Shown here piece after piece: positions 1 through 64,000 of a DNA stretch of 64,000 nt. A program made the translations under genes and the position numbers. The stretch comes from Verrucomicrobiota bacterium (lineage in GTDB: Bacteria > Verrucomicrobiota > Verrucomicrobiia > Opitutales > Coraliomargaritaceae): positions 39,588 through 103,587 of the forward strand of contig JBCBZJ010000010.1 of assembly GCA_039815375.1 (NCBI GenBank), in the 5' to 3' direction. How positions within the stretch are numbered: the first letter of the stretch is position 1; each line of letters opens with the position of its first letter. The notes beneath the pieces are model-generated. The model worked only from the letters and a program-made list of their open reading frames with translations, searched no databases and was not told the origin of the DNA.

Positions 1-1
1 G

Positions 2-850
2 AAAGGCGGCATTGTCTACGCCAACTTCGTGGCGACTGTCTCCCCCACCCATGCAGGCGAGGCGAAAGACAGAGGTCAGGGCTTCGGCCTTGAAGGTGCC
101 CTACAGGCTCACTCTGGAAAATACGGAGGCATTCTCAACGGCATTGACTACGAAGCATGGAACCCCGGCGACGACAGACACATCCCCACTGCATACAGCG
201 CCAAGGAAATCGAGAAGAAGTATGAGAATAAGCGCGCACTTCGTGATCGCATGCTACTTGCCGACAATGAGAAACCGATCATCGCTCACATCGGACGGCT
301 CGATCCGCAAAAGGGCCTCGAGCTTGTTCGCCATGCAATCTTCTACTGCGTCAACCACGGGGCGCAATTCGTCCTCCTGGGCAGTAGCCCGGAACCCTCG
401 ATCAATGCTTACTTCTGGCATCTCAAAAACGAAGTTAACGAAAACCCGGACTGCCACCTCGAAATCGGCTTCAACGAAGAACTCGCACATCTGATCTATG
501 CCGGTGCCGACATGATGCTTGTGCCGAGCCGCTTCGAGCCATGCGGCTTAACCCAGCTCATCTCCATGCGTTACGGCACCGTCCCTGTTGTGCGCTCCGT
601 CGGCGGACTTGCCGACACTGTATTCGACAAGGATTTCAGCCAACATGACTTGAGCCGGCGCAACGGCTACGTCTTCCATAATGATGATCACGCTGGAGTT
701 GAAAGTGCCCTTGCACGGGCTATTTCATGCTACTACCAGTACCCGGAAGACTTCCGCCACCTTATGACCAATGCCATGAATTCCGACTACTCATGGAATG
801 TTCCCGGACAGCACTATTTAAACATCTACAACCACATTAGAAATAAGTAG
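2..850 (+). CDS. glgA: Glycogen synthase, C-terminal part (5' end outside window)
   Basis: Open frame from base 2 (KGGIVYANFVATVSPTHA); GT5 motifs GILNGID, GRLDPQKG, PSRFEPCGLTQL, GGLADTV. Confidence 0.93.
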   Translation, partial: KGGIVYANFVATVSPTHAGEAKDRGQGFGLEGALQAHSGKYGGILNGIDYEAWNPGDDRHIPTAYSAKEIEKKYENKRALRDRMLLADNEKPIIAHIGRLDPQKGLELVRHAIFYCVNHGAQFVLLGSSPEPSINAYFWHLKNEVNENPDCHLEIGFNEELAHLIYAGADMMLVPSRFEPCGLTQLISMRYGTVPVVRSVGGLADTVFDKDFSQHDLSRRNGYVFHNDDHAGVESALARAISCYYQYPEDFRHLMTNAMNSDYSWNVPGQHYLNIYNHIRNK

Positions 851-911
851 CACCTACCGGAATCGAAAGTAGGAGTGAATTTTCTCTCCATTACACCCTC
901 ACTCAAAGCAG

Positions 912-3350
912 ATGAGCCAACCAAAAAACCATATCCAAGCCGCCTATTGGATACGACCGGGGCAAGCCTGCGTCCTACTCGCGCGTAACTGGAAGAAAAA
1001 CGATACGCCACCGATACACCTTAAGGCCAAAGACCTGAAAATGAAAAACCTCCGTCATATGGAACCGGAGGAAATAGGCCGCTTTACCGGTTATTATGAA
1101 GAAGATGATCAGGTCATTTTTTGTCTGAACCCAAAACGCTACCCGCACGTCGATTTCGATCATGACCCGGTCCGCGCAGCCGGCCCTTTCAACGATTGGG
1201 GCCGATCTGAAGATGCAGCCATATTCAATCTCTCAAAAGCCGAAACGACTACCGGAAAACCACTCTACAAGGTGGCAATACCGCGTGAGCGTGTCGTCTC
1301 TGCTGGTAAGAAAATGACCTTCAAATTCGTCACACAGAGCTGGCACTGGCTTACCCCTCTGCGCTGTGCCGCCAATCTGATCGAAGACAAAACCGGCAAC
1401 CTAAACTACGGTCTGAATATTTCGCGGAGCGGGCAGCACGCCTTTGTTTTTGAAGTCGACGGACGCGGTATGGATAAAGTCGCAGAAGTCACATGGAAGG
1501 ATGAGAACGCTTGTCTCATTGTGCCTGGACTCTTCTTCTATGATTTGAAGAGCGATGGGCCATGTGGGCCAAAAATCGAAAAAAATGACACTATTGTCCG
1601 TCTATTTGCGCCACGCGCAACACGCGTGGATATCGAGATCGATGACAATCCTAACTTCAAAAATCCACAGCGCCTCAAGCTCGACCTCAGCAAAGACCAG
1701 GTAACTTGGAAAATCGCACTCGAGGGCAACTTTCACGGTTGGTATTATCGCCTCTTCATCGATGGCCCGGACGATGGATGCACGACCATTTTTGATTTTA
1801 AGCGTCCTCTTCTCGACCCCTGGGCACGTGCCACGGTTGGTCCAGAGGGTCCCGGTATCATCATCGATCCGGCCAGAGCGAAACCTGTAGCGAAGCGCCA
1901 CACCCCACCCGCATGTCAAGATCTCAGTATTCTCGAATGCCATGTCCGCGACCTGGTGCGCTTTGCGCCTGTCGAACTAAGTGAAAAGGAACGCCTCGGC
2001 TTTGCCGGAGTGACGAAGTTTCTCAAACAAGACAACTGCTATCTAAGCCAGTTAGGTGTCAACGCACTCGAGTTTCAGCCGATCCAGCAGTTCGATAGCA
2101 CTACTGCTGAGGAATATCATTGGGGCTACATGACCAATAACTACTTCGCGCCCTGCGCATGGTATGGTACCAATCCAAAAAAAGGTTCTCAGAACGAAGA
2201 GTTAGTGGACATGGTCGACGCCTGCCACGAGCACAACCTGTCTGTCATCGTCGACGTAGTTTATAATCATGTCGGTGAACCGCCAAACCTACTCTTTATC
2301 GACAAAGCCTATTACTTTCACCTTAGCAAGGACGGTCATCTAATGAACTGGTCCGGATGCGGCAACGTCGTCCGCGCCGAGTCGGCCATGTCACTTCAGC
2401 TCATCACCGAAAGCCTCATTCACCTCGTGCAGGCCTACGATATTGATGGCTTCCGCTTCGATCTTGCTGAGCTCATCACGATCGAAGTTCTAAAGGAAAT
2501 CGGCGATGCACTCCGAGCCGTCAAACCATCCATCGTTCTCATCGCCGAGCCGTGGAGCTTCCGTGGTGGAATTCAATGGGACACCAGAATGGCTGGATAT
2601 GCGTATTGGAACGATGGCTACCGCGAATTCGCGCGGGAATACGTCAAAGGTCACAGCAACCCGGGTGCCCTCAAATATTTTGCCAAAGGTTGCATTGACC
2701 ATATGTCGGCCTGGCCTTCACAAAGCATCAACTATGTCGAGTCACACGATGACCGGACCTGGCTCGACGACATCACCGAAAACAAAAATCACAACGGCGA
2801 ATATCCCACGCGCAATGACATCCTGCGCAGCCACATGATGGCTGCTCTACTCTATACTTCCGTCGGCGTTCCGATGCTTTCCTGCGGGCAGGACTACATG
2901 CGCTCCAAACAAGGCATCCACAACACCTACCAGCGGGGAGATATCAACGCACTGAATTATAACCGCATCAACGACTTCCGACAAACACACGAATACTTCA
3001 AGAACTGGATTGCCTTCCGTGCTTCGGAATGGGGACAGATCCTCCGTCTCGAGAGTAATCCGGGCAAGGAATACCTGCGTGTCTTCACTGCGGAAAACAG
3101 CAAACTCTCCGCTGCCGCCCTACTCTTCAATGCCGACCGTTCGCTGGGCAAACAGCAGGTCCTACTCGCACTCAACCCCAACTTTCATGACGCTAAGATA
3201 CACCTCTACGATGTTGACGGCGCAGACTGGCTGCCTATCGCAGACATTTGGAACTTTGACTCGAAGGGCATCTCGGACGAGCGCATGAATCGTCACGAGC
3301 GTAACATCTACCTTGGCCACATGACACTTGGGCTCTGGGTGAGAGATTGA
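912..3350 (+). CDS. GH13 pullulanase/glycogen debranching enzyme with N-terminal extension
   Basis: YHWGY, DVVYNH, DGFRFDL, AEPW and YVESHD motifs; adjacent to glgA. Confidence 0.88.
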   Translation: MSQPKNHIQAAYWIRPGQACVLLARNWKKNDTPPIHLKAKDLKMKNLRHMEPEEIGRFTGYYEEDDQVIFCLNPKRYPHVDFDHDPVRAAGPFNDWGRSEDAAIFNLSKAETTTGKPLYKVAIPRERVVSAGKKMTFKFVTQSWHWLTPLRCAANLIEDKTGNLNYGLNISRSGQHAFVFEVDGRGMDKVAEVTWKDENACLIVPGLFFYDLKSDGPCGPKIEKNDTIVRLFAPRATRVDIEIDDNPNFKNPQRLKLDLSKDQVTWKIALEGNFHGWYYRLFIDGPDDGCTTIFDFKRPLLDPWARATVGPEGPGIIIDPARAKPVAKRHTPPACQDLSILECHVRDLVRFAPVELSEKERLGFAGVTKFLKQDNCYLSQLGVNALEFQPIQQFDSTTAEEYHWGYMTNNYFAPCAWYGTNPKKGSQNEELVDMVDACHEHNLSVIVDVVYNHVGEPPNLLFIDKAYYFHLSKDGHLMNWSGCGNVVRAESAMSLQLITESLIHLVQAYDIDGFRFDLAELITIEVLKEIGDALRAVKPSIVLIAEPWSFRGGIQWDTRMAGYAYWNDGYREFAREYVKGHSNPGALKYFAKGCIDHMSAWPSQSINYVESHDDRTWLDDITENKNHNGEYPTRNDILRSHMMAALLYTSVGVPMLSCGQDYMRSKQGIHNTYQRGDINALNYNRINDFRQTHEYFKNWIAFRASEWGQILRLESNPGKEYLRVFTAENSKLSAAALLFNADRSLGKQQVLLALNPNFHDAKIHLYDVDGADWLPIADIWNFDSKGISDERMNRHERNIYLGHMTLGLWVRD

Positions 3351-3362
3351 GACAAGTCTCAA

Positions 3363-4022
3363 CTATCGCACCATGATTTTAGCCGCGGCCCCAAGGCCAA
3401 GGCTCAAGATCGATTGTCCCTGATCGATTAAGACCTCAACTGACTCTGAGCTTGAGCTCCGCGCAGTCACTTTAAGTTTGGCGCCTGGATTGAGCCCAGT
3501 GCCCGCCACGTATTGGAGGAACTCCGTATCCTGATCCCGGATTCGTTCAACTTCAACAAGCTGTCCGATCGAGCAGTCAGCGAGTGAGCTCATGCTTCCT
3601 TCCCGTAATTCGCCTTCCGCTGATGGAATGGGATCGCCATGTGGATCCTCAGTCGGGTGGCCAAGAAACTTGTCTATCCGCTCCAATAAGAGATCGGAGA
3701 CGACATGTTCCAGCTGCTCAGCCTCCTCATGCACCTCAGACCAATCAAAGCCCAGAACTTCAACTAGAAATTGCTCGATCAGGCGATGTCGGCGCAAAAC
3801 ATGAAGGGCAAGCTTGCAGCCCGGCTGCGTAAGTTCAACACCGATACGAGGAGCGTATTCAACAAGCCCCGCATCCGACAGTGCTTTGACCATGGTCGTT
3901 GCTGTGCCCGGCACCACACCGAGGGCCTCGGCCACCTGACCCATCGGCACCTCTGACTCGCTGGACTTCTCGGCCAATAGGTAAATCTGCTTGATGTAGT
4001 CTTCGACAGTAGAGCTTGGCAT
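3363..4022 (-). CDS. DtxR/MntR-family metal-dependent repressor with C-terminal FeoA-like domain
   Basis: TVEDYIK, RRHRLIEQFL, HEEAEQLEH, PTEDPHGDPIP; ATG at 4022 preferred over GTG at 4040. Confidence 0.92.
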   Translation of the reverse strand: MPSSTVEDYIKQIYLLAEKSSESEVPMGQVAEALGVVPGTATTMVKALSDAGLVEYAPRIGVELTQPGCKLALHVLRRHRLIEQFLVEVLGFDWSEVHEEAEQLEHVVSDLLLERIDKFLGHPTEDPHGDPIPSAEGELREGSMSSLADCSIGQLVEVERIRDQDTEFLQYVAGTGLNPGAKLKVTARSSSSESVEVLIDQGQSILSLGLGAAAKIMVR

Positions 4023-4127
4023 TTTCGTGATCATTTCCACGACTAGCGGTTAGGCCAAGCAGAAATGGAACGCTTTGAAGTTTGCTACGGTCAGACAAAA
4101 CAGTAATTTCTGTTCTCTTATTCTTTT

Positions 4128-4973
4128 ATGCCCGTCTTTTCGAAGATACATTTCGTTATCGCATCGATTCTCCTTGGATTAATCGCTGCCCAAACTTCAG
4201 CCCAAACAAATATTGCGGCACAACGGTTGGCCAGCATCGCTCTGGAGGAGGAGAGAATTTACAAGAAACTGGCGGAGGACCCGGAGTTCTATAGCGGGGA
4301 TGATCTGGAGCGCCATATCTCCAACTTAATCGGCGCATACAATGCCCATCTGCTCGACCACCCGGATGATGTGAATGCTCTGATTCTCTACGGTAAATTG
4401 CTCCGTCGCGTCGAGAAGTATAACGAAGCTTTCAGTGCATTTCTCAAGGCGGATGAAATCGACCCGGAAATTGCGGTTGTCAAACAGCAGATCGGCACGC
4501 ATCTGGCCGAGTCAGGAAAGGGTAAAGCAGCCCTGCCCTTTTACCTTAGAGCCGTCGAGCTGGAACCGGAAACTGCGACCTATCACTTCGCTCTCGGAAC
4601 TCTACTTTACGAATTTCGTGACGACTTCATCGAGGACGGGATTTTCACACGAGATGCTCTGGAACGCGAAATGTTGAAGGCATTCAAGCTGGCAGCCAAA
4701 CTACAACCCGACACTTTCGAGCTACAGATGCGACTCGGTGAAGCCTACTATGATTTGATCAGTCCAGATTGGAAGTCGGCCCTAATACATTGGAACGAAC
4801 TTCGCAAACGCGTGGAAAACCCCCTCAAAGTCGAAATTTTAGACCTGCACCGCGCCCGTGTGATGGGCAAACTGGGTCGTTTTGAAGAAGCAATCGCACT
4901 GACCGATACAGTGCTTGCGCCCAGCCTCCAGCAATCCAAAGAACAGGTGCGGGCTGACATAGCTCAGCACTAA
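4128..4973 (+). CDS. Exported TPR-repeat protein
   Basis: N-terminal signal peptide; TPR-like helices (YLRAVELEPETATYHFALG). Confidence 0.75.
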   Translation: MPVFSKIHFVIASILLGLIAAQTSAQTNIAAQRLASIALEEERIYKKLAEDPEFYSGDDLERHISNLIGAYNAHLLDHPDDVNALILYGKLLRRVEKYNEAFSAFLKADEIDPEIAVVKQQIGTHLAESGKGKAALPFYLRAVELEPETATYHFALGTLLYEFRDDFIEDGIFTRDALEREMLKAFKLAAKLQPDTFELQMRLGEAYYDLISPDWKSALIHWNELRKRVENPLKVEILDLHRARVMGKLGRFEEAIALTDTVLAPSLQQSKEQVRADIAQH

Positions 4974-4982
4974 CAGGCAGGG

Positions 4983-5339
4983 CTACTTCTTTGTTGCCCG
5001 CTCAAATCCGTATTCGTCAAGCATATCGCTTACCGCGCCCGAGATGGTTGTCATACTTGAACCGGCTCCCACCGCCGCGCTTGCACAGGATGCAAAACCG
5101 ATCTGGTCTTCTAAATTCGCACAAAGGCTGCGAGAATCAAGCCAGTGCCCCATGATAATGAGAGCATCAATCCATTGGCGTAAACTAAAGTCACTGTTGT
5201 CAGCTTCCTCAAGCAGTATTCTCAGAAGCTCCGCATTTGCGTCTGCGAAATGTGCTTCCAACCAAGCAAGTCTGGCGGGTGAATCCGCGAACTGCTGACT
5301 AAACTTTTCGATACCGATTTCCTTCACGAGTGCGACCAT
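4983..5339 (-). CDS. Hypothetical protein
   Basis: 118-aa ATG ORF filling the gap between genes; no recognised motif. Confidence 0.55.
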   Translation of the reverse strand: MVALVKEIGIEKFSQQFADSPARLAWLEAHFADANAELLRILLEEADNSDFSLRQWIDALIIMGHWLDSRSLCANLEDQIGFASCASAAVGAGSSMTTISGAVSDMLDEYGFERATKK

Positions 5340-5465
5340 GTTTGAGTGAGACTATTCTGGAAGTGAATATTTCATTTTACTGAAGTTTTTTTTCCTGATT
5401 GTAACCTAGCATTGCCTTCAGACTTGCTACACCGGCAATCTGAGATTGCCTGTAACCCTCTACTA

Positions 5466-5927
5466 ATGCGCAACATCCGAACAGCTGCCCGCGCCCTCGT
5501 CATCTTCAAGGGCAAGCTTCTCACAATAAAGATGCAAGACAGCTCAGGCATTTTTTATATCCTCCCCGGAGGTGGCCAGCGCCATGGAGAGACCCTTCGG
5601 GAAGGCCTCATGAGGGAGTGTCTGGAGGAGATCGGAACGAATGTCGAAATCGGCGAACTATTATACGTCAGAGAATATATTGGTAAGAACCACGAATTTA
5701 AAAATGCGCACCATACTTTTCATCAAGTCGAGAACGTCTTCCGTTGCACCCTCCCAAACCCAGATGACATCGGCCCGGGCAGTGAAGAGGATAAAAAACA
5801 AATTGGTGTCGAGTGGATCCCCCTCGAAGAACTGAAAGATAAACGCTTTCTCCCGGAAGTCATTAAACCCTTCTTCCGAGCTGGCGATTTTGACGCGGGA
5901 ACCCACTATCTCGGAGATGTCAATTGA
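5466..5927 (+). CDS. NUDIX hydrolase
   Basis: Nudix box [26 protein letters not shown] at 5466. Confidence 0.88.
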
Positions 5928-6018
5928 ACACCAGTTGCCCATTAAGAAGCCCAAAAGTATGAATACACAGGGTACACAGGTAAGCTTCCCATCTTCACCC
6001 CTGTAACCTTCTCACCTC

Positions 6019-7272
<1,254 letters not shown>

Positions 7273-7359
7273 TTTCGATAGCTGGAACACAGACCACATT
7301 CAGTCGACAAGAACGGCCAGAACCTGGGATCCCCATTCACCCAAGGGAAACCACGACCA

Positions 7360-9108
7360 ATGCAAGAACCCAGCACTGAAACCACCAACGACGAAGAAAA
7401 ATTCACTGAAGAACTCACCTCGGCCCCTGTTGAAAAGAAAGCCGAGCGTATCGAGACCCGCGAACTGAAAGACGACGCAGCTAAGCGCGAAAAGCAGCAG
7501 CCACTCATCACTCGAATCGCAAAAGCGATCAAACGCGAGAAGAAGGCATACACCGAGCTCATCATCAACTCCGAACCGCTTGAAAAGCGTGTCGCCTTAC
7601 TCAAAGACGGTGTGCTCGAGAAGTTTGAAGTCGAGCGAACAGGCGAGGCACGCGAGGTCGGCGCCATTTTCAAGGGCCGCATCCAGAATCTGGAACCAGG
7701 ACTGAAAGCTGCCTTCGTCGACATTGGTGAAGAAAAAAATGCCTTCCTCCACTACTGGGACATTCTCCCGGCAGCGAACGACAACTCGATCGAAATCGTC
7801 CGCGACAACAAGTCCGAGAAGCAGCGCAAGCGTGAAGCCGAAGCAAAGAAAGTGACGGTCAAGGACATTCCAAAACTTTACCCGATCGGAAGCGAAATCG
7901 TAATTCAGATAACTAAGGGTCAGATCGGCACCAAGGGCCCCCGCACCACAACGAATATTGCTCTACCCGGCCGCTTCCTTGTTCTCATGCCCCACACCGG
8001 CACGCTTGGTATTTCCCGTAAAATCGAAGATAAAAAGGAACGCTCCCGCCTTAAGAGCATACTACGGGATCTCACCTTACCGGAAGGTATGGGTATCATC
8101 GTCCGCACGGCCGGAGAGGGTAAACAAGCCCGCTACTTCATCCGAGATCTTCACATTCTGCTCAAGCGCTGGGAGGTAATCAACCAGCGCATGGATTCAA
8201 GTAAAAAGCCATCCTGCCTCTACGTGGAACCGGATATCGTTGGCCGCACCGTTCGTGACTTCCTGACCGAAGACATCGACCGTGTCATGGTCGATAAGAA
8301 GGACGACTACGACACAGTGCTGGAAGAGGTGACAAACATATCGCCGCGCTCGAAATCGAAAATCCATCGCTTCACGGACGACATTCCGGTATTTGAGCGT
8401 TTCAATATTGAGCGTCAGATTGCACAGACCTTCATGCGCACCGTTCCACTGCCCGGCGGTGGCGAAATCGTGATTGAAGAGACTGAGGCACTCATCTCAA
8501 TCGACGTGAATACTGGCTCACACAAGAATAAGAGCAAGGATGGCAAGGACTTCATCCTACAGGTGAATCTGGAAGCTGCGACCGAAATTGCCCGCCAGGT
8601 CCGCCTGCGTAATATCGGCGGCCTCATCATTCTCGATTTCATCGACATGAAAGCGAAGAAGGATCGAAACGCCGTCTACAACCGAATGAAAAAAGAAATG
8701 GCGGGAGACAAGGCGAAGAACCATATCCTGCCGATTTCTACACTCGGCATTATGCAGATGACCCGCCAGCGCCATTCTGAGAGCCATTCCAGTGGCGTCT
8801 ACACCGACTGCCCATACTGCAACGGCCGAGGTAAGGTTAAGTCTTCGCGCACCATGAGTGTTGAGGTGCAGCGTCGACTGATCAGCGTAATCCGCCACAT
8901 TCGCGCGCGTGATGGACACGATAAGGAGATCAACCTGCGTGTGTTACTTCATCCTACGAACCTTGAGCGCCTCCGCACCGAGGACGAGCAACTCCTTCTA
9001 GAGCTCGAACAAAGCTACGGCGCTCGTCTCTCCTTCCGTGCAGATCCCATCTACCATGTTGAGAACTTCAAGATCATCGATATTGAATCGGGCCAGGAAC
9101 AGCGATAG
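7360..9108 (+). CDS. Rne/Rng-family ribonuclease
   Basis: S1 domain [37 protein letters not shown] Zn-link. Confidence 0.93.
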
Positions 9109-9363
9109 CTGCCATGCAATTGTCGCTGAGTAAGAAGTTACAAATCATGATGAGTGAATGTGTGAGTGCAATTTCTGATAATGTCAGATTGTCCTTCCTG
9201 AACTTTAGTCGGGTAGGCTGCAGTCTAAGCCTCCAGACAAGCCGATATCTCGACGTAGCTTCCGTGGACACTCGCCCTACTCTATAACATTGATCGAAAT
9301 TGAACCCGGAGTTTGATGACAGTGTTCATTCACCACGCACCCATCACCCATTAGTTATTATCC

Positions 9364-10533
9364 ATGAACATCCTGATAGCCTTCGACAAGTTCAAGGACT
9401 CGATGACGGCTGTTCGCGCTTGCGATGCAGCCGCAAACGGTGTGCAAAAAGCGCTTGAAGGGAACGTCATCTTCACCAGAGCTCCATTGACAGACGGAGG
9501 CGAAGGCTTCTGTCGAATACTCACCGAGACGGCAGGCGGCCACTTGGAGTATCATTCCACAACAGGACCCCTGGGTAAGGAGATAGATGCTCCACTGGGC
9601 TGGATTGAAAGTAGTAAAGTACCTGTCCGTGCCAAGGAAATGCTCGGCCTCAAAGATGGGCATGTTGCGGTGATCGAAATGGCAGCTGTCGCCGGGCTCG
9701 AAATGGTTCCCGGCGCACAACGCCACCCGCGCCACTGCACAACACGCGGAGTAGGTGAACTCATCCGTGTAGCTGTAGCGAAAGAGGCTACGGGTATACT
9801 ATTGGGTATCGGCGGAAGTGCCACAAGTGACTTAGGCCTCGGTGCACTCGAAGCACTTGGTATCCGCTTTTCAAATACAGACTGTATTACACCTGAGAAG
9901 TGGCCTGAAATAGACCTCATTGGCGGCGAGCTTGAGTGTGAAGTGCCGCCGATCTTCATCGCCTGTGATGTCGATAATCCGCTCGTCGGCGAAAGAGGTG
10001 CTGCGGCAGTTTACGGTCCGCAAAAGGGCCTGGGCGCAGATGAGCTAGAGGCGTTTGACCAAGAGGCTGGCAGAATGGCCAAACTGCTTTGTGCACACTT
10101 CAACAAACCAGAAGCGCTGATGGATGTGCCGGGCAGCGGAGCTGCAGGCGGAATAGGATTTGGGCTAAAGGTATCCTGCGGAGCCAATTATGTGCCCGGT
10201 TTTGAGTTAGTCGCCGCATGGCTGGATGTGGCATCCAAAGTGACCGAGGCTGACATCATACTAACTGGCGAAGGTAAGTTTGACATCAGTTCTCTCGCGG
10301 GCAAAGGCCCTTACTCATTGCTCGCCGCGGCTCATGCAGCCGATAAGCCCGCCATCCTTCTTGCAGGTGCAATCGACCAAGAGGCTGTGAAAATAGCAAT
10401 GGAACGCTTCCCCGAGACTGGATTCTATGGAATCAGTCCAGAGGGCATGGAATTGGAAACTGCGCTTGCCCATGGCCCAACCAATCTGGAGCACTCTGTA
10501 ACACAGATTTTCTCTCATATGACCAAGGAATGA
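9364..10533 (+). CDS. Glycerate kinase (GarK/GlxK family)
   Basis: [35 protein letters not shown] motifs. Confidence 0.9.
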
Positions 10534-11786
10534 GAAGGGTTCTTTCCAAACTACAAGTCGGCGCGTTTTGGCTAGCACTCTGCACCATCCTGGCGCCTTC
10601 GATTAACGCAGCTCGTATTCATCTTGGGATCGACGTTTTAGAACAAGGTGGCTTTCGCGCCATAGCAGGGAAACGAGTGGGGCTACTGACCCACCCTGCC
10701 GGAGTAAACCGAATAGGCGAAAGCAGTATCGACGTGCTGCGACGCGCGCCAAATGTTCACCTTGTCGCTTTATTTGGTCCAGAACATGGGATTTACGGTA
10801 ACGAGAAGGCAAACGTCCCTATTCAGAATAAGATCGATGCCCGCACAGGCCTTCCTGTTTTTTCACTTTACGGCGATTATCGAAAGCCAACTCCGGAAAT
10901 GCTCCGCAACCTCGATGCGCTTGTTGTTGATCTGCAGGATGTCGGTGTTCGCTCTTATACCTATGTCAGTTGCATGCGCTATGCCATGGAAGCTTGTTTT
11001 CAGCAAGGAGTTGAAGTGGTGATCTTGGATCGGCCGAATCCTCTAGGCGGATTGAAAGTCGATGGACCTTCGCTGGATCGCGAATGGCGTAGCTACGTCG
11101 GGGCCTTCCATGTGCCCTATGTACACGGGCTCACAATAGCTGAACTCGCCCGAATTGCTAAAAACACGTCAGGCTGGATGAACATCCCGGATGATGTGCG
11201 TCGACGCGGCAAACTGAGCATCATTCCGATGCGCGGTTGGCACCGCGATATGCTTTGGCCTGATACAGGGTTGAAATGGACCCCAACTTCGCCCTACGTG
11301 CCTGACCTTTCGGCTGTCCTTGGCTACGCGATGACAGGCCTGGGCGCACAGGAAGGTGGCTTTTCTCATGGCATCGGCACCCCTTATCCTTTTAGATTAC
11401 TTCGCCATGAGGGCAAGTCTGCTGCCCAAGTAAAAAGAGCTTTGGAGGCACGCAGCATACCTGGCCTCAGCTTCCGCATCGTTCAAACGCAAAGTGCCGC
11501 CGGTGCACCCGTCGAGGGTGTCTATGTTAGCGTCCATGACTGGTCTGCGGTGCGTCCTACGGAAATCAGCTTTCATATGATGCAGATTACCGAAGCATGG
11601 ACACCCGGCAATACCTTTGCCGAGGCCAGTAACCCGGGACTTTTCAACAAACATGTCGGAAGCACAGCCTGGTGGAATGAGATAAGTCAGCGAGGGAGCC
11701 GAGCACGCGTGAGTTATTTCGTCGAAGGCTGGGCGAAAAACGCCTTTCGTTTTCGAGAAAGCGCAAAGCGCTTTTGGATCTATTGA
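10530..11786 (+). CDS. NamZ/YbbC (DUF1343) exo-beta-N-acetylmuramidase family protein
   Basis: [40 protein letters not shown]; signal peptide. Confidence 0.88.
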
Positions 11787-14107
11787 GAGCTGGCTAACAA
11801 AGCATTTTTGAACCGGAACAAGGCAGCCTTCATGTCGGCGCTGGATATAGGCTTCGTTATAAAGTCCTCCATACCTGCCTCCATGCATGCTTCTCGGCTT
11901 TCGCCCAGAGCGTTTGCAGTCAATGCAGCAATGTAAGGCTGGTCGCGGCCATCATAGGCAGCACGTATCTCTCGACTTGCAGCCACCCCATCAAGATCAG
12001 GCATTTGAAGGTCCATTAAAATCAGATCGTAGTCTTTCCCGAGTGCCATATCGACGGCTTGCCTCCCATCCTTAGCCCAATCGGGTATCAAGCCGTGACG
12101 TCCAAGCAATTTACTTGTTAGTTTAAAATTTGTCGGATCATCTTCTGCAACAAGCACGGCAAGTCCTTTTTCAACGTCAAGAGGTAGGTTCACACTACTA
12201 TCTTTATCGGAGGACTCAGGCTTTAGGATTAGGTCATCCAAATCACAGAAGCTGAACGTGAATGTGCTTCCTTTTCCCAAAGTGCTGTCCAACTCGATTG
12301 TGCCACCTAACATTTCCACAATACGGCTACAGATAGCCAATCCCAAACCCGTGCCGCCATACTGCCTTGTGGTGGATGAGTCGGCCTGAGTAAAAGCGAG
12401 AAAAACGTCTCGTTGCTTGTCCTTTGCAATTCCTATACCACTATCTTCAACCGAAATATAGTAGAGCAGATGACCTCCTACGTCTTTTGTGGCCCATGCT
12501 TTAACGTATATCATTCCTTCGTGAGTAAACTTAACGGCGTTGCTGATTAGATTGTTCAAGACCTGCTGCAAGCGCGTGCCATCGGTGTGCACGAACTTCG
12601 GAAGCGAGGAATACAATTCGATTGAGAGACTGATTCCACGCCGTTCTGCATTGAGCTCGAAGAGACCGGTCACCTCCTGTATCATCTCAGCAAGATTCAC
12701 ACGGTTAACTTCGAGATGCATCTTACCTGCTTCGATTTTTGAGAGGTCAAGAATGCCATTTATAAGTTCAAGAAGGATATTGCCGGAGCGTCGGATTGCC
12801 GCCAAGTCACTTCGCTGCTCTGCGTTGAGCTCTGTTTCTTCCAACATCTCACTAAAGCCGATAATGGAATTCAGAGGCGTCCTGATTTCATGGCTCATAG
12901 TTGCAAGGAAGGCGCTCTTCGCCAAATTCGCTTCTTGCGCGGCATCTGCCAATTTTCGCGAGCGCACGGTCGCGAGTTGAAGCTCTTTCGTCCTTTGTCG
13001 AACTCTTTCTTCAACCTCCGCGTAGCTGCGTCGCAACTTGTCTGTCATCTCGTTAAAAGCACGAGCCAGATCATCGAGCTCACTCTTTCCAGTCGCCGGC
13101 ACCTGCAGATTGAAATTGCCCTCCGCCACAACCTTGAAGTTATCACGAAGGCGATTAATAGGACGACTGATACTTAATGAAAACCAGATAGACAGTATAA
13201 CCGAGCCAGAGAGAAGCACGATGGCTGCAATCCAATAAATTACGCCGATGCGTTCACTAAGCGCCTTACTTTGCTGCTGCCCTCGCTCAATCAGGCGGTT
13301 TACCATCCCGCGTAGTCGAGCACCATGGTTCTCGAGCTCCCCGGCAAGTTCTGCCTCTTCGCGAGCTGCAATGGTAAATTCAACCGATAAAGCTGTTAAT
13401 CCTAGGGTGATCTCATCGAGGAGCCGAGTATATTCAAGAAGACCGTCGACTTCGAGCTCAACGGCACGCCTCTTCAGAGTATCGATTTCCTCAATGTAAG
13501 CTTCTTTCGCTATATCAAAATTTGCGTGAAAGCGATTTACATCATTCTCGAGCAACAAATCCCGGTCGATGATACTGACCGCACGATTAAGCCAACCCCA
13601 CAAATGGCCGTTGGCAAAAATAACCAGGTCGAGCTGGTCACGTAGTGCACCTTCCGATGACTCACGTTTCAGGTAAAGCTGGTCATGAAAATTCTGATTA
13701 TCGACGCCAAATCGAACGATGTCTGTGCGGACATCACGATCCAAACCGGAAAGAAACTGCTTGCTCTGGACCATACGGCCAAAGAGCTCGGAGTAATCAT
13801 CAACTCGCTCGAGCATTCCATACAGGAATATCGATTCAATCTGGTCCGATTCTTCGACAATCTCCTCAAGTTTAGTTCGCGTTGCACGCAATGAATCGTC
13901 TACATACTCTGCACCTGTAAGTCGGTCCTGGAAGACCCGGCTACCAATAAGGACATTGGATATTTCCCGGGCGACGGAATAGAGCGAATTAAGCCGCCTT
14001 TCCTGAAGCTGAACCTGATTCATCGTATACCGGCTCAAACCTAAGAAAAACGCGAACAGTATAATCGCACCACATAGAGCTATAATAATTTTCGTCGATA
14101 CTCTCAT
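11780..14107 (-). CDS. Hybrid sensor histidine kinase (periplasmic helical domain, HAMP, HisKA, HATPase, REC)
   Basis: Two TM segments, [28 protein letters not shown]. Confidence 0.92.
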
Positions 14108-14115
14108 CAATACAG

Positions 14116-15339
14116 TTAGTCAGGTAATTTGGATATGATAACCGCATGCGGTTCGCCCTCTGAAAATTCGGAAATGAGAATAGGAATGCAAATCTGTCGA
14201 TTGGCTCCAAAAGAGGTTTCTCCTGTCAAGGTGAAGGTTCGCTCATCCTTAAAAAATGGGTCCTCAAATTCTGCTTCATCAAAAATCTGATAGAATTCCG
14301 AAGTCTGTTCAAGTGCCGCAAGACCAACCTTCTGAACACTCTGAAAAATCAGTTCCAGAGCATAGAACTTGGTATCAACTTCATCGCTCCAGTATCCGGT
14401 CATTTCTAGATAACGACGCCTTAAATCCAAATAGTAATCGCTTCGTTGATCAAGCGGCAAGGTCCCACCAACAAAATAGAGGCGATTGGCGTCAGGTCCG
14501 ATTTTTTGCAGCATATCGATATCCTGCGCATTCTGCGTCGCGATAATACCCTCAAAGCCGGTCTCTCGGAGCTGGATAACAATACTGCTGAATTCACTGG
14601 GTGGAAAACCGACCAAAAGAAGCGCTTCCGGAGAAGCAGCTGTAATCAGCGCAGCTCTCTCAGCGAGCTGTTCTCTTGTTTTATTTGGAGGCAAAGTCTC
14701 TTCACTCACATCAAATTTACTGAAACGTTGAACTTCTATACCAACTGATTCAGCGAGGCTTTGCGCGATACCTTTTTGATAAATTGCTTCTTCGACGTCA
14801 CGTGCGAGTATCGCAAGAGTCTGAACGGATTTTTCGGAAGCCAGATAGTCAAAAAGAACAGGCATGGATTGCTCTGCTATCGGCATGCCAAGGATTCCGA
14901 GACTACTTGAGCTTATGACCTCAGGCTGAAACCCGTAGTGGATAAAGAGAATGCCAGCCGCATCGAGAACAGGAGCAGCCGCCACAATTGCGTCATCTCC
15001 GAGCGGCCCAATCACGTAACGCAAATTGTCTTCTGCAAGAAGATATGCTGCCTCAACCGCCCGACCCGGCTCCAGTGCATCATCTTTAATCACAAATTCG
15101 ATGGGGACTTTTTGCCCATCGATCAGAATCCCTCCCCGCTCGTTATGATAGGCTGCCATAGCTCGTGCGCAGCTTAAGGTGGCTTCGCCCCATGATTGGC
15201 CCGGACCACTGAGCGACGCGATAATACCGACTCTGAGAACAGGCTTCTCGCCGATCATTTCCTTTCCGCAGCCAACCAGCCCGACCAAATAGCCGATGGC
15301 TATAATGACGGCAAGAGTCAGCTGCAGGACCGTTTTCAT
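14116..15339 (-). CDS. LivK-like (type I) periplasmic substrate-binding lipoprotein
   Basis: Lipobox [28 protein letters not shown] motifs. Confidence 0.82.
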
Positions 15340-17666
15340 TCTTGCGGGTAGAATAGAATTCTATCGTGAACAAGCAGTGTTAAATCCAACTTCCCATCGC
15401 CCGTAAACTCCTCAATTATAATCTGTCTAGGCTCGAGCTTCGCACCAGTGCGCCCTCGGTAGTGCATGTTTTGCTCAAAGACCTGCCAAAACATCCGACT
15501 ACTCCACCCTTCCTCGCCATGCGACAGGATGTCGACCACATGCTGGCTTCCATCGACAACAGCTAGCTCGAGCTTTCCATCACCGTCGAAATCTTCACCC
15601 ACAACATGGCTATAATGAATGTCTTCCAAGTCTGTCTCATAGGTTTGCCGGACAATCCATGAGCGCACCTTATCACGGCCACTGAAAAACCAGAAGCGGT
15701 CCTCGCCTGCAAAGATATAAGCTGGCTCGATTTTTTCGTTTCGTCCCGGAATCACCCTCCAATCAATCAAGTCGATTTGGCCAACATCAATCGCTTTTTC
15801 GTAGCGAAAGACACCGTCTTCATTACGTTTCAAGAACTGCATCTCACCATCTTCTCCAACATAGAGTGTGACGCCGGTTAAGTTCGGCCCCTCGCTCATG
15901 GGAATGACTGCATGAACAACATCTTTGCCTCGGCGCGCATTGAACTGATCCACCATTTCAAGCTGTCCGTCGGAAAACCTAAAAGCTCTGGCGAAACCCT
16001 GCAATGCCGCGACAAGCTCATTAGTCTGATCGGCATCAACGTCAAAAATCGATATCTGCGCTGGCTCAACACCTTTCAAGAGGCTCTCCCGTATACTGGA
16101 CTTGTTTGCAACAGAAATGAGATCAAAGCCATTATCAGAGTCAGGAGCATACAAAACCGGTGCCTCCCTTGGAATAAAGAGCATAAGACCGGGTCTGGTT
16201 CCGCCAAAAATATCGACGACCTTGAGTGCCCCGGGCTTCCGCCGGACGCCATCGATTGGAGTTTCAAAAAGCAAATCCCATGATGATAAAGGATCTTCTC
16301 GAACAGATGGAGCCGCTAGAATGAGCTGATAACCACCTTTTTCGTTTTCATAGACCAAGACGAGCTCGTCGAGTCCATCACCATCCATATCATATGCTTG
16401 AGAACAAATTGGACTTCCGGCAACGACCTTCAGCTGCTTCGGAAATGATAAACGCCCGCTTCCATCAAGCCGACTTAGACCGATCGTCTTTTCTTCCTCA
16501 CTGATGACAATCAATGCCTCCTCAGCACCTTCAAAAAAACGACCCATACTAAGAGACGAAATGAGCGAGAAGGACGGGAAAGCATTCGAGAACTGATAGC
16601 GACCATCCTTCTTGGAAAAAAGTAAGAGCTCCGCTTCAGCAGGATTAGCGACAACCAAATCGACCTCATCATCACGATTGACATCGCCAAAGGCATAGCT
16701 CGCCGACTCGCGAACTTTTTGGAAGATGGGATAGATTTCAGGGGCACCTTGGAGAACCGCAGGCACGTTTCGATCCGCATCGGACTCCTCTAAGGATATA
16801 AACTCAAGCGTGCCACTTCTGGAATCGACGACCGTAAGCGTTCCTACCTCCTTGGCAGAATCAGGCAGTGGTTTAACAATTCGAGCCGGCCGTTCCATCA
16901 CATGTCGGCTTTCTGGCCCAAAAGCCCCACTCGGGAGTTGTTCTCTCATCGCAAGAACCTGTTTACCATCCGTGCTCAAATAGAGCAAATCAAGCAACCC
17001 GTCTCCGGTCGCATCCGTAATCACTAAATTGAATGGATTTTCTCCTGTGATATAGAGGACTTCAGGTTCGCCCAGGCCCTCCTCCCCGTCCTGCGAAAAA
17101 ATCCGAATTGCATCGGCTGACACAACCACCAACTCATCCAAGCCATCACCGTCCAAATCAGAAACATTCAAAGTATTGGTCCAACCAAGAGCTTCGAATC
17201 CATCAAACTCACGAACCTCAATCCAATCTCCGCCTTCCGCCTGGTAGCGAACCGTAAGTGGAGCTTCGCGCGCACTATACGCAATATCGACCAAACCATC
17301 TCCATTGAGGTCTCCGACACCTAAATCGAACATGGGAAAGCCAACCGTGATCGACTTGTTCTCGAAGCGAGCATCTTCCAGAACTGGGTCCCAGCGATTG
17401 CGGTTCACGGTTTTCTTGCTGCTTCCGGAATCTTCACCTTCTGGCAATTGATAGAGCAGTTCCACGCGTGCGGCATCGTTATTGATCAAGACAAGATCCC
17501 GTAAACCATCATTGTCGAGGTCCGTTGCAGAAAGCGCACGGGTCGACCAATCCATTTTGAAGACTTCAGGTTCACCAAAGCCGTAGGTCAAAGCGCTTTG
17601 GACCTCTTTGCCATTGAGCATAAGTGGCGCTGCGGCCAGAACAAATAATCGTAAACTCCGGATCAT
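15336..17666 (-). CDS. FG-GAP/VCBS repeat (beta-propeller) exported protein
   Basis: Repeated DxDGDGxxDL Ca-binding motifs; signal-like N-terminus. Confidence 0.85.
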   Translation of the reverse strand: MIRSLRLFVLAAAPLMLNGKEVQSALTYGFGEPEVFKMDWSTRALSATDLDNDGLRDLVLINNDAARVELLYQLPEGEDSGSSKKTVNRNRWDPVLEDARFENKSITVGFPMFDLGVGDLNGDGLVDIAYSAREAPLTVRYQAEGGDWIEVREFDGFEALGWTNTLNVSDLDGDGLDELVVVSADAIRIFSQDGEEGLGEPEVLYITGENPFNLVITDATGDGLLDLLYLSTDGKQVLAMREQLPSGAFGPESRHVMERPARIVKPLPDSAKEVGTLTVVDSRSGTLEFISLEESDADRNVPAVLQGAPEIYPIFQKVRESASYAFGDVNRDDEVDLVVANPAEAELLLFSKKDGRYQFSNAFPSFSLISSLSMGRFFEGAEEALIVISEEEKTIGLSRLDGSGRLSFPKQLKVVAGSPICSQAYDMDGDGLDELVLVYENEKGGYQLILAAPSVREDPLSSWDLLFETPIDGVRRKPGALKVVDIFGGTRPGLMLFIPREAPVLYAPDSDNGFDLISVANKSSIRESLLKGVEPAQISIFDVDADQTNELVAALQGFARAFRFSDGQLEMVDQFNARRGKDVVHAVIPMSEGPNLTGVTLYVGEDGEMQFLKRNEDGVFRYEKAIDVGQIDLIDWRVIPGRNEKIEPAYIFAGEDRFWFFSGRDKVRSWIVRQTYETDLEDIHYSHVVGEDFDGDGKLELAVVDGSQHVVDILSHGEEGWSSRMFWQVFEQNMHYRGRTGAKLEPRQIIIEEFTGDGKLDLTLLVHDRILFYPQE

Positions 17667-19441
17667 TGGGAAACCTCTTTCCTTAGCATAATGGACCGAG
17701 TGTAGAAACCATCCGGCGCCTCGCTTGTTTCTGTTATAAAATGCCAGTCCAATTGCAGATCGGACGGTATCTTGTTTGGATCAAAGGCAAGACCAGTCTG
17801 TGCATACCGGCTCGCATCAACCATCGACGAAAGCAGCGGAAGGATGATCGCTCCAAAGTCGTAGTAGGATCGGGCGACTGCATCGGGCCGTTCAATTCGC
17901 TCAAAAAGAGCCTCTATCTCAGGTAATTGCCAAAAACCCGAATCCTGGGTCTGCATCGCGGTTAACACCTGTTGAACTAATCCTACTCGCCCAATACTGA
18001 AAATGAAATGACCGCGCGTGACAACAAAGCTGACATCCATTACAGGTGCGTCGGGCACACTGGGGTCTTCTGCTCCCGGAATCGTGTGTATCGTTTCACC
18101 TTCATACTCCAAGGTCCTAATTTGCGCACGGGCTCCAGGCATCATGTCTTTCAAAATCTCTACAGCATCAGAAAGTGCCTGCGAATCCTTGATTGAAAAA
18201 ACGAATAACTGCTCGGGCTCGATCATGCTCGAAGCACTCTGAGAATCCCCAGGAAGGAGAGAGAGGGTAACCATCTCGGGGTCGAAGTTATCTAGAATTG
18301 CTGCGCGCATATCCAGACCGCTCTGATTCTTGAAATTCTGGAGATGAATGTCCAGAAGCGGCATCGCACCTGGACTTGCTGTTGATAAAATAAACTCGAG
18401 GCTATCGAGCATTGCGCCCGGGTCAAAACGCGTCACAGCACTGGAAAAGATTTTTTCCGGAACGTAGGGTGCCTTCGGCAATTCACCGTCCGCATAAGCC
18501 ATCAACTTCATGAGGCCCGCCTTTTCTCTGTAAACGACCGAATTGTAGAACATCAGCCCGTTATCGACTAGGTCGAATTCGAAGCTTAGAGCCTGCAGCT
18601 CCTCAAGCGCAAGTGCCGTGTTGAAGCCCTGTGCGCTTACACCGAACATGGCAAGGCTTTGAACGGCCTTTTGCTGGAGCGCTTGATTAAGTGGCGGCAT
18701 CAGGGATTCAAAATTAAGATAGATTGAAAAGTCCCCTCGTCCCGATTCTTCGCGCGCACGTTGATAAGCAGAATTTGAGGCAAGCGAATCATCACTGCCA
18801 ACCTTGATTGCCTCAACAATTGTGCGCATCCGGTCTTCCGGTGTCGCCAAAATGAAAACACCGTCGACGAGAGCATAACCGTCTTCCACATAAGTTTTCT
18901 CACCGTCGAAGGTCTCATCAAAGTAAAGCGTCTCGCCCATGAAAGTCTCTTCTATCATTTCGTGTTCAATGAGCGGGTTAAATTTCTCCTGGGCTTTGGC
19001 ATTCCGCTCAAACTGAACTTGCATAAGCTCGTTCAAGCGCTCTTCGCTGGAACTAAATTCGGCAAGAATCGCAATATCAGGATTGTCGTCCTGCTTCAAA
19101 ATGAGCTCGGGCATATTGTAGATCGCCAGCGAGAATTGGCCCGGCAACAGTTCAAACAGATCCTCCCAAGTCAGGCCAAAATCATTTTTCATGACATCTG
19201 TAAATCCCGGTTCGCCATCCGCCGAGGTAGATTTGATAATCGGCTCGAAGAAGGCCAAGAGCGAATCATCTGCAAGGATTTCTGCAATCGGGTGATCCTG
19301 CCAGGATTCCCGAATTTCGGAAATATCTCTGAGAGTCAAAACCATGTCTGCCTCAGTTTCAATCAATTCAGCAAACGGCGTCGCAGTGAGATTCAGCGTC
19401 AGGCTGAAAAATAGGAAAGAAGTAAATAGCGTTCTAGTCAT
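17663..19441 (-). CDS. Exported hypothetical protein (possibly DUF3352-like)
   Basis: 592-aa acidic ORF with signal peptide; overlaps the next gene by 4 nt. Confidence 0.65.
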   Translation of the reverse strand: MTRTLFTSFLFFSLTLNLTATPFAELIETEADMVLTLRDISEIRESWQDHPIAEILADDSLLAFFEPIIKSTSADGEPGFTDVMKNDFGLTWEDLFELLPGQFSLAIYNMPELILKQDDNPDIAILAEFSSSEERLNELMQVQFERNAKAQEKFNPLIEHEMIEETFMGETLYFDETFDGEKTYVEDGYALVDGVFILATPEDRMRTIVEAIKVGSDDSLASNSAYQRAREESGRGDFSIYLNFESLMPPLNQALQQKAVQSLAMFGVSAQGFNTALALEELQALSFEFDLVDNGLMFYNSVVYREKAGLMKLMAYADGELPKAPYVPEKIFSSAVTRFDPGAMLDSLEFILSTASPGAMPLLDIHLQNFKNQSGLDMRAAILDNFDPEMVTLSLLPGDSQSASSMIEPEQLFVFSIKDSQALSDAVEILKDMMPGARAQIRTLEYEGETIHTIPGAEDPSVPDAPVMDVSFVVTRGHFIFSIGRVGLVQQVLTAMQTQDSGFWQLPEIEALFERIERPDAVARSYYDFGAIILPLLSSMVDASRYAQTGLAFDPNKIPSDLQLDWHFITETSEAPDGFYTRSIMLRKEVSQ

Positions 19442-19470
19442 CAGGAAAATAGAAAGGTCAATGATTGAAG

Positions 19471-20397
19471 CTACTCTGAGCCGAGCTTCGGAGGGTTCAA
19501 ATATCGGAAACCTGCATTAGGATTGCGCGGGTCGAAAGCATAGGCTTCCAGATTGTCTAGAAACGACTTAAGTGTCCGGGAAGAGATTGAAAACCCGAGG
19601 CCCTCTGCTCCGACAGCTGCGATCTTCATATTGTTCACACCGACGACTTCACCTTTGAGATTGAAGAGAGGTCCGCCTGAGTTGCCCGGGTTGATTTGGG
19701 TCGTGGTTTGTAAATAGAGTCGACCGCTGATTACGCGATTTGCCACGCTGATGATCCCCTCCGATACGGTTCGGTCCAGACCCAACGGGCTACCAATCGC
19801 AAATACGGTCTGGCCTTCGCGCAAGCCCTCGTCGGCACCGGCAATCGAGACGATTTTCAGAGGCTCACCGACAGCTTCGTCGATCTTCAGCAAAGCCAAA
19901 TCGAGCTCCGCACTCGTCGCAACAATTCGCACATTGTCGTAATTATCTTTCCTTAACTCACGCTCGCCCTCTTTGAAAATAGTAACCGAGATACGATGCT
20001 CTCCGGCGATAACATGATTGTTCGTGACAATATATCCATCCTCGTTGATGACGAATCCGGAGCCCAGCCCGGTTGGTGTCTGGATCAAGGCAACTGCTTC
20101 GCCCAATTGGTCTACCCAATCACGGATCGAACGATCATCCCGCATTGTCGAGGTCTGATAGAGTGAATCGGGGCTTATCGAACTTTCTACGCCCGCGGAA
20201 TCCGCGCTGCGTATCGAAGCGATCAAATCCTTAGGCACCTCAACTACTTCAAAACCCAGGTCGAGGTAGTAACTATCTGCCCGCTCAATCACCACCTCAC
20301 CTCGAATTGCAGCACCATTCTTCAATTCGATCGATTGGAATCCGTGAAGGCCCGTGCAGATGCCTAAAACGAGGCAGAGAAATTTAAAATTCAGCAT
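19471..20397 (-). CDS. Trypsin-like (S1C/HtrA-type) serine protease without PDZ domain
   Basis: GSGF, TNNHVI, DLALLKI, INPGNSGGPL catalytic triad; signal peptide; ATG at 20397. Confidence 0.88.
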   Translation of the reverse strand: MLNFKFLCLVLGICTGLHGFQSIELKNGAAIRGEVVIERADSYYLDLGFEVVEVPKDLIASIRSADSAGVESSISPDSLYQTSTMRDDRSIRDWVDQLGEAVALIQTPTGLGSGFVINEDGYIVTNNHVIAGEHRISVTIFKEGERELRKDNYDNVRIVATSAELDLALLKIDEAVGEPLKIVSIAGADEGLREGQTVFAIGSPLGLDRTVSEGIISVANRVISGRLYLQTTTQINPGNSGGPLFNLKGEVVGVNNMKIAAVGAEGLGFSISSRTLKSFLDNLEAYAFDPRNPNAGFRYLNPPKLGSE

Positions 20398-20527
20398 GAA
20401 ACGGAAAGAAAACCAAAAAGCCCGATCAGGCCAACAAAAAGCCACATTTAGGCGCTACCGTCCAGAGGTAAGCAGCGAGATCAGAATCAAAGAGTTCTCA
20501 AGCCAGCGTCTCGCGCTTCACGAAAAA

Positions 20528-21262
20528 CTAGGACTGCGGCATTTCGAAGTAAAAACTAAGCACACCCGGGTTCACCAGAATCGAATCAATCCGGACAATA
20601 GAAACAGTTTCTCCCCCGATTCGATTTTCAATCTCGTGCGCAAAAGGATAGCCTTTTACATCCCTGTAGTCTCGATAAATGGTCTGGAACTCGGCAACGC
20701 CCTCTTCATTCAATTGATCTACTTGCAACACATGCGAGTTGCGAACATCAAGAAAGTAGCGGCTTAATACGCTTTCTGCTTCAGTAATTTCCAAAACATA
20801 ACTTTCGCGCCCACCAACCCATGAATGCCCACTCAGCGTAATTCTGTTCTCAGGCTTCTCTAGGTGGCGGCATAAAGGGCCTTCAAATCTCGCCTCACGC
20901 TTAATCGCTTTGAGCTGATCTCCGGAGAGCGATTCGACGAACGTTTCCTCACCGTTACTGGTCTGAAGCCAACCATCCTCGCCATTGTAGCCTGTTACGA
21001 AAGTCACTTCTCCTTTTTCTAATCGGTAGCGAATCGAAGAAGGCCTTTTTTTACGGACAAGGAAAGGATACTCTATCCCATCCTGAATCTGGACCCCTTG
21101 GAAGGTAACTGCGGTCAATTTGTTGGCCTCGCGTAAATCTCCATAAGTGTCCGTATAACGCTTTAGAATCTTTTGAATGATGAATGCATCACTACTGTCC
21201 TGGGCACAAAGCTGTATGCCGCAGAAAACAAAGAGACAGGCTGTCAGAAATAGACGAAACAC
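20528..21262 (-). CDS. Exported protein, outer-membrane lipoprotein-sorting (LolA-like fold) family
   Basis: Signal peptide; GYNGEDGW, YRDYRDVKGYPF and terminal FEMP patterns. Confidence 0.6.
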   Translation of the reverse strand: MFRLFLTACLFVFCGIQLCAQDSSDAFIIQKILKRYTDTYGDLREANKLTAVTFQGVQIQDGIEYPFLVRKKRPSSIRYRLEKGEVTFVTGYNGEDGWLQTSNGEETFVESLSGDQLKAIKREARFEGPLCRHLEKPENRITLSGHSWVGGRESYVLEITEAESVLSRYFLDVRNSHVLQVDQLNEEGVAEFQTIYRDYRDVKGYPFAHEIENRIGGETVSIVRIDSILVNPGVLSFYFEMPQS

Positions 21263-21352
21263 AAACTACACCAAAAAAGTAAGGGCGCTGACGCAAGCAA
21301 TTCCAAAGTGAATCTCAAAGAACTCTCAAGCCCACGAGCAGGCTCAAGCCCG

Positions 21353-22456
21353 TCATTCGACCTCTAGGATTAGCCCCTTAAGCAAATTGCTCTCAGGCAA
21401 ATGGAGCATAGAGGGAAAATCAAAGGGCTGCCCCGTGCGTGCAAAAACTCTTGCTTCACGACCAGCACATGCGGCTGCATCAGCCACCAAGCGCTCAAAG
21501 GACTGACCGGAGATTTTGTTGTCACGGCAGTATGTCGCAAGCAATCCACCAGACGCACAGGTAATCAGGGCTTTTCGGTGAAGCTCTTCAACAGACCCTC
21601 GATCCGCAAAAAAACATGACGGTGGATCCAGGATGATCCCATCCAGAGTGCCTGCATCACAGCCACTAATATATTTCAAGGCGTCGCTTGTCACAGTTTC
21701 AATCGGGCACCTGTTCTGCTGCGCATTTGCCCCAATTGCTTTGACGTAATTCTCCTCAACATCCAGCGCAACAACCCGCTCCGCCCCTGCGCGTGCCGCC
21801 TGAAGAGCAAAAGCTCCAGAGTGCGAAAATGCATCGAGAACGGTACGCCCCTCGCAGAGACTGCCCACCAATGCATGTTGTTCACGCTGATCCAAAAAGA
21901 ACGCGGGCTTATCTGTATTCAGCAAATCGATACGGTATTCGATATCATCGATCTCTATCCATCGCCCTCTGAGACCCTGTCCACTGGCAGTTCTCGGATC
22001 TTCGATTGAATCGATGACGATTTCGGTTACAGACAAATTGTCCCGGATAACTTCGGTGATTAAGTCAATATGTTGTCTTGTCGTATTTGTTTCCAGTGTC
22101 ACCCGGGCGACGTCATTAAACAAATCGACAATCAAACCAGGCAAATAATCCGCGTCCGAGCTGACGAGGCGCTGGCAGCTCTCTTCAGCCCTCTTATGCA
22201 TCGCCTCGACGATCGCAGAAGCAATGTATGCCTCGTCAAAAGCGATATCCTCGGCTAGTGAGTAGCGTCGCCACGCAGCAACAGGGTCTTGGCGGTCAAA
22301 AATTCCACAACCGAGAAAGTATCCCGTTGAATCAATCAAAGCGACAGATTCTCCGTCTGACAAGTCAGCCGAAATCTCTGCAAGTTGTTTCAGGTCAACC
22401 CAAGGGTGACCTCTGACACGACTGCAACGCTCAATCCGTATAATTCTCAGGGCCAT
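21353..22456 (-). CDS. RlmI-like SAM-dependent methyltransferase
   Basis: N-terminal GHPWV, FFLDQRE, VLDAFSHSGAF, ILDPP, C-terminal PESNLLKG. Confidence 0.8.
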   Translation of the reverse strand: MALRIIRIERCSRVRGHPWVDLKQLAEISADLSDGESVALIDSTGYFLGCGIFDRQDPVAAWRRYSLAEDIAFDEAYIASAIVEAMHKRAEESCQRLVSSDADYLPGLIVDLFNDVARVTLETNTTRQHIDLITEVIRDNLSVTEIVIDSIEDPRTASGQGLRGRWIEIDDIEYRIDLLNTDKPAFFLDQREQHALVGSLCEGRTVLDAFSHSGAFALQAARAGAERVVALDVEENYVKAIGANAQQNRCPIETVTSDALKYISGCDAGTLDGIILDPPSCFFADRGSVEELHRKALITCASGGLLATYCRDNKISGQSFERLVADAAACAGREARVFARTGQPFDFPSMLHLPESNLLKGLILEVE

Positions 22457-22466
22457 GGCCCCACAG

Positions 22467-23132
22467 TTAATCGTCGTCCGTAACTGTCCAGTTTAACCCG
22501 CCTTTGTTTTTAATAATACCCTTGTCCAGAGCAAATCGCACCAAACCGGCCTCATCGCTTATATTAAGCTTTTTCATTGCATTGTGTCTATGACGACGGA
22601 CCGTGAATGCGCTGATATCCAGGCGTTCTGCGATCTCATCCTTATCCTGACCCATTACCACTGCTCGTAAGACCTGAAATTCTCTGTCCGAGAGAATTTT
22701 ATAGTAGGCATCCGGATTCTCCCAAACCTCGAGAATCTTCTTTTGCACATTCGGCGAGTAATAGACGTGGCCGGCAGAGACTTCGTTGTAAGCCTCGAAA
22801 AGCACCTCGAGAGACATCTCACTCTTGTCCACGAAACCTAGCACACCACTGCACTGGATTTCGCGGACGGTATAATCATCACATTCACTGGACAAAGCCA
22901 GTATACGAATTTCAGGAACAGCCGAAAGCATTCGTTTGGCCAAGGCAAGACCGTCAAGCTTAGGCAACATTAGATCCAGAACGACAAAGTCAAACGGTTC
23001 GCCTGCAAAGGTTTTCCATGCTTGTTCGCCATCTCCAGCACCTTTTACGGCATCAAACTCAAACTCTCTCAGAGCGACACTCTCCAAAATTTCGCGAACA
23101 ATTTCTTCGTCTTCAACAATTAAAGCCTTCAT
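22467..23132 (-). CDS. LuxR/NarL-family response regulator (REC plus HTH)
   Basis: LIVEDE, VLDLMLPKLDG (phospho-Asp), LSDREFQVL...IAERLDISAFTVRRHRHNAMKKL. Confidence 0.92.
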   Translation of the reverse strand: MKALIVEDEEIVREILESVALREFEFDAVKGAGDGEQAWKTFAGEPFDFVVLDLMLPKLDGLALAKRMLSAVPEIRILALSSECDDYTVREIQCSGVLGFVDKSEMSLEVLFEAYNEVSAGHVYYSPNVQKKILEVWENPDAYYKILSDREFQVLRAVVMGQDKDEIAERLDISAFTVRRHRHNAMKKLNISDEAGLVRFALDKGIIKNKGGLNWTVTDDD

Positions 23133-23193
23133 TGAGCTTAAAAATTGATCACCAATTCACAAATCGCCAGAATTTTAATTGATTAAATTTCGT

Positions 23194-23209
23194 TAGTCCT
23201 AAAAGACTA
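23194..23209. promoter_or_regulatory. Palindromic operator TAGTC-CTAAAA-GACTA (site 1 of 3)
   Basis: Perfect 5-6-5 inverted repeat between the divergent response regulator and TonB receptor genes. Confidence 0.65.
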
Positions 23210-23220
23210 TCGTTCGGTTC

Positions 23221-26004
23221 ATGGTTTTAAGGAAGCAATCTGCTGTCACCCTACTCTTGAGTATTCTCTATTCTGGTATCGGAGCTGCGGATACACTACC
23301 GAGCGATGAACTGCCAATCATAGAACTGGAAGATTACATTGTGACCGGCTCAAGATTTTCTGCCGAAACATCAGCTATCCAGCTTCCTGTTGATTTCATC
23401 AGTGCGGATTCTCTGAGCTTATGGAGAGAAGAAACCGCAATTAGCGCTCTTCGTGCCGAAAGTTATAATATAGGTAGTGCAAATACGGAAAATGACAGTA
23501 ACGGCGGTGATGGTTCGGCCTCAGCCAACCTCCGTGGCCTCGGCACGCTTTCGACCTTGACCCTGATCAATGGGCGCCGTGCCGGTGGGAACAGCGCGTT
23601 CCTTTACAACCCTGGCGGTTTCTCTGACCTTAATCTGATCCCTGTCGCAGCAATTAGGGAAGTCGAGATTCTGACAGAAGGGACTTCCGTCGCCTATGGC
23701 TCCGATGCGGTCGCCGGAACCGTTAACATAATGCTGCACGACGACTACGTGGGCACTCGGATAGAGGCCGGCTACAGCGATACGACCGACGGAGACGCAT
23801 CGGAGAAGACTTTCTCCTTTCTCACAGGGCAGGAGTTAAACGAAAAAACGCATCTTGTCCTTCTCGGTAGCTGGTATCAGCGCAATGCGATTTACGCACG
23901 TGATCGCGACATCTCGGAAGATACAGACCGCCGGGCGCAAGGTGGGCAGAACCAAGGCAGCCCATTTTTCCCAGGCCGAATTTCGGTTTCGGGTGTAGAA
24001 TATGTTCTTCCGAGCAACATCGACGCACCAACAAACCTGGGGCAGTATGAATTGTTCGATCCCCTCAATGATCTGTATAATTTCAGCGAATTTGCTCCGG
24101 CCGTTCCAGAGGTTGAGCGAAAGAGCTTAATGGCCAACATCACTCATCAACTCACGGACAACCTCGAGCTTTGGGGTGAAGGACTTTTCACGACTTCCAC
24201 TTTCTACAATGCCTTGGCACCTGCACCGTGGACAGCCGCGCCTAACGGATTCGAAAATCCAGGTGTCTTTTCGAGCATTGTGAATACTCCCAGCCCACAT
24301 ATTCCAGCGGGCATTAACCCGGCTGATATAGAGCGCATCGCCTATCGCAGCTTTGAGCTCGGCAACCTTGCCCCGGAACAGGAAAAAACCGCCTTGCGCG
24401 GGCTAATCGGACTGCGCGGAACCTTTTCTGACTGGAACTGGGAAACAGCTCTCCTCTACTCCGAAGTCGAAACAGAATGGCAATGGAGTGGCGTTACCGA
24501 CGCACGCATCCTCTCCGATCTTATCGAAACCGGCGAGTTCAACCCCTTTGCCCAGGCATTCGCAACCGGAACGATTCCTTCTGGTCCACTGGCAGGCCAA
24601 ACTTATGACAATGCGGCTGCTCTAGAGCAAGCCGAGGCAGATCCGGTAGACCTTTTTAAGGAGCAGTTCTGGAGCTATGACATCTCTGCCAGCCGATCTT
24701 TTCTCGAACTTCCTGCAGGCGAGCTCGAAACAGCTTTCGGCTTCGAGTATCGCGACGAGAGCATCGAGGCTGATATTGACGAGATCTTTGTGAACAGCAA
24801 CAACCTTGGAGGACCTGTCCGAGAATCCTACGGCGGAGACCGTAAGGTTTACGCTGGCTTTCTTGAAAGCCTGATCCCCATTTACCGCAAAGGTTCGCAA
24901 TCTCTGGACCTGAATGCTTCCATCCGCTACGAGGAGTATAGAGACAGCTCTGATGACAGCTCGGTTACAGGAAACCAATACAACGCATTCGTCTACAAGC
25001 TCGGCACGAACTTCAAGGCATCCGAAGCGCTAAAGTTCCGGCTATCTTACGGGACAGCTTTCCGAGCTCCAACCCTAACGGAGAGCTATGGAGGTAGCGT
25101 AATCGCAAATCCGATCTACAATGATCCTCTGGGCTTCACGGCGGACTCGGCTCGGATAAACACATTAATCAGCAGTAATTCGGATCTCGATCCGGAAGAA
25201 TCAACAACTGTCAACGCAGGATTCGTCTTTGCTCCTGATCCTGCCAAGGGATGGCGCCTTGAGATCGAATATTACAAAATCAAAACACAGGATGGTATCG
25301 TTAACGGAGCTCAATTCCTGGTAGACCAGAATGCAGCAGGGCAGCCGAACGGCGTCACACCGGGAACATTGGCTCCCACTGCACCAAATGCCGGACAAAT
25401 CATTCGGAACCCTGTGACAGGCCAACTTCTCGTGGTATTCTCCGAGTTCTTCAACGTAGCTGAAATTGAAACCGACGGCATCGATTACACATTAAGCTAT
25501 TTCCAACCCACGAGTGAAGGCAACTGGGAAGCCTCGATCAGGATAAGCCAGGTTCTATCCTACGATGTAACGGCGGCCCCGGGGGCAGCGACACAATCCT
25601 ACCTCGGGGACTTCATTGACCCGGCGGCTCCGGGTGGAAACATCGTCGGGCGCGGCTCGATTCCGCGCTATAAAGGCTACGCCCGCTTCGTCTGGAATCA
25701 TCGCAACCTGACCTTGGGCGCCACTTATAACTATATTCACTCCCTCGATGATAACACTGCATTCACCACAACGGGGCAACAGCGCAAAATCGACTCATGG
25801 CAAAGCCTCGATCTAGTGGCCCGTTACACTTGGCCGGAGAGTGCCCTGGATTGGCTCGATGGAGTCACACTTACCTTAAGTGCTGAAAATGTGACCGACG
25901 AAGCACCGCCTTTTGCTGCGGGCGCCTTTGCTGACGGCTACGACCGCTCGCTCTATAGCCTGGAAGGTCGAAGAATGGGGATCACACTCGCCAAAGATTT
26001 CTAA
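23221..26004 (+). CDS. TonB-dependent receptor
   Basis: Signal peptide, TonB box-like YIVTGSR, plug NLRGLG..TLTLINGRR, YGSDAVAGTVNI, C-terminal Phe. Confidence 0.93.
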   Translation: MVLRKQSAVTLLLSILYSGIGAADTLPSDELPIIELEDYIVTGSRFSAETSAIQLPVDFISADSLSLWREETAISALRAESYNIGSANTENDSNGGDGSASANLRGLGTLSTLTLINGRRAGGNSAFLYNPGGFSDLNLIPVAAIREVEILTEGTSVAYGSDAVAGTVNIMLHDDYVGTRIEAGYSDTTDGDASEKTFSFLTGQELNEKTHLVLLGSWYQRNAIYARDRDISEDTDRRAQGGQNQGSPFFPGRISVSGVEYVLPSNIDAPTNLGQYELFDPLNDLYNFSEFAPAVPEVERKSLMANITHQLTDNLELWGEGLFTTSTFYNALAPAPWTAAPNGFENPGVFSSIVNTPSPHIPAGINPADIERIAYRSFELGNLAPEQEKTALRGLIGLRGTFSDWNWETALLYSEVETEWQWSGVTDARILSDLIETGEFNPFAQAFATGTIPSGPLAGQTYDNAAALEQAEADPVDLFKEQFWSYDISASRSFLELPAGELETAFGFEYRDESIEADIDEIFVNSNNLGGPVRESYGGDRKVYAGFLESLIPIYRKGSQSLDLNASIRYEEYRDSSDDSSVTGNQYNAFVYKLGTNFKASEALKFRLSYGTAFRAPTLTESYGGSVIANPIYNDPLGFTADSARINTLISSNSDLDPEESTTVNAGFVFAPDPAKGWRLEIEYYKIKTQDGIVNGAQFLVDQNAAGQPNGVTPGTLAPTAPNAGQIIRNPVTGQLLVVFSEFFNVAEIETDGIDYTLSYFQPTSEGNWEASIRISQVLSYDVTAAPGAATQSYLGDFIDPAAPGGNIVGRGSIPRYKGYARFVWNHRNLTLGATYNYIHSLDDNTAFTTTGQQRKIDSWQSLDLVARYTWPESALDWLDGVTLTLSAENVTDEAPPFAAGAFADGYDRSLYSLEGRRMGITLAKDF

Positions 26005-26014
26005 TCAATATTGC

Positions 26015-26440
26015 CTATACTGGCAACTGAAGGCGCATGCGATTATCGTGGTTAAGCTCTGGGAATAGCTTTCTCAAACGACGGAGGAAGAGCACTGCTC
26101 CTCCAGCCGTATAATCAGGCTTATGGAGGCCCATCTTATCCCAAAGCTGCGAAATTTTCCTTAATTGAAGATTCTCAGAAACAGTCCTTTTAGAGTAAAG
26201 ATGGTTTCCTTGGCGAGGGGTTGCATAGGTGTATGCCTGCCCATCGAGATTAAACTGCACCTTAAATCGGCAGTCCATACCATGGTCGCGGAGCTCGTAA
26301 ATGCGCATCCAGACCCATTCATCGTTTGCGTCCCGAAGCGGGCAGATGGAGAAATCTCCATAGCCAATCTGAATATTGATCTCGCTTATCATTGACATCA
26401 CGAAAGCTACGTTAGCATTTCGGATTTTCAACATGCCCAA
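26015..26440 (-). CDS. Hypothetical protein (true start possibly ATG at 26398 or 26392)
   Basis: Fills the gap downstream of YcaO; no recognised motif; palindrome site 2 lies immediately upstream. Confidence 0.55.
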   Translation of the reverse strand: MGMLKIRNANVAFVMSMISEINIQIGYGDFSICPLRDANDEWVWMRIYELRDHGMDCRFKVQFNLDGQAYTYATPRQGNHLYSKRTVSENLQLRKISQLWDKMGLHKPDYTAGGAVLFLRRLRKLFPELNHDNRMRLQLPV

Positions 26441-26441
26441 A

Positions 26442-26457
26442 TGGTCCTTTTAGACTA
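26442..26457. promoter_or_regulatory. Palindromic operator TGGTC-CTTTTA-GACTA (site 2 of 3)
   Basis: Reverse complement TAGTCTAAAAGGACCA closely matches site 1. Confidence 0.6.
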
Positions 26458-26488
26458 TGTGGCAGCAAAGTAGCATGGACGGACTCTT

Positions 26489-27373
26489 TCACCAAAAGAA
26501 GTAGTCAGCCGCATTACTCAGATAGTCTCTACTCGGTGGTTTAATGATCGTCCGCCAGACGTAGGCGAATTTATCCCACGGGCCACGAACGGCACAATCG
26601 AACAGCAGGTTTAACTCACAGATCGCAGCCTTCGAGTGTTTTTCAAGCCTTTGGTCGAAACAGGCGCAACCCTCATCGCTGGAAAAATACAAAATTCTAC
26701 TTTCAAAAACTCCCAATTCCCCATCGCTGTCGAGGTCTTTACGAATCGCACGAAGAAGGGCCTCGGTTCGCTCGAATTCGATTCTGCTACGCCAAATCGC
26801 TCCTTCGAGGTCCTTTGCAGCCCCAAAGGCATACACACGCCCCTGCTCCGAATCTCTCCAGATCAATACGACGTCATGCTTCGAAAAAGGATTCTCGATC
26901 TGAATCCCTTCTAAGCGATCCGGCAATCCACTCATTTTCCGGTGCCCCAAAAGGCCCTCCCACCAGGACATCAGGCAATGCCGTTCAATCGACTCCGAAA
27001 AAGCTGCTCGCCGAGCCTGCCGGGCAAAGAGACCGGGAAAGGCAGCAAAGCCGTTCGAGCCTCCGTCGATTTGAATGCCACCCGGATTTTCCTCCATACG
27101 TTCTCGGCAATCGTAAACCACCCAACGTTCGATCGCCTCAGAGACCGCCATATGGCAAGCGATTTGAACCGACTCATGCGTGCCTGCCCCATCCGGCACC
27201 GGCGTTTTGGTGTGGGTGCGGACCTTCTTCGTAACCAGCTCATCTATCAGATAAGCACTGGCTTGATAGACTTCGCGCTCGGCCAACCGATACCTCCCAT
27301 ATTCGAGAGTCTTCAGGGGGCCTCCACCCTCCGCCGTAATGTTTGCGTAACGAATAGGTGCGAGGCTAATCAT
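26489..27373 (-). CDS. Short stand-alone YcaO-like protein
   Basis: YcaO ATP-binding signature in order: GAGT..MAVSEAIER, GSNGFAA, SESIERH; ATG at 27373 gives 294 aa. Confidence 0.75.
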   Translation of the reverse strand: MISLAPIRYANITAEGGGPLKTLEYGRYRLAEREVYQASAYLIDELVTKKVRTHTKTPVPDGAGTHESVQIACHMAVSEAIERWVVYDCRERMEENPGGIQIDGGSNGFAAFPGLFARQARRAAFSESIERHCLMSWWEGLLGHRKMSGLPDRLEGIQIENPFSKHDVVLIWRDSEQGRVYAFGAAKDLEGAIWRSRIEFERTEALLRAIRKDLDSDGELGVFESRILYFSSDEGCACFDQRLEKHSKAAICELNLLFDCAVRGPWDKFAYVWRTIIKPPSRDYLSNAADYFFW

Positions 27374-27374
27374 G

Positions 27375-27424
27375 AAAAAAGTGCCCAACCGCCGGGAGGA
27401 TTATATCGACCGGCGATTGGGCAC
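27375..27424 (-). terminator. Intrinsic terminator-like hairpin between peptide gene and YcaO
   Basis: Minus strand GTGCCCAATCGCCGG-N14-CCGGCGGTTGGGCAC followed by TTTTTT, ending just before the YcaO ATG. Confidence 0.7.
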
Positions 27425-27431
27425 AGAGTAA

Positions 27432-27569
27432 TTAAACGGTCATCACAGATGGGAAAGCCGATTTCGACATTTCTGCTTTTTCTCTCGTACCGTCTACACA
27501 GGCGTCAGTGCGCATACTCAACGTGGCAAAGCCAGCATTAAGTAGTAGGGTGCTGATTAGCTTTTTCAT
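27432..27569 (-). CDS. Unannotated 45-aa peptide, candidate RiPP/signal precursor: MKKLISTLLLNAGFATLSMRTDACVDGTREKAEMSKSAFPSVMTV
   Basis: Hand translation ATG(27569) to TAA(27432); shorter than any ORF in the supplied track; signal-like N-terminus; own promoter and downstream hairpin. Confidence 0.7.
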   Translation of the reverse strand: MKKLISTLLLNAGFATLSMRTDACVDGTREKAEMSKSAFPSVMTV

Positions 27570-27611
27570 TTGATTGGTAGTATCAATTAAGTCTCTACTC
27601 GAGACTATGTT

Positions 27612-27640
27612 GTTATACGTCGGGGATCTTTTTCTGTCAA
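27612..27640 (-). promoter_or_regulatory. Near-consensus sigma70 promoter for the peptide gene
   Basis: Minus strand TTGACA (27640-27635), 17 bp spacer, TATAAC (27617-27612). Confidence 0.72.
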
Positions 27641-27650
27641 TTAAGGCAAC

Positions 27651-27666
27651 TGGTCTGAGAAGACTA
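27651..27666. promoter_or_regulatory. Palindromic operator TGGTC-TGAGAA-GACTA (site 3 of 3)
   Basis: Same 5-6-5 motif, 10 bp upstream of the peptide -35 box and just upstream of the likely kinase start. Confidence 0.62.
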
Positions 27667-27681
27667 AGTCCTTACGGCGTT

Positions 27682-30600
27682 ATGCATAGAGAAGAGACCG
27701 TATGTGTTTTGCAGGAAATTGTAATCATACTTTCCAGACTAGTTTTGGCATTCTCGCTTTTGGCTGGCTTCCCAAACAAAGCTGATCCTTCCGACATCGC
27801 AGAACCCTTAGTTAGAAAGTTCTCTCCAATTCAATATGGGGGCGGGACTTCATCGAGAGCCGTGACAGAGGATAAAAGTGGTAACCTCTTCTTTGGGAAC
27901 GAAAAAGGTGTTCTCAAATACGACGGAGCGGCTTGGTCTATTCTGCCTTCTACGGGTGATTCTGTTTTCACGCAAGCCGTTATGGTCGATCACATGAATC
28001 GGATTTGGGCTATGGGCAACGAATCCATCGGCTATTACGAAGCCGGAAAAATGGGCGACTATGTCTACGTTGATATGCTTCCCAGCCTTAAAACCTATTT
28101 CGAGGTAGAGCAACTTGGGCCATTTTGGGAGCTTTTCGCAATGGAGGAAACAATCTACCTAGCTACGAGCTACGCTTTTTTAAGTTGGGATGGTTCCATC
28201 TGGAGCAAGTTTAGTTTCAATACAGAGCGTCGCATTCTACCTTCTGATTCGAAGGGCAAGTTCTACATTCATTCAAGAGGTGAAGGAATATTCCGCTTCG
28301 ACAATGAAGAATGGAAGAAAGTTGCAGGTCCAAATTCACTCTACTGCCGCGGAATTGATGCCATAGTCGAAAAGGAAGATGATGTTTTAACTCTCTTCAC
28401 ATTTTTTCAAGGGACATTGGAAATCGATCTAAAAACTCAAGAAGTAAGAAAGGTCCAAACACCATTTGAAGAGTCCGCACAGGGGAAAATGGTAACAGCA
28501 ATCAATGGAACTGATAGCTCCAGTGTTCTCGCAGGTGTAAGCACGGTAGGTCTCTATTTCATAGACAACCAATATCAACTTAGCGGCTTCGCGGCAGATC
28601 CCAAAAATAACATGTATGACAATTATGCCGAGACTAGTTCGGGCTACTGGGCCACCGCATCGGAAGAACTTTTACAGATTCCCTTCGGAACAGCATTAAG
28701 TCATTATGAAACTGGCGATCGGGTTGATGCAATAACCCGTTTTTCAGATAAAATCGTCTTCGCTGGTCGCTACTATCTCTTTGAGCTGGACCCGAGTAAT
28801 GCGCCGGAAAAGTCTACAGTCCAGCGGAAGCTCGAATTTACAGGCTCTTATACGCTGACAGAAGCAGACAAGCATCTAATCACTGGAGGAACCGAGGACT
28901 GCCTAAAGATAAATTCTGATGGAAGCATTGACCGGATCGAAAGTCCACGTCAGATCCTGTCTTCTTCGCCCAGTCGCCTCTACCCTGAAACAGTCTACGC
29001 TGGTGATTTGCCTTTTGTAAGCCGAATCCGAAAGCAGGCAGATGGTGAATGGCAACTCGTCGATTCCTCGGCAGAGCCGGTAGGCTTCGTTCTGGCACTC
29101 GAAGAGCTACCCGATGGCAGTGTCTTGGCGACGACACAATCCGGACCAGTAAAACGCATATTCTGGCCTGAAAACGGGAGCGGCCCTCCGCGGGTTGAAC
29201 CATTAGGCAAAGAGCAGGGACTCCCGGAAGAATTCGCCTGGTCCTACGTTCTTCATTCTCAGGGACATTATATATTGGTTACCGATCAAGGCGCTTTTCG
29301 ATATGCTTTTGAATTGGAGCGTTTTGAATATGACGATGTTCTCGGAAGCGACCTGGGCCTCAATACTTTTGATCTCGAATACACTGGGCTTGCGAGTGGG
29401 GACGGTTGGCTCCTCTGGCTGCCTGAGAATGAAGTATCCGGCCAACGGCTCGGAGCACTGTCTATCTCAACTGATGGAAGTCTCAACTGGGAACCATGGT
29501 ACATCCCGGCATTGAGTGAGCTTGGGAATGTCGAATCGCTTTACCACGAGGTTTACCAAGGCACTGAGCTGCTCTGGATCGGTGGTCTCGACGCGCTGCA
29601 CCGATACGATCTGGATGCAATGCCCGAAACGCCACCCCGAGACGCCAAAGTAACATCGGTACGGGAGCTAAACTCCGGTGCACTCTTTCAGGGGCCGGCA
29701 GGCAGTGCCCAGCTCGAAATGAACCTGAAGTTTCCCCAAGAGCGTTTGGCATTCAGAGTAACCTCACCACCCAGCCGGACAGAACTGGTTGGTTTCCAGA
29801 CACGATTGCTTGGATTCGAGAAAAACTGGTCCGAAACTACCGAACTCCAGTCCCGGGAATACACCCGAATCAGTGAGGGTAACTACACTTTTGAAGTTAG
29901 AGCAATCGACGAATTCTTGAGAGCAGGTCCAATTGCCAGTTACTCGTTTACCATACTTCCTCCCTGGTATCGCACTGTCTACGCCTATTTATGCTATGTG
30001 CTGATGCTGTTCTTATTCATTCTGGTTGCAGCCAGAATCAGGACCAACCGCCTGCATCGAAAAAATCTAGAGCTGGAGGCTACAGTCGCCGATCGCACCG
30101 AAGAGCTCCAACGCAAAAACGAGCAGCTCCGCCAAGCAAATACTGTAAAGCAAGATTTCCTTGCCAGTATGAGCCACGAAATCCGTAATCCGCTCAATGG
30201 CATTCTCGGTGTCGCACAGCTCCTCCGCCAAGAACAAGTAGGCGGCGCGACCCGAATCTCACACCTCAACGCCTGCGCAACACATCTCCACCAGCTTCTC
30301 GGTCAGGTGCTCGATTTTTCCAGTTTAGAGTCGGGCAAACTTGAAACCCGTCCTAAACCTTTTGATGTAAACGAGCTTATCGAAGAAGCCGTCGGCATGT
30401 ATAGTGCCCTTGCCGAGAAAAAGGCGCTCCAAATTTCCAAAGACTTCAAAGGCAGTGACAATCTCTGGATCGGCGACCCGGTTCTCCTGCGGCAAGTCCT
30501 CATCAACCTGATTTCGAACGCCATTAAATACACGCCATCCGGAGAGGTCCGCGTCCAATTAGAATACGCAGAGGCCAGCGCTAAAGTTGAGGCACGCTTT

Positions 30601-31554
30601 ATCATTGAAGATACCGGACCGGGCATACCTGAAGATAAACGAGAATATATCTTCAAAGATTTTACCCGTCTCAATAAGGCTGGAGAAAGCGAAATCGCCG
30701 GAACAGGCCTGGGGCTTGCCATCGCCTCACAGATGTCGGAGCTGATGCGTGGAAGTTTGACGCTCGACCCAAGCTATCAAGAGGGTGCCCGCTTCGTGCT
30801 GGCACTCCCCTTCGAAGGTGGGGCGAAGATTGTCGAGAAAACCGCCGAAACATTTGCCACGACTCAGCCACTTACCGGTAAGCGTGTGCTGGTCGCAGAT
30901 GATATGGAATTCAACCGCTACATTAGCCGCGAACTGGTGCAGAAACTTGGTGCCGAGGTCGATGAGGCTGAAGATGGTCAAGAAGCCTTAGAAGCGCTAA
31001 ACCGCGATTTCTACGACATTGCGCTCTTGGATATCAACATGCCCAAAATGAATGGAAATCAGGTTGTTCAAGCATTTCTTCGCAAACCGAGCGGAAGGCC
31101 CACATTGTTTGTAGCTCTGACTGCCCACGTCACCGCCTCAATGGAGAAGGCTGCGTTTCAAGCGGGCTTCTCTCACTTTATCGAAAAGCCGCTGGACCCC
31201 GAAGTGCTAATGCAAATCGCTCAAGCCCAGCCCCTGCGTGATAAAAAGGCAGCAGCAGACTTGTTGAGCTATTTGTCGGGAAGCGATTCGAAAGCACAAT
31301 CGAAACTAAAGGATCGCTATCTTCAATCCATGCGCGAACAGATCAAAATGCTGAGTCTGGCACTGGATCATGAAGACCGCTCGGAAGCATCTAAAATCCT
31401 CCATAAGCTTCGCGGTCTCGCAAATCTGAAGCGCAAGAAAGACATGATCGAGATAATGGAGCAACTCGCTGAAACACTTCATTCAGACGAGGACATCCTG
31501 ATCGCGAAAAAGCAATTCGCGAAACTTGGTGAAATCTTCGATTCAGGGAGCTAG
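27682..31554 (+). CDS. Unorthodox hybrid sensor kinase (periplasmic beta-propeller, Y_Y_Y, TM, HisKA, HATPase, REC, Hpt)
   Basis: GVLKYDG propeller repeats, YTRISEGNYTFEVRA, ILPPWYRT, FLASMSHEIRNPLN, LLDINMP, LHKLRG; start uncertain because the track start 27574 overlaps the peptide promoter. Confidence 0.9.
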   Translation: MHREETVCVLQEIVIILSRLVLAFSLLAGFPNKADPSDIAEPLVRKFSPIQYGGGTSSRAVTEDKSGNLFFGNEKGVLKYDGAAWSILPSTGDSVFTQAVMVDHMNRIWAMGNESIGYYEAGKMGDYVYVDMLPSLKTYFEVEQLGPFWELFAMEETIYLATSYAFLSWDGSIWSKFSFNTERRILPSDSKGKFYIHSRGEGIFRFDNEEWKKVAGPNSLYCRGIDAIVEKEDDVLTLFTFFQGTLEIDLKTQEVRKVQTPFEESAQGKMVTAINGTDSSSVLAGVSTVGLYFIDNQYQLSGFAADPKNNMYDNYAETSSGYWATASEELLQIPFGTALSHYETGDRVDAITRFSDKIVFAGRYYLFELDPSNAPEKSTVQRKLEFTGSYTLTEADKHLITGGTEDCLKINSDGSIDRIESPRQILSSSPSRLYPETVYAGDLPFVSRIRKQADGEWQLVDSSAEPVGFVLALEELPDGSVLATTQSGPVKRIFWPENGSGPPRVEPLGKEQGLPEEFAWSYVLHSQGHYILVTDQGAFRYAFELERFEYDDVLGSDLGLNTFDLEYTGLASGDGWLLWLPENEVSGQRLGALSISTDGSLNWEPWYIPALSELGNVESLYHEVYQGTELLWIGGLDALHRYDLDAMPETPPRDAKVTSVRELNSGALFQGPAGSAQLEMNLKFPQERLAFRVTSPPSRTELVGFQTRLLGFEKNWSETTELQSREYTRISEGNYTFEVRAIDEFLRAGPIASYSFTILPPWYRTVYAYLCYVLMLFLFILVAARIRTNRLHRKNLELEATVADRTEELQRKNEQLRQANTVKQDFLASMSHEIRNPLNGILGVAQLLRQEQVGGATRISHLNACATHLHQLLGQVLDFSSLESGKLETRPKPFDVNELIEEAVGMYSALAEKKALQISKDFKGSDNLWIGDPVLLRQVLINLISNAIKYTPSGEVRVQLEYAEASAKVEARFIIEDTGPGIPEDKREYIFKDFTRLNKAGESEIAGTGLGLAIASQMSELMRGSLTLDPSYQEGARFVLALPFEGGAKIVEKTAETFATTQPLTGKRVLVADDMEFNRYISRELVQKLGAEVDEAEDGQEALEALNRDFYDIALLDINMPKMNGNQVVQAFLRKPSGRPTLFVALTAHVTASMEKAAFQAGFSHFIEKPLDPEVLMQIAQAQPLRDKKAAADLLSYLSGSDSKAQSKLKDRYLQSMREQIKMLSLALDHEDRSEASKILHKLRGLANLKRKKDMIEIMEQLAETLHSDEDILIAKKQFAKLGEIFDSGS

Positions 31555-32663
31555 CGAGCCTTGCGAAAAAGCTGCACTGCCATGGCCAGCATTACTAAAT
31601 TTGGTAGCCAGGCCGCCAGGATGGTAGGAATGATTTGCCGCTCACCGAGAATCGTAGAGGCGCTTACCAGAACGTAAAAAACGGCAAAAAAACCGAGCGC
31701 TTTCGAAACGCCAATCATCGGACTCGTCCGAACGCCCGAAAGAGCAAACGGCACAGCAATGCCAACGACGACCAAACAACTGAAGGGTGCTGCCAGGAGT
31801 GAAAAGTAACGAACTTCATAGGCGTGCACCACTGGATTCTCCTCCGGCGGAACGGTATCGATAATACGATTGAGCTCGAAAAGAGAAAGTTCGTTGGGCT
31901 TCTTGTGCAGGGCTAGCATCAGGCTGGGATCCTCGTTGAAATCTTCGAATGTCTTTTTCTTAAAGGAGAGTGACCTGAGCGGATCGCCCGTCTCTGGATC
32001 GATCAAAAGCTCGCGGCCATCAAGGAAAACCCAACTGCCCTGTGTATCATCAAAGTAGGCTTCCCGCGCTGCAATACGGCTACGTTCGATGCCATTTGCA
32101 TCTCTTGTGTGGACATTCACACCGAGCCCGAGCCACGCACGCTCATTGAAACGGTTCATGAACCAGAGACGGCCATCTTTACGATTATCAAATCCGATAT
32201 TATACAGAAGCGCCTTACGTTCTGCCTCCTCTGCGGTTTCGGCAGAAGCAAAGTCTAGATTTTCGTAGAAAGTCCGCGATTTCTCGACCGCATTCGGCAC
32301 GATCGAAGAAGTCAAATAGAGAAGGAAGGCTGAGAGTAGAAGCCCTACTACCCAGAGCGAACGGCTAATGCGAAAGATGCTGCATCCTGACGCCCGCATC
32401 GCGACGATCTCGTTGTTTCGGTGCAAACTGCTAAGAGAAAAAAGTATCGAGACAAGAAAAGTCACCGGTAGGATAGCCGGTAAATAAGTTGGCAGAGAAA
32501 GCGAGTAGTAGAAAAGCATCTCACCTGCCGAAGCATTCGCATCGATCAGATCAGGCAAGGAGTCATACATATTCTGTAGAATCAAAATCCCAATGATCAC
32601 TCCCAGCGTGAGCACAAAGCCCACCAGCCATTCCTTAAAAATATAGCGATCAATCAGAGACAT
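31551..32663 (-). CDS. LptF/LptG-family LPS export permease
   Basis: LIDRYIFKE, NEIVAMRASG, LAAWLPN; 3+3 TM layout. Confidence 0.88.
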   Translation of the reverse strand: MSLIDRYIFKEWLVGFVLTLGVIIGILILQNMYDSLPDLIDANASAGEMLFYYSLSLPTYLPAILPVTFLVSILFSLSSLHRNNEIVAMRASGCSIFRISRSLWVVGLLLSAFLLYLTSSIVPNAVEKSRTFYENLDFASAETAEEAERKALLYNIGFDNRKDGRLWFMNRFNERAWLGLGVNVHTRDANGIERSRIAAREAYFDDTQGSWVFLDGRELLIDPETGDPLRSLSFKKKTFEDFNEDPSLMLALHKKPNELSLFELNRIIDTVPPEENPVVHAYEVRYFSLLAAPFSCLVVVGIAVPFALSGVRTSPMIGVSKALGFFAVFYVLVSASTILGERQIIPTILAAWLPNLVMLAMAVQLFRKAR

Positions 32664-32782
32664 CTACTTATCTTTTAAGACAGGGCTCCGCCTAAAGTCA
32701 CTTTGTTTGCGAAACTATTTTTCTGGCAAAGAAGTGGCTAATTGAATTGCAGCACACATCTTAAGAAGATGATGATACCAGA

Positions 32783-34306
32783 ATGAAGAAGGCCTATCAC
32801 TACCTTCCCTTTTACTCATTGCTGATCATCGCACTTCCCAACTTCCTTTCTGCAGCGGAGAAGAGCCTTGATGAGAAGATTAATGAAACCGTAGCCCCTT
32901 TGACCGAGTTCATTTTCTCGATCATTTTTTTCTCCCCATTCACAATCGCAGGAAAACCGGTTCCCTTCATCCTTGTCTGGCTGGCCGGAACGGCGCTCTT
33001 CCTCACAGTTTACTTCAAGTTTCTGAATTTCAGATCCTTCGGCCTGGCCTTGAATACAGTCAGAGGTAAGTATTCGAAGCCGGATGACCCAGGAGAGATA
33101 ACTCATTTCCAAGCGCTTACTGCGGCACTTTCTGCGACAGTCGGCCTAGGAAATATTGCAGGAGTCGCTATCGCCATTTCAAAAGGTGGTCCCGGTGCCG
33201 CATTTTGGATGATCATGATCGGGCTAATCGGGATGACTACTAAATTCGCGGAGTGCACGCTTGGAGTGCGATACCGCGACATTGATGAAAATGGCAAGGT
33301 TCACGGGGGCCCCATGAAGTATCTTACCAAAGGGCTCGCAGAACGAGGGCTTGGTCCGCTCGGCAAAGTTTTAGGAATCTCATTCGCTGTGCTCTGTATC
33401 GGAGCCTCACTCGGTGGTGGCAATATGTTCCAGATCAACCAAGCCTGTACACAGTTCATTCAAATCAGTGGAGGCAGCGACAGTATTTTAGCCGACTATC
33501 GCTGGGTCTTCGGTGCGGTCGTGGCCGTTCTCATAGGCATGGTTATTATCGGCGGCATACGGCGGATCGCAAATGTGACGTCTAAATTGGTGCCGCTCAT
33601 GTGTGTCACTTACCTCCTCGGGGCAGCCGCAGTCCTACTGACTCATATTGCAGATGTTCCAGGTGCCATCAGCCTGATCGTAAGTCAGGCCTTTACTCCA
33701 GATGCCTATGTCGGCGGGCTCATCGGTGCACTTCTTGTTGGCATCCAGCGTGGCACTTTCTCAAACGAGGCTGGGATCGGATCGGCTCCGATCGCACACT
33801 CTGCCGTGAGAACCACCAAACCAGCAAGTGAAGGCATCGTTGCGCTTCTGGAGCCCTTCATCGATACGGTCATCGTTTGTAGTATGACCGCTCTGGTAAT
33901 CGTTGTAACTGGCAGTTATGGTGAGTCTTTGAGCGGTGCAAACGGCATTCAGGTTACTTCGAATGCATTTGCCTCAGTCATCGCCTGGTTCCCCTTTGTT
34001 CTTTTTGTGGCCGTCACATTATTTGCATTTTCGACCCTTCTTTCCTGGTCTTATTACGGACAACAGGCTTGGACGACTTTATTCGGCCCGAGTAAACCTG
34101 CCGACTTGTCTTTCAAGATACTCTTCTGCACGTGTATCATCATTGGCGCTGCAATGTCCCTGGGAGCAGTTACCGACTTTTCGGACGGCATGCTGCTGGG
34201 CATGTGCTTCCCTAATTTGATTGGCGTCTATTTGCTACTTCCGGTAGTGAAGAAAGAACTGATTACGTTCAAGGAGCACGCTGCAAAAATCGACAAGCTG
34301 TCTTAA
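32783..34306 (+). CDS. Alanine/glycine:cation symporter (AGCS family)
   Basis: [34 protein letters not shown]. Confidence 0.92.
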
Positions 34307-35661
34307 ACGAAAGCCTTGAGGCGATTGAGCACACGCTCGCGACCCATCACTTCGAGCATCGGCATCAGGTCGGGTCCACCGCTCTGCCCACTGGTCGCAA
34401 ATCGCAAAGAAGGAAAATATGCGAAGACTTTATTACCTCGGGACTCAGCATGCACTTCGAGTGCGTTCTTCAAAGTTTCTGCTGTAAAATCAGCGGTTTC
34501 GAGCACGGGCAGAACCTCAGCAACAAGCGCTTTCGGATCTGCCTTCTTAGCAATTTTCGCAGCAATCTTTTCATCCAAGACGTAGTCATCGGAGAAGAAA
34601 TAGCGCACGTAGTCCGGGAGGTCTTCGAGCGAACGGGCCTTGGGCTGAGCGAGTTCCAGAACCGACTGCAGATAATCCTCGTCTTCGTCTTCAGTAATGA
34701 CACCTGCTTCAGCAAGGATAGGACGGGCTAGATATGTAAAGCTCTCGATGTTCAGCTCACGAAGATATTCGGAATTGAGCGCCGAAAGCTTCTGTTCATC
34801 AAAGCGAGCATTGCCTTTATTGATACCTGGAAAGTCGAAGAGCTCGATAATCTCATCAATATCTATTTTCTCGCGATCATCCTTAGGATTCCAACCGAGC
34901 AGACAGATATAGTTGCGAACTGCTGCAGGAAGAAAACCGCGCTGCTCGTATTCCTCGATCAGAGCACCTTTGTCCCGCTTGCTCATCTTTCCGGGCCCGG
35001 AATCCTTCAGAATGAGGGGGATGTGAGCAAATACCGGCGGCTCCACCCCGAAGGCCCTGAAAAGCTCAACGTGCTTACTGGAGTTGGAGAGGTGGTCTTC
35101 ACCCCGAATCACGTGCGTCATACCCATTGAGATATCGTCAACGACGTTAACGAAATGAAAAACCGGATTGCCATCTTTTCGCACAATCACGAAGTCCATT
35201 TCCTCAGCTCGCTCGACACGTCCACGCACTGCATCATTAATAACTACGGGGGCGGCTTTAACTTTTTCGACCTCGGCCTTCTTGAAATCGTCGTAGGCAG
35301 TGTAGCGCTCCCCCTCGAGCTTGAACCAAATAGCACCGTCTTTCTCATAGGTCCGGCCGGCTTTCGTTAACTTCTGCAGAAACTCGTCATAGATCGATTG
35401 ACGCTCGCTCTGGAAATACGGCCCGTAGTCGCCACCTACCTCAGGTCCCTCGTCCCAGTCGAGCCCAAGCCAGCGCATACCATCTATCAACACCTGTAAT
35501 GCTTCATCCGTATTACGCTCTTTGTCTGTATCCTCAATGCGAAGGATAAACTTTCCACCAGTATGACGTGCGTAGAGCCAGTTAAACAGAGCAGTGCGGG
35601 CACTACCAATGTGGAAAAAGCCAGTAGGACTGGGAGCAAAACGGACACGGATTTCTGACAT
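34303..35661 (-). CDS. gltX: Glutamate--tRNA ligase
   Basis: [32 protein letters not shown] at 35661. Confidence 0.94.
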
Positions 35662-35768
35662 GAACGGGCAAATCAAGGGATCAAAGTTTATTGAGTCAAC
35701 GGCAGAGGAGATTTCAAAAGGAAAGCCTGAGTGAATCTATCCTTGTCCTGAAGCGTAGAAGATGTAAT

Positions 35769-37757
35769 ATGAAGTTTCTGTCACCTAGCCTAAACAAACT
35801 CCCAGAAAACCCGCGAAAATTGTTACTTCTGAGCGAGGACCGCTCCGAAGAGCCATTGTTGCGCAAGTATCTCGAAGCGGATCAAGCGCTGAACTACCAA
35901 CTGTTCCACTACAGCGATCTAGAACAGCTTAAGTTCATTGATCTTGAGACTTTTTGTCATGCAGCTCTTGTCGACCTTCGTAACGGATACACAGGAGCAC
36001 AGGCGGCAATCGAGTGGATCGAGAGTCTTCGGTCTCCCGTCGCGCTTATTTGCTTGTGCGATGACCATAAACAACTGCTGAACTACGATTCGGTTGCTCA
36101 CCTTATCGATGATTACATTTTATTCGATAATCTAAAACAGGAGGAGCTTACAACCCGCATCGGCCAAGCCATTCGAAGACATGGCAAGAAGCGTCAACTT
36201 CTCCATGAGCAAGACCTGCTTCATTCGCTGCTCCACAACGTTCCTGACGCAATCTACTTCAAAGATCGACAGTGCAAATTCACTAAAGTGAGTAAAGCGA
36301 TGGCCCATGATTATGGTTATGAACCAAAGAATATCATAGGAAAAAGCGACTTCGATCTCTTCACCGAAGAGCACGCACGGCCGACCTACAATGATGAGCA
36401 AGAAATCATACGGACTGGCGAACCTATTATCGGAAAGCTTGAAAAGGAAACCTTTGAAGATGGCTCAGTAAACTGGGTCACATCTACGAAAATTGCACTG
36501 CGGGATGCACACAAGCGCATCATCGGCACAATGGGGATCTCGAGAAATGTAACAGATCTGAAAAACACCCAGGACAAGTTAGCCGAAGAACACCAATTAT
36601 TGCAGACGATTCTTAACAACCTTCCTGACCGCATTTTCGTAAAAGATCGTGAAGGCCGCTATATCCTGAGCAACAAACATCATATGCGCTTTCTCGGAGT
36701 CGAAAAAGAGAAGGAAGTCATTGGCACAACACTCTACGATCATCTCCCAAAAGAATATGCGGACAAGCCCTTCAAAGAAGACCTCGAGATCATGCGCCGC
36801 GGTATTGGACTGATCAATACTGAAGAGAAAATAGAAAATCCGGACGGAACGACAACTTGGTATTTGACTAGTAAGGTGCCGCTTTTGGACGAATCACAAC
36901 AGTGCTTCGGAGTTGTCGGTATCTCACGGGATGTGAGCATACAGAAGGAAAACGAAAAAAAGCTTCGAGAGACCATTCAGGTTTTGAATGAAACGCAGTT
37001 GCAGCTCATCGAAGCAGAAAAGTTAAAAACAGTGGGTCGTCTCGCTGCTGGTGTCGCCCATGAGGTCAAGAATCCACTCAACGTCGTAACTCTCGGTGCG
37101 GAGTATCTTGAGAACAAAATTACCGAACCAGCCGAGCTCGCAGAGATCGTTAGAGACATGAAACAGGCTATTGAGAAGGCTAATTCAGTCATCTTCGAGT
37201 TACTCGACTATTCCAGCCCTCACGACGTGCGCATGGTGCCAATGGATGTAAACGAATTGATCAATCAGGTTGTCGCCCTCCTCCGCCACAATTTCAGCAA
37301 GGCGGGTATTGAAGTAAGAAAAGAACTAGACTCGAAACTACCTGATATACAAGGCGATGCAGCAAAACTTGAACAAGTCTTCGTAAATCTGTTCCTGAAT
37401 GCAATAAACGCCATGAGGAAGGGAGGCATCCTCGAAATTCGCACCTACTCTGAACGAATGAAAAATGCCGGATCCAATGTATCGAGCCAGATGAGCGAGC
37501 TCTTCCGTGTGGGCGATAAAATCGTCATAATCGAAGTTGCGGATACCGGAACCGGCATAGACAACAAGACTGCAGAAAAGCTCTTCGATCCGTTCTTCTC
37601 AACCAAATCGACTGGAGAAGGAACAGGTCTCGGCCTTTCGGTAGCACGTAGCATCGTAGATATGCATCGAGGCGCTATTAGTCTTGGGAATAGAGGCGAT
37701 GTAAAAGGAGCCCGCGCAACTATTAATTTTCAAGCGGTCTCAAACGAAAATGTTTAA
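35769..37757 (+). CDS. Cytoplasmic PAS-domain histidine kinase (REC-like N-terminus, 2 PAS/PAC, HisKA, HATPase)
   Basis: PDAIYFKD and PDRIFVKD PAS starts, GVAHEVKNPL, FDPFFSTK..GTGLGL; no TM. Confidence 0.9.
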   Translation: MKFLSPSLNKLPENPRKLLLLSEDRSEEPLLRKYLEADQALNYQLFHYSDLEQLKFIDLETFCHAALVDLRNGYTGAQAAIEWIESLRSPVALICLCDDHKQLLNYDSVAHLIDDYILFDNLKQEELTTRIGQAIRRHGKKRQLLHEQDLLHSLLHNVPDAIYFKDRQCKFTKVSKAMAHDYGYEPKNIIGKSDFDLFTEEHARPTYNDEQEIIRTGEPIIGKLEKETFEDGSVNWVTSTKIALRDAHKRIIGTMGISRNVTDLKNTQDKLAEEHQLLQTILNNLPDRIFVKDREGRYILSNKHHMRFLGVEKEKEVIGTTLYDHLPKEYADKPFKEDLEIMRRGIGLINTEEKIENPDGTTTWYLTSKVPLLDESQQCFGVVGISRDVSIQKENEKKLRETIQVLNETQLQLIEAEKLKTVGRLAAGVAHEVKNPLNVVTLGAEYLENKITEPAELAEIVRDMKQAIEKANSVIFELLDYSSPHDVRMVPMDVNELINQVVALLRHNFSKAGIEVRKELDSKLPDIQGDAAKLEQVFVNLFLNAINAMRKGGILEIRTYSERMKNAGSNVSSQMSELFRVGDKIVIIEVADTGTGIDNKTAEKLFDPFFSTKSTGEGTGLGLSVARSIVDMHRGAISLGNRGDVKGARATINFQAVSNENV

Positions 37758-38154
37758 ATTCGGAAAAACCGAAGTTAAGACAAAGACCAAGGTTCTTGTA
37801 ATTGATGACGAAGCCAGCTTCACGAGAATGGTTAAATTGAATCTCGAAGACATGGGCACCTACGAGGTCGAAACCCTTAACGAGAGCTCAAAAACACTTG
37901 AGATGGTCCAGACCTTTGAACCCGATATCGTCTTACTCGATGTTGTGATGCCCGAATTTGACGGCGGTGATGTTGCCACAACCCTACGTTCACGAAGCGC
38001 GACCAAGGACACCCCGATCATTTTCCTTTCCGCCATGGTTTCACAGGCTGAATCACATTTAGGTTTCTATCAGAGCGGTGGTGAACACTTCCTCGCAAAA
38101 CCTGTGTTGACCGAGACACTTTGCGGAGCCATTCAGACCGTCTTGGCAACATGA
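37750..38154 (+). CDS. Single-domain response regulator
   Basis: VLVIDDE, LLDVVMP, FLAKP; overlaps the kinase stop codon. Confidence 0.9.
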   Translation: MFKFGKTEVKTKTKVLVIDDEASFTRMVKLNLEDMGTYEVETLNESSKTLEMVQTFEPDIVLLDVVMPEFDGGDVATTLRSRSATKDTPIIFLSAMVSQAESHLGFYQSGGEHFLAKPVLTETLCGAIQTVLAT

Positions 38155-38207
38155 ACGAATGGTGACTGACGCGCGCAATTCGTAGCCTGCAATACCAGGA
38201 GGAACAA

Positions 38208-38282
<75 letters not shown>

Positions 38283-38329
38283 TTGAAGTAGACGGAGCAA
38301 AATGGCTTTTTAGGCTACAAAGGGTCAAG

Positions 38330-38746
38330 TCAGGAATTCAGGTTCTGCTCCTCAATAAAGTCCTGTAGAATGAGCGCAGCGGCACGGGAATCAATCTCGC
38401 CACTCTTCCGGTCGGGTTTTTTCCTTAGTCCTTTCATCCCCTGCTCTACCGAATGACTGGAAAGACGTTCGTCAATGCGGCAAACTGGCAGTTTGAATCG
38501 CTTTTCCAACTCGTCGATAAACATGTCGACTTCTTTCGCTTTAAAGCCCGCCGAGCCGTCCATATTAAGCGGGTAGCCGACGACCAGACGAACAACTCCC
38601 CGCTCTTGAATAACTGATTCGATCTGCCTCATACGCTCCTTTTTCGAAGACGCCACCGCAGCTTGCAGAGGTAATGCAATCCCTAGCTCGTCTACAAATG
38701 CCAGACCGATCCGTTTCTCTCCCCAATCGATTCCAAGCGTATTCAC
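38330..38746 (-). CDS. ruvX: YqgF/RuvX family nuclease
   Basis: LGIDWGEKRIGLA, VVGYPLNMDG, DERLSS, DSRAAALIL. Confidence 0.92.
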   Translation of the reverse strand: MNTLGIDWGEKRIGLAFVDELGIALPLQAAVASSKKERMRQIESVIQERGVVRLVVGYPLNMDGSAGFKAKEVDMFIDELEKRFKLPVCRIDERLSSHSVEQGMKGLRKKPDRKSGEIDSRAAALILQDFIEEQNLNS

Positions 38747-39834
38747 ATCAAGCTCTTGTAGGCCTCTTTCGCACCGATTGCTTTGACCAGAGCCTTTAGG
38801 TCCTGCGCTTTGTCCTTATGGCAAACCAGTGTGGCATCATCACTTTTTACCACAATCAGGTCTTCAACGCCCAATAGCGCGACGAGGTGATCTTCATCAC
38901 GACAAAACACGATGTTACCTTTTGCATCAGCTAACTCGGCGTTACCACGGATGACATTACCTCCTTCGTCCTCTGGATAGTGACGAGCCACTGCTGGCCA
39001 TTCGCCAACGTCATCCCAATCAAAGCCGGACTCGACCATCACTACATTAGTCGCTTTTTCGATAATCGCATAATCGACCGAAATTTTTTCGAGATCCGGG
39101 TAGTGGTCTGCTAGAAGTGTATCCAAATCCTGCCCCGCTTCGAGACCAGAAGCGACTGCTTGCAGTGCCGTCCACAGTGTCGGCGTGCTCTTTTCCAGCT
39201 CTGCCACAATGGACTGCACCGACCAAATAAACATTCCTGCATTCCAAAAATAATCGCCCGAATCAAGATATCCCTTGGCTGTTTCGAGGTCCGGCTTTTC
39301 AACGAAACGCTTCACATTGAAGACCTCACGACCCGCATAGCTTGCGAGCTTGGCACCCTGCTGGATGTAGCCGTAGCCTGTAGCCGGGAAACTTGCCGTG
39401 ATACCAATCGTCGCCAGGACCGACTCCGCCTCGGCAGCTTGATAAGCGGTTTCAAGTGTCGAGCGTAAGCCTGCCGAATCGTGAATTACAGCATCAGCCG
39501 GAAGCATCGCAAAAGTTGCCTCGGGATTCTCAGCATGGACCAGCACTGCTGCCAAACCAACTGCTGCCGCAGTATCGCGACCCACGGGCTCGCCGATTAC
39601 CTTCGCCGGGTCCAGATCCGGGCAAACCTCAAGGACGGCAGCACGTTGCTCGATATTCGTTATGACAAAGACGTCCTTTACATCGACGAGGCCTTCAAGC
39701 CGATCAACGGTCTGGGCCAACATTGCCTTATCACCGACAATAGGGAGTAATTGCTTAGGGCAGGCAAGCCGACTTTCAGGCCAAAAACGCTCACCGCGCC
39801 CACCGGCCATAATCACAACATAACGATTCGACAT
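38743..39834 (-). CDS. manC: Mannose-1-phosphate guanylyltransferase
   Basis: MAGGRGERFWPESR..PKQ, EPVGRDTA, FVEKPD, WNAGMF, WDDVG. Confidence 0.9.
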   Translation of the reverse strand: MSNRYVVIMAGGRGERFWPESRLACPKQLLPIVGDKAMLAQTVDRLEGLVDVKDVFVITNIEQRAAVLEVCPDLDPAKVIGEPVGRDTAAAVGLAAVLVHAENPEATFAMLPADAVIHDSAGLRSTLETAYQAAEAESVLATIGITASFPATGYGYIQQGAKLASYAGREVFNVKRFVEKPDLETAKGYLDSGDYFWNAGMFIWSVQSIVAELEKSTPTLWTALQAVASGLEAGQDLDTLLADHYPDLEKISVDYAIIEKATNVVMVESGFDWDDVGEWPAVARHYPEDEGGNVIRGNAELADAKGNIVFCRDEDHLVALLGVEDLIVVKSDDATLVCHKDKAQDLKALVKAIGAKEAYKSLM

Positions 39835-39917
39835 ATTGACGATAACTACGATTTAGACATCGCCTTGACAAGACTCGAGTCGTTTGTCGAACAATCCCTA
39901 TTGTAGGCAAATCCTTA

Positions 39918-41069
39918 CTAGACTAAGCGGGCTCCATCGCCTGCACGTGTATGGAAAACCGTGGCTTCGAGACCATGCTTCCCCTGATAAGCTTTCTTCA
40001 CGGAAGCGACTTGCTCCTCGCCGAAGGAATCGCTCGTCAAAGCCATGACCGCACCCCCGAAACCTCCGCCTGTAAGGCGGGCCCCGAAAACGTGTGGCTG
40101 TGAAGTAACACTTTCAAAAATCGTATCCAGCTCCTGAATACTATTCTCGAAGTTGAACATAGAGCTTCGGTGAGAAACTTTGAGGGCGACACCGACTACA
40201 TCCAGATCTTCCGCGTCAAGAGCAGCTTCTACTTCGCGAACACGAGCGTTCTCACCCACGACATGGCTGGCACGTTTGAAGAGTAACTCGTCTACAGTGG
40301 CTGCGGCGTCTTCTAATTGTTCGAGCGAGATATCCGACAGGGTCTTTGCCTCTGGGTAGTGCTTTTGAAGCTGCTCCAGAGCATCATGACACTCCTTGTG
40401 GCGTTCAGCATAGGCAGAATCGACAAGGGCGTGCTTCTTATTCGAGTTGAAGATCCAGAAGTGCGCTCCGGCCGGCATCGGCTTTATCGAAAAATCTTCT
40501 GTTGCACAGTCGATACGAACGAGATGGTTCGCTTGACCAAAAGCAGAGACTCCTTGATCGAGAATGCCGCAAGGCATACCAACGAATTCGTTTTCCGCCT
40601 TTCGGCCAATGCGCGCGAACCCGGCCTTGTCGGTCCTGAAGCCATACAGCGCCGCCAAAGCCTTGGCAGTTGCCAACTCGAATGCAGCACTGCTGCTCAT
40701 GCCTGCACCCGCTGGAAGGTTTGATGCGACCGCAATGCTGTAGCCCGTATCCATTTTCATACCCTCTTCCAAAAGGACCTTAGTCACTCCTGCCGGGTAG
40801 TTCGCCCATGAGCCCTGACCCGCAATTGGTGTTAAATTATCGAGAAGGAGTTTCACTTCCCCACCCTGACTGCTGACGAGATGAATCTCCCGGTCCTCAC
40901 GTTTCGCTACCGCAACGGTGATGCCTTCAGTGACCGCAGCCCCCATTACGAGCCCACCGTTGTAGTCAGTATGGTTTCCGATAAATTCGATACGTCCGGG
41001 AGCAAAAGCAAGTTGCTGGGCTTGGACTCCAAAGGTGCTCTCGAAAACTGAAGAAAGTTGCTTGTTCAT
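39918..41069 (-). CDS. galK: Galactokinase (GHMP kinase)
   Basis: PGRIEFIGNHTDYN, PAGAGMSSSAA, CGILDQ, GARLTGGGFGG. Confidence 0.88.
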   Translation of the reverse strand: MNKQLSSVFESTFGVQAQQLAFAPGRIEFIGNHTDYNGGLVMGAAVTEGITVAVAKREDREIHLVSSQGGEVKLLLDNLTPIAGQGSWANYPAGVTKVLLEEGMKMDTGYSIAVASNLPAGAGMSSSAAFELATAKALAALYGFRTDKAGFARIGRKAENEFVGMPCGILDQGVSAFGQANHLVRIDCATEDFSIKPMPAGAHFWIFNSNKKHALVDSAYAERHKECHDALEQLQKHYPEAKTLSDISLEQLEDAAATVDELLFKRASHVVGENARVREVEAALDAEDLDVVGVALKVSHRSSMFNFENSIQELDTIFESVTSQPHVFGARLTGGGFGGAVMALTSDSFGEEQVASVKKAYQGKHGLEATVFHTRAGDGARLV

Positions 41070-41071
41070 TT

Positions 41072-42739
41072 CTATTTCTCTTTTTTTGACCAGTTATCGC
41101 GGAGCCCTACAGTGCGGTTAAAAACCGGGACTCCCGACTTGGATAGCACACTATCTGCACAGAAATATCCGATGCGCTCGAATTGGCAGGCCTCGCCAGT
41201 CTCGATTTGAGCGACGCACGGCTCGCACAGAGCTGTGCTTTCGGTCAATGACTCAGGGTTTACAAATTCGAGGAAGCTATGTGCCTTATCCGCCTCGGGT
41301 TTTTCCTCGGAAAAGAGTCGGTCAAAGAGACGGACGGGCGCTTTGAATGCGTGGTCTGCACTGACCCAGTGTATCACGCCTTTCACCTTCCGATCTTCGG
41401 GATTCTTACCAAGTGTATCGAGATCAACGCTGCATAGCAATTTCGTGATCTCTCCATCAGCACCTTTTACGACATCTTCGCACCTAATGATATAAGCATG
41501 GCGTAAGCGCACCTCGCCACCTTTCTTTAGGCGGAAGAACTTGCGATTGGCCTCCTCACGGAAGTCTTCCTGCTCAATGTAAATGCGCCTACCAAAAGGA
41601 ATTTTGCGACTGCCCGCAGACGCATCTTCCGGATTGTTATCTCCTTCCAGCTCGAGGATCTCGCCTTCCGCCCAATTCGTCAGCTCAATTTCAAGCGGAT
41701 TCATCACGGCCATACGACGATCGGCAGAGCGATTGAGCTCATCGCGAACGGCGTGCTCAAGCAAAGCAATGTCGCTGGTCGAAGGGGTCTTGGTAATACC
41801 GATAATTTTGCAGAAGTTACGAATCGCAGCGGCAGGATAGCCTCTACGACGCATGCCGGAGAGCGTTGGCATACGCGGATCGTTCCAACCTTCGACGTGA
41901 CCGCCTTCAACAAGTTCACGCAGCTTACGTTTGCTGACGACGGTATAGGTCATGTTGAGACGAGCAAACTCGGTTTGCTTGGATGGGAAGATGCAAAGCT
42001 TGTCGATGAACCAATCGTAGAGTGGGCGATGGTCTTCGAATTCAAGCGAGCAAAGGGAATGCGTCACCTCTTCCAATGAATCACTCTGTCCGTGAGTGAA
42101 ATCATAGCTGGGATAGATCGGCCAATTGTCACCGACACGATGGTGATGCATTCGCTTTATCCGATACATGACCGGGTCGCGCATATTCATGTTCGGATGC
42201 GCCATATCAATTTTGGCTCGAAGCACCATCTTGCCGTCTTCGAAATCCCCTGCGCGCATGCGTCTGAGAAGATCAACACTCTCTTTGGCCGGGCGATCGC
42301 GGTATGGGCTATTTGTGCCCGCCTCTGTAATGGTGCCCCGATATTCGCGCATCTCATCAGGGCTCAACTCGTCGATATAGGCATCGCCGGACTCAATCAG
42401 CTGTATCGCCCACTGGAAAAGCTGCTCGAAATAGTCACTCGCGAAACAGACTTTTGCCCAATCATAACCAAGCCATTTAATGTCCTCCTGAATGGCTTGG
42501 ACAAATTCATCACTCTCCTTCTCGGGATTGGTATCGTCGAAGCGCAGGTTACAAAGTCCGCCAAACTCTTTCGCAATTTCAAAATTCAGACAGATCGCTT
42601 TGGCATGCCCGATCTGCAGGTATCCATTCGGCTCCGGAGGAAAGCGCGTCTGGACTCGCCCCCCATGCTTACCGGCAGCCACGTCAGCGGCTACCATTTG
42701 GCGAATGAAGTCGGTTGGATTTTCTGCGTTGTCAGACAT
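41072..42739 (-). CDS. glnS: Glutamine--tRNA ligase
   Basis: TRFPPEPNGYL, RFDDTNP, VSKRK, WNDPRMPT, QFERIGYF. Confidence 0.95.
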   Translation of the reverse strand: MSDNAENPTDFIRQMVAADVAAGKHGGRVQTRFPPEPNGYLQIGHAKAICLNFEIAKEFGGLCNLRFDDTNPEKESDEFVQAIQEDIKWLGYDWAKVCFASDYFEQLFQWAIQLIESGDAYIDELSPDEMREYRGTITEAGTNSPYRDRPAKESVDLLRRMRAGDFEDGKMVLRAKIDMAHPNMNMRDPVMYRIKRMHHHRVGDNWPIYPSYDFTHGQSDSLEEVTHSLCSLEFEDHRPLYDWFIDKLCIFPSKQTEFARLNMTYTVVSKRKLRELVEGGHVEGWNDPRMPTLSGMRRRGYPAAAIRNFCKIIGITKTPSTSDIALLEHAVRDELNRSADRRMAVMNPLEIELTNWAEGEILELEGDNNPEDASAGSRKIPFGRRIYIEQEDFREEANRKFFRLKKGGEVRLRHAYIIRCEDVVKGADGEITKLLCSVDLDTLGKNPEDRKVKGVIHWVSADHAFKAPVRLFDRLFSEEKPEADKAHSFLEFVNPESLTESTALCEPCVAQIETGEACQFERIGYFCADSVLSKSGVPVFNRTVGLRDNWSKKEK

Positions 42740-42790
42740 ATACTGCCCAAGGAAAAACCGCCAATGCGCGTTCCGCCAGAAAAATATCCT

Positions 42791-43357
42791 CTACGCCAGA
42801 GCTCGGTCGATCAGGTCTTCAGCTACTTCAAGGGATGCCTCGATAGCCGCGAGCCCACTACCACTCTGTGCAAGAATAATAGAGCCCTCGAGCAAAAGCT
42901 GAAGTTCCAGAGCGAGTTTCTCAGGACCTTTCGCACCATATTCCGTGGCAATTTCAGCAATAAATGCGCGCATCCCGTCTTTGGCATCCTGAGCGATTTG
43001 TCCCAACGCGGTCGAACAACCAGCAAATTCGTTCAGTGTCTTAATAAAAATACAGCCATTAAAATTGGATTTACCAAACCAGGTGCGATAAACTTCAAAA
43101 CAAGCTAAAAGCCGGGCCTTTGCACCACCCTCAACTGCCAGTATTCTGGCTCGGGTGCTTTCCATCATCTCACTATGGTGCTTCAGGAGAACTTCTTTAA
43201 TCAAGCCTTCCTTGGAGCCAAAGTGTTTGTAGAGCGTCCGCTTTGTGACCTTCGACTCCTTGGCAATCAGATCCACACCAATACCATTGAAGCCGCTTCG
43301 CTCAAACAAGTCATTGGCAGTCTTGAGGATGGATTCACGTTTTTCGGAGTTTCTCAT
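42791..43357 (-). CDS. TetR-family transcriptional regulator
   Basis: N-terminal HTH TKRTLYKHFGSKEGL; GCIF motif. Confidence 0.92.
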   Translation of the reverse strand: MRNSEKRESILKTANDLFERSGFNGIGVDLIAKESKVTKRTLYKHFGSKEGLIKEVLLKHHSEMMESTRARILAVEGGAKARLLACFEVYRTWFGKSNFNGCIFIKTLNEFAGCSTALGQIAQDAKDGMRAFIAEIATEYGAKGPEKLALELQLLLEGSIILAQSGSGLAAIEASLEVAEDLIDRALA

Positions 43358-43459
43358 AAGGAAGAGATCATTGTTGTGCTTGTAAGAAAGACGGAACTAC
43401 CGGGTAGACGTTGGAAATTTTCTGGTTTGTGGAATAAGAGTGAAGAACTCCACTCTAAA

Positions 43460-43477
43460 GTATACAAATCTGTACAC
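43460..43477. promoter_or_regulatory. Candidate TetR operator GTATACAAATCTGTACAC
   Basis: 14 of 18 positions self-complementary; lies in the divergent promoter region next to tetR. Confidence 0.5.
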
Positions 43478-43522
43478 CACTAGGACTAAAGACATCAATC
43501 TGAAAATCAAATTAAACACAAA

Positions 43523-43701
43523 AATTTAAAGGAAGACCCGAAACAACATCGTCCACCTTCCGAAGACTCTCTGTAACTGTAGGCAAGATCGTCGATCGAA
43601 CCCTCTACCTGAACCTTGGTGACAAGATCCAGGAGTAGTGGGCAGCGGACATAGAGAGGAACTTCGAAAAGGAGAAAGCCAACTGGAACCAATTCAAATA
43701 A
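43523..43701 (+). pseudogene. Degraded remnant of a YHS-domain-type protein gene
   Basis: One frame reads VGKIVDRTLYLNLGDKIQE*WAADIERNFEKEKANWNQFK* (internal TAG 43636-43638), resembling the family C-terminus (KIVDGKLYLN...W...KADANW); no start codon. Confidence 0.55.
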
Positions 43702-43722
43702 CTAAACAGAAAGGAGACAATT

Positions 43723-44061
43723 ATGAGCCAAAAAACCCGCAATGTCGAAACCGTCACAGACTATAATATGCTTGTAAACCAGACCGAGAAACCAGTGGTG
43801 ATTGACTTCTGGGCGCCTTGGTGTGGTCCCTGCCAGGCCTTGGGACAAATTCTGGAAGTAGCTGCAAACCAGCTGGGAGACGAAGCCATCGTGGCTAAAG
43901 TCAACGTTGACGAACTACACGAACTTGCCCGGGAAAACAGCATTAGCTCCATTCCAACTCTCCTTTACTATGCTGGAGGCAAAATCCAGCATCGCGAGGG
44001 CGGGATACCGCAAGCCGAGGCAATTGTCTCTAAGGTTAACACCCTGAGCGCCACAGCCTAG
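43723..44061 (+). CDS. Thioredoxin-family protein
   Basis: IDFWAPWCGPC, SIPTL; Shine-Dalgarno AAGGAG upstream. Confidence 0.92.
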   Translation: MSQKTRNVETVTDYNMLVNQTEKPVVIDFWAPWCGPCQALGQILEVAANQLGDEAIVAKVNVDELHELARENSISSIPTLLYYAGGKIQHREGGIPQAEAIVSKVNTLSATA

Positions 44062-44086
44062 TTAAATTTAATAGTTGTGTCGTAGC

Positions 44087-44115
44087 AAAGTCCGCCGGTC
44101 TCGGCGGGCTTTTTT
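44087..44115 (+). terminator. Rho-independent terminator
   Basis: AAAGTCCGCCG-GTCT-CGGCGGGCTTT followed by T-tract after thioredoxin. Confidence 0.82.
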
Positions 44116-44144
44116 CATGCTATGAATGCCGACACAAAAAGACC

Positions 44145-46463
44145 TTAAATCGCAGGATGGCCTATTATCTCAGAATATTCGATCAGCGCATCTTGAATAT
44201 CCTTAGGCTTGAACGGCTTCGTCAAGTAGGCGTCCATGCCAGCCGCTAAACAGGCTTGGCGATCCTCCTCTGAAGCGGCAGCAGTCAATGCGATTATCCA
44301 CGGCCGGTCGAAACCATACCTCTCTTTAATCGATCTAGCAGCCTCAAGGCCATCCATAATAGGCATATGCACATCCAGTAGTATTACATCATACTTCTGT
44401 GTCTCCAAAGCATGGAGCACTTCTTTCCCATTGATGGCTGAGTCAGGCCGGTAGCCCATACGCTTCAATACGAAATTGGAGACTCTTAGATTTACGACGT
44501 TGTCGTCGGCCACAAGTATCTTCAATGGAATGCGTTCAGCGAGATCATCCGCGATTAGCTTCGGCGGGCCACCAGTCTTTTGCTGAATCGGCTCATTTGT
44601 TGAGAAATTTTCCAGAAAGGACTCCAGAAGAAGCGTAGGCCGCAAAGGCTTTGTAAAGGTATGGGAAAAATACTTTTCGAACGACTGATCCGAGATCGTC
44701 ATCGAAGTGAGCAGGATGAGGGGCACGGTCTGAGAGAATTTCTCACGAATTAGAGTCGCCAGGACCATACCGTTCATTTCCGGCATATGGTAATCCAAAA
44801 CCGCTATATCAAAGCTGAGCCCATTTTCCAAACCAGCGACAACCTTCTTTGGAGAATCAAAAATAGTCACCTCCATACCCCATGTGCGAACGACCTGAGC
44901 AAGAAGTTCCCGATTAATCTCATTATCATCTACAATCAAAACAGTCAGCCCCTTCAATTCGTCCTGTACGGCATTGACCGTGCGGTGAATCAAACTTGTG
45001 GAAGGGCGCGCAACAATCGTGAAGCTGAACACTGAACCTTTATCTACCTCACTTGCCACAGAGATGCTACCACCCATCAACTCGGAAAGAAGATGGCTAA
45101 TGGATAAACCCAGTCCTGTTCCGCCATATCTTCTTGTCGTAGAGCCATCCGCCTGAACGAAAGGCTCGAAGAGGTTGTTCTGCTTTTCCTGGGGTATACC
45201 AATCCCTGTATCCTTCACCCTGAATCTGATTCCAAGCCTGCGGCCTTCATTCAGTTCGGGAGCCAAATCGACATCAACCGTAACGTCTCCAGCTTCGGTG
45301 AACTTGACAGCGTTGCCAACAAGATTGACTAAGATCTGCCGCAGCCGACCACTATCCGCACGGATAAAATCGGGCACTTTTTCATCCATGCGGTAAGCCA
45401 AATTCAAGCCCTTCTGGCCCGCCTGCATACTAAAGAGTGAAAGCGCGGATTCAACCGTCTCACGCAAATCAAATACATGAGACTCCAGCATAAGTTTACC
45501 CGATTCGATCTTTGAGAAATCCAGAATGTCACTGATGATGACAAGAAGAGCGTCTGAGCTTTGGCGAATAGTCTCGGCGAACTCCCTTTGCTGCGCGGAG
45601 AGCTCCGTATCCAACAATAAGGTTGTCATCCCGACCGTCGCATTCATCGGCGTCCTGATCTCATGACTCATCGTGGCCAAAAATTCTGATTTCAAGCGGG
45701 TTGACTCGTTCGCCTCATGCAGGGCCGATTGGAGCTCCACATTCTGGTCCTCCACTCTCTTAGTTAAAGCATCACGCTGCTGGTTAGCTTCAAAGAGTTT
45801 TTCGAAATACATTCTAAGCTGCTTAATTGCAGGGTGAAAAATGAACATCGCCTCCAGCAGCAGGACAATAAGAACCAGACAAAGCATCCCTGTCTCATAG
45901 AGGACCTCGTCTGCATTTCTTCCTGTCGCCTCTTTATCATACTGGAAGACGATGCGGTTCATCATCGGGAGAAAGGTCTCTTCGGACGAAAGGAGTCGAT
46001 CAAAGAGAGGCTCTACTTCGCCATTTGATGCCGTTGCTCCTGATGCAAGCTCGAGAACCCGGTCCACCGCAGCAGTCAATTCCGAAAAACTTGCCCCGAT
46101 CAAGCGAAAGAGTTCCTGAACCTCAGGACTATTTTCACCCCCAAGTCCGATTGCTTCATCACGATTGAGCAATCCATGATGTGAATCTCCAAACGTTTTG
46201 TAGGCTTCTCTCAATGCCGCCTCGACAGCCGCATCGTCGAAAGCATTCTGTCGCAAAAGTAGGGCCAGCTTCGCAACTTGCTGGCTAAGCATGCGTTGGC
46301 GGCCAGCCACGTTGATAATCCGCGCATCGTTATAATGCATGGACATAATCGAAAGGGTCAGCGCGTAGGTACCTATAGACAGAAGCGCAACTAGACTCAG
46401 AGCCACAATATATCGAATCCTAAGGCTACGCGTCTGAATTTTGCTCTTTGGGCCAACGTGCAT
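44145..46463 (-). CDS. Hybrid histidine kinase with NarX/PilJ-type periplasmic sensor and two REC domains
   Basis: [40 protein letters not shown] and LLDVHMP. Confidence 0.92.
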   Translation of the reverse strand: MHVGPKSKIQTRSLRIRYIVALSLVALLSIGTYALTLSIMSMHYNDARIINVAGRQRMLSQQVAKLALLLRQNAFDDAAVEAALREAYKTFGDSHHGLLNRDEAIGLGGENSPEVQELFRLIGASFSELTAAVDRVLELASGATASNGEVEPLFDRLLSSEETFLPMMNRIVFQYDKEATGRNADEVLYETGMLCLVLIVLLLEAMFIFHPAIKQLRMYFEKLFEANQQRDALTKRVEDQNVELQSALHEANESTRLKSEFLATMSHEIRTPMNATVGMTTLLLDTELSAQQREFAETIRQSSDALLVIISDILDFSKIESGKLMLESHVFDLRETVESALSLFSMQAGQKGLNLAYRMDEKVPDFIRADSGRLRQILVNLVGNAVKFTEAGDVTVDVDLAPELNEGRRLGIRFRVKDTGIGIPQEKQNNLFEPFVQADGSTTRRYGGTGLGLSISHLLSELMGGSISVASEVDKGSVFSFTIVARPSTSLIHRTVNAVQDELKGLTVLIVDDNEINRELLAQVVRTWGMEVTIFDSPKKVVAGLENGLSFDIAVLDYHMPEMNGMVLATLIREKFSQTVPLILLTSMTISDQSFEKYFSHTFTKPLRPTLLLESFLENFSTNEPIQQKTGGPPKLIADDLAERIPLKILVADDNVVNLRVSNFVLKRMGYRPDSAINGKEVLHALETQKYDVILLDVHMPIMDGLEAARSIKERYGFDRPWIIALTAAASEEDRQACLAAGMDAYLTKPFKPKDIQDALIEYSEIIGHPAI

Positions 46464-46602
46464 AGGAATAGGCTGAGGAATTTACCCGATTTCTCTAGCT
46501 ATTTATTAGATTCTTTAATCTACCACTTCGTAAACACGTAATTTTACAAATTAATTACAAATTAAACCACAGGTAATCGATAGCCTGAGCTAACGATTTT
46601 TT

Positions 46603-47010
46603 CTAATCTTCGCTCAACCCGAATTCCTCGCGGAATAGCTTACAACTCAGCTTGAATTCCTGCGGGATTAATTTTGCACAGGCCTCGAAGTCCTCAAGAA
46701 GACCGCCATCAATCGCTATCTCGATGCCGCGGTAAAAAGCGCTCATCCGGGCCAAGCCCAAATTTCCCGCGCTGCCGGCAATAAAGTGGACGAGCTTACG
46801 AAGCGCTGCTGCATCACGATCGCGACAAACCTCCTCCAGTTCGGATAGCTTTTCCAGAGATTCACTCTCGTATAGCTCAAAAAGCTCTGCAGCCAACGCC
46901 GAGCCGTCGTCACCGCTATCAGCCATCAGCAACATGTCTATCTGATCTCGATCCATAACGGGGAGTGTCGTGTCATAAAAGACGTTTTCAATGACGGGCA
47001 ATTCAGACAT
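46603..47010 (-). CDS. Stand-alone Hpt-domain protein
   Basis: LVHFIAGSAGNLG phospho-His motif. Confidence 0.82.
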   Translation of the reverse strand: MSELPVIENVFYDTTLPVMDRDQIDMLLMADSGDDGSALAAELFELYESESLEKLSELEEVCRDRDAAALRKLVHFIAGSAGNLGLARMSAFYRGIEIAIDGGLLEDFEACAKLIPQEFKLSCKLFREEFGLSED

Positions 47011-47147
47011 TAGCGTTACGGTTATGGAAGATTTATGTCTTCCAGTTTCTTTCGTGGCAACAAAATGATCTTCTATTCCGGTAAAAACTACAAAGACTTT
47101 TTGATAACCGAAAGCTCGTTGCTATGATCAGGTCTCAGGATTCGATT

Positions 47148-48944
47148 TTAAGCCAAATCCCCCATGATTTGACGACGGAAGCGCTCGAGTGTGGCAAGCG
47201 CAACAGTCGAATCCCCGAGGCTTAAGACCTCATCGACCAGTGCCTTCGCATCAGCACTGTCGACCTTGCGTATGAAGTATTTCACTTCGGGGAGAATATT
47301 GGCGTTCATACTCAACGAGCTGGCACCCATCCCCAAAAGTAAGACCGCAAACACCGGGTCTCCGGCTATTTCGCCACAAATACTAACTGGCGTCTCTGCT
47401 TCACGCCCACCATCAATGATCGCTTTCAATGTTCGCAAGACAGCAGGGTGCGCAGGTTCATAGAGATGTGCGACACTGTCATTAAGGCGGTCAACCGCCA
47501 TCAGATACTGAATCAAATCGTTTGAACCAATGCTTAGGAAATCGCTCTCAGCAGCAATCAGATCAATGATCGTCGCGGCACTCGGCACTTCAACCATTGC
47601 CCCAACTTCAATGTCCTCATCGAAATCGATATTTTTCTCGCGCAGCTCCTCCTTTACTTGATCCAAAACTTCATTGGCACGGCGAAGTTCTCCAACGCCA
47701 CTGATCATGGGATACATTATCTTGATGTTACCCTTTACACTGGCACGGAGAATCGCGCGGAGTTGGGTCTTGAAAATATCCAGATTCTCGAGGCAGAAGC
47801 GTATGGCGCGAAAACCCATGAACGAGTTATCCTCTTTGACGTTCTCATCACCGATTGTCTTGTCCCCGCCGACATCCAAAGTTCGGATAATCACAGGGTT
47901 GTCTCCGGCAGCTTCGGCGACTGCTAAATATTCACCGTATTGAACAGCTTCACTAGGATATCCGTGATGTCGCAGAAAAATACCTTCCGTGCGAAAGAGA
48001 CCTACCCCGTCAGCGCGCATTTTGGCGACTTGCTCCATATCACGAGCGCCTTCGACATTCGCCATCATCGCCAGTGGAACCTTGTCTCGGGACTCACTGG
48101 GCTCCGTGATGGCCCTGATAATTATCTCATCACGCTTCTTACGCTCCGTTGCGAGTTGCCCGTAAGTGAAAAGCCGCTCCTCGGAGGGATTAATCACGAT
48201 GATCCCCTCATGTCCGTCGACTAAAATACGATCACCATTTTGGATCTTAGCCGTCGCATCGTGGGTGCCAACTACAGCCGGTATCCCGATAGAGCGGGCC
48301 ATGATCACCGAATGGCTCGTCTTTCCGCCGGCATCTGTAACAAAAGCCAGCATTTTATCACGATTCATATCTGCCGTTTCAGACGGTGAAATATCCTCGG
48401 AAACGACGATGCAGTCCTCGGCAAGGTCACCTAGAACTACTTTTTTTGTTCCAGTTAGGTTATGCAGAAGGCGTTTGGAAACATCACGGATATCAGCGAC
48501 ACGCTCCTTAAGATAATCGTCCTCCATTGAGCTGAAGAATGAAATATAGCGATCCGCGACTTTGTTGTAGCAGGACTCGATATTCGTCTTTGTTGTCTTC
48601 AACTCGGAAGTGACTTCATCCAGCAGCGCACTGTCTTCCAAAACAAGTAGATGTGCGTCAAAAATACGGGCTTCTCCCTCTCCAAGCGTTGCTGCGATTT
48701 TGTCCCGAACACCGGTGATCTCTGCTCGCGTTCTGAGAATCGCAGCATCAAAACGCGCCAGCTCATCTTCAATCGCCTCGTCCTTTACTTTGTAGCATGG
48801 GACATCCAGCTGCTTCTGTAGATAAACTAACGCCGTGCCGTGCGCCACTCCGGGTGAGGCGGCAATACCTTCAAGTATGGTCTCTCTGTTTGAAGCTTCG
48901 GCTGGCAATTGGACTACGGTAAATTGGAATGATCGAGAATACAC
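47148..48944 (-). CDS. ptsI: PEP-protein phosphotransferase (PTS enzyme I); start uncertain
   Basis: GIAASPG, GGKTSHSVIMAR, GVGLFRTE, RTLDVGGDK, SIGSNDLIQY, CGE. Confidence 0.93.
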   Translation of the reverse strand: MYSRSFQFTVVQLPAEASNRETILEGIAASPGVAHGTALVYLQKQLDVPCYKVKDEAIEDELARFDAAILRTRAEITGVRDKIAATLGEGEARIFDAHLLVLEDSALLDEVTSELKTTKTNIESCYNKVADRYISFFSSMEDDYLKERVADIRDVSKRLLHNLTGTKKVVLGDLAEDCIVVSEDISPSETADMNRDKMLAFVTDAGGKTSHSVIMARSIGIPAVVGTHDATAKIQNGDRILVDGHEGIIVINPSEERLFTYGQLATERKKRDEIIIRAITEPSESRDKVPLAMMANVEGARDMEQVAKMRADGVGLFRTEGIFLRHHGYPSEAVQYGEYLAVAEAAGDNPVIIRTLDVGGDKTIGDENVKEDNSFMGFRAIRFCLENLDIFKTQLRAILRASVKGNIKIMYPMISGVGELRRANEVLDQVKEELREKNIDFDEDIEVGAMVEVPSAATIIDLIAAESDFLSIGSNDLIQYLMAVDRLNDSVAHLYEPAHPAVLRTLKAIIDGGREAETPVSICGEIAGDPVFAVLLLGMGASSLSMNANILPEVKYFIRKVDSADAKALVDEVLSLGDSTVALATLERFRRQIMGDLA

Positions 48945-48974
48945 CGCCGTCTGGACGGAACGAGGATACTTCCT

Positions 48975-49874
48975 TCAGTAGACAGAAGTTTCAACCCAAA
49001 AGATGCCCTCACCCCAGCAATTGACGACTGTCTTAACGATTTCAGATACGCTAATGCCATTGTCAATCAAAGCAAAACAGCAGCTACCACTGCCGCTCAT
49101 CTGACAATTGACCCCTTTCTCCCGTAATTTCTCAAGCAGAACCGGGATCGCAGTAAATTTTCTGCCGACAGGGTTTTCGAACACATTATGTAACAAATCT
49201 CCGGCATCAAATACTGAAGAAAACCTCCTCATTCTGGCCATTGCTACCTCAAGCGATTCGTAATTGAATTCTGGATACGCCGCTAGTTGGCGGTAAGCCC
49301 AGACGGTCTCGACGCCAAAGTGCGGCTTAAAAAGCAGGAGCTTCTTGCCGGTTAAACGTTTAGCGCACTCTGCATCCAACGGCTCAACTACTTCACCGCG
49401 TCCGCGTATGAGAGCTGGGACCGAATCCACGAAAAAAGGGCAATCAGAGCCTAAAACTGCTGCCATCTCCGTCAATTCGGGCTTACTCAGTTTGGTTTTT
49501 GCAATACTATTTAAGGCCTGTAGCGCAGCAACCGCATCGCTGCTGCCCCCTCCCAGTCCAGCACCCAGAGGAATACGCTTTAACAAATGAAAATCAAAAT
49601 GCCCATTGTATCCGGTTGAATTACGAAAGACATCCGCAGCTTGGAGTATTAAGTTGGATGGATCGACCGGCACTTCAATCCCATCCACATGGAGAAGATC
49701 ATGATCTGCACCGTTCGCTCGAACTTTCAGAGTGTCTCCAAAATGGCAGGCGACCATGAGCGAAGTCAGCTCGTGAAACCCATCCCCACGCTTTCCGTGC
49801 ACGGACAACATGAGGTTGACCTTGGCTGGAGCTGTAATCTCGAGCCATTCACCTTCAATCTTCTGCTGATTCAT
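48975..49874 (-). CDS. ispE: 4-diphosphocytidyl-2-C-methyl-D-erythritol kinase
   Basis: APAKVNL, DGFHEL, KRIPLGAGLGGGSSDA, MSGSGS. Confidence 0.93.
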   Translation of the reverse strand: MNQQKIEGEWLEITAPAKVNLMLSVHGKRGDGFHELTSLMVACHFGDTLKVRANGADHDLLHVDGIEVPVDPSNLILQAADVFRNSTGYNGHFDFHLLKRIPLGAGLGGGSSDAVAALQALNSIAKTKLSKPELTEMAAVLGSDCPFFVDSVPALIRGRGEVVEPLDAECAKRLTGKKLLLFKPHFGVETVWAYRQLAAYPEFNYESLEVAMARMRRFSSVFDAGDLLHNVFENPVGRKFTAIPVLLEKLREKGVNCQMSGSGSCCFALIDNGISVSEIVKTVVNCWGEGIFWVETSVY

Positions 49875-49970
49875 CACCATCACATTAAAATTCCCTTCGA
49901 TTCAACACGCCACGAAAATTTCAACTTTTGCACTTTGCCATACGAGACATCGCACGCCTAACTTCACACC

Positions 49971-50672
49971 ATGCCTGACGAAAATAAGTGCCAGCTCATT
50001 CTTGCGCTCGATCTCGAAACCCGAGAAGAAGCCCTTGCCATGCTCGACCAGCTCGGCGGCTCCCTCAAGTGGGTTAAGATCGGACTCCAGCTATTTACTG
50101 CCTACGGTCCCGATTTCGTCCGTGAAGTCGCCGACAAAGGCTACCGGATTTTTCTCGACCTGAAGCTTCACGATATACCGAACACGGTCGCGAAGGCAGT
50201 TCAGAGTATAGCAGCATTGCCTGTCCAACTACTCACCCTTCACGCTAGCGGAGGTGCGGAAATGCTCGAATGGGCCAATAAATCGAGGACAGACCACGCA
50301 CCGGATCTCAAACTGCTCGCTGTCACAGTTCTCACGTCGATGAATCAGGAACAACTCCACTCCTTAAACATCAGGATGACACCGGAAGCTCAGGTTATGC
50401 ATCTTGCAAAAATTAGTTTAGATGCCGGAGTCCAGGGTTTGGTTTGCTCCTCATTGGAACTCTCACCACTTCGAGCCAGTTTTGGAAGCGAGCCACTGAT
50501 TGTGACCCCCGGCATCCGCCCAGCCGGCAGTTCGGCAGATGAACAAAAACGCATCATGACTCCGGCAGCAGCAGCCACAGCAGGATCCAGCCATATCGTG
50601 GTTGGTCGTCCCATTCTGAAAGCCGAAGATCCTGCGCAGGCGGCAAGGGCAATCCAGGCCGAGCTGATTTGA
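49971..50672 (+). CDS. pyrF: Orotidine-5'-phosphate decarboxylase
   Basis: FLDLKLHDIPNTV, VTPGIRP, VVGRPI. Confidence 0.95.
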   Translation: MPDENKCQLILALDLETREEALAMLDQLGGSLKWVKIGLQLFTAYGPDFVREVADKGYRIFLDLKLHDIPNTVAKAVQSIAALPVQLLTLHASGGAEMLEWANKSRTDHAPDLKLLAVTVLTSMNQEQLHSLNIRMTPEAQVMHLAKISLDAGVQGLVCSSLELSPLRASFGSEPLIVTPGIRPAGSSADEQKRIMTPAAAATAGSSHIVVGRPILKAEDPAQAARAIQAELI

Positions 50673-50680
50673 CCCTACCC

Positions 50681-51385
50681 ATGGTTCAGGAAACGAATTG
50701 TGCTCTACTTCTGGCCGCTGGCAGCGGCAGTCGTATGATGGGCAAAATTGACGACAAGATACTGTTCGAACTGAATCGCAAAGCCGTCTTCAGGTACTCG
50801 ATCGAAGCCTTCTCAAAAACTAAAGCAATCAGCCAGATTTGCATCGTCTATCGCGACGATACACAACGTAGAGCACTCCTGGCTCTGACGGAAAACATCG
50901 AAAATGTGGAGATTCTCTGGGCACAGGGAGGCTCCGAACGACAGGAATCCGTCCTCAACGGGCTTGAGACGCTACCGGAAAACACGGCTTACACATTGAT
51001 TCACGATTGCGCACGCCCTCTTGTATCCACGGACTCGATACATTTGGTGATCGAGGAAGTTCGCCGGAATGGAGCGGCTTGCCTTGCCCACCCCGTCATC
51101 GACACGATCAAACGCGTCCCATCGGCGACCGCAACAAGTCAGATAAAACTCGAAGACCTTGACCGCAAGCTGCTCTGGGCGATGGAAACACCACAGGCTT
51201 TTCAACATGCCGAAATCCTCCGCGCCTACCGGCAGATCCAGGCTCAGGGCATATCGATCACCGACGATGCAGGTGCAGCAGCGCATATTGGTATGGAAAT
51301 AACACTCGTGCCCAACCAAGCACCCAATCCGAAAATCACAACTGTCGCCGACCTGGATTATGTCGAGTGGCTGCTCAGCAAATGA
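50681..51385 (+). CDS. ispD: 2-C-methyl-D-erythritol 4-phosphate cytidylyltransferase
   Basis: LAAGSGSRM, GGSERQESV, HDCARP, ETPQAF, TDD, KITT. Confidence 0.9.
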   Translation: MVQETNCALLLAAGSGSRMMGKIDDKILFELNRKAVFRYSIEAFSKTKAISQICIVYRDDTQRRALLALTENIENVEILWAQGGSERQESVLNGLETLPENTAYTLIHDCARPLVSTDSIHLVIEEVRRNGAACLAHPVIDTIKRVPSATATSQIKLEDLDRKLLWAMETPQAFQHAEILRAYRQIQAQGISITDDAGAAAHIGMEITLVPNQAPNPKITTVADLDYVEWLLSK

Positions 51386-51795
51386 TACACACTGTTTCAA
51401 AGTTTCGCGTGCGCTACGCTGAAACCGACCGTATGGATATGGTTCACCATAGCAATTTTCTGGTTTGGTTCGAGGCGGCGAGAATCCACATGCTGGACGA
51501 AATCGGCATACCCTACACTGAAGTTGAAGCACGGGGTCTTTTCATCCCGGTTCTCGGCGTGTCACTCAACTACAAGCGGCCGGCGAAGTTTGATGACCGC
51601 ATCGAGGTCCATCTTTTTATGCATGAAAAACCAAGGGCCCGTTTCAAATTCGAATACGAGGTCCGTCGCGACGGCAATTTGTTGGCAACAGGCAACACAA
51701 CCCACGGGTTCATGGACCGAAATGGCAAAGGCATACGGCCGCCCGAGGAGTTTTTGAAACTCATCCAAAAGGCCTGGAGTGAAAGTGAAGGCTAG
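51382..51795 (+). CDS. YbgC-family acyl-CoA thioesterase
   Basis: RVRYAETDRMDMVHHSNFLVWFEAAR. Confidence 0.9.
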   Translation: MIHTVSKFRVRYAETDRMDMVHHSNFLVWFEAARIHMLDEIGIPYTEVEARGLFIPVLGVSLNYKRPAKFDDRIEVHLFMHEKPRARFKFEYEVRRDGNLLATGNTTHGFMDRNGKGIRPPEEFLKLIQKAWSESEG

Positions 51796-52346
51796 GGCCT
51801 TTTATCATATTTGCAGACAGATGCCTTGTAGCTCCGTGTCATGTGGCGGACAATCTCTGCGACACTGCGCCCTTCGGTCGTGATACATGTACCTGAATTC
51901 ATGTAAATCGGCCCACGTTCGGCGAGGAGCTGCCGCACACGCTCCTCCGGATTCTCTACATTAAGTAGCGGACGATTTTGATTCCGGCTTGTGCGCTCGA
52001 TAATGGTCTCTGGCGACGCAAACAGACAAATCACCACACCCTTACTCTTTAGCAAATCCGACATCCCGTCCTGCACGACGAGTCCGCCGCCGCAGGAAAT
52101 CACGCAACCTTCGTCAGGATGACCTTCGTCGATAAACTCACGCTCCATTTGCCTAAAGGCAGGCTCACCCTCACTGGCAAAAATCTCGGGGATTGTCTTC
52201 CCCATCCGCTGCTCAATCTGGTGATCAGAATCGATAAACTTGTAGCCAAGCTCATGCGCGACCTTCCGCCCGATAGCCGATTTTCCGACGCCCATGAAGC
52301 CCACTAGATACAGATTGGGCTTCGACTCTTTTCCTCTTTCACTCAC
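51792..52346 (-). CDS. aroK: Shikimate kinase
   Basis: LVGFMGVGKS, DSD, GEPAFR, SCGGG, RPLL; GTG at 52346 preferred start. Confidence 0.92.
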   Translation of the reverse strand: MSERGKESKPNLYLVGFMGVGKSAIGRKVAHELGYKFIDSDHQIEQRMGKTIPEIFASEGEPAFRQMEREFIDEGHPDEGCVISCGGGLVVQDGMSDLLKSKGVVICLFASPETIIERTSRNQNRPLLNVENPEERVRQLLAERGPIYMNSGTCITTEGRSVAEIVRHMTRSYKASVCKYDKRP

Positions 52347-52442
52347 CCTGCAAATACTGCAAGGCCTCAGTGCTTCTGCGCGATAAAAAAGTGAATTGCA
52401 TAACACTTGCAGGCATTCCAGCCTCAGAATATCTTTTAATAA

Positions 52443-52886
52443 ATGGATAATCAAGTCGTTCCAGTCGTCGTCAAAGGAGTCATGCCCACCTCAAACGGAT
52501 GTGCCGTTTTTCTGGGTAATGATGACAAGACCTTCGTGATCTATGTCGATCAGGGTATAGGCGAAGCAATTCAGCGCGCGGTCAGCGGAGAGCAGACAGA
52601 ACGCCCGCTCACGCACGACTTGATGCTCACCCTGCTCGATGGACTGGGAGCTGAGGTCGAACGGGTCATTATCAACGATGTTGAACAAGGAACTTTCTAT
52701 GCGCGGCTTATCGTTTCGATGGAAAATGAACTCGGTCATAAGATTGTTGAAATGGATGCCCGTCCAAGCGACTCGATTGTATTAGCACTCGCCTCAGGAA
52801 AACCACTCTACACCGCTCAGAATGTGCTCGATTCGGTCGATGATATGACGGAAATCCTCTCAAAAATTCTGCAGCAAGACAGTTGA
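52443..52886 (+). CDS. Bifunctional nuclease family protein (DUF151)
   Basis: RPLTHDL, FYARL, DARPSDSI. Confidence 0.88.
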   Translation: MDNQVVPVVVKGVMPTSNGCAVFLGNDDKTFVIYVDQGIGEAIQRAVSGEQTERPLTHDLMLTLLDGLGAEVERVIINDVEQGTFYARLIVSMENELGHKIVEMDARPSDSIVLALASGKPLYTAQNVLDSVDDMTEILSKILQQDS

Positions 52887-52890
52887 AAGA

Positions 52891-52986
52891 AACTTTGAAC
52901 GTTCAACATCGAACACGGCATGTTGAACCGAGGTAGAGATAGCGCGATAAACTGAAGAGTTTTCAATGTTTGAGATCCAAAGTTCG

Positions 52987-52994
<8 letters not shown>
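52891..52994. repeat. Degenerate inverted heptamer repeat element
   Basis: Left arm AACTTTG-AACGTTC-AACATCG-AACA; right arm TTCAATG-TTTGAGA-TCCAAAG-TTCGATG-TTCGA. Confidence 0.5.
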
Positions 52995-54039
<1,045 letters not shown>

Positions 54040-54086
54040 AAACAGGAAGCCTGAGTAAAAAATGCAGAAATTTCATATTTCCGCTT

Positions 54087-54108
54087 TACTTTACTAAATA
54101 GTCATCTA
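54087..54108. promoter_or_regulatory. TetR operator candidate, copy 1 (TACTTTACTAAATAGTCATCTA)
   Basis: Identical 22-mer at 54815; palindromic core ACTA-AA-TAGT; 12 bp before the tetR ATG. Confidence 0.75.
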
Positions 54109-54120
54109 TAAATCCTGGGC

Positions 54121-54753
54121 ATGGGACGCACCAGCAATGCCAAGAATCAACTCCTCGACGCCATGGTCGATCTTATGTGGGAGCGCAGCTACGGCTCCCT
54201 CACCATTGATCTGATTTGCGAAAAAGCAGACGTCAAAAAAGGCAGCTTTTATTATTTCTTCAAGTCGAAGCTCGACCTTGGAATCGCTGCAATGGATCAC
54301 ATATGGGAACACCTGCAACCAACGGTCGACGCCAATTTTTCTCCCTCGCGGCCACCACTGGAGCGAATTGCAATTCAGGTCACTCAAGCCTACACCAAAA
54401 CAAAAGAGATCGCTGAGGAGCATGGATATGTGCTCGGATGCCCCTATTTCAATATAGGTGCGGAAATATCTACGATTGAGCCGGAACTTGTGGAAAAGGT
54501 AAATCAGCTTTTAGCCCGCTTCCAGCGCTACTTTGAAAACGCCGTTATTGAGGCCGTAGCCAACGACGATATCCCTGAAATCGATCCCAAAGAAGCAGGT
54601 CGTATCATCTTTAATCTCTATGAGGGGATGATCACACAGGCGCGGATGAAGAACGATGTGGAGCTGCTACGGGATCTGCCGATTGCTACGGCCCGAATCC
54701 TCGGGATCAAAGCCCTCCCACAGCTTGAAGCTGAGGCTGCACTGACCTCATAG
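54121..54753 (+). CDS. TetR-family regulator (NemR-like)
   Basis: KKGSFYYFFKSK HTH, GCPYFN. Confidence 0.92.
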   Translation: MGRTSNAKNQLLDAMVDLMWERSYGSLTIDLICEKADVKKGSFYYFFKSKLDLGIAAMDHIWEHLQPTVDANFSPSRPPLERIAIQVTQAYTKTKEIAEEHGYVLGCPYFNIGAEISTIEPELVEKVNQLLARFQRYFENAVIEAVANDDIPEIDPKEAGRIIFNLYEGMITQARMKNDVELLRDLPIATARILGIKALPQLEAEAALTS

Positions 54754-54776
54754 ATCTTCTAACATTTTCATCGCCG

Positions 54777-54805
54777 ACGCGGAGTCACCACACTCTGCGT
54801 TTTTT
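54777..54805 (+). terminator. Terminator-like hairpin after tetR
   Basis: ACGCGGAGT-CACCAC-ACTCTGCGT followed by TTTTT. Confidence 0.6.
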
Positions 54806-54814
54806 AAACCAAAA

Positions 54815-54836
54815 TACTTTACTAAATAGTCATCTA
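54815..54836. promoter_or_regulatory. TetR operator candidate, copy 2
   Basis: Exact repeat of 54087-54108, 13 bp before the first ORF of the efflux operon. Confidence 0.75.
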
Positions 54837-54849
54837 CAAAAGGGCTCAA

Positions 54850-55092
54850 ATGATCGGAATCAAAGACACACTCGAACTCACAGCCCCCATACACGGCGGT
54901 CAGCGCTTGGCAGACAGAGTCACCATCACAGACAAATCACGAGACGGCCAAGTAGCAGAATTTCAAAAGGCAAACCCGGGCTCGATCTCTGCGACCTACC
55001 CGAAAGGAAAACGAGCAAAGAGCACCGACCTGATACCGTTGCCCGGCATGCTAGACACTCTGCGCAACTATCAGACCAAAACAGCAGCATAG
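54850..55092 (+). CDS. Small hypothetical protein heading the efflux operon
   Basis: 80-aa ATG ORF between the operator and the outer-membrane factor gene. Confidence 0.55.
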   Translation: MIGIKDTLELTAPIHGGQRLADRVTITDKSRDGQVAEFQKANPGSISATYPKGKRAKSTDLIPLPGMLDTLRNYQTKTAA

Positions 55093-55117
55093 ACAGGGAG
55101 AAACAAAACGACTCGTC

Positions 55118-56491
55118 ATGAAAAAGATCAGCTACTTGAACGCCCTTCTTGCCATCCTGCTTCTCTCCGGATGCAGCATAGGCAGAGATTACGCACGCCC
55201 GGAAACTGCAGCCCCAACGGCTTACTCTCAGCCTACGCCCGAGGCAGAAATCAATGTAGAGCACTGGATCGAACTCTACGATGACGCAATACTTGCACAG
55301 CTCGTCAAACGGGCGCGCGAACACAACCACAACATCGCCGCGCTCTATCAACGAACGCTCCAATCCCGCGCAATCATTGATCGTGAGCGTGCCGAGCGCC
55401 GACCACAACTCAATGCAGACGGAAGCTACTCGCGCACCCAGGAGTCAGAAGAGCTCGGTTTCTCAGGCGATGCAGACGACTTTTACTCCGGCGGCCTGAC
55501 ATTAGGCTGGGAGATCGACCTATTCGGCCGTGTCAGCCGTCTCGTCGAGGCGGCCAAGGCCGATGCACTCGCGACAGAGGCCGCTTATCAGGATCTGCTC
55601 CTCGTTACTGAGACCGATGTCGCGATCAACTATTACCGGCTCCGTGCCCTCGAACGTGAAATTGAAGCCGTCAAACGTAGTGTAGAAACCCGTCGCCAAT
55701 CACTCGACATTGTCCGCAAACGTTTCGAAAGCGGCATCGTTAGCGATCTTGATGTCGCCCAATCGGAAACGCTGCTAGCAGATTCTGAAGCCGAGATGTT
55801 CGCATTACTGCGCAGCCGCGACGCTCGCGAGCACGCTATTGCTGTCCTGACTGGACAACCGGCTCCCGATTTCAATCTCGAAGTGACTGCACTTACCGGT
55901 GCGCCGGTTGACGCACCGGTTGGGCTTCCATCGGCATTACTTCAACGCCGCCCAGACCTACGCCAGGCCGAATTTGCACTACAGGCATCCAATGCCCGAG
56001 TCGGTGTCGCCAACGCAAATTTCTTTCCACGCATCACGATCGGAGGTGACGCAGGCTATGCGGCGCTCGATGCTGGCGACTGGTTCCAGAACACAGCCGG
56101 CTTCTACAGCATTGGTCCACAGATCAGCTTACCCATTTTCCAAGGCGGTCGTCTACGCGCCGAGCTCAATCGCAGCGAAGCCACCTACGCCGAGAGCCTT
56201 GAACTCTATAAGCAAGCCATTCTTGAAGCATTTGCCGAGGTCGAGGATGCCCTCTCCGGATGGCGCTACCTCTCCGTTCAAAGAGCCGCTCGCGAACGCG
56301 CCGCATCTGCTGCTGCCCGTGCACAGTCCATATCCGACAAGCAATACCAAAGCGGGTTGGTCGACTTTATCTCCGCGCTCGACTCAGAGCGTGTCGCCCT
56401 CGATGCCGAGCGCCGCCTGGCTCAAGTCATCGGCGACGAATATGAAAACTCCATCCGACTTATCCGCTCTGTCGGCGGCTCATGGGAATAA
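55118..56491 (+). CDS. RND efflux outer-membrane lipoprotein (NodT/OprN-like)
   Basis: Lipobox LSGC, WEIDLFGR, PSALLQRRPDL, GGSW C-terminus. Confidence 0.92.
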   Translation: MKKISYLNALLAILLLSGCSIGRDYARPETAAPTAYSQPTPEAEINVEHWIELYDDAILAQLVKRAREHNHNIAALYQRTLQSRAIIDRERAERRPQLNADGSYSRTQESEELGFSGDADDFYSGGLTLGWEIDLFGRVSRLVEAAKADALATEAAYQDLLLVTETDVAINYYRLRALEREIEAVKRSVETRRQSLDIVRKRFESGIVSDLDVAQSETLLADSEAEMFALLRSRDAREHAIAVLTGQPAPDFNLEVTALTGAPVDAPVGLPSALLQRRPDLRQAEFALQASNARVGVANANFFPRITIGGDAGYAALDAGDWFQNTAGFYSIGPQISLPIFQGGRLRAELNRSEATYAESLELYKQAILEAFAEVEDALSGWRYLSVQRAARERAASAAARAQSISDKQYQSGLVDFISALDSERVALDAERRLAQVIGDEYENSIRLIRSVGGSWE

Positions 56492-56559
56492 CTCAGTAAT
56501 CCAAATCACTATCGAAATCGGTCCCTACTTTAAAACAAATCGACGCAACGAACAATCAC

Positions 56560-57687
56560 ATGAAAACGCTCACCACACTTACTATCACGCTTCCTCTCAT
56601 TGCGCTTCTAACAGGATGCGGCAAAAAAGAATCCGTTCAGCAAGCGCCACAAGCTCTCCCTGTTCAAGTCGCCGCACCCCTGCAGAAGCCGGTCATTGAA
56701 TACGCTCAATTCACGGGACGTCTCGAAGCCGTGGAGATGGTCGAGGTGAAACCCCGTGTCAGTGGCTACATCGAATCTGTAAATTTTGAAGAAGGCGAGA
56801 AAGTCAGTAAAGGCGACCTACTCTTCATCATAGACCCGCGTCCCTTTCAGGCACAGGTCAATCGACTGAAAGCTCAGCTCCAGCAGCAGGAAGCCGCCCT
56901 TTCCCTCGCTCAGGCTAATCTCAAGCGTGCCGAAAGCCTGATTGAAGTCGCAGCGATCAGTCAGGAAGAAGCAGACATTCGCCGCAGCGAATCCCTTCAG
57001 GCGGAAGCCGACCTTGCCGCGGCAAAAGCAGAACTCGAAGCCGCCGAGCTGGACCTAAGCTTTACACAAATCATGGCACCGATCGATGGAATCGCAGACC
57101 GCTTCCAGGCAACCACCGGTAACCTCGTTACCGGAGATGTGACAACGCTCACAACCATTGTGCCCCACGATCCCATCTACGCCTACTACGAAATCGACGA
57201 GCGTTCCTTCCTCGCAGGTGTGCGTCGCTACTTCGATGGCGAGTCACCCGGCCGTGGCTCAGACGTCCAGATACCCGCTTATCTCGGCTTGGATGACGAA
57301 GACGGCTTCCCGCACGAAGGCATCATCGACTTTGCCTCGAACCAGCTCGATCCGGATACCGCGACGATCACGATCCGGGCACTCTTCGAAAATGAAAACG
57401 AGTTCCTCACACCAGGTCTCTTTGCTCGAATCCGAGTGCCAGTCTCCCGAGAGAAAGAACGTATCCTAATTCCCGATACAGCCATCGGCACTGACCAGAA
57501 CCTTAAATACGTCTGGGTGGTTAGCGAAGGCAACACACCCGAGCGACGTATTATCGAACTCGGCCCAAAGCACGAAGGCTACCGCATCGTTCATAAAGGG
57601 CTTAGCCAGGAAGACAGGTTTGTCGTCAAGGGCATTCAGTTCATACGCCCTGGAGTGACCTTGGATCCGCAGGAAACACAGATCTAA
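56560..57687 (+). CDS. RND periplasmic adaptor (MexE-like)
   Basis: Lipobox LTGC, VEVKPRVSGYI, IDPRPF, LTPGLFAR. Confidence 0.92.
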   Translation: MKTLTTLTITLPLIALLTGCGKKESVQQAPQALPVQVAAPLQKPVIEYAQFTGRLEAVEMVEVKPRVSGYIESVNFEEGEKVSKGDLLFIIDPRPFQAQVNRLKAQLQQQEAALSLAQANLKRAESLIEVAAISQEEADIRRSESLQAEADLAAAKAELEAAELDLSFTQIMAPIDGIADRFQATTGNLVTGDVTTLTTIVPHDPIYAYYEIDERSFLAGVRRYFDGESPGRGSDVQIPAYLGLDDEDGFPHEGIIDFASNQLDPDTATITIRALFENENEFLTPGLFARIRVPVSREKERILIPDTAIGTDQNLKYVWVVSEGNTPERRIIELGPKHEGYRIVHKGLSQEDRFVVKGIQFIRPGVTLDPQETQI

Positions 57688-57724
57688 CAGATCAATACTT
57701 CAGAACTTTAGAATATTTAATCTG

Positions 57725-60700
57725 ATGAACCTTTCTCACTTTTTTATTAAACGTCCGCGCTTCGCCATCGTCCTTTCGATCGTGCTCACCATTGCCGGCG
57801 TTGTCTCCTATCCAAACCTTCCGGTGGCACAGTTTCCGGAAGTCGCACCCCCTACCGTCGTCATCCGCGCGAGCTATCCCGGCGCAACACCGGAGACCAT
57901 CGCCGATACCGTAGCCACACCACTCGAACAGGAAATCAATGGGGTCGAAGGCATGCTCTACATGTCCTCTCAAGCGACGACCGATGGCGCGCTCGCCATC
58001 ACCGTGACCTTCGAACTCGGCACCGATCTTGATAGCGCTCAGGTCCTTGTCCAAAACCGCGTCGCTATTGCTGAGCCGCGCCTACCCGAGGAAGTTCAAC
58101 GTATCGGAATTACGGTCAGCAAGAGCTCACCCGACCTGCTCCTCGTCGTGCAGATGTTCTCACCAGAAGGAACCTACGACGACCTCTACGTCAGCAACTA
58201 CGCTATCGGCCAAGTCCGGGAGAACCTACGCCGCATCGAAGGCGTGGGAGATGTGCGCCTCTTCGGTGCTCGGGAATACTCGATGCGTATCTGGCTCGAT
58301 CCGGAGAAGCTATCGTCACTCGACATGATCCCGCAGGATGTCGTTGCCGCTCTGCGCGAGCAGAATGTTCAGGTCGCCGCAGGAGTCATCGGCCAAAATC
58401 CAACCACTAGCGGTAATGCCTTTCAATACAGCGTTAACACACTTGGCCGTCTGACTGAAGAGGGAGAGTTCGAGAACGTTGTCGTTAAGACCGGCGACGA
58501 TGGGCAGGTCGTTCGCCTCCGCGACGTCGCTCGGGTCGAGCTCGGCGCACTCGACTATGGCGTCATCAATTATGCCACGGATATCCGGTCCCTCGCCATG
58601 CCGATCTTCCAGCGCCCCGGCTCGAACGCCCTCGAAACCGCACAACGCATTCGCAGTGCGATGGAGGAAATGAGCGAGGACTTCCCCGACGATCTGGTCT
58701 ACAAAATCATCTACGATCCCACTACGTTCATCCAGCAATCGATCGATGCAGTCGGCATCACCCTGCTGCAGGCGATCTTCTTCGTAGTCGTCGTCATCAT
58801 CGTCTTCCTGCAGTCCTGGCGTGCGGCGGTTATTCCCCTGCTTGCGATACCCATTTCACTCGTCGCGACCTTTGCCGTGATGCAGCTGCTCGGATTCTCA
58901 CTCAACAATCTGACGCTCTTCGGGCTCGTGCTCGCTATCGGCATCGTAGTCGACGACGCCATCGTCGTAGTCGAAAACATCCAGCGAAATATCGACGAAG
59001 GCAAAAGCCCGGTCCAGGCCGCCTTTGACTCGATGAGCGAAGTCACCGGCGCGATTATCGCGACCTCGCTCGTCATGATTGCCATCTTTGTGCCCACCAG
59101 CTTCATCCCAGGCATCTCCGGTCAGTTCTACCAGCAGTTCGCTCTCACCATTGCCGGCTCAGTTGTGATCTCGACTTTTGTCTCACTTAGCCTGAGTCCA
59201 GCCCTTGGTGCGCTTCTCCTTCGACCCAGCGATGGTAAAGCCGACGCCTTCACCAAGGTCTACATGTTCCTCTTCGGCTGGTTCTTCAAAAGCTTCAACT
59301 GGCTCTTCGAAAAAGTCACTTTAGGCTATACCGGTGTCATCCGTCGCATCGTGCGTCTCGGCTTCGCGGTAATCATTGTCTACGGCGGCATCCTCGCTCT
59401 CACCTTCTTCGGCTTCAGCAAAGTGCCGGTTGGCTTTATCCCTCAGCAAGACCAGGGCTACGCGATCATCGTGGGCCAACTACCCGACGGGGCTTCGTTG
59501 GAGCGCACCGACGCCCTCGTTCGCGACATCGTCGATATCGCCATGACGGTTGACGGCATCGAAGGTGCCGTCGCCTTTGCCGGCTTCAACGGCGCTACGT
59601 TCACCAATAGCCCAAATTCAGCTGCGATCTTCACGCCCTTCGAATCTTTCGACACGCGCGTGAAGACAGGCCGTGATGCCGATACCATTATCAACGAGCT
59701 GCGCCAGAAACTTGGCGGCACACAAGAGGCCTTCGTTTTCGTCATCGCCCCGCCCTCCGTTCGCGGCATCGGCAATGGAGGCGGCTTCAAAATGCAGCTG
59801 CGAGACCGGGCAGGGCTAGGCCCGCAAGCGCTGGAGGCAACTGCCTGGCAACTGGCCGGCGCAGCCAATCAAGAACCTTCGATTACCCAGACCTTCACCA
59901 GCTATCGTGCGAATGTGCCACAATACTATGCTGAGGTAAACCGCACCAAAGCCAAGATGCTCAACGTGCCACTCGGCAATATTTTCGATACCATGCAGAT
60001 CTATCTCGGCTCGCTCTTCGTCAACGACATGAACCTCTTTGGCCGCACCTACCGAGTCACCGCTCAAGCCGATGCTGAATTCCGCGACGAGCCCGACGAC
60101 CTCTACCGCCTCAAAACGCGCAGTGCCGATGGCAACATCGTCCCACTCGCCTCTCTCGTAGAACTGCAAAACTCATCCGGCCCCGATCGCTACGTGCGCT
60201 ACAATCTCTACTCCTCCGCTGCCGTTCAGGGCAGCACAACCGCAGGCTATTCCACCGGTGAATCCCTCGCCGCAATGGAGCGTCTCGCCGAGGAGATTCT
60301 CCCGCGGGGCATGGACTATGAATGGACCGAGCTCGCCTACCAACAAAAGATCGCAGGTGGTGGACAATGGGCCTTCATCCTCGCAGTAGTCTTCGTCTTT
60401 TTCGTGCTCGTTGCACAGTATGAAAACTGGACCCTTCCCATGGCGATCATGCTGATCGTTCCGCTCAGTTTAAGTGGCGGCATTGCCTTCGTCATCCTCC
60501 GAGGCTTCGACAATAATATCCTCACCCAAATCGGCTTCGTCGTGCTGATCGGTCTAGCGGCAAAGAATGCAATCCTGATTGTGGAGTTCGCCAAGCAGAA
60601 GCAGGATGAAGGTCTCGACCGCTTTCAGGCTGCGCTCGAAGCCAGCCGACTACGCCTGCGACCCATCCTAATGACCGCCTTCTCCTTCATCTTGGGCGTC

Positions 60701-60859
60701 GTGCCTCTCGTCGCAGCAACGGGTGCAGGTGCCGAAATGCGTCAAGCCCTAGGCACCGCTGTATTCGGCGGAATGCTGGGCGTCACCATCTTCGGAATCT
60801 TTATGACCCCCGTCTTCTACGTCCTGATCCAAGGTCTTACCCAGAAAAAGCCCGCGTAG
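57725..60859 (+). CDS. HAE1 RND efflux permease (MexF-like)
   Basis: FFIKRPRFA, GIVVDDAIVVVEN, AKNAILIVEF, RLRPILMT. Confidence 0.95.
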   Translation: MNLSHFFIKRPRFAIVLSIVLTIAGVVSYPNLPVAQFPEVAPPTVVIRASYPGATPETIADTVATPLEQEINGVEGMLYMSSQATTDGALAITVTFELGTDLDSAQVLVQNRVAIAEPRLPEEVQRIGITVSKSSPDLLLVVQMFSPEGTYDDLYVSNYAIGQVRENLRRIEGVGDVRLFGAREYSMRIWLDPEKLSSLDMIPQDVVAALREQNVQVAAGVIGQNPTTSGNAFQYSVNTLGRLTEEGEFENVVVKTGDDGQVVRLRDVARVELGALDYGVINYATDIRSLAMPIFQRPGSNALETAQRIRSAMEEMSEDFPDDLVYKIIYDPTTFIQQSIDAVGITLLQAIFFVVVVIIVFLQSWRAAVIPLLAIPISLVATFAVMQLLGFSLNNLTLFGLVLAIGIVVDDAIVVVENIQRNIDEGKSPVQAAFDSMSEVTGAIIATSLVMIAIFVPTSFIPGISGQFYQQFALTIAGSVVISTFVSLSLSPALGALLLRPSDGKADAFTKVYMFLFGWFFKSFNWLFEKVTLGYTGVIRRIVRLGFAVIIVYGGILALTFFGFSKVPVGFIPQQDQGYAIIVGQLPDGASLERTDALVRDIVDIAMTVDGIEGAVAFAGFNGATFTNSPNSAAIFTPFESFDTRVKTGRDADTIINELRQKLGGTQEAFVFVIAPPSVRGIGNGGGFKMQLRDRAGLGPQALEATAWQLAGAANQEPSITQTFTSYRANVPQYYAEVNRTKAKMLNVPLGNIFDTMQIYLGSLFVNDMNLFGRTYRVTAQADAEFRDEPDDLYRLKTRSADGNIVPLASLVELQNSSGPDRYVRYNLYSSAAVQGSTTAGYSTGESLAAMERLAEEILPRGMDYEWTELAYQQKIAGGGQWAFILAVVFVFFVLVAQYENWTLPMAIMLIVPLSLSGGIAFVILRGFDNNILTQIGFVVLIGLAAKNAILIVEFAKQKQDEGLDRFQAALEASRLRLRPILMTAFSFILGVVPLVAATGAGAEMRQALGTAVFGGMLGVTIFGIFMTPVFYVLIQGLTQKKPA

Positions 60860-60992
60860 GATCTATATGATAAACTATAACAGAGCCGGTTCGTTTTTAA
60901 GACAGACTCGAAAGGGATTTCAGTTTTGAACGATCATACAATTCACATCCGAAAACGAAATTTCACCGGTCGACTCTAACTAAACTACTTCT

Positions 60993-62348
60993 ATGGCCAC
61001 AACCACACTCACCGAAGGTCCGCTACCTGCGCATATCCGCAGCATCGCGCTCCCGCTCAGCATTGGGTTCTTTTTTAATACCATGTATAACGTGGTCGAC
61101 TCATTCTACGCGGGGCAGGTGTCGACTTCGGCACTCGCCGCGATGGCGCTGTCTTTTCCAGTGTTTTTCATCATTCTCGCATTAAGCGAAGGTGTGGCAC
61201 GTGGCACCTCGGCTCTCGTGGCTGGAGCGATTGGGGCCAAGGACGACTCGAAGGAGCAGACTCTGACCGTCCAAGTGTTTTCCCTGGGCCTGATCTTCGC
61301 AGTGGCGATGACTTTTGTGGGACTGACCGCAGCAACACCTCTATTCAAACTGATGGGAGCTTCCGGCGAATCGTTGGACGTCGCCGTCGAGTATATTACA
61401 CCCCTCTTCATCGGCTCATCGTTTTTCCTTTTAAGTAGTTTGAGCAATGCGATTCTCCTCGCACATGGAGACAGCAAGACGTTCAGCAAAGTGCTGGTTA
61501 TCGGGTTCTTCCTCAATCTGCTATTCAACCCCTGGTTCCTCTACGGAGGCTTCGGTGTGCCGGCCCTCGGCATCGCCGGCATCGCCTGGGCGACTGTTCT
61601 GATTCAGGCACTCGGCGGGCTTTTCTTGTTCTCCACTGTTTTGCGCCGAGGCTATCTTTCGTTTGGCCAGCTCCTCAAACAAACGCCTCAACTCAAAATA
61701 TACGGTGAGATTTTGAGGCAGGGGATCCCCACGAGCTTCAGCTTCATGTCCATCGCACTCGGGTTCTTCGTCACCACCTACTACCTCAACACCTTTGGCG
61801 ATGTCGCCGTCGCCGCATTTGGAGTCGGCACACGTATTGAGCAGATCGCCCTACTGCCAGCCATCGGACTCGGCTCAGCAATCGTATCGATTGTCGGCCA
61901 AAACAACGGCGCCGGTAAAATGGACCGCGTCCAAGAGTGCGTGCGACTCTGCGTCCGATATGGATTTTTCCTTATCATCGCGGCATCCCTGCCCATGTTC
62001 CTCTTCGCGGAGCAACTGGTAGGCGTCTTTACAGATGATCCCGCCGTTATCAAAACCGGTGCCCGCTATGCCAAAATCATGGCCTTCATCCAGTGGTCCT
62101 ATGTCGTGACTTTTACCTACACTGGCTTTCTTCAGGCCGTGAAGCGCCCCGGCTATGGCTTCGTAGAATCCGTGATCCGGAAAATCATATTACCCATCTC
62201 CATTTTCTACCTTCTAGTCACAGTCATGCAGGTCAGCCTCGATACCTTCTGGTTCGGCATGGTCGGCATCAATGTTGTGATGGCCATAGTCACAGTCCTC
62301 TACGGCCGGTGGACCTTGAAGCGACTCGTAGCCGGCACACTCTCCTAG
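60993..62348 (+). CDS. MATE-family efflux transporter
   Basis: YNVVDSFYAG, GDSKT, GIAGIAWAT, GQNNGA; about 12 TM segments. Confidence 0.9.
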   Translation: MATTTLTEGPLPAHIRSIALPLSIGFFFNTMYNVVDSFYAGQVSTSALAAMALSFPVFFIILALSEGVARGTSALVAGAIGAKDDSKEQTLTVQVFSLGLIFAVAMTFVGLTAATPLFKLMGASGESLDVAVEYITPLFIGSSFFLLSSLSNAILLAHGDSKTFSKVLVIGFFLNLLFNPWFLYGGFGVPALGIAGIAWATVLIQALGGLFLFSTVLRRGYLSFGQLLKQTPQLKIYGEILRQGIPTSFSFMSIALGFFVTTYYLNTFGDVAVAAFGVGTRIEQIALLPAIGLGSAIVSIVGQNNGAGKMDRVQECVRLCVRYGFFLIIAASLPMFLFAEQLVGVFTDDPAVIKTGARYAKIMAFIQWSYVVTFTYTGFLQAVKRPGYGFVESVIRKIILPISIFYLLVTVMQVSLDTFWFGMVGINVVMAIVTVLYGRWTLKRLVAGTLS

Positions 62349-62568
62349 AAATATTGCAACCGCTTCATCTGGATGACGTTCAGGCTGGCCACTTAATCTC
62401 GCCGGCCGAGCGATTTCTTCCGGCGTAGCTTTGTATTCATTTTTTAACCACAGTTTGATGCGGATTAACACAGATTGGGCTATTTCATAAACAGCAAGAG
62501 CATCCCTTTTATTCCTAATTCAGTCCAACATCACCTCCAAAAATTTAGACTGACCTTCATACCACCTC

Positions 62569-62649
62569 GTAACTTCGGTTCTCAGAAATTGAGAAAAGAT
62601 CAGAACCCATAAGAAGATCCTCATGTAGCTTCGGTTCTCGAAACCGGAG
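62569..62649. repeat. Two REP-like short palindromic repeats
   Basis: GTAACTTCGGTTCTCAGAAATTGAG (62569) and GTAGCTTCGGTTCTCGAAACCGGAG (62625); GTAG plus hairpin architecture. Confidence 0.4.
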
Positions 62650-62718
62650 GAGCCTGCCTTTTCCTCAAAACGAAATCCCAAGGCGACGCGCATTCAGATC
62701 GAAAAGATCAAGCCAAGC

Positions 62719-64000
62719 TCACAGGCAGTCCAGAGGGCTGAGCGTCCGATCCTTCTGATCCTCCATGACATGGAGGTAGATCATCGTCGTCTCGATACAG
62801 GTATGCCCGAGGAATTCCTGCACTGTTCGAATATTCGTTCCATTCTCCAGCAGGTGAGTCGCATAGCTATGACGCAGGATGTGCGAGTTCGATCGCTTGG
62901 GAATCTCCGCTATTGCAGCCGCTCTTGATACTTCCTTCTGATAAGCCCGTGGCAGGAGATGGTGTCTTCGCTTTGCTGCGTTGGCCGCTCCTCTCGGGTC
63001 TCTGGACAAGCGGTCCAGAGGAAAGACCCAAAACCACTCCCAGCGTTGGCCAGCCTTCGGCATCTTTTTTTCAAGCGCACCCGGCATGTAAACACCCGGC
63101 ACCTTAGCGGTCCGATCTGCCTCATGCAGAGGCCTTATTTTGGCGAAATGATCCACCAACGTTTCACGCAACGACCTAGGCAACGGCACACAGCGATCCT
63201 TGTCACCTTTTGAGGCACGAATATAGAGTTTTCCACGCTCCAGATCGACATCCTTGACGCGTAAGCGGCACACCTCCGAGACCCGCAAACCGCAGCCATA
63301 CTGCAGCCGAGCCATCAGGGACCACTTACCCCGCACCTGTGCCAAAAGTCGGCGAATCTCGCCCTTCGAATAAACAACCGGATAATACTTCCTAGGGTTT
63401 GCCTGCACATAGTCACTAAAGTCCCCAAGCGTCATCTTGCGCACCTCACGCAGGAAGAACACCCCCGCATTCAGAGCCTGCTTTTGAGTAGAAGGAGAAA
63501 TCCCCTCCTCCACTGCCAGATAACTCAGGAATCGCTTGAGGTCCTCTTCGCTAAAATCTTCGAGTCCATCCTTGCTACCCTGAAAACGCTCCATCCGCCG
63601 AATCCAACCAAGATAGGTCTCCTCCGTCCGCAGCGCCATATGCCGCACCCGCATCAGTCGCACCGTTTCCTCATACCACGGATCAATTGGTGCCTTTTCC
63701 TGTATCTCCGATACTGTGTGAGCATACCGCTGACGCCCGTCTGAAAATTTAGTGGCGTCCACCGAATCCCCTGACGACCGAGCAAGCTGCGCCTTCGTTG
63801 GCTCAGTCGACTGTTCAGCCATCGCTTGGCTTGGGGCGCGGTCCCGCGTATTCACCCGCCTCGGTGCCTCCCGGAAGAACCAGTTCAGCCCACGAGTCCA
63901 CTGCTTGAGTTGCCATTCCTCCGGTCGCCGCTTTTCCACCAGATTCTCGACGAAATCGCGGGCCGAAGTCGTCGTCGCCGGACAACACTCCCGTTTCAGA
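62719..64000 (-). CDS. intI: Integron integrase (tyrosine recombinase), 5' end beyond the window
   Basis: YGCGLRVSE, SKGDKDR, HILRHSYATHLL, QEFLGH, TTMIY, plus the IntI-specific insert WFWVFP..LSRDPR...RRHH; frame stays open to base 64000. Confidence 0.92.
   Translation of the reverse strand, partial: LKRECCPATTTSARDFVENLVEKRRPEEWQLKQWTRGLNWFFREAPRRVNTRDRAPSQAMAEQSTEPTKAQLARSSGDSVDATKFSDGRQRYAHTVSEIQEKAPIDPWYEETVRLMRVRHMALRTEETYLGWIRRMERFQGSKDGLEDFSEEDLKRFLSYLAVEEGISPSTQKQALNAGVFFLREVRKMTLGDFSDYVQANPRKYYPVVYSKGEIRRLLAQVRGKWSLMARLQYGCGLRVSEVCRLRVKDVDLERGKLYIRASKGDKDRCVPLPRSLRETLVDHFAKIRPLHEADRTAKVPGVYMPGALEKKMPKAGQRWEWFWVFPLDRLSRDPRGAANAAKRRHHLLPRAYQKEVSRAAAIAEIPKRSNSHILRHSYATHLLENGTNIRTVQEFLGHTCIETTMIYLHVMEDQKDRTLSPLDCL

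Follow-up and report, generated by a model that had tools for sequence, protein, structure and literature searches.

What is the function of a locus in which the gene for a 45-aa peptide lies between those of a small YcaO-like enzyme and a large hybrid sensor kinase? This arrangement is found in a marine-type Verrucomicrobium, within a 64-kb stretch of DNA (hereafter, the window) for which the initial annotation had listed six contiguous genes at positions 22467..31554. All six open reading frames were found where they had been placed (Table 1). We examined how much of the locus is conserved in relatives, what its products resemble, and which of several readings best accounts for their association.

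Table 1. Features of the locus (positions in the window).
Feature	Position	Strand	Remarks
NarL/LuxR-type response regulator, 221 aa	22467..23132	-	REC + GerE HTH (Pfam)
Palindrome 1, exact TAGTC-N6-GACTA	23194..23209		Divergent intergenic region of regulator and TonB receptor; readable as 7-2-7 inverted repeat
TonB-dependent receptor, 927 aa	23221..26004	+	Pfam Plug + TonB_dep_Rec_b-barrel
Orphan protein, 139 aa	26015..26434	-	Likely start; ORF opens at TTG 26440
Palindrome 2, 1 mismatch	26442..26457		7 nt upstream of the ATG of the 139-aa gene
Minimal stand-alone YcaO-fold enzyme (predicted), 294 aa	26489..27373	-	ORF opens at TTG 27388
Terminator-like hairpin	27375..27424	-	Between peptide stop and enzyme start; 15-bp stem 27381-27424, then U6 tract 27375-27380
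Precursor peptide gene, 45 aa	27432..27569	-	Conserved hydrophobic leader, variable C-terminal core
Palindrome 3, 1 mismatch	27651..27666		Divergent promoter region of kinase and peptide
Hybrid sensor kinase, 1290 aa from ATG	27682..31554	+	ORF opens at TTG 27574

A conserved module in Opitutales

Among the genomes sampled, loci related to this one were seen solely in Opitutales. It had been proposed that YcaO homologues be checked for the company of a short upstream peptide, a propeller-type kinase, a LuxR-type regulator and a TonB receptor. Of 76 related loci, 63 encode a relative of the peptide immediately before the enzyme gene and on its strand; of 65, 63 have the kinase gene upstream of the enzyme gene in divergent orientation. 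For the regulator, BLAST identified a relative no farther than 6.5 kb from the YcaO-like gene in 44 of 80 loci; of the 41 loci with full flanks, 33 had one, and a diverged GerE protein stands in its place in five further full-flank loci (six loci overall). The first three companions were thus borne out, but the TonB receptor was not: it adjoins the module in only 14 of 80 loci, although in these it has stayed adjacent through rearrangements. Besides kinase, regulator and receptor, no other gene family was conserved within 9 kb of the enzyme gene in the related loci. These gene neighbourhoods support the view that peptide, YcaO-type enzyme, propeller-type hybrid kinase and LuxR/NarL regulator form a conserved unit, of which our literature searches found no published description.

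Judging by its distribution, the TonB receptor is a lineage-specific accessory and not part of the core. Therefore, re-import of the peptide through this receptor, initially put forward as a possible step of the circuit, cannot apply to the module in general. Also taken at first for a circuit member, the 139-aa protein lies outside the conserved module. It matched no Pfam or NCBIfam model, a search of 5.8 billion clusters returned nothing but itself, its Atlas model (pLDDT 0.41) had no look-alike, and its sole relative among the loci (in L002) is 38% identical. The statement that exporter, protease, dehydrogenase and immunity genes are absent holds for the conserved neighbourhood, where none of them is conserved. 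A trypsin-like peptidase is encoded 2 kb off, at 19471-20445, and is not conserved across loci. Since named cultured carriers occur among the related loci (Thalassobacterium, Cerasicoccus, Oleiharenicola and Horticoccus), the module can be tested directly.

The enzyme and its substrate

The likely start of the enzyme is ATG 27373, which matches its homologues. Its initial description as YcaO-like gained little from family models: the window copy scores 21.1 bits against Pfam YcaO (PF02624), below the cut-off of 25.7, it matched no NCBIfam model, and a profile sequence search of the PDB returned no match. The description is upheld by fold, profile comparison and relatives. Of 23 relatives, 22 reach E<=0.01 against the Pfam YcaO model, the lowest E-value being 9.5e-8 and the enzyme of locus L063 being barely over the cut-off at 25.9 bits, and hhalign against five canonical YcaOs gave a probability of 84.5% (E 6.9e-6). 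With an AlphaFold2 model of the enzyme (pLDDT 87.9, pTM 0.86), a Foldseek search placed YcaO structures on top, with 33 matches at E<=0.001 and a probability of 1.00 for 6CI7, 4Q84, 6PE3, 6GOS_D, 7U58 and 4V1T. VIA aligned the model (residues 5/20-292/299) to YcaO structures with Z 16.7-11.9 over 235-265 residues, the next fold reaching only Z 5.7. In the Atlas, the enzyme had a TM of 0.66-0.73 to YcaO clusters, and a feature search placed a 283-aa Bdellovibrionota cluster close to it (score 0.94). It is because of the modelled structure, the profile comparison and the Pfam matches of the relatives that we assign the window enzyme to the YcaOs; as modelled, the 294-aa protein has the YcaO fold.

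Two ExxER motifs (E84/E87/R88 and E132/E135/R136) are invariant in all 23 enzyme sequences. In sequence alignments, local hhalign places the second on the canonical YcaO motif, and global hhalign the first. Two Glu-x-x-Glu-Arg-type helices form the acidic ATP/Mg2+-binding motifs of YcaO proteins. Members of the family share a conserved aromatic C-terminal tail, preceded at about 14 residues by a Pro-Pro-Ser, and the family alignment shows no Pro-rich extreme C-terminus. Such a terminus is described as characteristic of azoline-forming YcaOs (PMC8442711). The enzyme is a bare YcaO domain: we found neither an E1-like/RRE domain in it nor a conserved candidate for such a partner within 9 kb, and TfuA was found neither among the conserved neighbours nor by Pfam in the window or among the neighbours in L063.

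If so, could the substrate be a folded protein, the kinase or another, with the small ORF playing no part? Proteins are known substrates of some stand-alone YcaOs (PMC13063428), the best Foldseek E-values of our model were to stand-alone enzymes of methanogens, and the lack of a leader-binding partner would fit. We nevertheless consider this very unlikely, since the same-strand small ORF directly upstream, often 8-25 nt from the enzyme start, is a feature of most loci, and the top structural Z (16.7) was to McbD, a peptide cyclodehydratase. Z was 15.2 for M. kandleri YcaO and 14.6 for LynD.

The precursor peptides

A profile seeded with the 45-codon ORF of the window alone found a single match elsewhere among 31,109 six-frame segments; at E<1e-3, 13 of the 76 loci gave no match. 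By this measure of conservation the ORF is a genuine gene. In the peptide alignment, the signal-peptide-like leader is conserved and the core is hypervariable and mostly Cys/Pro. Core cassettes are repeated within some of the precursors, and 11 loci have precursor genes in tandem. None of the 43 members compared with curated families matched one. The short precursor gene beside the modifying enzyme, with its conserved leader and variable core, is the arrangement of a RiPP gene cluster. The hairpin that separates the peptide and enzyme genes folds at -31.2 kcal/mol (z -5.4), none of 200 shuffles being equally stable, and an equivalent hairpin of differing sequence is present in 13 of 13 close-clade loci.

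Most Opitutaceae peptides have strongly hydrophobic leaders with Ala-x-Ala-like ends. The median hydropathy of the best 12-residue leader segment is 2.51, with most Opitutaceae in the strong range, while the window peptide scores 1.72 and its clade 1.22-1.89. The candidate leaders in L047, L059 and L067 contain charged residues, unlike Sec signals. Sec export is therefore plausible for the strongly hydrophobic-leader peptides of most Opitutaceae, and marginal for the window's own peptide.

In 62 of 75 peptides, Cys is present among the final 30 residues, and 32 of the 75 contain CxxC or CxxxC motifs. These residues would suit a different reading of the locus, in which the modified peptide does work of its own in the periplasm or after secretion, binding metal through Cys pairs or acting as an antimicrobial, and the kinase responds to an unrelated glycan, metal or envelope stress. 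A parallel is offered by the bufferins, RiPPs that contain Cys, bear Sec signal peptides and function in the periplasm (PMC11626156). However, Cys is missing from the core of the window peptide and of several others, unlike most relatives, the cores are hypervariable and not kept around a metal site, and neither an exporter nor an immunity gene is conserved.

The kinase, the regulator and their candidate sites

The translation start of the kinase is more likely ATG 27682, before the first hydrophobic segment. From there the protein comprises a membrane segment, a periplasmic sensor of about 730 aa ending in Y_Y_Y, a second membrane segment, HisKA-HATPase-REC and a probable Hpt. The initial annotation had named it a beta-propeller/Y_Y_Y kinase with REC and Hpt. 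Pfam detected Y_Y_Y, HisKA, HATPase and REC but no beta-propeller repeats, and its Hpt match is sub-threshold (17.5 bits, cut-off 24.6); EvgS/TorS/ArcB-type NCBIfam matches extend through the kinase region including the weak Hpt. The propeller assignment instead finds support in matches of the 800-aa sensor to PDB 4A2L (E 3.9e-8) and 3V9F (E 0.008), solved periplasmic sensor structures from hybrid two-component systems of Bacteroides. Sensors of this type bind sugars or glycans and are not known to bind peptides. Pfam found no HTH domain in the kinase; it did find Response_reg (1.3e-16) and GerE (4.5e-16) in the regulator.

A palindrome had been noted in three intergenic regions of the locus, and this was confirmed: TAGTC-N6-GACTA, with at most one mismatch, has three matches in the 64-kb window, all of them intergenic and within the locus. 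Palindrome 1 lies 11 nt ahead of the TonB receptor ATG, and palindrome 3 precedes both the kinase ATG, by 15 nt, and the peptide ATG, by about 82 nt. In L002, a box resembling AAGGACTAG occupies the place equivalent to palindrome 2, and in L003, L008 and L050 an exact palindrome occupies that of palindrome 3. The count alone is weak, as shuffled windows contained 0.84 matches on average and 7 of 100 reached three; it is because of placement and conservation in relatives that we take the palindromes for more than chance. Of 60 loci, 17 have a 16-bp palindrome ahead of the peptide start, mostly at -63 to -66; looser matches elsewhere number only 6 in 1.17 Mb. Perfect 7-2-7 palindromes were found in 14 of 61 upstream regions, compared with 2.1% of control windows. 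These data support palindromes positionally fixed before the peptide operon, as candidate sites for the regulator.

Homology of the Y_Y_Y-type sensor to those of Bacteroides, together with an adjoining TonB receptor preceded by the shared palindrome, might also bring to mind a nutrient locus, with a glycan-sensing kinase, TonB uptake, and the peptide and YcaO genes as mere neighbours. The comparative data disfavour this to the point where it is barely credible: the receptor is present in 7 of 41 full-flank loci whereas peptide and enzyme are nearly always there, no carbohydrate-active enzymes are conserved nearby, and it is the peptide operon that the palindromes precede. The sensor homology, to proteins that sense glycans, and the linkage of the receptor at 14 loci also speak for the regulated metal-binding or antimicrobial product discussed above; in the window clade, the TonB receptor would then import the loaded peptide or the cue.

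Possible joint variation of peptide and sensor

If the peptide is the signal and the kinase its receptor, the two are expected to be exchanged jointly and to co-vary. The enzymes of L063 and L066 are 100% identical and their kinase cores 99%, yet their sensors share 41% and their peptides 25-40% identity. At the DNA level, the two loci are 95-98% identical on both flanks of a 2.2-kb unalignable block, which extends from about kinase codon 640 to the enzyme ATG, and the peptide and sensor of L063 are both closer to the L077 type. In this genome pair, sensor, promoter and peptide were exchanged as one cassette. Across 42 loci, a partial Mantel test that controlled for enzyme and kinase core yielded r = 0.139 (p = 0.001) between sensor and peptide; between enzyme and peptide, r was 0.034 (p = 0.21). 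The effect is small and the loci are related, but the result favours peptide similarity following the sensor, and not the enzyme, beyond shared ancestry. The clean swap is a single event, and because the genes of sensor and peptide lie side by side, linkage alone might account for their co-transfer. The enzyme gene, however, is just as near to the peptide gene, yet shows no co-variation.

Neither a block exchange of peptide and sensor without the enzyme nor their co-variation is predicted by a kinase that senses an unrelated cue, and a regulated effector peptide of that kind is in our estimation a fairly unlikely, though serious, alternative. Direct contact between peptide and sensor could also take another form. 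A small protein at the membrane might tune its own kinase from the periplasmic side, in a cell-autonomous way, as MgrB does with PhoQ. The size of the peptides (45-90 aa), their N-terminal hydrophobic segment and their short Cys-bearing C-terminal part would suit this, and the strict pairing with the kinase and the co-exchange with the sensor fit any such contact. We judge it improbable all the same. The conserved Ala-x-Ala-like ends of most members suggest cleavage; repeated cores, tandem precursors and a hairpin favouring excess peptide transcript are typical of released products; and we know of no MgrB-like connector that has a dedicated ATP-dependent backbone-modifying enzyme.

A proposed peptide-sensing circuit

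The reading to which we lean, by a narrow measure, is that the locus constitutes a self-contained circuit for the production and sensing of a modified peptide. The 45-aa gene would provide a precursor whose N-terminal leader is conserved and whose C-terminal core varies. In the cytoplasm, the 294-aa YcaO would carry out an ATP-dependent activation of a core backbone amide, our preferred guess for the product being an azoline at the conserved Pro-(Ser/Thr/Cys), with thioamide or amidine as alternatives. The hydrophobic leader would then carry the peptide through the inner membrane. The periplasmic sensor of the kinase, being matched to the peptide, would probably detect it, and hybrid kinase and NarL-type regulator would govern the peptide-enzyme operon through palindromes of the 7-2-7 type, thereby closing the loop. 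In the window strain, their reach may extend to their own genes and to those of the TonB receptor and the orphan protein. Points that weigh against this reading are the kinship of the sensor to sugar-binding Bacteroides sensors, the weakly hydrophobic leader and Cys-free core of the window peptide, the charged leaders of L047, L059 and L067, the missing Pro-rich terminus and leader-binding partner of the enzyme, and the 13 loci that gave no peptide match. More tentatively, we propose for Opitutales at large that a YcaO-modified, leader-exported peptide is the cognate ligand of the periplasmic hybrid kinase, with the cassette of peptide, promoter and sensor giving rise to pherotypes while the enzyme is generic.

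To our knowledge, dedicated peptide-pheromone circuits composed of peptide, modifying enzyme, kinase and regulator are known almost only from Gram-positives, and the Y_Y_Y/4A2L-type receptor class is known only for sugar sensing. The module would bring the four-part logic of such circuits to an outer-membrane phylum, combined with YcaO amide activation and this receptor class. If the model is correct, it would describe a peptide-pheromone system in a diderm phylum, a peptide class of ligands for Y_Y_Y-type sensors, the smallest partner-free peptide-acting YcaO known to us, and a RiPP family that relies on its own leader for export. The naturally swappable peptide-sensor cassette would in that case be useful for orthogonal signalling channels.

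Comparison with known systems

The YcaO enzymes of microcin B17 (McbD), cyanobactins (LynD/TruD) and bottromycin share with the Opitutales enzyme the predicted fold, the ExxER motifs and an adjoining leader/core precursor, and those of bottromycin also function partner-free (PMC8442711). The Opitutales enzyme differs in its size, about 294 aa against 360-780 aa in YcaO-dependent RiPP enzymes, in the lack of an E1-like/RRE partner, dehydrogenase, protease, exporter and Pro-rich terminus, and in its coupling to a two-component system. Stand-alone thioamidating YcaOs resemble it in having no partner domain, and gave the best Foldseek E-values (6CI7, 4Q84, 6PE3). The methanogen MCR YcaO and E. coli YcaO (uL16) act on folded proteins, and have no small ORF nearby (PMC13063428). 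By contrast, a conserved precursor gene stands ahead of the Opitutales enzyme gene.

Bufferins likewise combine a Sec-like signal, Cys and diderm hosts with the lack of a dedicated exporter, but they depend on MNIO and DUF2063, their precursors are longer, folded small proteins, and the available portions of the source describe no dedicated kinase-regulator pair (PMC11626156). Scans of the genes in the window and of the neighbours in L063 turned up no MNIO/DUF2063 proteins (DUF692/DUF2063 in that account, PMC11626156). Unlike in bufferins, Cys is not universal in the Opitutales peptides.

The Bacteroides sensors 4A2L and 3V9F are homologous to the periplasmic sensor of the Opitutales kinase, of similar length and also ending in Y_Y_Y. 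The Bacteroides hybrid systems are single polypeptides with a fused AraC-type output, which sense glycans and belong to polysaccharide utilisation loci with SusC/SusD. The Opitutales kinase instead has a REC/Hpt phosphorelay, its NarL-type regulator is a protein of its own, the conserved neighbouring genes encode a peptide and a YcaO, and no SusD-like gene is conserved near the related loci.

As a genetic unit, the module resembles pheromone circuits, in that one locus encodes a precursor, a modifying enzyme, a histidine kinase and a response regulator. In AgrBDCA of staphylococci, peptide, processing enzyme, kinase and regulator form one divergent autoregulated locus, with specificity groups that are set by joint variation of peptide and sensor. 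The Opitutales module has the same parts in a divergent locus, and its one clean exchange of peptide and sensor hints at similar groups. Agr differs in its enzyme chemistry, its LytTR-family regulator, its peptides without a Sec-type leader and its polytopic membrane sensor, in place of which the Opitutales kinase has a large soluble periplasmic domain. ComQXPA of Bacillus consists of a precursor peptide, an isoprenyl transferase, a membrane histidine kinase and a LuxR/NarL-type regulator; its peptide gene and the sensor end of its kinase gene are polymorphic, and the remainder is conserved. The Opitutales module, for which sensing of the peptide is a prediction, shares this four-part logic, and the L063/L066 cassette shows the same pattern of polymorphism. 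In place of the isoprenyl transferase of ComQXPA it has a YcaO enzyme, conserved across the swap, and in place of the ComQXPA receptor a hybrid kinase with a 4A2L-type periplasmic sensor of roughly 730 aa and a phosphorelay, in a host with an outer membrane.

Composition of the locus and of its sensor kinase

All six genes proposed for the locus by the initial annotation were confirmed by ORF listing and domain scans. In the translation, the kinase begins with an N-terminal hydrophobic segment, continues with about 730 aa ending in Y_Y_Y and a second hydrophobic segment, and then carries HisKA, HATPase, REC and weak Hpt domains. The predicted periplasmic sensor comprises kinase residues 35-765 or thereabouts. 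Its sensor region matches structures of periplasmic sensors from Bacteroides hybrid two-component systems (4A2L, E 3.9e-8; 3V9F, E 0.008). The earlier description of a propeller/Y_Y_Y kinase is thus supported by homology to these structures, but propeller repeats were not detected by Pfam. For the 139-aa orphan protein, Pfam at E<=10 and NCBIfam returned nothing, a protein search retrieved the protein itself alone, and its model (pLDDT 0.41) had no usable look-alike in the Atlas. In the host genome (3.56 Mb, 99.9% complete) the YcaO-like gene occurs once, a canonical YcaO is absent, and just two proteins have a Y_Y_Y domain. Left of the locus, at 17663-21262, two proteins of 592 and 244 aa that match neither Pfam nor NCBIfam models accompany a trypsin-like peptidase (19471-20445). 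This peptidase is not conserved beside the module, with weak, distant matches only in three loci holding relatives of the enzyme (L028, L065, L076).

Features of the locus, with positions in the window
Feature	Position	Strand	Basis
Regulator, REC + GerE	22467-23132	-	ORF listing, domain scans
TonB-dependent receptor, 927 aa	23221-26004	+	ORF listing, domain scans
139-aa protein without family (orphan)	26015-26434	-	ORF listing, domain scans
294-aa protein, sub-threshold Pfam YcaO match (21.1 bits, cut-off 25.7)	26489-27373	-	
45-codon ORF, precursor-type peptide gene	27432-27569	-	ORF listing
Hybrid histidine kinase	27682-31554	+	ORF listing, domain scans
Palindrome TAGTC-N6-GACTA, copies	regulator/receptor intergenic region; before orphan gene; kinase/peptide intergenic region		

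The enzyme is predicted to be a shortened YcaO

Sequence by itself gave thin support for a YcaO identity of the enzyme. Pfam YcaO was matched at E<=0.01 by 22 of 23 family members, and hhalign against five canonical verrucomicrobial YcaOs gave a probability of 84.5% (E 6.9e-6); a profile search of PDB sequences with the enzyme alignment found no YcaO, only two chance-level matches (E ~0.8). The identity was settled by structure prediction. An AlphaFold2 model built from the 23-sequence alignment (pLDDT 87.9) placed YcaO enzymes on top in Foldseek, with 33 matches at E<=0.001. VIA-align Z scores were 16.7 for McbD, 15.2 for the Methanopyrus YcaO, 14.6 for LynD, 14.0 for the Methanocaldococcus YcaO and 12.2 for E. 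coli YcaO, the next fold scoring 5.7. Since these superpositions span 235-265 residues, essentially the entire protein, and two ExxER motifs invariant in the family align to both canonical acidic motifs, the modelled enzyme is a YcaO domain in bare and shortened form.

Our survey of the neighbourhoods of related loci showed no conserved E1-like/RRE partner near the enzyme gene, and likewise no TfuA, dehydrogenase or protease. The enzyme also lacks the Pro-rich C-terminus which is reported in PMC8442711 for azoline-forming YcaOs. The products of YcaO enzymes comprise azolines, amidines and thioamides, and even peptide cleavage is possible (PMC13063428). In Atlas features, a 283-aa Bdellovibrionota cluster (137 members, 20% with Pfam YcaO) is third-nearest to the enzyme (0.94), a proximity that hints at mini-YcaOs of this type outside Verrucomicrobiota.

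A precursor-type gene directly upstream of the enzyme gene

A protein search retrieved 131 relatives of the enzyme, every source name given being verrucomicrobial, and a scan of species genomes yielded 321, from which 80 loci were retained. An iterative profile, seeded solely with the window's 45-aa ORF and run on 31,109 six-frame segments from the loci and the window, converged at 77 matches with E<1e-3. Among the 76 loci that extend 250 nt or more upstream, 63 have a match directly upstream on the enzyme's strand, and only one match was found elsewhere in the segments; the 13 loci without a match include weaker matches and visibly similar small ORFs. Because of this conservation the 45-codon ORF represents a real precursor-type gene, and we rejected the reading that it arose by chance within a divergent promoter. 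Eleven loci carry tandem pairs of peptide genes.

The N-terminal 25-30 residues of the peptides are conserved, with a hydrophobic stretch, a nearly invariant Gly and then an Ala-Ala-acidic-x-x-Asp-Pro-type motif; C-terminally, the family alignment is hypervariable. Most cores have a Cys beside a Pro, Cys being present in 62 of 75 peptides and CxxC or CxxxC in 32, and in several precursors the core is duplicated. The core of the window's own peptide contains Pro-Ser and Thr, and no Cys. Searches of 43 members against Pfam and NCBIfam gave no significant match, only scattered noise. Sec export may not hold throughout the family, since the candidate leaders are charged in a few lineages and that of the window's peptide has only moderate hydrophobicity (1.72, compared to a median of 2.51 in other clades).

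The peptides of the two Thalassobacterium sedimentorum copies of the module (L003, L011) differ in leaders and tails and have a short core motif in common. Upstream of the enzyme gene in L073 and L080 are Cys-free divergent candidate precursors, missed by the profile, with an acidic Pro-rich cassette repeated twice. The clade of L016, L018-L020, L024-L027, L030, L034 and L037 has two different tandem precursors, the first ending in a Pro/Cys motif and the second Cys-free with a Gly- and Asp-rich tail, followed by a GC-rich hairpin before the enzyme gene.

Conservation and distribution of the module

The co-occurrence anticipated by the initial annotation holds for most of the genes in question. 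Besides the peptide, the kinase is the divergent upstream neighbour of the enzyme gene in 63 of the 65 loci whose flanks are long enough. A relative of the regulator either adjoins the 3' end of the kinase gene or follows the enzyme gene in 33 of 41 full-flank loci; in six loci, of which five are full-flank, the regulator position is taken by a diverged GerE protein of 220 aa. The TonB receptor, by contrast, accompanies the enzyme in only 14 of 80 loci, namely the window's close clade and three others, where it stays linked to the module despite rearrangements. The orphan is common to the window and L002 only, and the neighbourhood survey revealed no further conserved gene families beside the module. 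The TonB receptor and the orphan gene are accessories of a module of peptide, enzyme, kinase and regulator. In L008 (~3200-5700) the receptor is split over three ORFs, which may reflect a pseudogene or a sequencing error, and in L052 (~9100-9750) a segment of ~680 bp that cannot be aligned with L068 breaks up the kinase gene near its 5' end.

The module is old but patchy in its distribution. Of 301 genomes sampled from the order, 44 have it (29 of 118 genera), and all 31 matches in a sample of 401 genomes from the phylum fall within that order. It varies even within a genus, since two nearly complete congeners of the window's genome (G173, G616) have no YcaO-like gene. The window's flanking genes, encoding a methyltransferase and LptF/G, flank the module in several other loci too, which speaks for vertical inheritance with losses. 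Some genomes hold two copies: L003 and L011 belong to the same named species, and further cases are G215, G131, G165, G209, G269 and G300. Cultured carriers of the module include strains of Thalassobacterium, Cerasicoccus, Oleiharenicola and Horticoccus.

Signs of joint variation of peptide and kinase sensor

On the question whether the peptide is the cue of the kinase, the comparison of two loci, L063 and L066, was the most informative. Their enzymes are 100% identical and the cytoplasmic parts of their kinases 99% identical, and yet the kinase sensors are only 41% and the peptides 25-40% identical. At the DNA level, flanks of 94.9% and 98.5% identity surround an unalignable block of 2.16 kb, which starts near codon 640 of the kinase gene, shortly ahead of HisKA, and extends via the promoter and the peptide gene exactly to the enzyme's ATG. 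To find more such swaps, metagenomes were scanned for enzymes closely related to that of L063, and a single close locus was recovered, L092 (91%). This locus has the L066-type cassette of sensor, promoter and peptide gene, showing that this cassette is native to the L063/L066 lineage. Both the sensor and the peptide of L063 are closest to the L077 type. Taken together, these observations indicate that one recombination replaced sensor, promoter and peptide and left the enzyme untouched.

The same association was seen more widely in partial Mantel tests over 42 loci. Peptide similarity followed sensor similarity given enzyme and kinase core (r = 0.139, p = 0.001). This effect is small and was seen among related loci and physically adjacent genes, and the swap is only one clean event. 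With the sensor controlled for, the peptide was associated with neither the enzyme (r = 0.034, p = 0.21) nor the kinase core (r = 0.025, p = 0.28). Proximity to the peptide gene is greater for the enzyme gene than for the part of the kinase gene that encodes the sensor, and yet the enzyme shows no co-variation with the peptide. Joint variation of peptide and sensor is the pattern of pherotype loci such as ComQXP and Agr, and this resemblance raises the odds that peptide and kinase sensor interact.

The sensor class of the kinase, which we take to be one of sugar sensors, counts against peptide sensing. The Cys-rich cores of the family keep alive a different reading, in which the peptide is a regulated effector rather than the cue of the kinase; bufferins, described in PMC11626156 as Sec-exported, periplasmic, copper-binding RiPPs, offer a precedent. 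The peptide may also act as a membrane connector in the manner of MgrB. For the quorum-sensing-like circuit proposed initially, the cassette exchange strengthens the signalling interpretation, while the TonB receptor and the orphan gene drop to the rank of accessories.

Putative control sites

In the window, the stop codon of the peptide gene is separated from the start of the enzyme gene by a 15-bp hairpin with a U6 tract behind it (-31.2 kcal/mol, z -5.4). Hairpins equivalent in place and different in sequence occur in all 13 close-clade loci; most Opitutaceae have instead a peptide-enzyme spacing of 8-25 nt. A leaky terminator behind the structural gene is common in RiPP operons. Scans of the locus for sigma-70 promoters (7 found, 8.1 expected) and for simple terminators (13 found, 10.9 expected) stayed at chance level, the latter catching the large hairpin only partly.

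The palindrome noticed at the outset was recovered: its three copies in the 64-kb window all fall within this locus. As evidence the count by itself is weak, because three copies also turn up in 7 of 100 shuffles. L003, L008 and L050 have the exact palindrome at the corresponding place between kinase and peptide genes, and a related AAGGACTAG-like box is found in other close loci and ahead of the orphan gene of L002. A large Opitutaceae subclade has a different, perfect 7-2-7 palindrome, mostly at -63 to -66 from the peptide start; when <=3 mismatches are allowed, 17 of 60 loci have this type, and the rest of the 1.17 Mb contains six looser matches. Of 61 upstream regions, 14 include a perfect 7-2-7 palindrome, compared to 2.1% of control windows; such a geometry is characteristic of NarL-family dimers. 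These sequence patterns are most naturally read to mean that the module's regulator would drive the peptide operon via the putative palindrome sites.

Over the whole genome there is no enrichment of the exact palindrome (5 sites, compared to 6 for a reversed control), so that by itself it is unfit to define a regulon. Some 22 kb ahead of the window, at G000:C10:17700-17715 (L109 1501-1516), an 825-nt intergenic region contains a near-copy of the palindrome between regulator and receptor genes, identical to it in 14 of 16 bases and lengthened to 18 bp. This near-copy is 30 nt upstream of a 230-aa ORF, which may be a further regulon member; two further ORFs without Pfam match come next.

Comparison with known systems

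In the openly accessible literature we found no description of a YcaO-peptide-kinase module, nor of a YcaO in Opitutales. The module differs from azoline synthetase complexes in having neither a partner protein nor a Pro-rich tail, from the TfuA system in lacking TfuA, and from bufferins in lacking an MNIO enzyme. Unlike in polysaccharide utilisation loci, its kinase has no fused HTH and the locus no SusD. The closest counterparts of the enzyme are partner-free YcaOs; bufferins come closest for the predicted export of the precursor, and Bacteroides hybrid sensors for the putative receptor. In functional terms, the nearest analogues of the module would be ComQXPA and AgrBDCA. We see it as a variant of the circuit made of peptide, modifying enzyme, kinase and regulator, with a signalling role that is supported in part.

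Follow-up and report, generated by a model that had tools for sequence, protein, structure and literature searches.

The stretch of DNA analysed here (the window, 64,000 nucleotides from a Verrucomicrobiota bacterium of the Opitutales) carries a cassette arranged around a compact YcaO enzyme, which is encoded on the minus strand at 26489–27373 and has 294 aa from its ATG to a C-terminal DYFFW. On the same strand, 58 nt upstream of the enzyme gene, lies a 45-codon open reading frame (27432–27569) for a precursor peptide of 45 aa with a hydrophobic, signal-peptide-like conserved leader and a variable C-terminal core. A hybrid sensor kinase gene of 1326 codons occupies 27574–31554 on the plus strand, with Y_Y_Y, HisKA, HATPase and receiver domains and a weak Hpt match; its true start is probably at 27682 or later. 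The kinase has an N-terminal hydrophobic segment, a periplasmic propeller/Y_Y_Y region and a transmembrane segment near residue 802. On the other side of the enzyme gene are orfX (26015–26434, minus strand; about 130–139 aa, no known family), a TonB-dependent receptor of 927 aa assigned by Pfam (23221–26004, plus strand) and a LuxR/NarL-type response regulator of 221 aa with a receiver and a GerE helix-turn-helix (22467–23132, minus strand). Precursor, putative maturase, sensor kinase and regulator are linked in one locus. The initial annotation had described the enzyme as standing alone and as lacking the usual partners; the first part of this view has to be given up in light of the dedicated precursor and the conserved kinase, regulator and receptor context.

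The divergent kinase sensor is found upstream in 57 of the 66 related loci that have at least 1.5 kb of upstream DNA. Among the nine loci with no sensor match, three of those scanned also carry a hybrid kinase there, and locus L052 is without one. A tblastn match to the regulator was obtained in 50 of 80 loci, one of these matches being the kinase's own receiver and many of the loci being incomplete. The TonB receptor is present in 14 of the 80 related loci, mostly of the window's family, and is a candidate importer of the peptide. The orfX product, which has no Pfam family, reaches a best Atlas score of 0.79 and returns itself alone in a protein search, is kept at the same place in two relatives with 32–37% identity (three genomes in total among those examined). 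An Rfam search over 22000–28500 gave no match at E ≤ 1, so that the gap after the YcaO gene is taken up by the protein gene orfX and holds no known RNA. Neither a protease nor an exporter forms a conserved part of the cassette.

The minimal YcaO enzyme and its family

Translation of the open reading frame confirms the ordered motifs that the initial annotation had named, SEAIER (residues 78–83), SNGFAA (106–111) and ESIER (127–131), and adds a fourth YcaO element, R195...E199. The ATP/Mg site of YcaO enzymes combines the SNG loop with Ser, Glu and Arg residues that sit on three helices. Here 120 of 120 homologs show no change at S78, E79, E82, R83, E127, E130, R131 and E199, and 144–150 of 150 distant representatives keep these residues; the ATP/Mg residues line up with matching stretches of MjYcaO and TruD, at weak E-values. 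Residue 106, in the SNG turn, is Ser or Thr in all 120 homologs.

The Pfam YcaO profile PF02624, proposed earlier as a check, does match the window protein, with an E-value of 2.1e-4 and 21.2 bits that stay under the gathering cut-off of 25.7; a Pfam-profile search of its own genome does not recover it. With the same profile, E ≤ 0.01 is reached by 40 of the 41 family members in the alignment, the best value being 3.3e-9. The enzyme is a divergent member of the YcaO superfamily below the curated Pfam cut-off, and for this reason profile-based mining can miss the family. TIGR03604 was the sole NCBIfam match, far under its cut-off. A PDB sequence search with the family profile returned weak matches alone (E 0.48–1.4) and was set aside.

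Recovery of the YcaO fold had also been set beforehand as a check. The AlphaFold model of the enzyme has a pLDDT of 90.9 and a pTM of 0.88, and in VIA-align all chains that match it at Z ≥ 8 (5 of 48,161) are YcaOs, namely McbD (16.9), MkYcaO (15.2), LynD (14.8), MjYcaO (13.7) and EcYcaO (11.6). McbD superposes with an rmsd of 3.9 over 260 aligned residues, and the top non-YcaO chain has a Z of 6.0. Foldseek likewise places YcaOs at the top (E 3.8e-6), with a thioamide YcaO of Methanopyrus in first rank and MusD among the matches. As modelled, the 294-aa protein has the YcaO fold.

Close homologs number 131, most of them 280–330 aa long, and those that bear names all belong to Opitutales/Verrucomicrobiota. 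Among the best 150 representatives at 50% identity the median length is 300 aa, so the minimal size pointed out in the initial annotation turns out to be a family trait. The family comprises 739 clusters (50% identity) at E ≤ 0.001 and 313 at E ≤ 1e-30; a weak search for longer or fused YcaO forms (574–2000 aa) found none. Scanning genome contigs with the single sequence gave 50 pattern matches, none of them confirmed; the alignment query succeeded. Two antisense open reading frames over this region (26636–26914 and 26942–27541) have no Pfam match and were treated as shadow frames. The Atlas also holds a 283-aa look-alike cluster in Bdellovibrionota, with a score of 0.94.

The precursor peptide, the modelled complex and the chemistry

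A precursor HMM, seeded with 15 hand-picked peptides of other genomes, finds a match upstream of the YcaO gene in 96 of 110 loci (some of them redundant), and all 96 were already reached in the first round. Of the 14 remaining loci, two have no upstream DNA and several others carry a shorter variant by eye. A search of 301 genomes of the order gave 40 with the YcaO and 28 with a precursor match; when coordinates were compared in these genomes, 31 of 33 precursor matches stood directly upstream of a YcaO match. The leader holds a Gly in 72 of 76 precursors and, nine residues on, an Asp in 68 of 76, and by its sequence it is conserved more strongly than a generic signal peptide requires. The part after the leader contains Cys in 64 of the 76, and 11 of the 12 Cys-less peptides are second copies of tandem pairs; CxxC or CxxxC cores occur in 35, and all five internally repeated precursors repeat a Cys motif (the frameshifted locus L077 was left out of the core statistics). 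The window core, Pro40-Ser41...Thr44-Val45, has Ser41 and Thr44 in place of Cys. NCBIfam has no model for the precursor, and one of three peptides gave a match, at E 0.083. A dedicated precursor with a conserved leader and a variable core is encoded beside the enzyme, which is the arrangement by which RiPP systems are recognised.

Between precursor and enzyme gene, at 27381–27424 on the minus strand, a stem-loop is followed by a U run (z −6.8, reached by 0 of 200 shuffles). A gap stem-loop with z < −2.8 recurs in 13 of 13 loci of the set L001–L013 and in 16 of 34 gaps tested overall. That at 27381–27424 is likely a partial terminator or a transcript stabiliser. A scan for sigma-70 promoters and terminators gave no signal above shuffles.

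Structure prediction of the enzyme with the precursor, ATP and Mg, again a check proposed earlier, gave a complex score of 0.91, the best of three controls reaching 0.02. In the calibration, 116 of 157 solved complexes scored this high, as did 2 of 215 mismatched pairs, although the present runs, unlike the calibration, used their own alignments and ligands. At least 97% of contacts are common to the runs, and the partner pLDDT is 81. In the predicted complex the interface takes in core residues 34–45 and the core threads through the active site, the closest pairs joining peptide residues 35–44 to YcaO residues 59–63, 104–105, 201–209 and 222–223 of the active-site region; R131, E199 and W294 also belong to the modelled interface. 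Leader residues and the YcaO's N-terminal part also lie in the interface, which suggests how the enzyme manages without an RRE partner. The score lends support to binding, as a prediction, and may owe part of its height to resemblance to solved YcaO–peptide structures. The YcaO very probably acts on the 45-aa precursor.

The absence of a PxP tail, stressed in the initial annotation, holds across the family, where the last residue is F or W in 135 of 150 representatives. The C-terminus ends at the W294 column in 119 of 120 close homologs and lies 18–21 residues past R274 in 143 of 146 representatives with the anchoring Trp. The alignment ranges, which alone were compared, end with residue 294 on residue 396 of McbD and on residue 775 of LynD, and stop at 287–288 for three thioamide-type YcaOs. 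For McbD, the available part of PMC6395948 puts forward Pro396, the last residue, whose free carboxylate would be the general base, and describes a beta-turn Ser/Thr that aids phosphate release. The fixed C-terminus and its alignment to the last residues of McbD and LynD favour an azoline-like chemistry, and the missing PxP tail tells less than the initial annotation assumed.

The absence of an E1/ThiF, TfuA or flavin dehydrogenase gene nearby, also noted in the initial annotation, was borne out among the large open reading frames scanned over 15.3–38.2 kb, two of which (17663–19441 and 20528–21262) have no Pfam match. TfuA gave no match in the own genome, which is 99.9% complete, in a search whose positive control worked, and no E1/RRE or dehydrogenase partner is conserved across 80 loci. 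The Cys/Ser/Thr cores, taken with the absence of TfuA, make an unoxidised azoline the most likely product. The earlier statement that the chemistry could not be assigned stands insofar as the reaction is not established, but it went too far: the fixed C-terminus and the ends of the McbD and LynD alignments tip the balance somewhat towards an azoline rather than another product.

Allele exchange, a palindrome and the spread of the cassette

Two near-identical strains (loci L066 and L068) show 99–100% DNA identity over the YcaO gene and the sensor-proximal kinase region and 91–94% over the rest of the kinase. Identity falls to 46–64% over sensor, promoter and precursor, and the cores differ. Peptide and sensor alleles have been exchanged together between these strains, as in agr. 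Another pair, L003 and L009, retains both the sensor (97%) and the core. Over 19 disjoint pairs, core identity correlates more closely with sensor identity (rho 0.55, p 0.014) than with kinase identity (rho 0.39, p 0.10). Co-variation is nonetheless loose, the partial correlation of core with sensor over all pairs being only 0.14. Kinase cores generally diverge more slowly than sensor domains, whatever the system. The pair L051/L069 is a counter-example, in which the N-terminal sensor DNA is 32–50% different and the cores are nearly identical.

A motif search in 13 promoters of the window's family found a 6-4-6 palindrome about 100 nt before the precursor start, with an information content of 12.7–13.3 vs. 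8.8–10.2 in shuffles. In the window this palindrome, TRGTCY-N4-RGACYA, was located by motif search and matrix at 27651–27666, in the divergent precursor/kinase promoter. A second copy at 26442–26457 stands ahead of orfX, 32 nt past the YcaO stop, and has the same position in two relatives (L004 and G162); a third, at 23194–23209 in the divergent promoter of TonB receptor and regulator, is conserved in G162. A matrix trained on eight sites from other genomes ranks these three ninth, first and second, respectively, in the 64-kb window. The cassette holds three palindromes, and 8 of 100 shuffles reach three at one mismatch. The strict form, narrowed after the own-genome matches were known, has 10 perfect sites in the genome, nine of them intergenic and the tenth being the precursor promoter; permuted palindromes are intergenic in 10 of 44 cases vs. 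9 of 10 for the true one. In total the matrix shows no enrichment, with 25 matches vs. 23 random ones at score ≥ 14, a looser pattern in four relatives gives 11–17 sites vs. 11–20 for reversed controls, and a score of at least 10 is seen in just 3 of 11 other receptor promoters.

Other palindromes stand 105–121 nt ahead of operons for secreted proteins. Two of the operons so marked contain Rhs-repeat toxins, followed in one case by an Imm27 gene, and a third opens with a TSP3-repeat gene at a contig end. A site ahead of the homolog of one unlinked gene is conserved in one relative (G282). Across relatives 23 sites were examined; 13 are intergenic and none stands before an Rhs-operon homolog. 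Opitutaceae clades use other palindromes, e.g., CTACCGGAATTCCGGTAG, mostly at −63 to −66, and each clade pairs its own palindrome type with one type of regulator recognition helix. This pairing, which is confounded by ancestry, fits binding by the LuxR-type regulator. TRGTCY-N4-RGACYA is a candidate operator, predicted from sequence, of three promoters of the block and of two Rhs operons.

A phylum-wide search for the enzyme gave strong matches confined to the order (22 genomes, including the own one) and one weak partial match outside it. Cultured Verrucomicrobia with cassette loci are Thalassobacterium, Cerasicoccus, Oleiharenicola and Horticoccus. The kinase sensor matches at E ≤ 1e-40 in 49 of 301 genomes, and similar kinases also occur where YcaO or precursor is absent; judged from these matches, the kinase family is broader than the YcaO–precursor system. 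In G178, a genome of the same genus, the corresponding place holds the regulator (76%), the receptor (44%) and the kinase (41%); its locus is without orfX, YcaO and precursor, and the 18 kb examined hold no operator. Genome-wide it has two loose operator sites vs. 11–17 in four cassette-bearing relatives, and the recognition helix of its regulator is altered. The own genome carries a second similar precursor (C47:50758–50901), back-to-back with another propeller kinase, and its assembly holds no second YcaO. Listener-only and orphan loci of this kind would be expected of a signalling system.

A possible signalling circuit, its rivals and known systems

In our opinion, the cassette is best read as a peptide autoinducer circuit, a reading that we consider reasonably probable, and for the narrower statement that the product is a signal for the neighbouring kinase the probability appears good. 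It likely makes a modified peptide signal of the quorum-sensing kind, which is rare in outer-membrane bacteria. With the fold, the active-site residues, the linkage, the palindrome and the allele swap at hand, we infer the biochemical and regulatory steps as follows. The N-terminal subdomain of the YcaO is predicted to grip the hydrophobic leader, with no E1 or RRE needed. ATP/Mg would then activate a backbone amide in the cytoplasm for cyclodehydration of a core Ser, Thr or Cys, here most likely at Pro40-Ser41 to give an oxazoline and in the Cys-bearing relatives a thiazoline, and the free carboxylate of Trp294 would serve as the general base in place of McbD Pro396. We propose that the ring stays unoxidised, since no dehydrogenase is present. 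The leader may double as an export signal, so that the core is released beyond the inner membrane; Sec export is uncertain because the hydrophobic stretch is short (about 10 residues in the window's family). The TonB receptor, where present (as in the window's family), would return the peptide to the periplasm. There the peptide would bind the kinase propeller, and the kinase would phosphorylate the LuxR-type regulator. Acting on TRGTCY-N4-RGACYA at the precursor, orfX and receptor promoters, the regulator may close a feedback loop and drive a small putative regulon, including the two Rhs toxin operons, for secretion and competition. A far more specific version is possible but doubtful, namely an Opitutales peptide quorum sensing with strain dialects, in which a YcaO pheromone (possibly an AIP-like macro(thio)lactone) is re-imported by TonB and read by a propeller kinase, the Rhs operons are switched on and some relatives listen only.

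The same circuit might run on another chemistry, with a macrocyclic imidate or a five-residue (thio)lactone of the AIP kind as its product. The group converted to an acyl phosphate, and trapped by a core Cys, Ser or Thr, would be either the carboxylate at the C-terminus or the amide that follows the fifth residue. One Opitutaceae clade has a nucleophile at position five counted from the C-terminus in 10 of 11 precursors, and the window's family has it there, in register, in 10 of 13, including Ser41; CxxxC cores are likewise five-residue units, and five residues is the ring size of agr peptides. Among known enzymes, the YcaO MusD generates an acyl phosphate, AgrB a thiolactone (available part of PMC10885120), and ThiF-like enzymes make ATP-driven C-terminal thiolactones and imides beside agr-like kinases (PMC11256085, text available in part). 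However, only 15 of 62 other precursors have C/S/T at position −5, the length of what follows the nucleophile varies widely, the modelled residues 42–44 run along the 104–105 strand with Val45 outside the closest pairs, and a YcaO-made thiolactone was not found in the literature search; we regard this chemistry as unlikely. Azoline and lactone formation both cost 18 Da, so that mass alone cannot tell them apart. Thioamidation without TfuA, or trimming of the peptide by a MusD-like ATP-dependent peptidase, would suit the Foldseek ranking of the Methanopyrus enzyme and MusD, the lack of a conserved protease in the cassette and the report that sulfide, Mg and ATP suffice for the thioamidation of uL16 by E. 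coli YcaO (PMC13063428, as far as available). Both are very improbable: over the full length, last residue included, McbD and LynD align best, the C-terminus has the fixed position expected of a catalytic carboxylate, the Cys/Ser/Thr cores are what an azoline needs and, against thioamidation, no TfuA was found in the own genome.

Two further explanations concern the role of the peptide. It could be an output, a bufferin-like exported metal-binding or stress peptide made in response to another cue, with the TonB receptor taking up a peptide–metal complex. RiPP precursors led by a signal peptide and modified at Cys are known from bufferins and oxazolins (PMC12452194, in the part available), CxxC or CxxxC is found in 35 of 76 cores, and the operator is common to the TonB receptor. 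Yet the window core lacks Cys, Ser/Thr serve instead in several relatives, core and sensor were exchanged together, which a fixed external cue does not require, and the candidate regulon consists of Rhs operons and secreted proteins with no recognisable metal-handling genes, so that an output role seems quite unlikely. Variable cores and a co-regulated TonB receptor would also fit the microcin-like uptake of a narrow antibacterial peptide, sensed by the kinase for self-induction or defence, with an operator common to Rhs competition operons and with orfX as a possible immunity protein. That the system relies on a single enzyme, offers one or two residues for modification and is without a conserved exporter or immunity gene, that orfX occurs in only three genomes among those examined and that G178 retains receptor and kinase without orfX leave this explanation a very slim chance.

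The signalling reading would place on new ground a type of circuit that is a hallmark of Gram-positive bacteria: the cassette is likely a circuit of the peptide-pheromone type built on an undescribed minimal YcaO family. No description of the family was found in the full-text literature, a body that largely leaves aside subscription journals and supplements, and the available parts of PMC7794033 and 10.64898/2026.01.08.698421 do not mention it. Family proteins could be listed in supplements, e.g., in the YcaO network data that accompany PMC13063428. Nor was a YcaO product described as a signal in the literature searched. The cassette is a directly testable case in cultured Verrucomicrobia. If the circuit is real, it would supply a class of ligands for the order's large Y_Y_Y propeller kinases and an operator that predicts a regulon. 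In addition, a single partner-free 294-aa enzyme with dozens of natural cores would be of use as a minimal means of introducing azolines or rings into peptides.

With McbD of microcin B17 and LynD/TruD of the cyanobactins the enzyme shares the fold, the ATP/Mg residues, the Ser/Thr at the SNG turn and a C-terminal residue aligned to the catalytic C-terminus (available part of PMC6395948). It differs from them in being about 100 residues shorter than McbD, in an identity of 13–16%, in an aromatic tail instead of PxP, in having no E1/RRE partner and no dehydrogenase, and in one or two target residues. The MNIO-modified bufferins and oxazolins resemble the precursor in a signal-peptide-like leader, which may also serve enzyme recognition, and in Cys core motifs; those peptides, according to the available part of PMC12452194, bind copper and need a partner protein, whereas here the enzyme is another one, kinase and regulator are dedicated and the cores are hypervariable. 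Enterofaecin and other ThiF-like RiPP clusters also combine a minimal ATP-dependent maturase and a short precursor with a kinase and regulator, for which quorum sensing was proposed, but they use ThiF adenylation chemistry, belong to Firmicutes and have ABC exporters (PMC11256085, in part). MkYcaO, MjYcaO, EcYcaO and MusD have the same fold and ATP site and can work without an E1 partner. Their alignments, for the thioamide YcaOs and MusD, end before the C-terminal tail, and their substrates are proteins or azole-bearing cyanobactins, whereas the cassette's precursor is a signal-led Cys/Ser peptide.

The agr system is known for its pherotype variation, and ComQXPA of Bacillus is a comparable peptide circuit. 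As with agr (AgrD/AgrB/AgrC/AgrA) of staphylococci and ComQXPA, a single locus encodes a short precursor, its one dedicated maturase, a membrane-bound sensor kinase and a response regulator, the variable block spans the peptide and the sensor domain, and autoregulation is suggested. As read here, the cassette would work like these systems and is not a member of either, having no AgrB- or ComQ-family maturase. Unlike them, it belongs to a diderm host and relies on a soluble ATP-dependent YcaO instead of a membrane protease or prenyltransferase, on a hybrid kinase with a large periplasmic propeller and on a LuxR/NarL instead of a LytTR regulator; a TonB receptor is added in some lineages, and the maturase lies outside the variable block.

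Operator-led genes outside the cassette

Two paralogous Rhs operons in the window's own genome, G000 (L151, G000:C2:60111-68700, and L152, C50:18131-27800), are each preceded by a perfect copy of the operator palindrome, located 113-115 nt upstream. They encode a secreted protein of ~270 aa, a TSP3 or RCC1-like protein of ~800 aa and an Rhs toxin of 1700-1850 aa; one of the two operons has DUF6883, with an Imm27 gene located downstream. The operator also leads a three-gene block of unknown proteins (L142, G000:C10:17745-19350). Since the operator in front of the first gene is kept in another Opitutales genome (G282) as well, this gene is the best-conserved candidate for an unlinked member of the regulon.

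Genes next to the YcaO

An unknown protein of ~135 aa, orfX (window 26015-26434, minus strand), has its own operator copy and is kept at the same position only in the locus L004 and the genome G162. It is a candidate feedback regulator, peptide-binding protein or immunity protein. In Opitutaceae, the YcaO is often followed by a same-strand hybrid kinase (loci L018, L021, L022, L024, L025, L027, L030, L046, L073 and others), which turned out to be PAS-type in all four cases scanned. A lone receiver protein follows the YcaO in L014 and L023. These kinases and receivers are possibly extra parts of a phosphorelay.

Variant, partial and doubled cassettes

The window's genome carries a second precursor and kinase locus (L150, G000:C47:50758-52578). 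The 47-aa peptide has a core closely resembling that of the window precursor and lies back-to-back with another propeller kinase, the gene of which is truncated at the contig end. Directly after the precursor are ORFs judged phage-like by eye; the three tested gave no Pfam match. A second YcaO was not found in the G000 assembly. The L150 precursor may be served in trans, or the locus may have been split by an insertion.

One Opitutaceae clade has a tandem precursor pair (L017, L019-L021, L025-L028, L031, L039, L040). The second peptide retains the leader and mostly misses the core Cys; it may be a decoy, an inhibitor or a second signal. The divergent upstream peptides of L074 (5761-5979) and L080 (5647-5979), which the precursor HMM does not recognise, carry repeated acidic/Pro-rich units, have few or no Cys and are possibly a different type of substrate.

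In G178, of the same genus as the window genome, the locus L176 (G178:C1:72000-90000) has the regulator, TonB receptor and kinase all in place, and orfX, YcaO, precursor and operator are all absent from it. Such a locus would be either listener-only or decayed. The 1.9 Mb genome G153 holds a broken YcaO fragment (G153:C2:256171-256671) that contains four TGA stops, which may reflect either decay or a different genetic code. Five genomes (G223, G216, G287, G135 and G170) have two YcaO cassettes each, and the cores differ between the two of G223.

A compact YcaO family resembling this one forms an ESM Atlas cluster of 137 members, 283 aa long and commonest in Bdellovibrionota.
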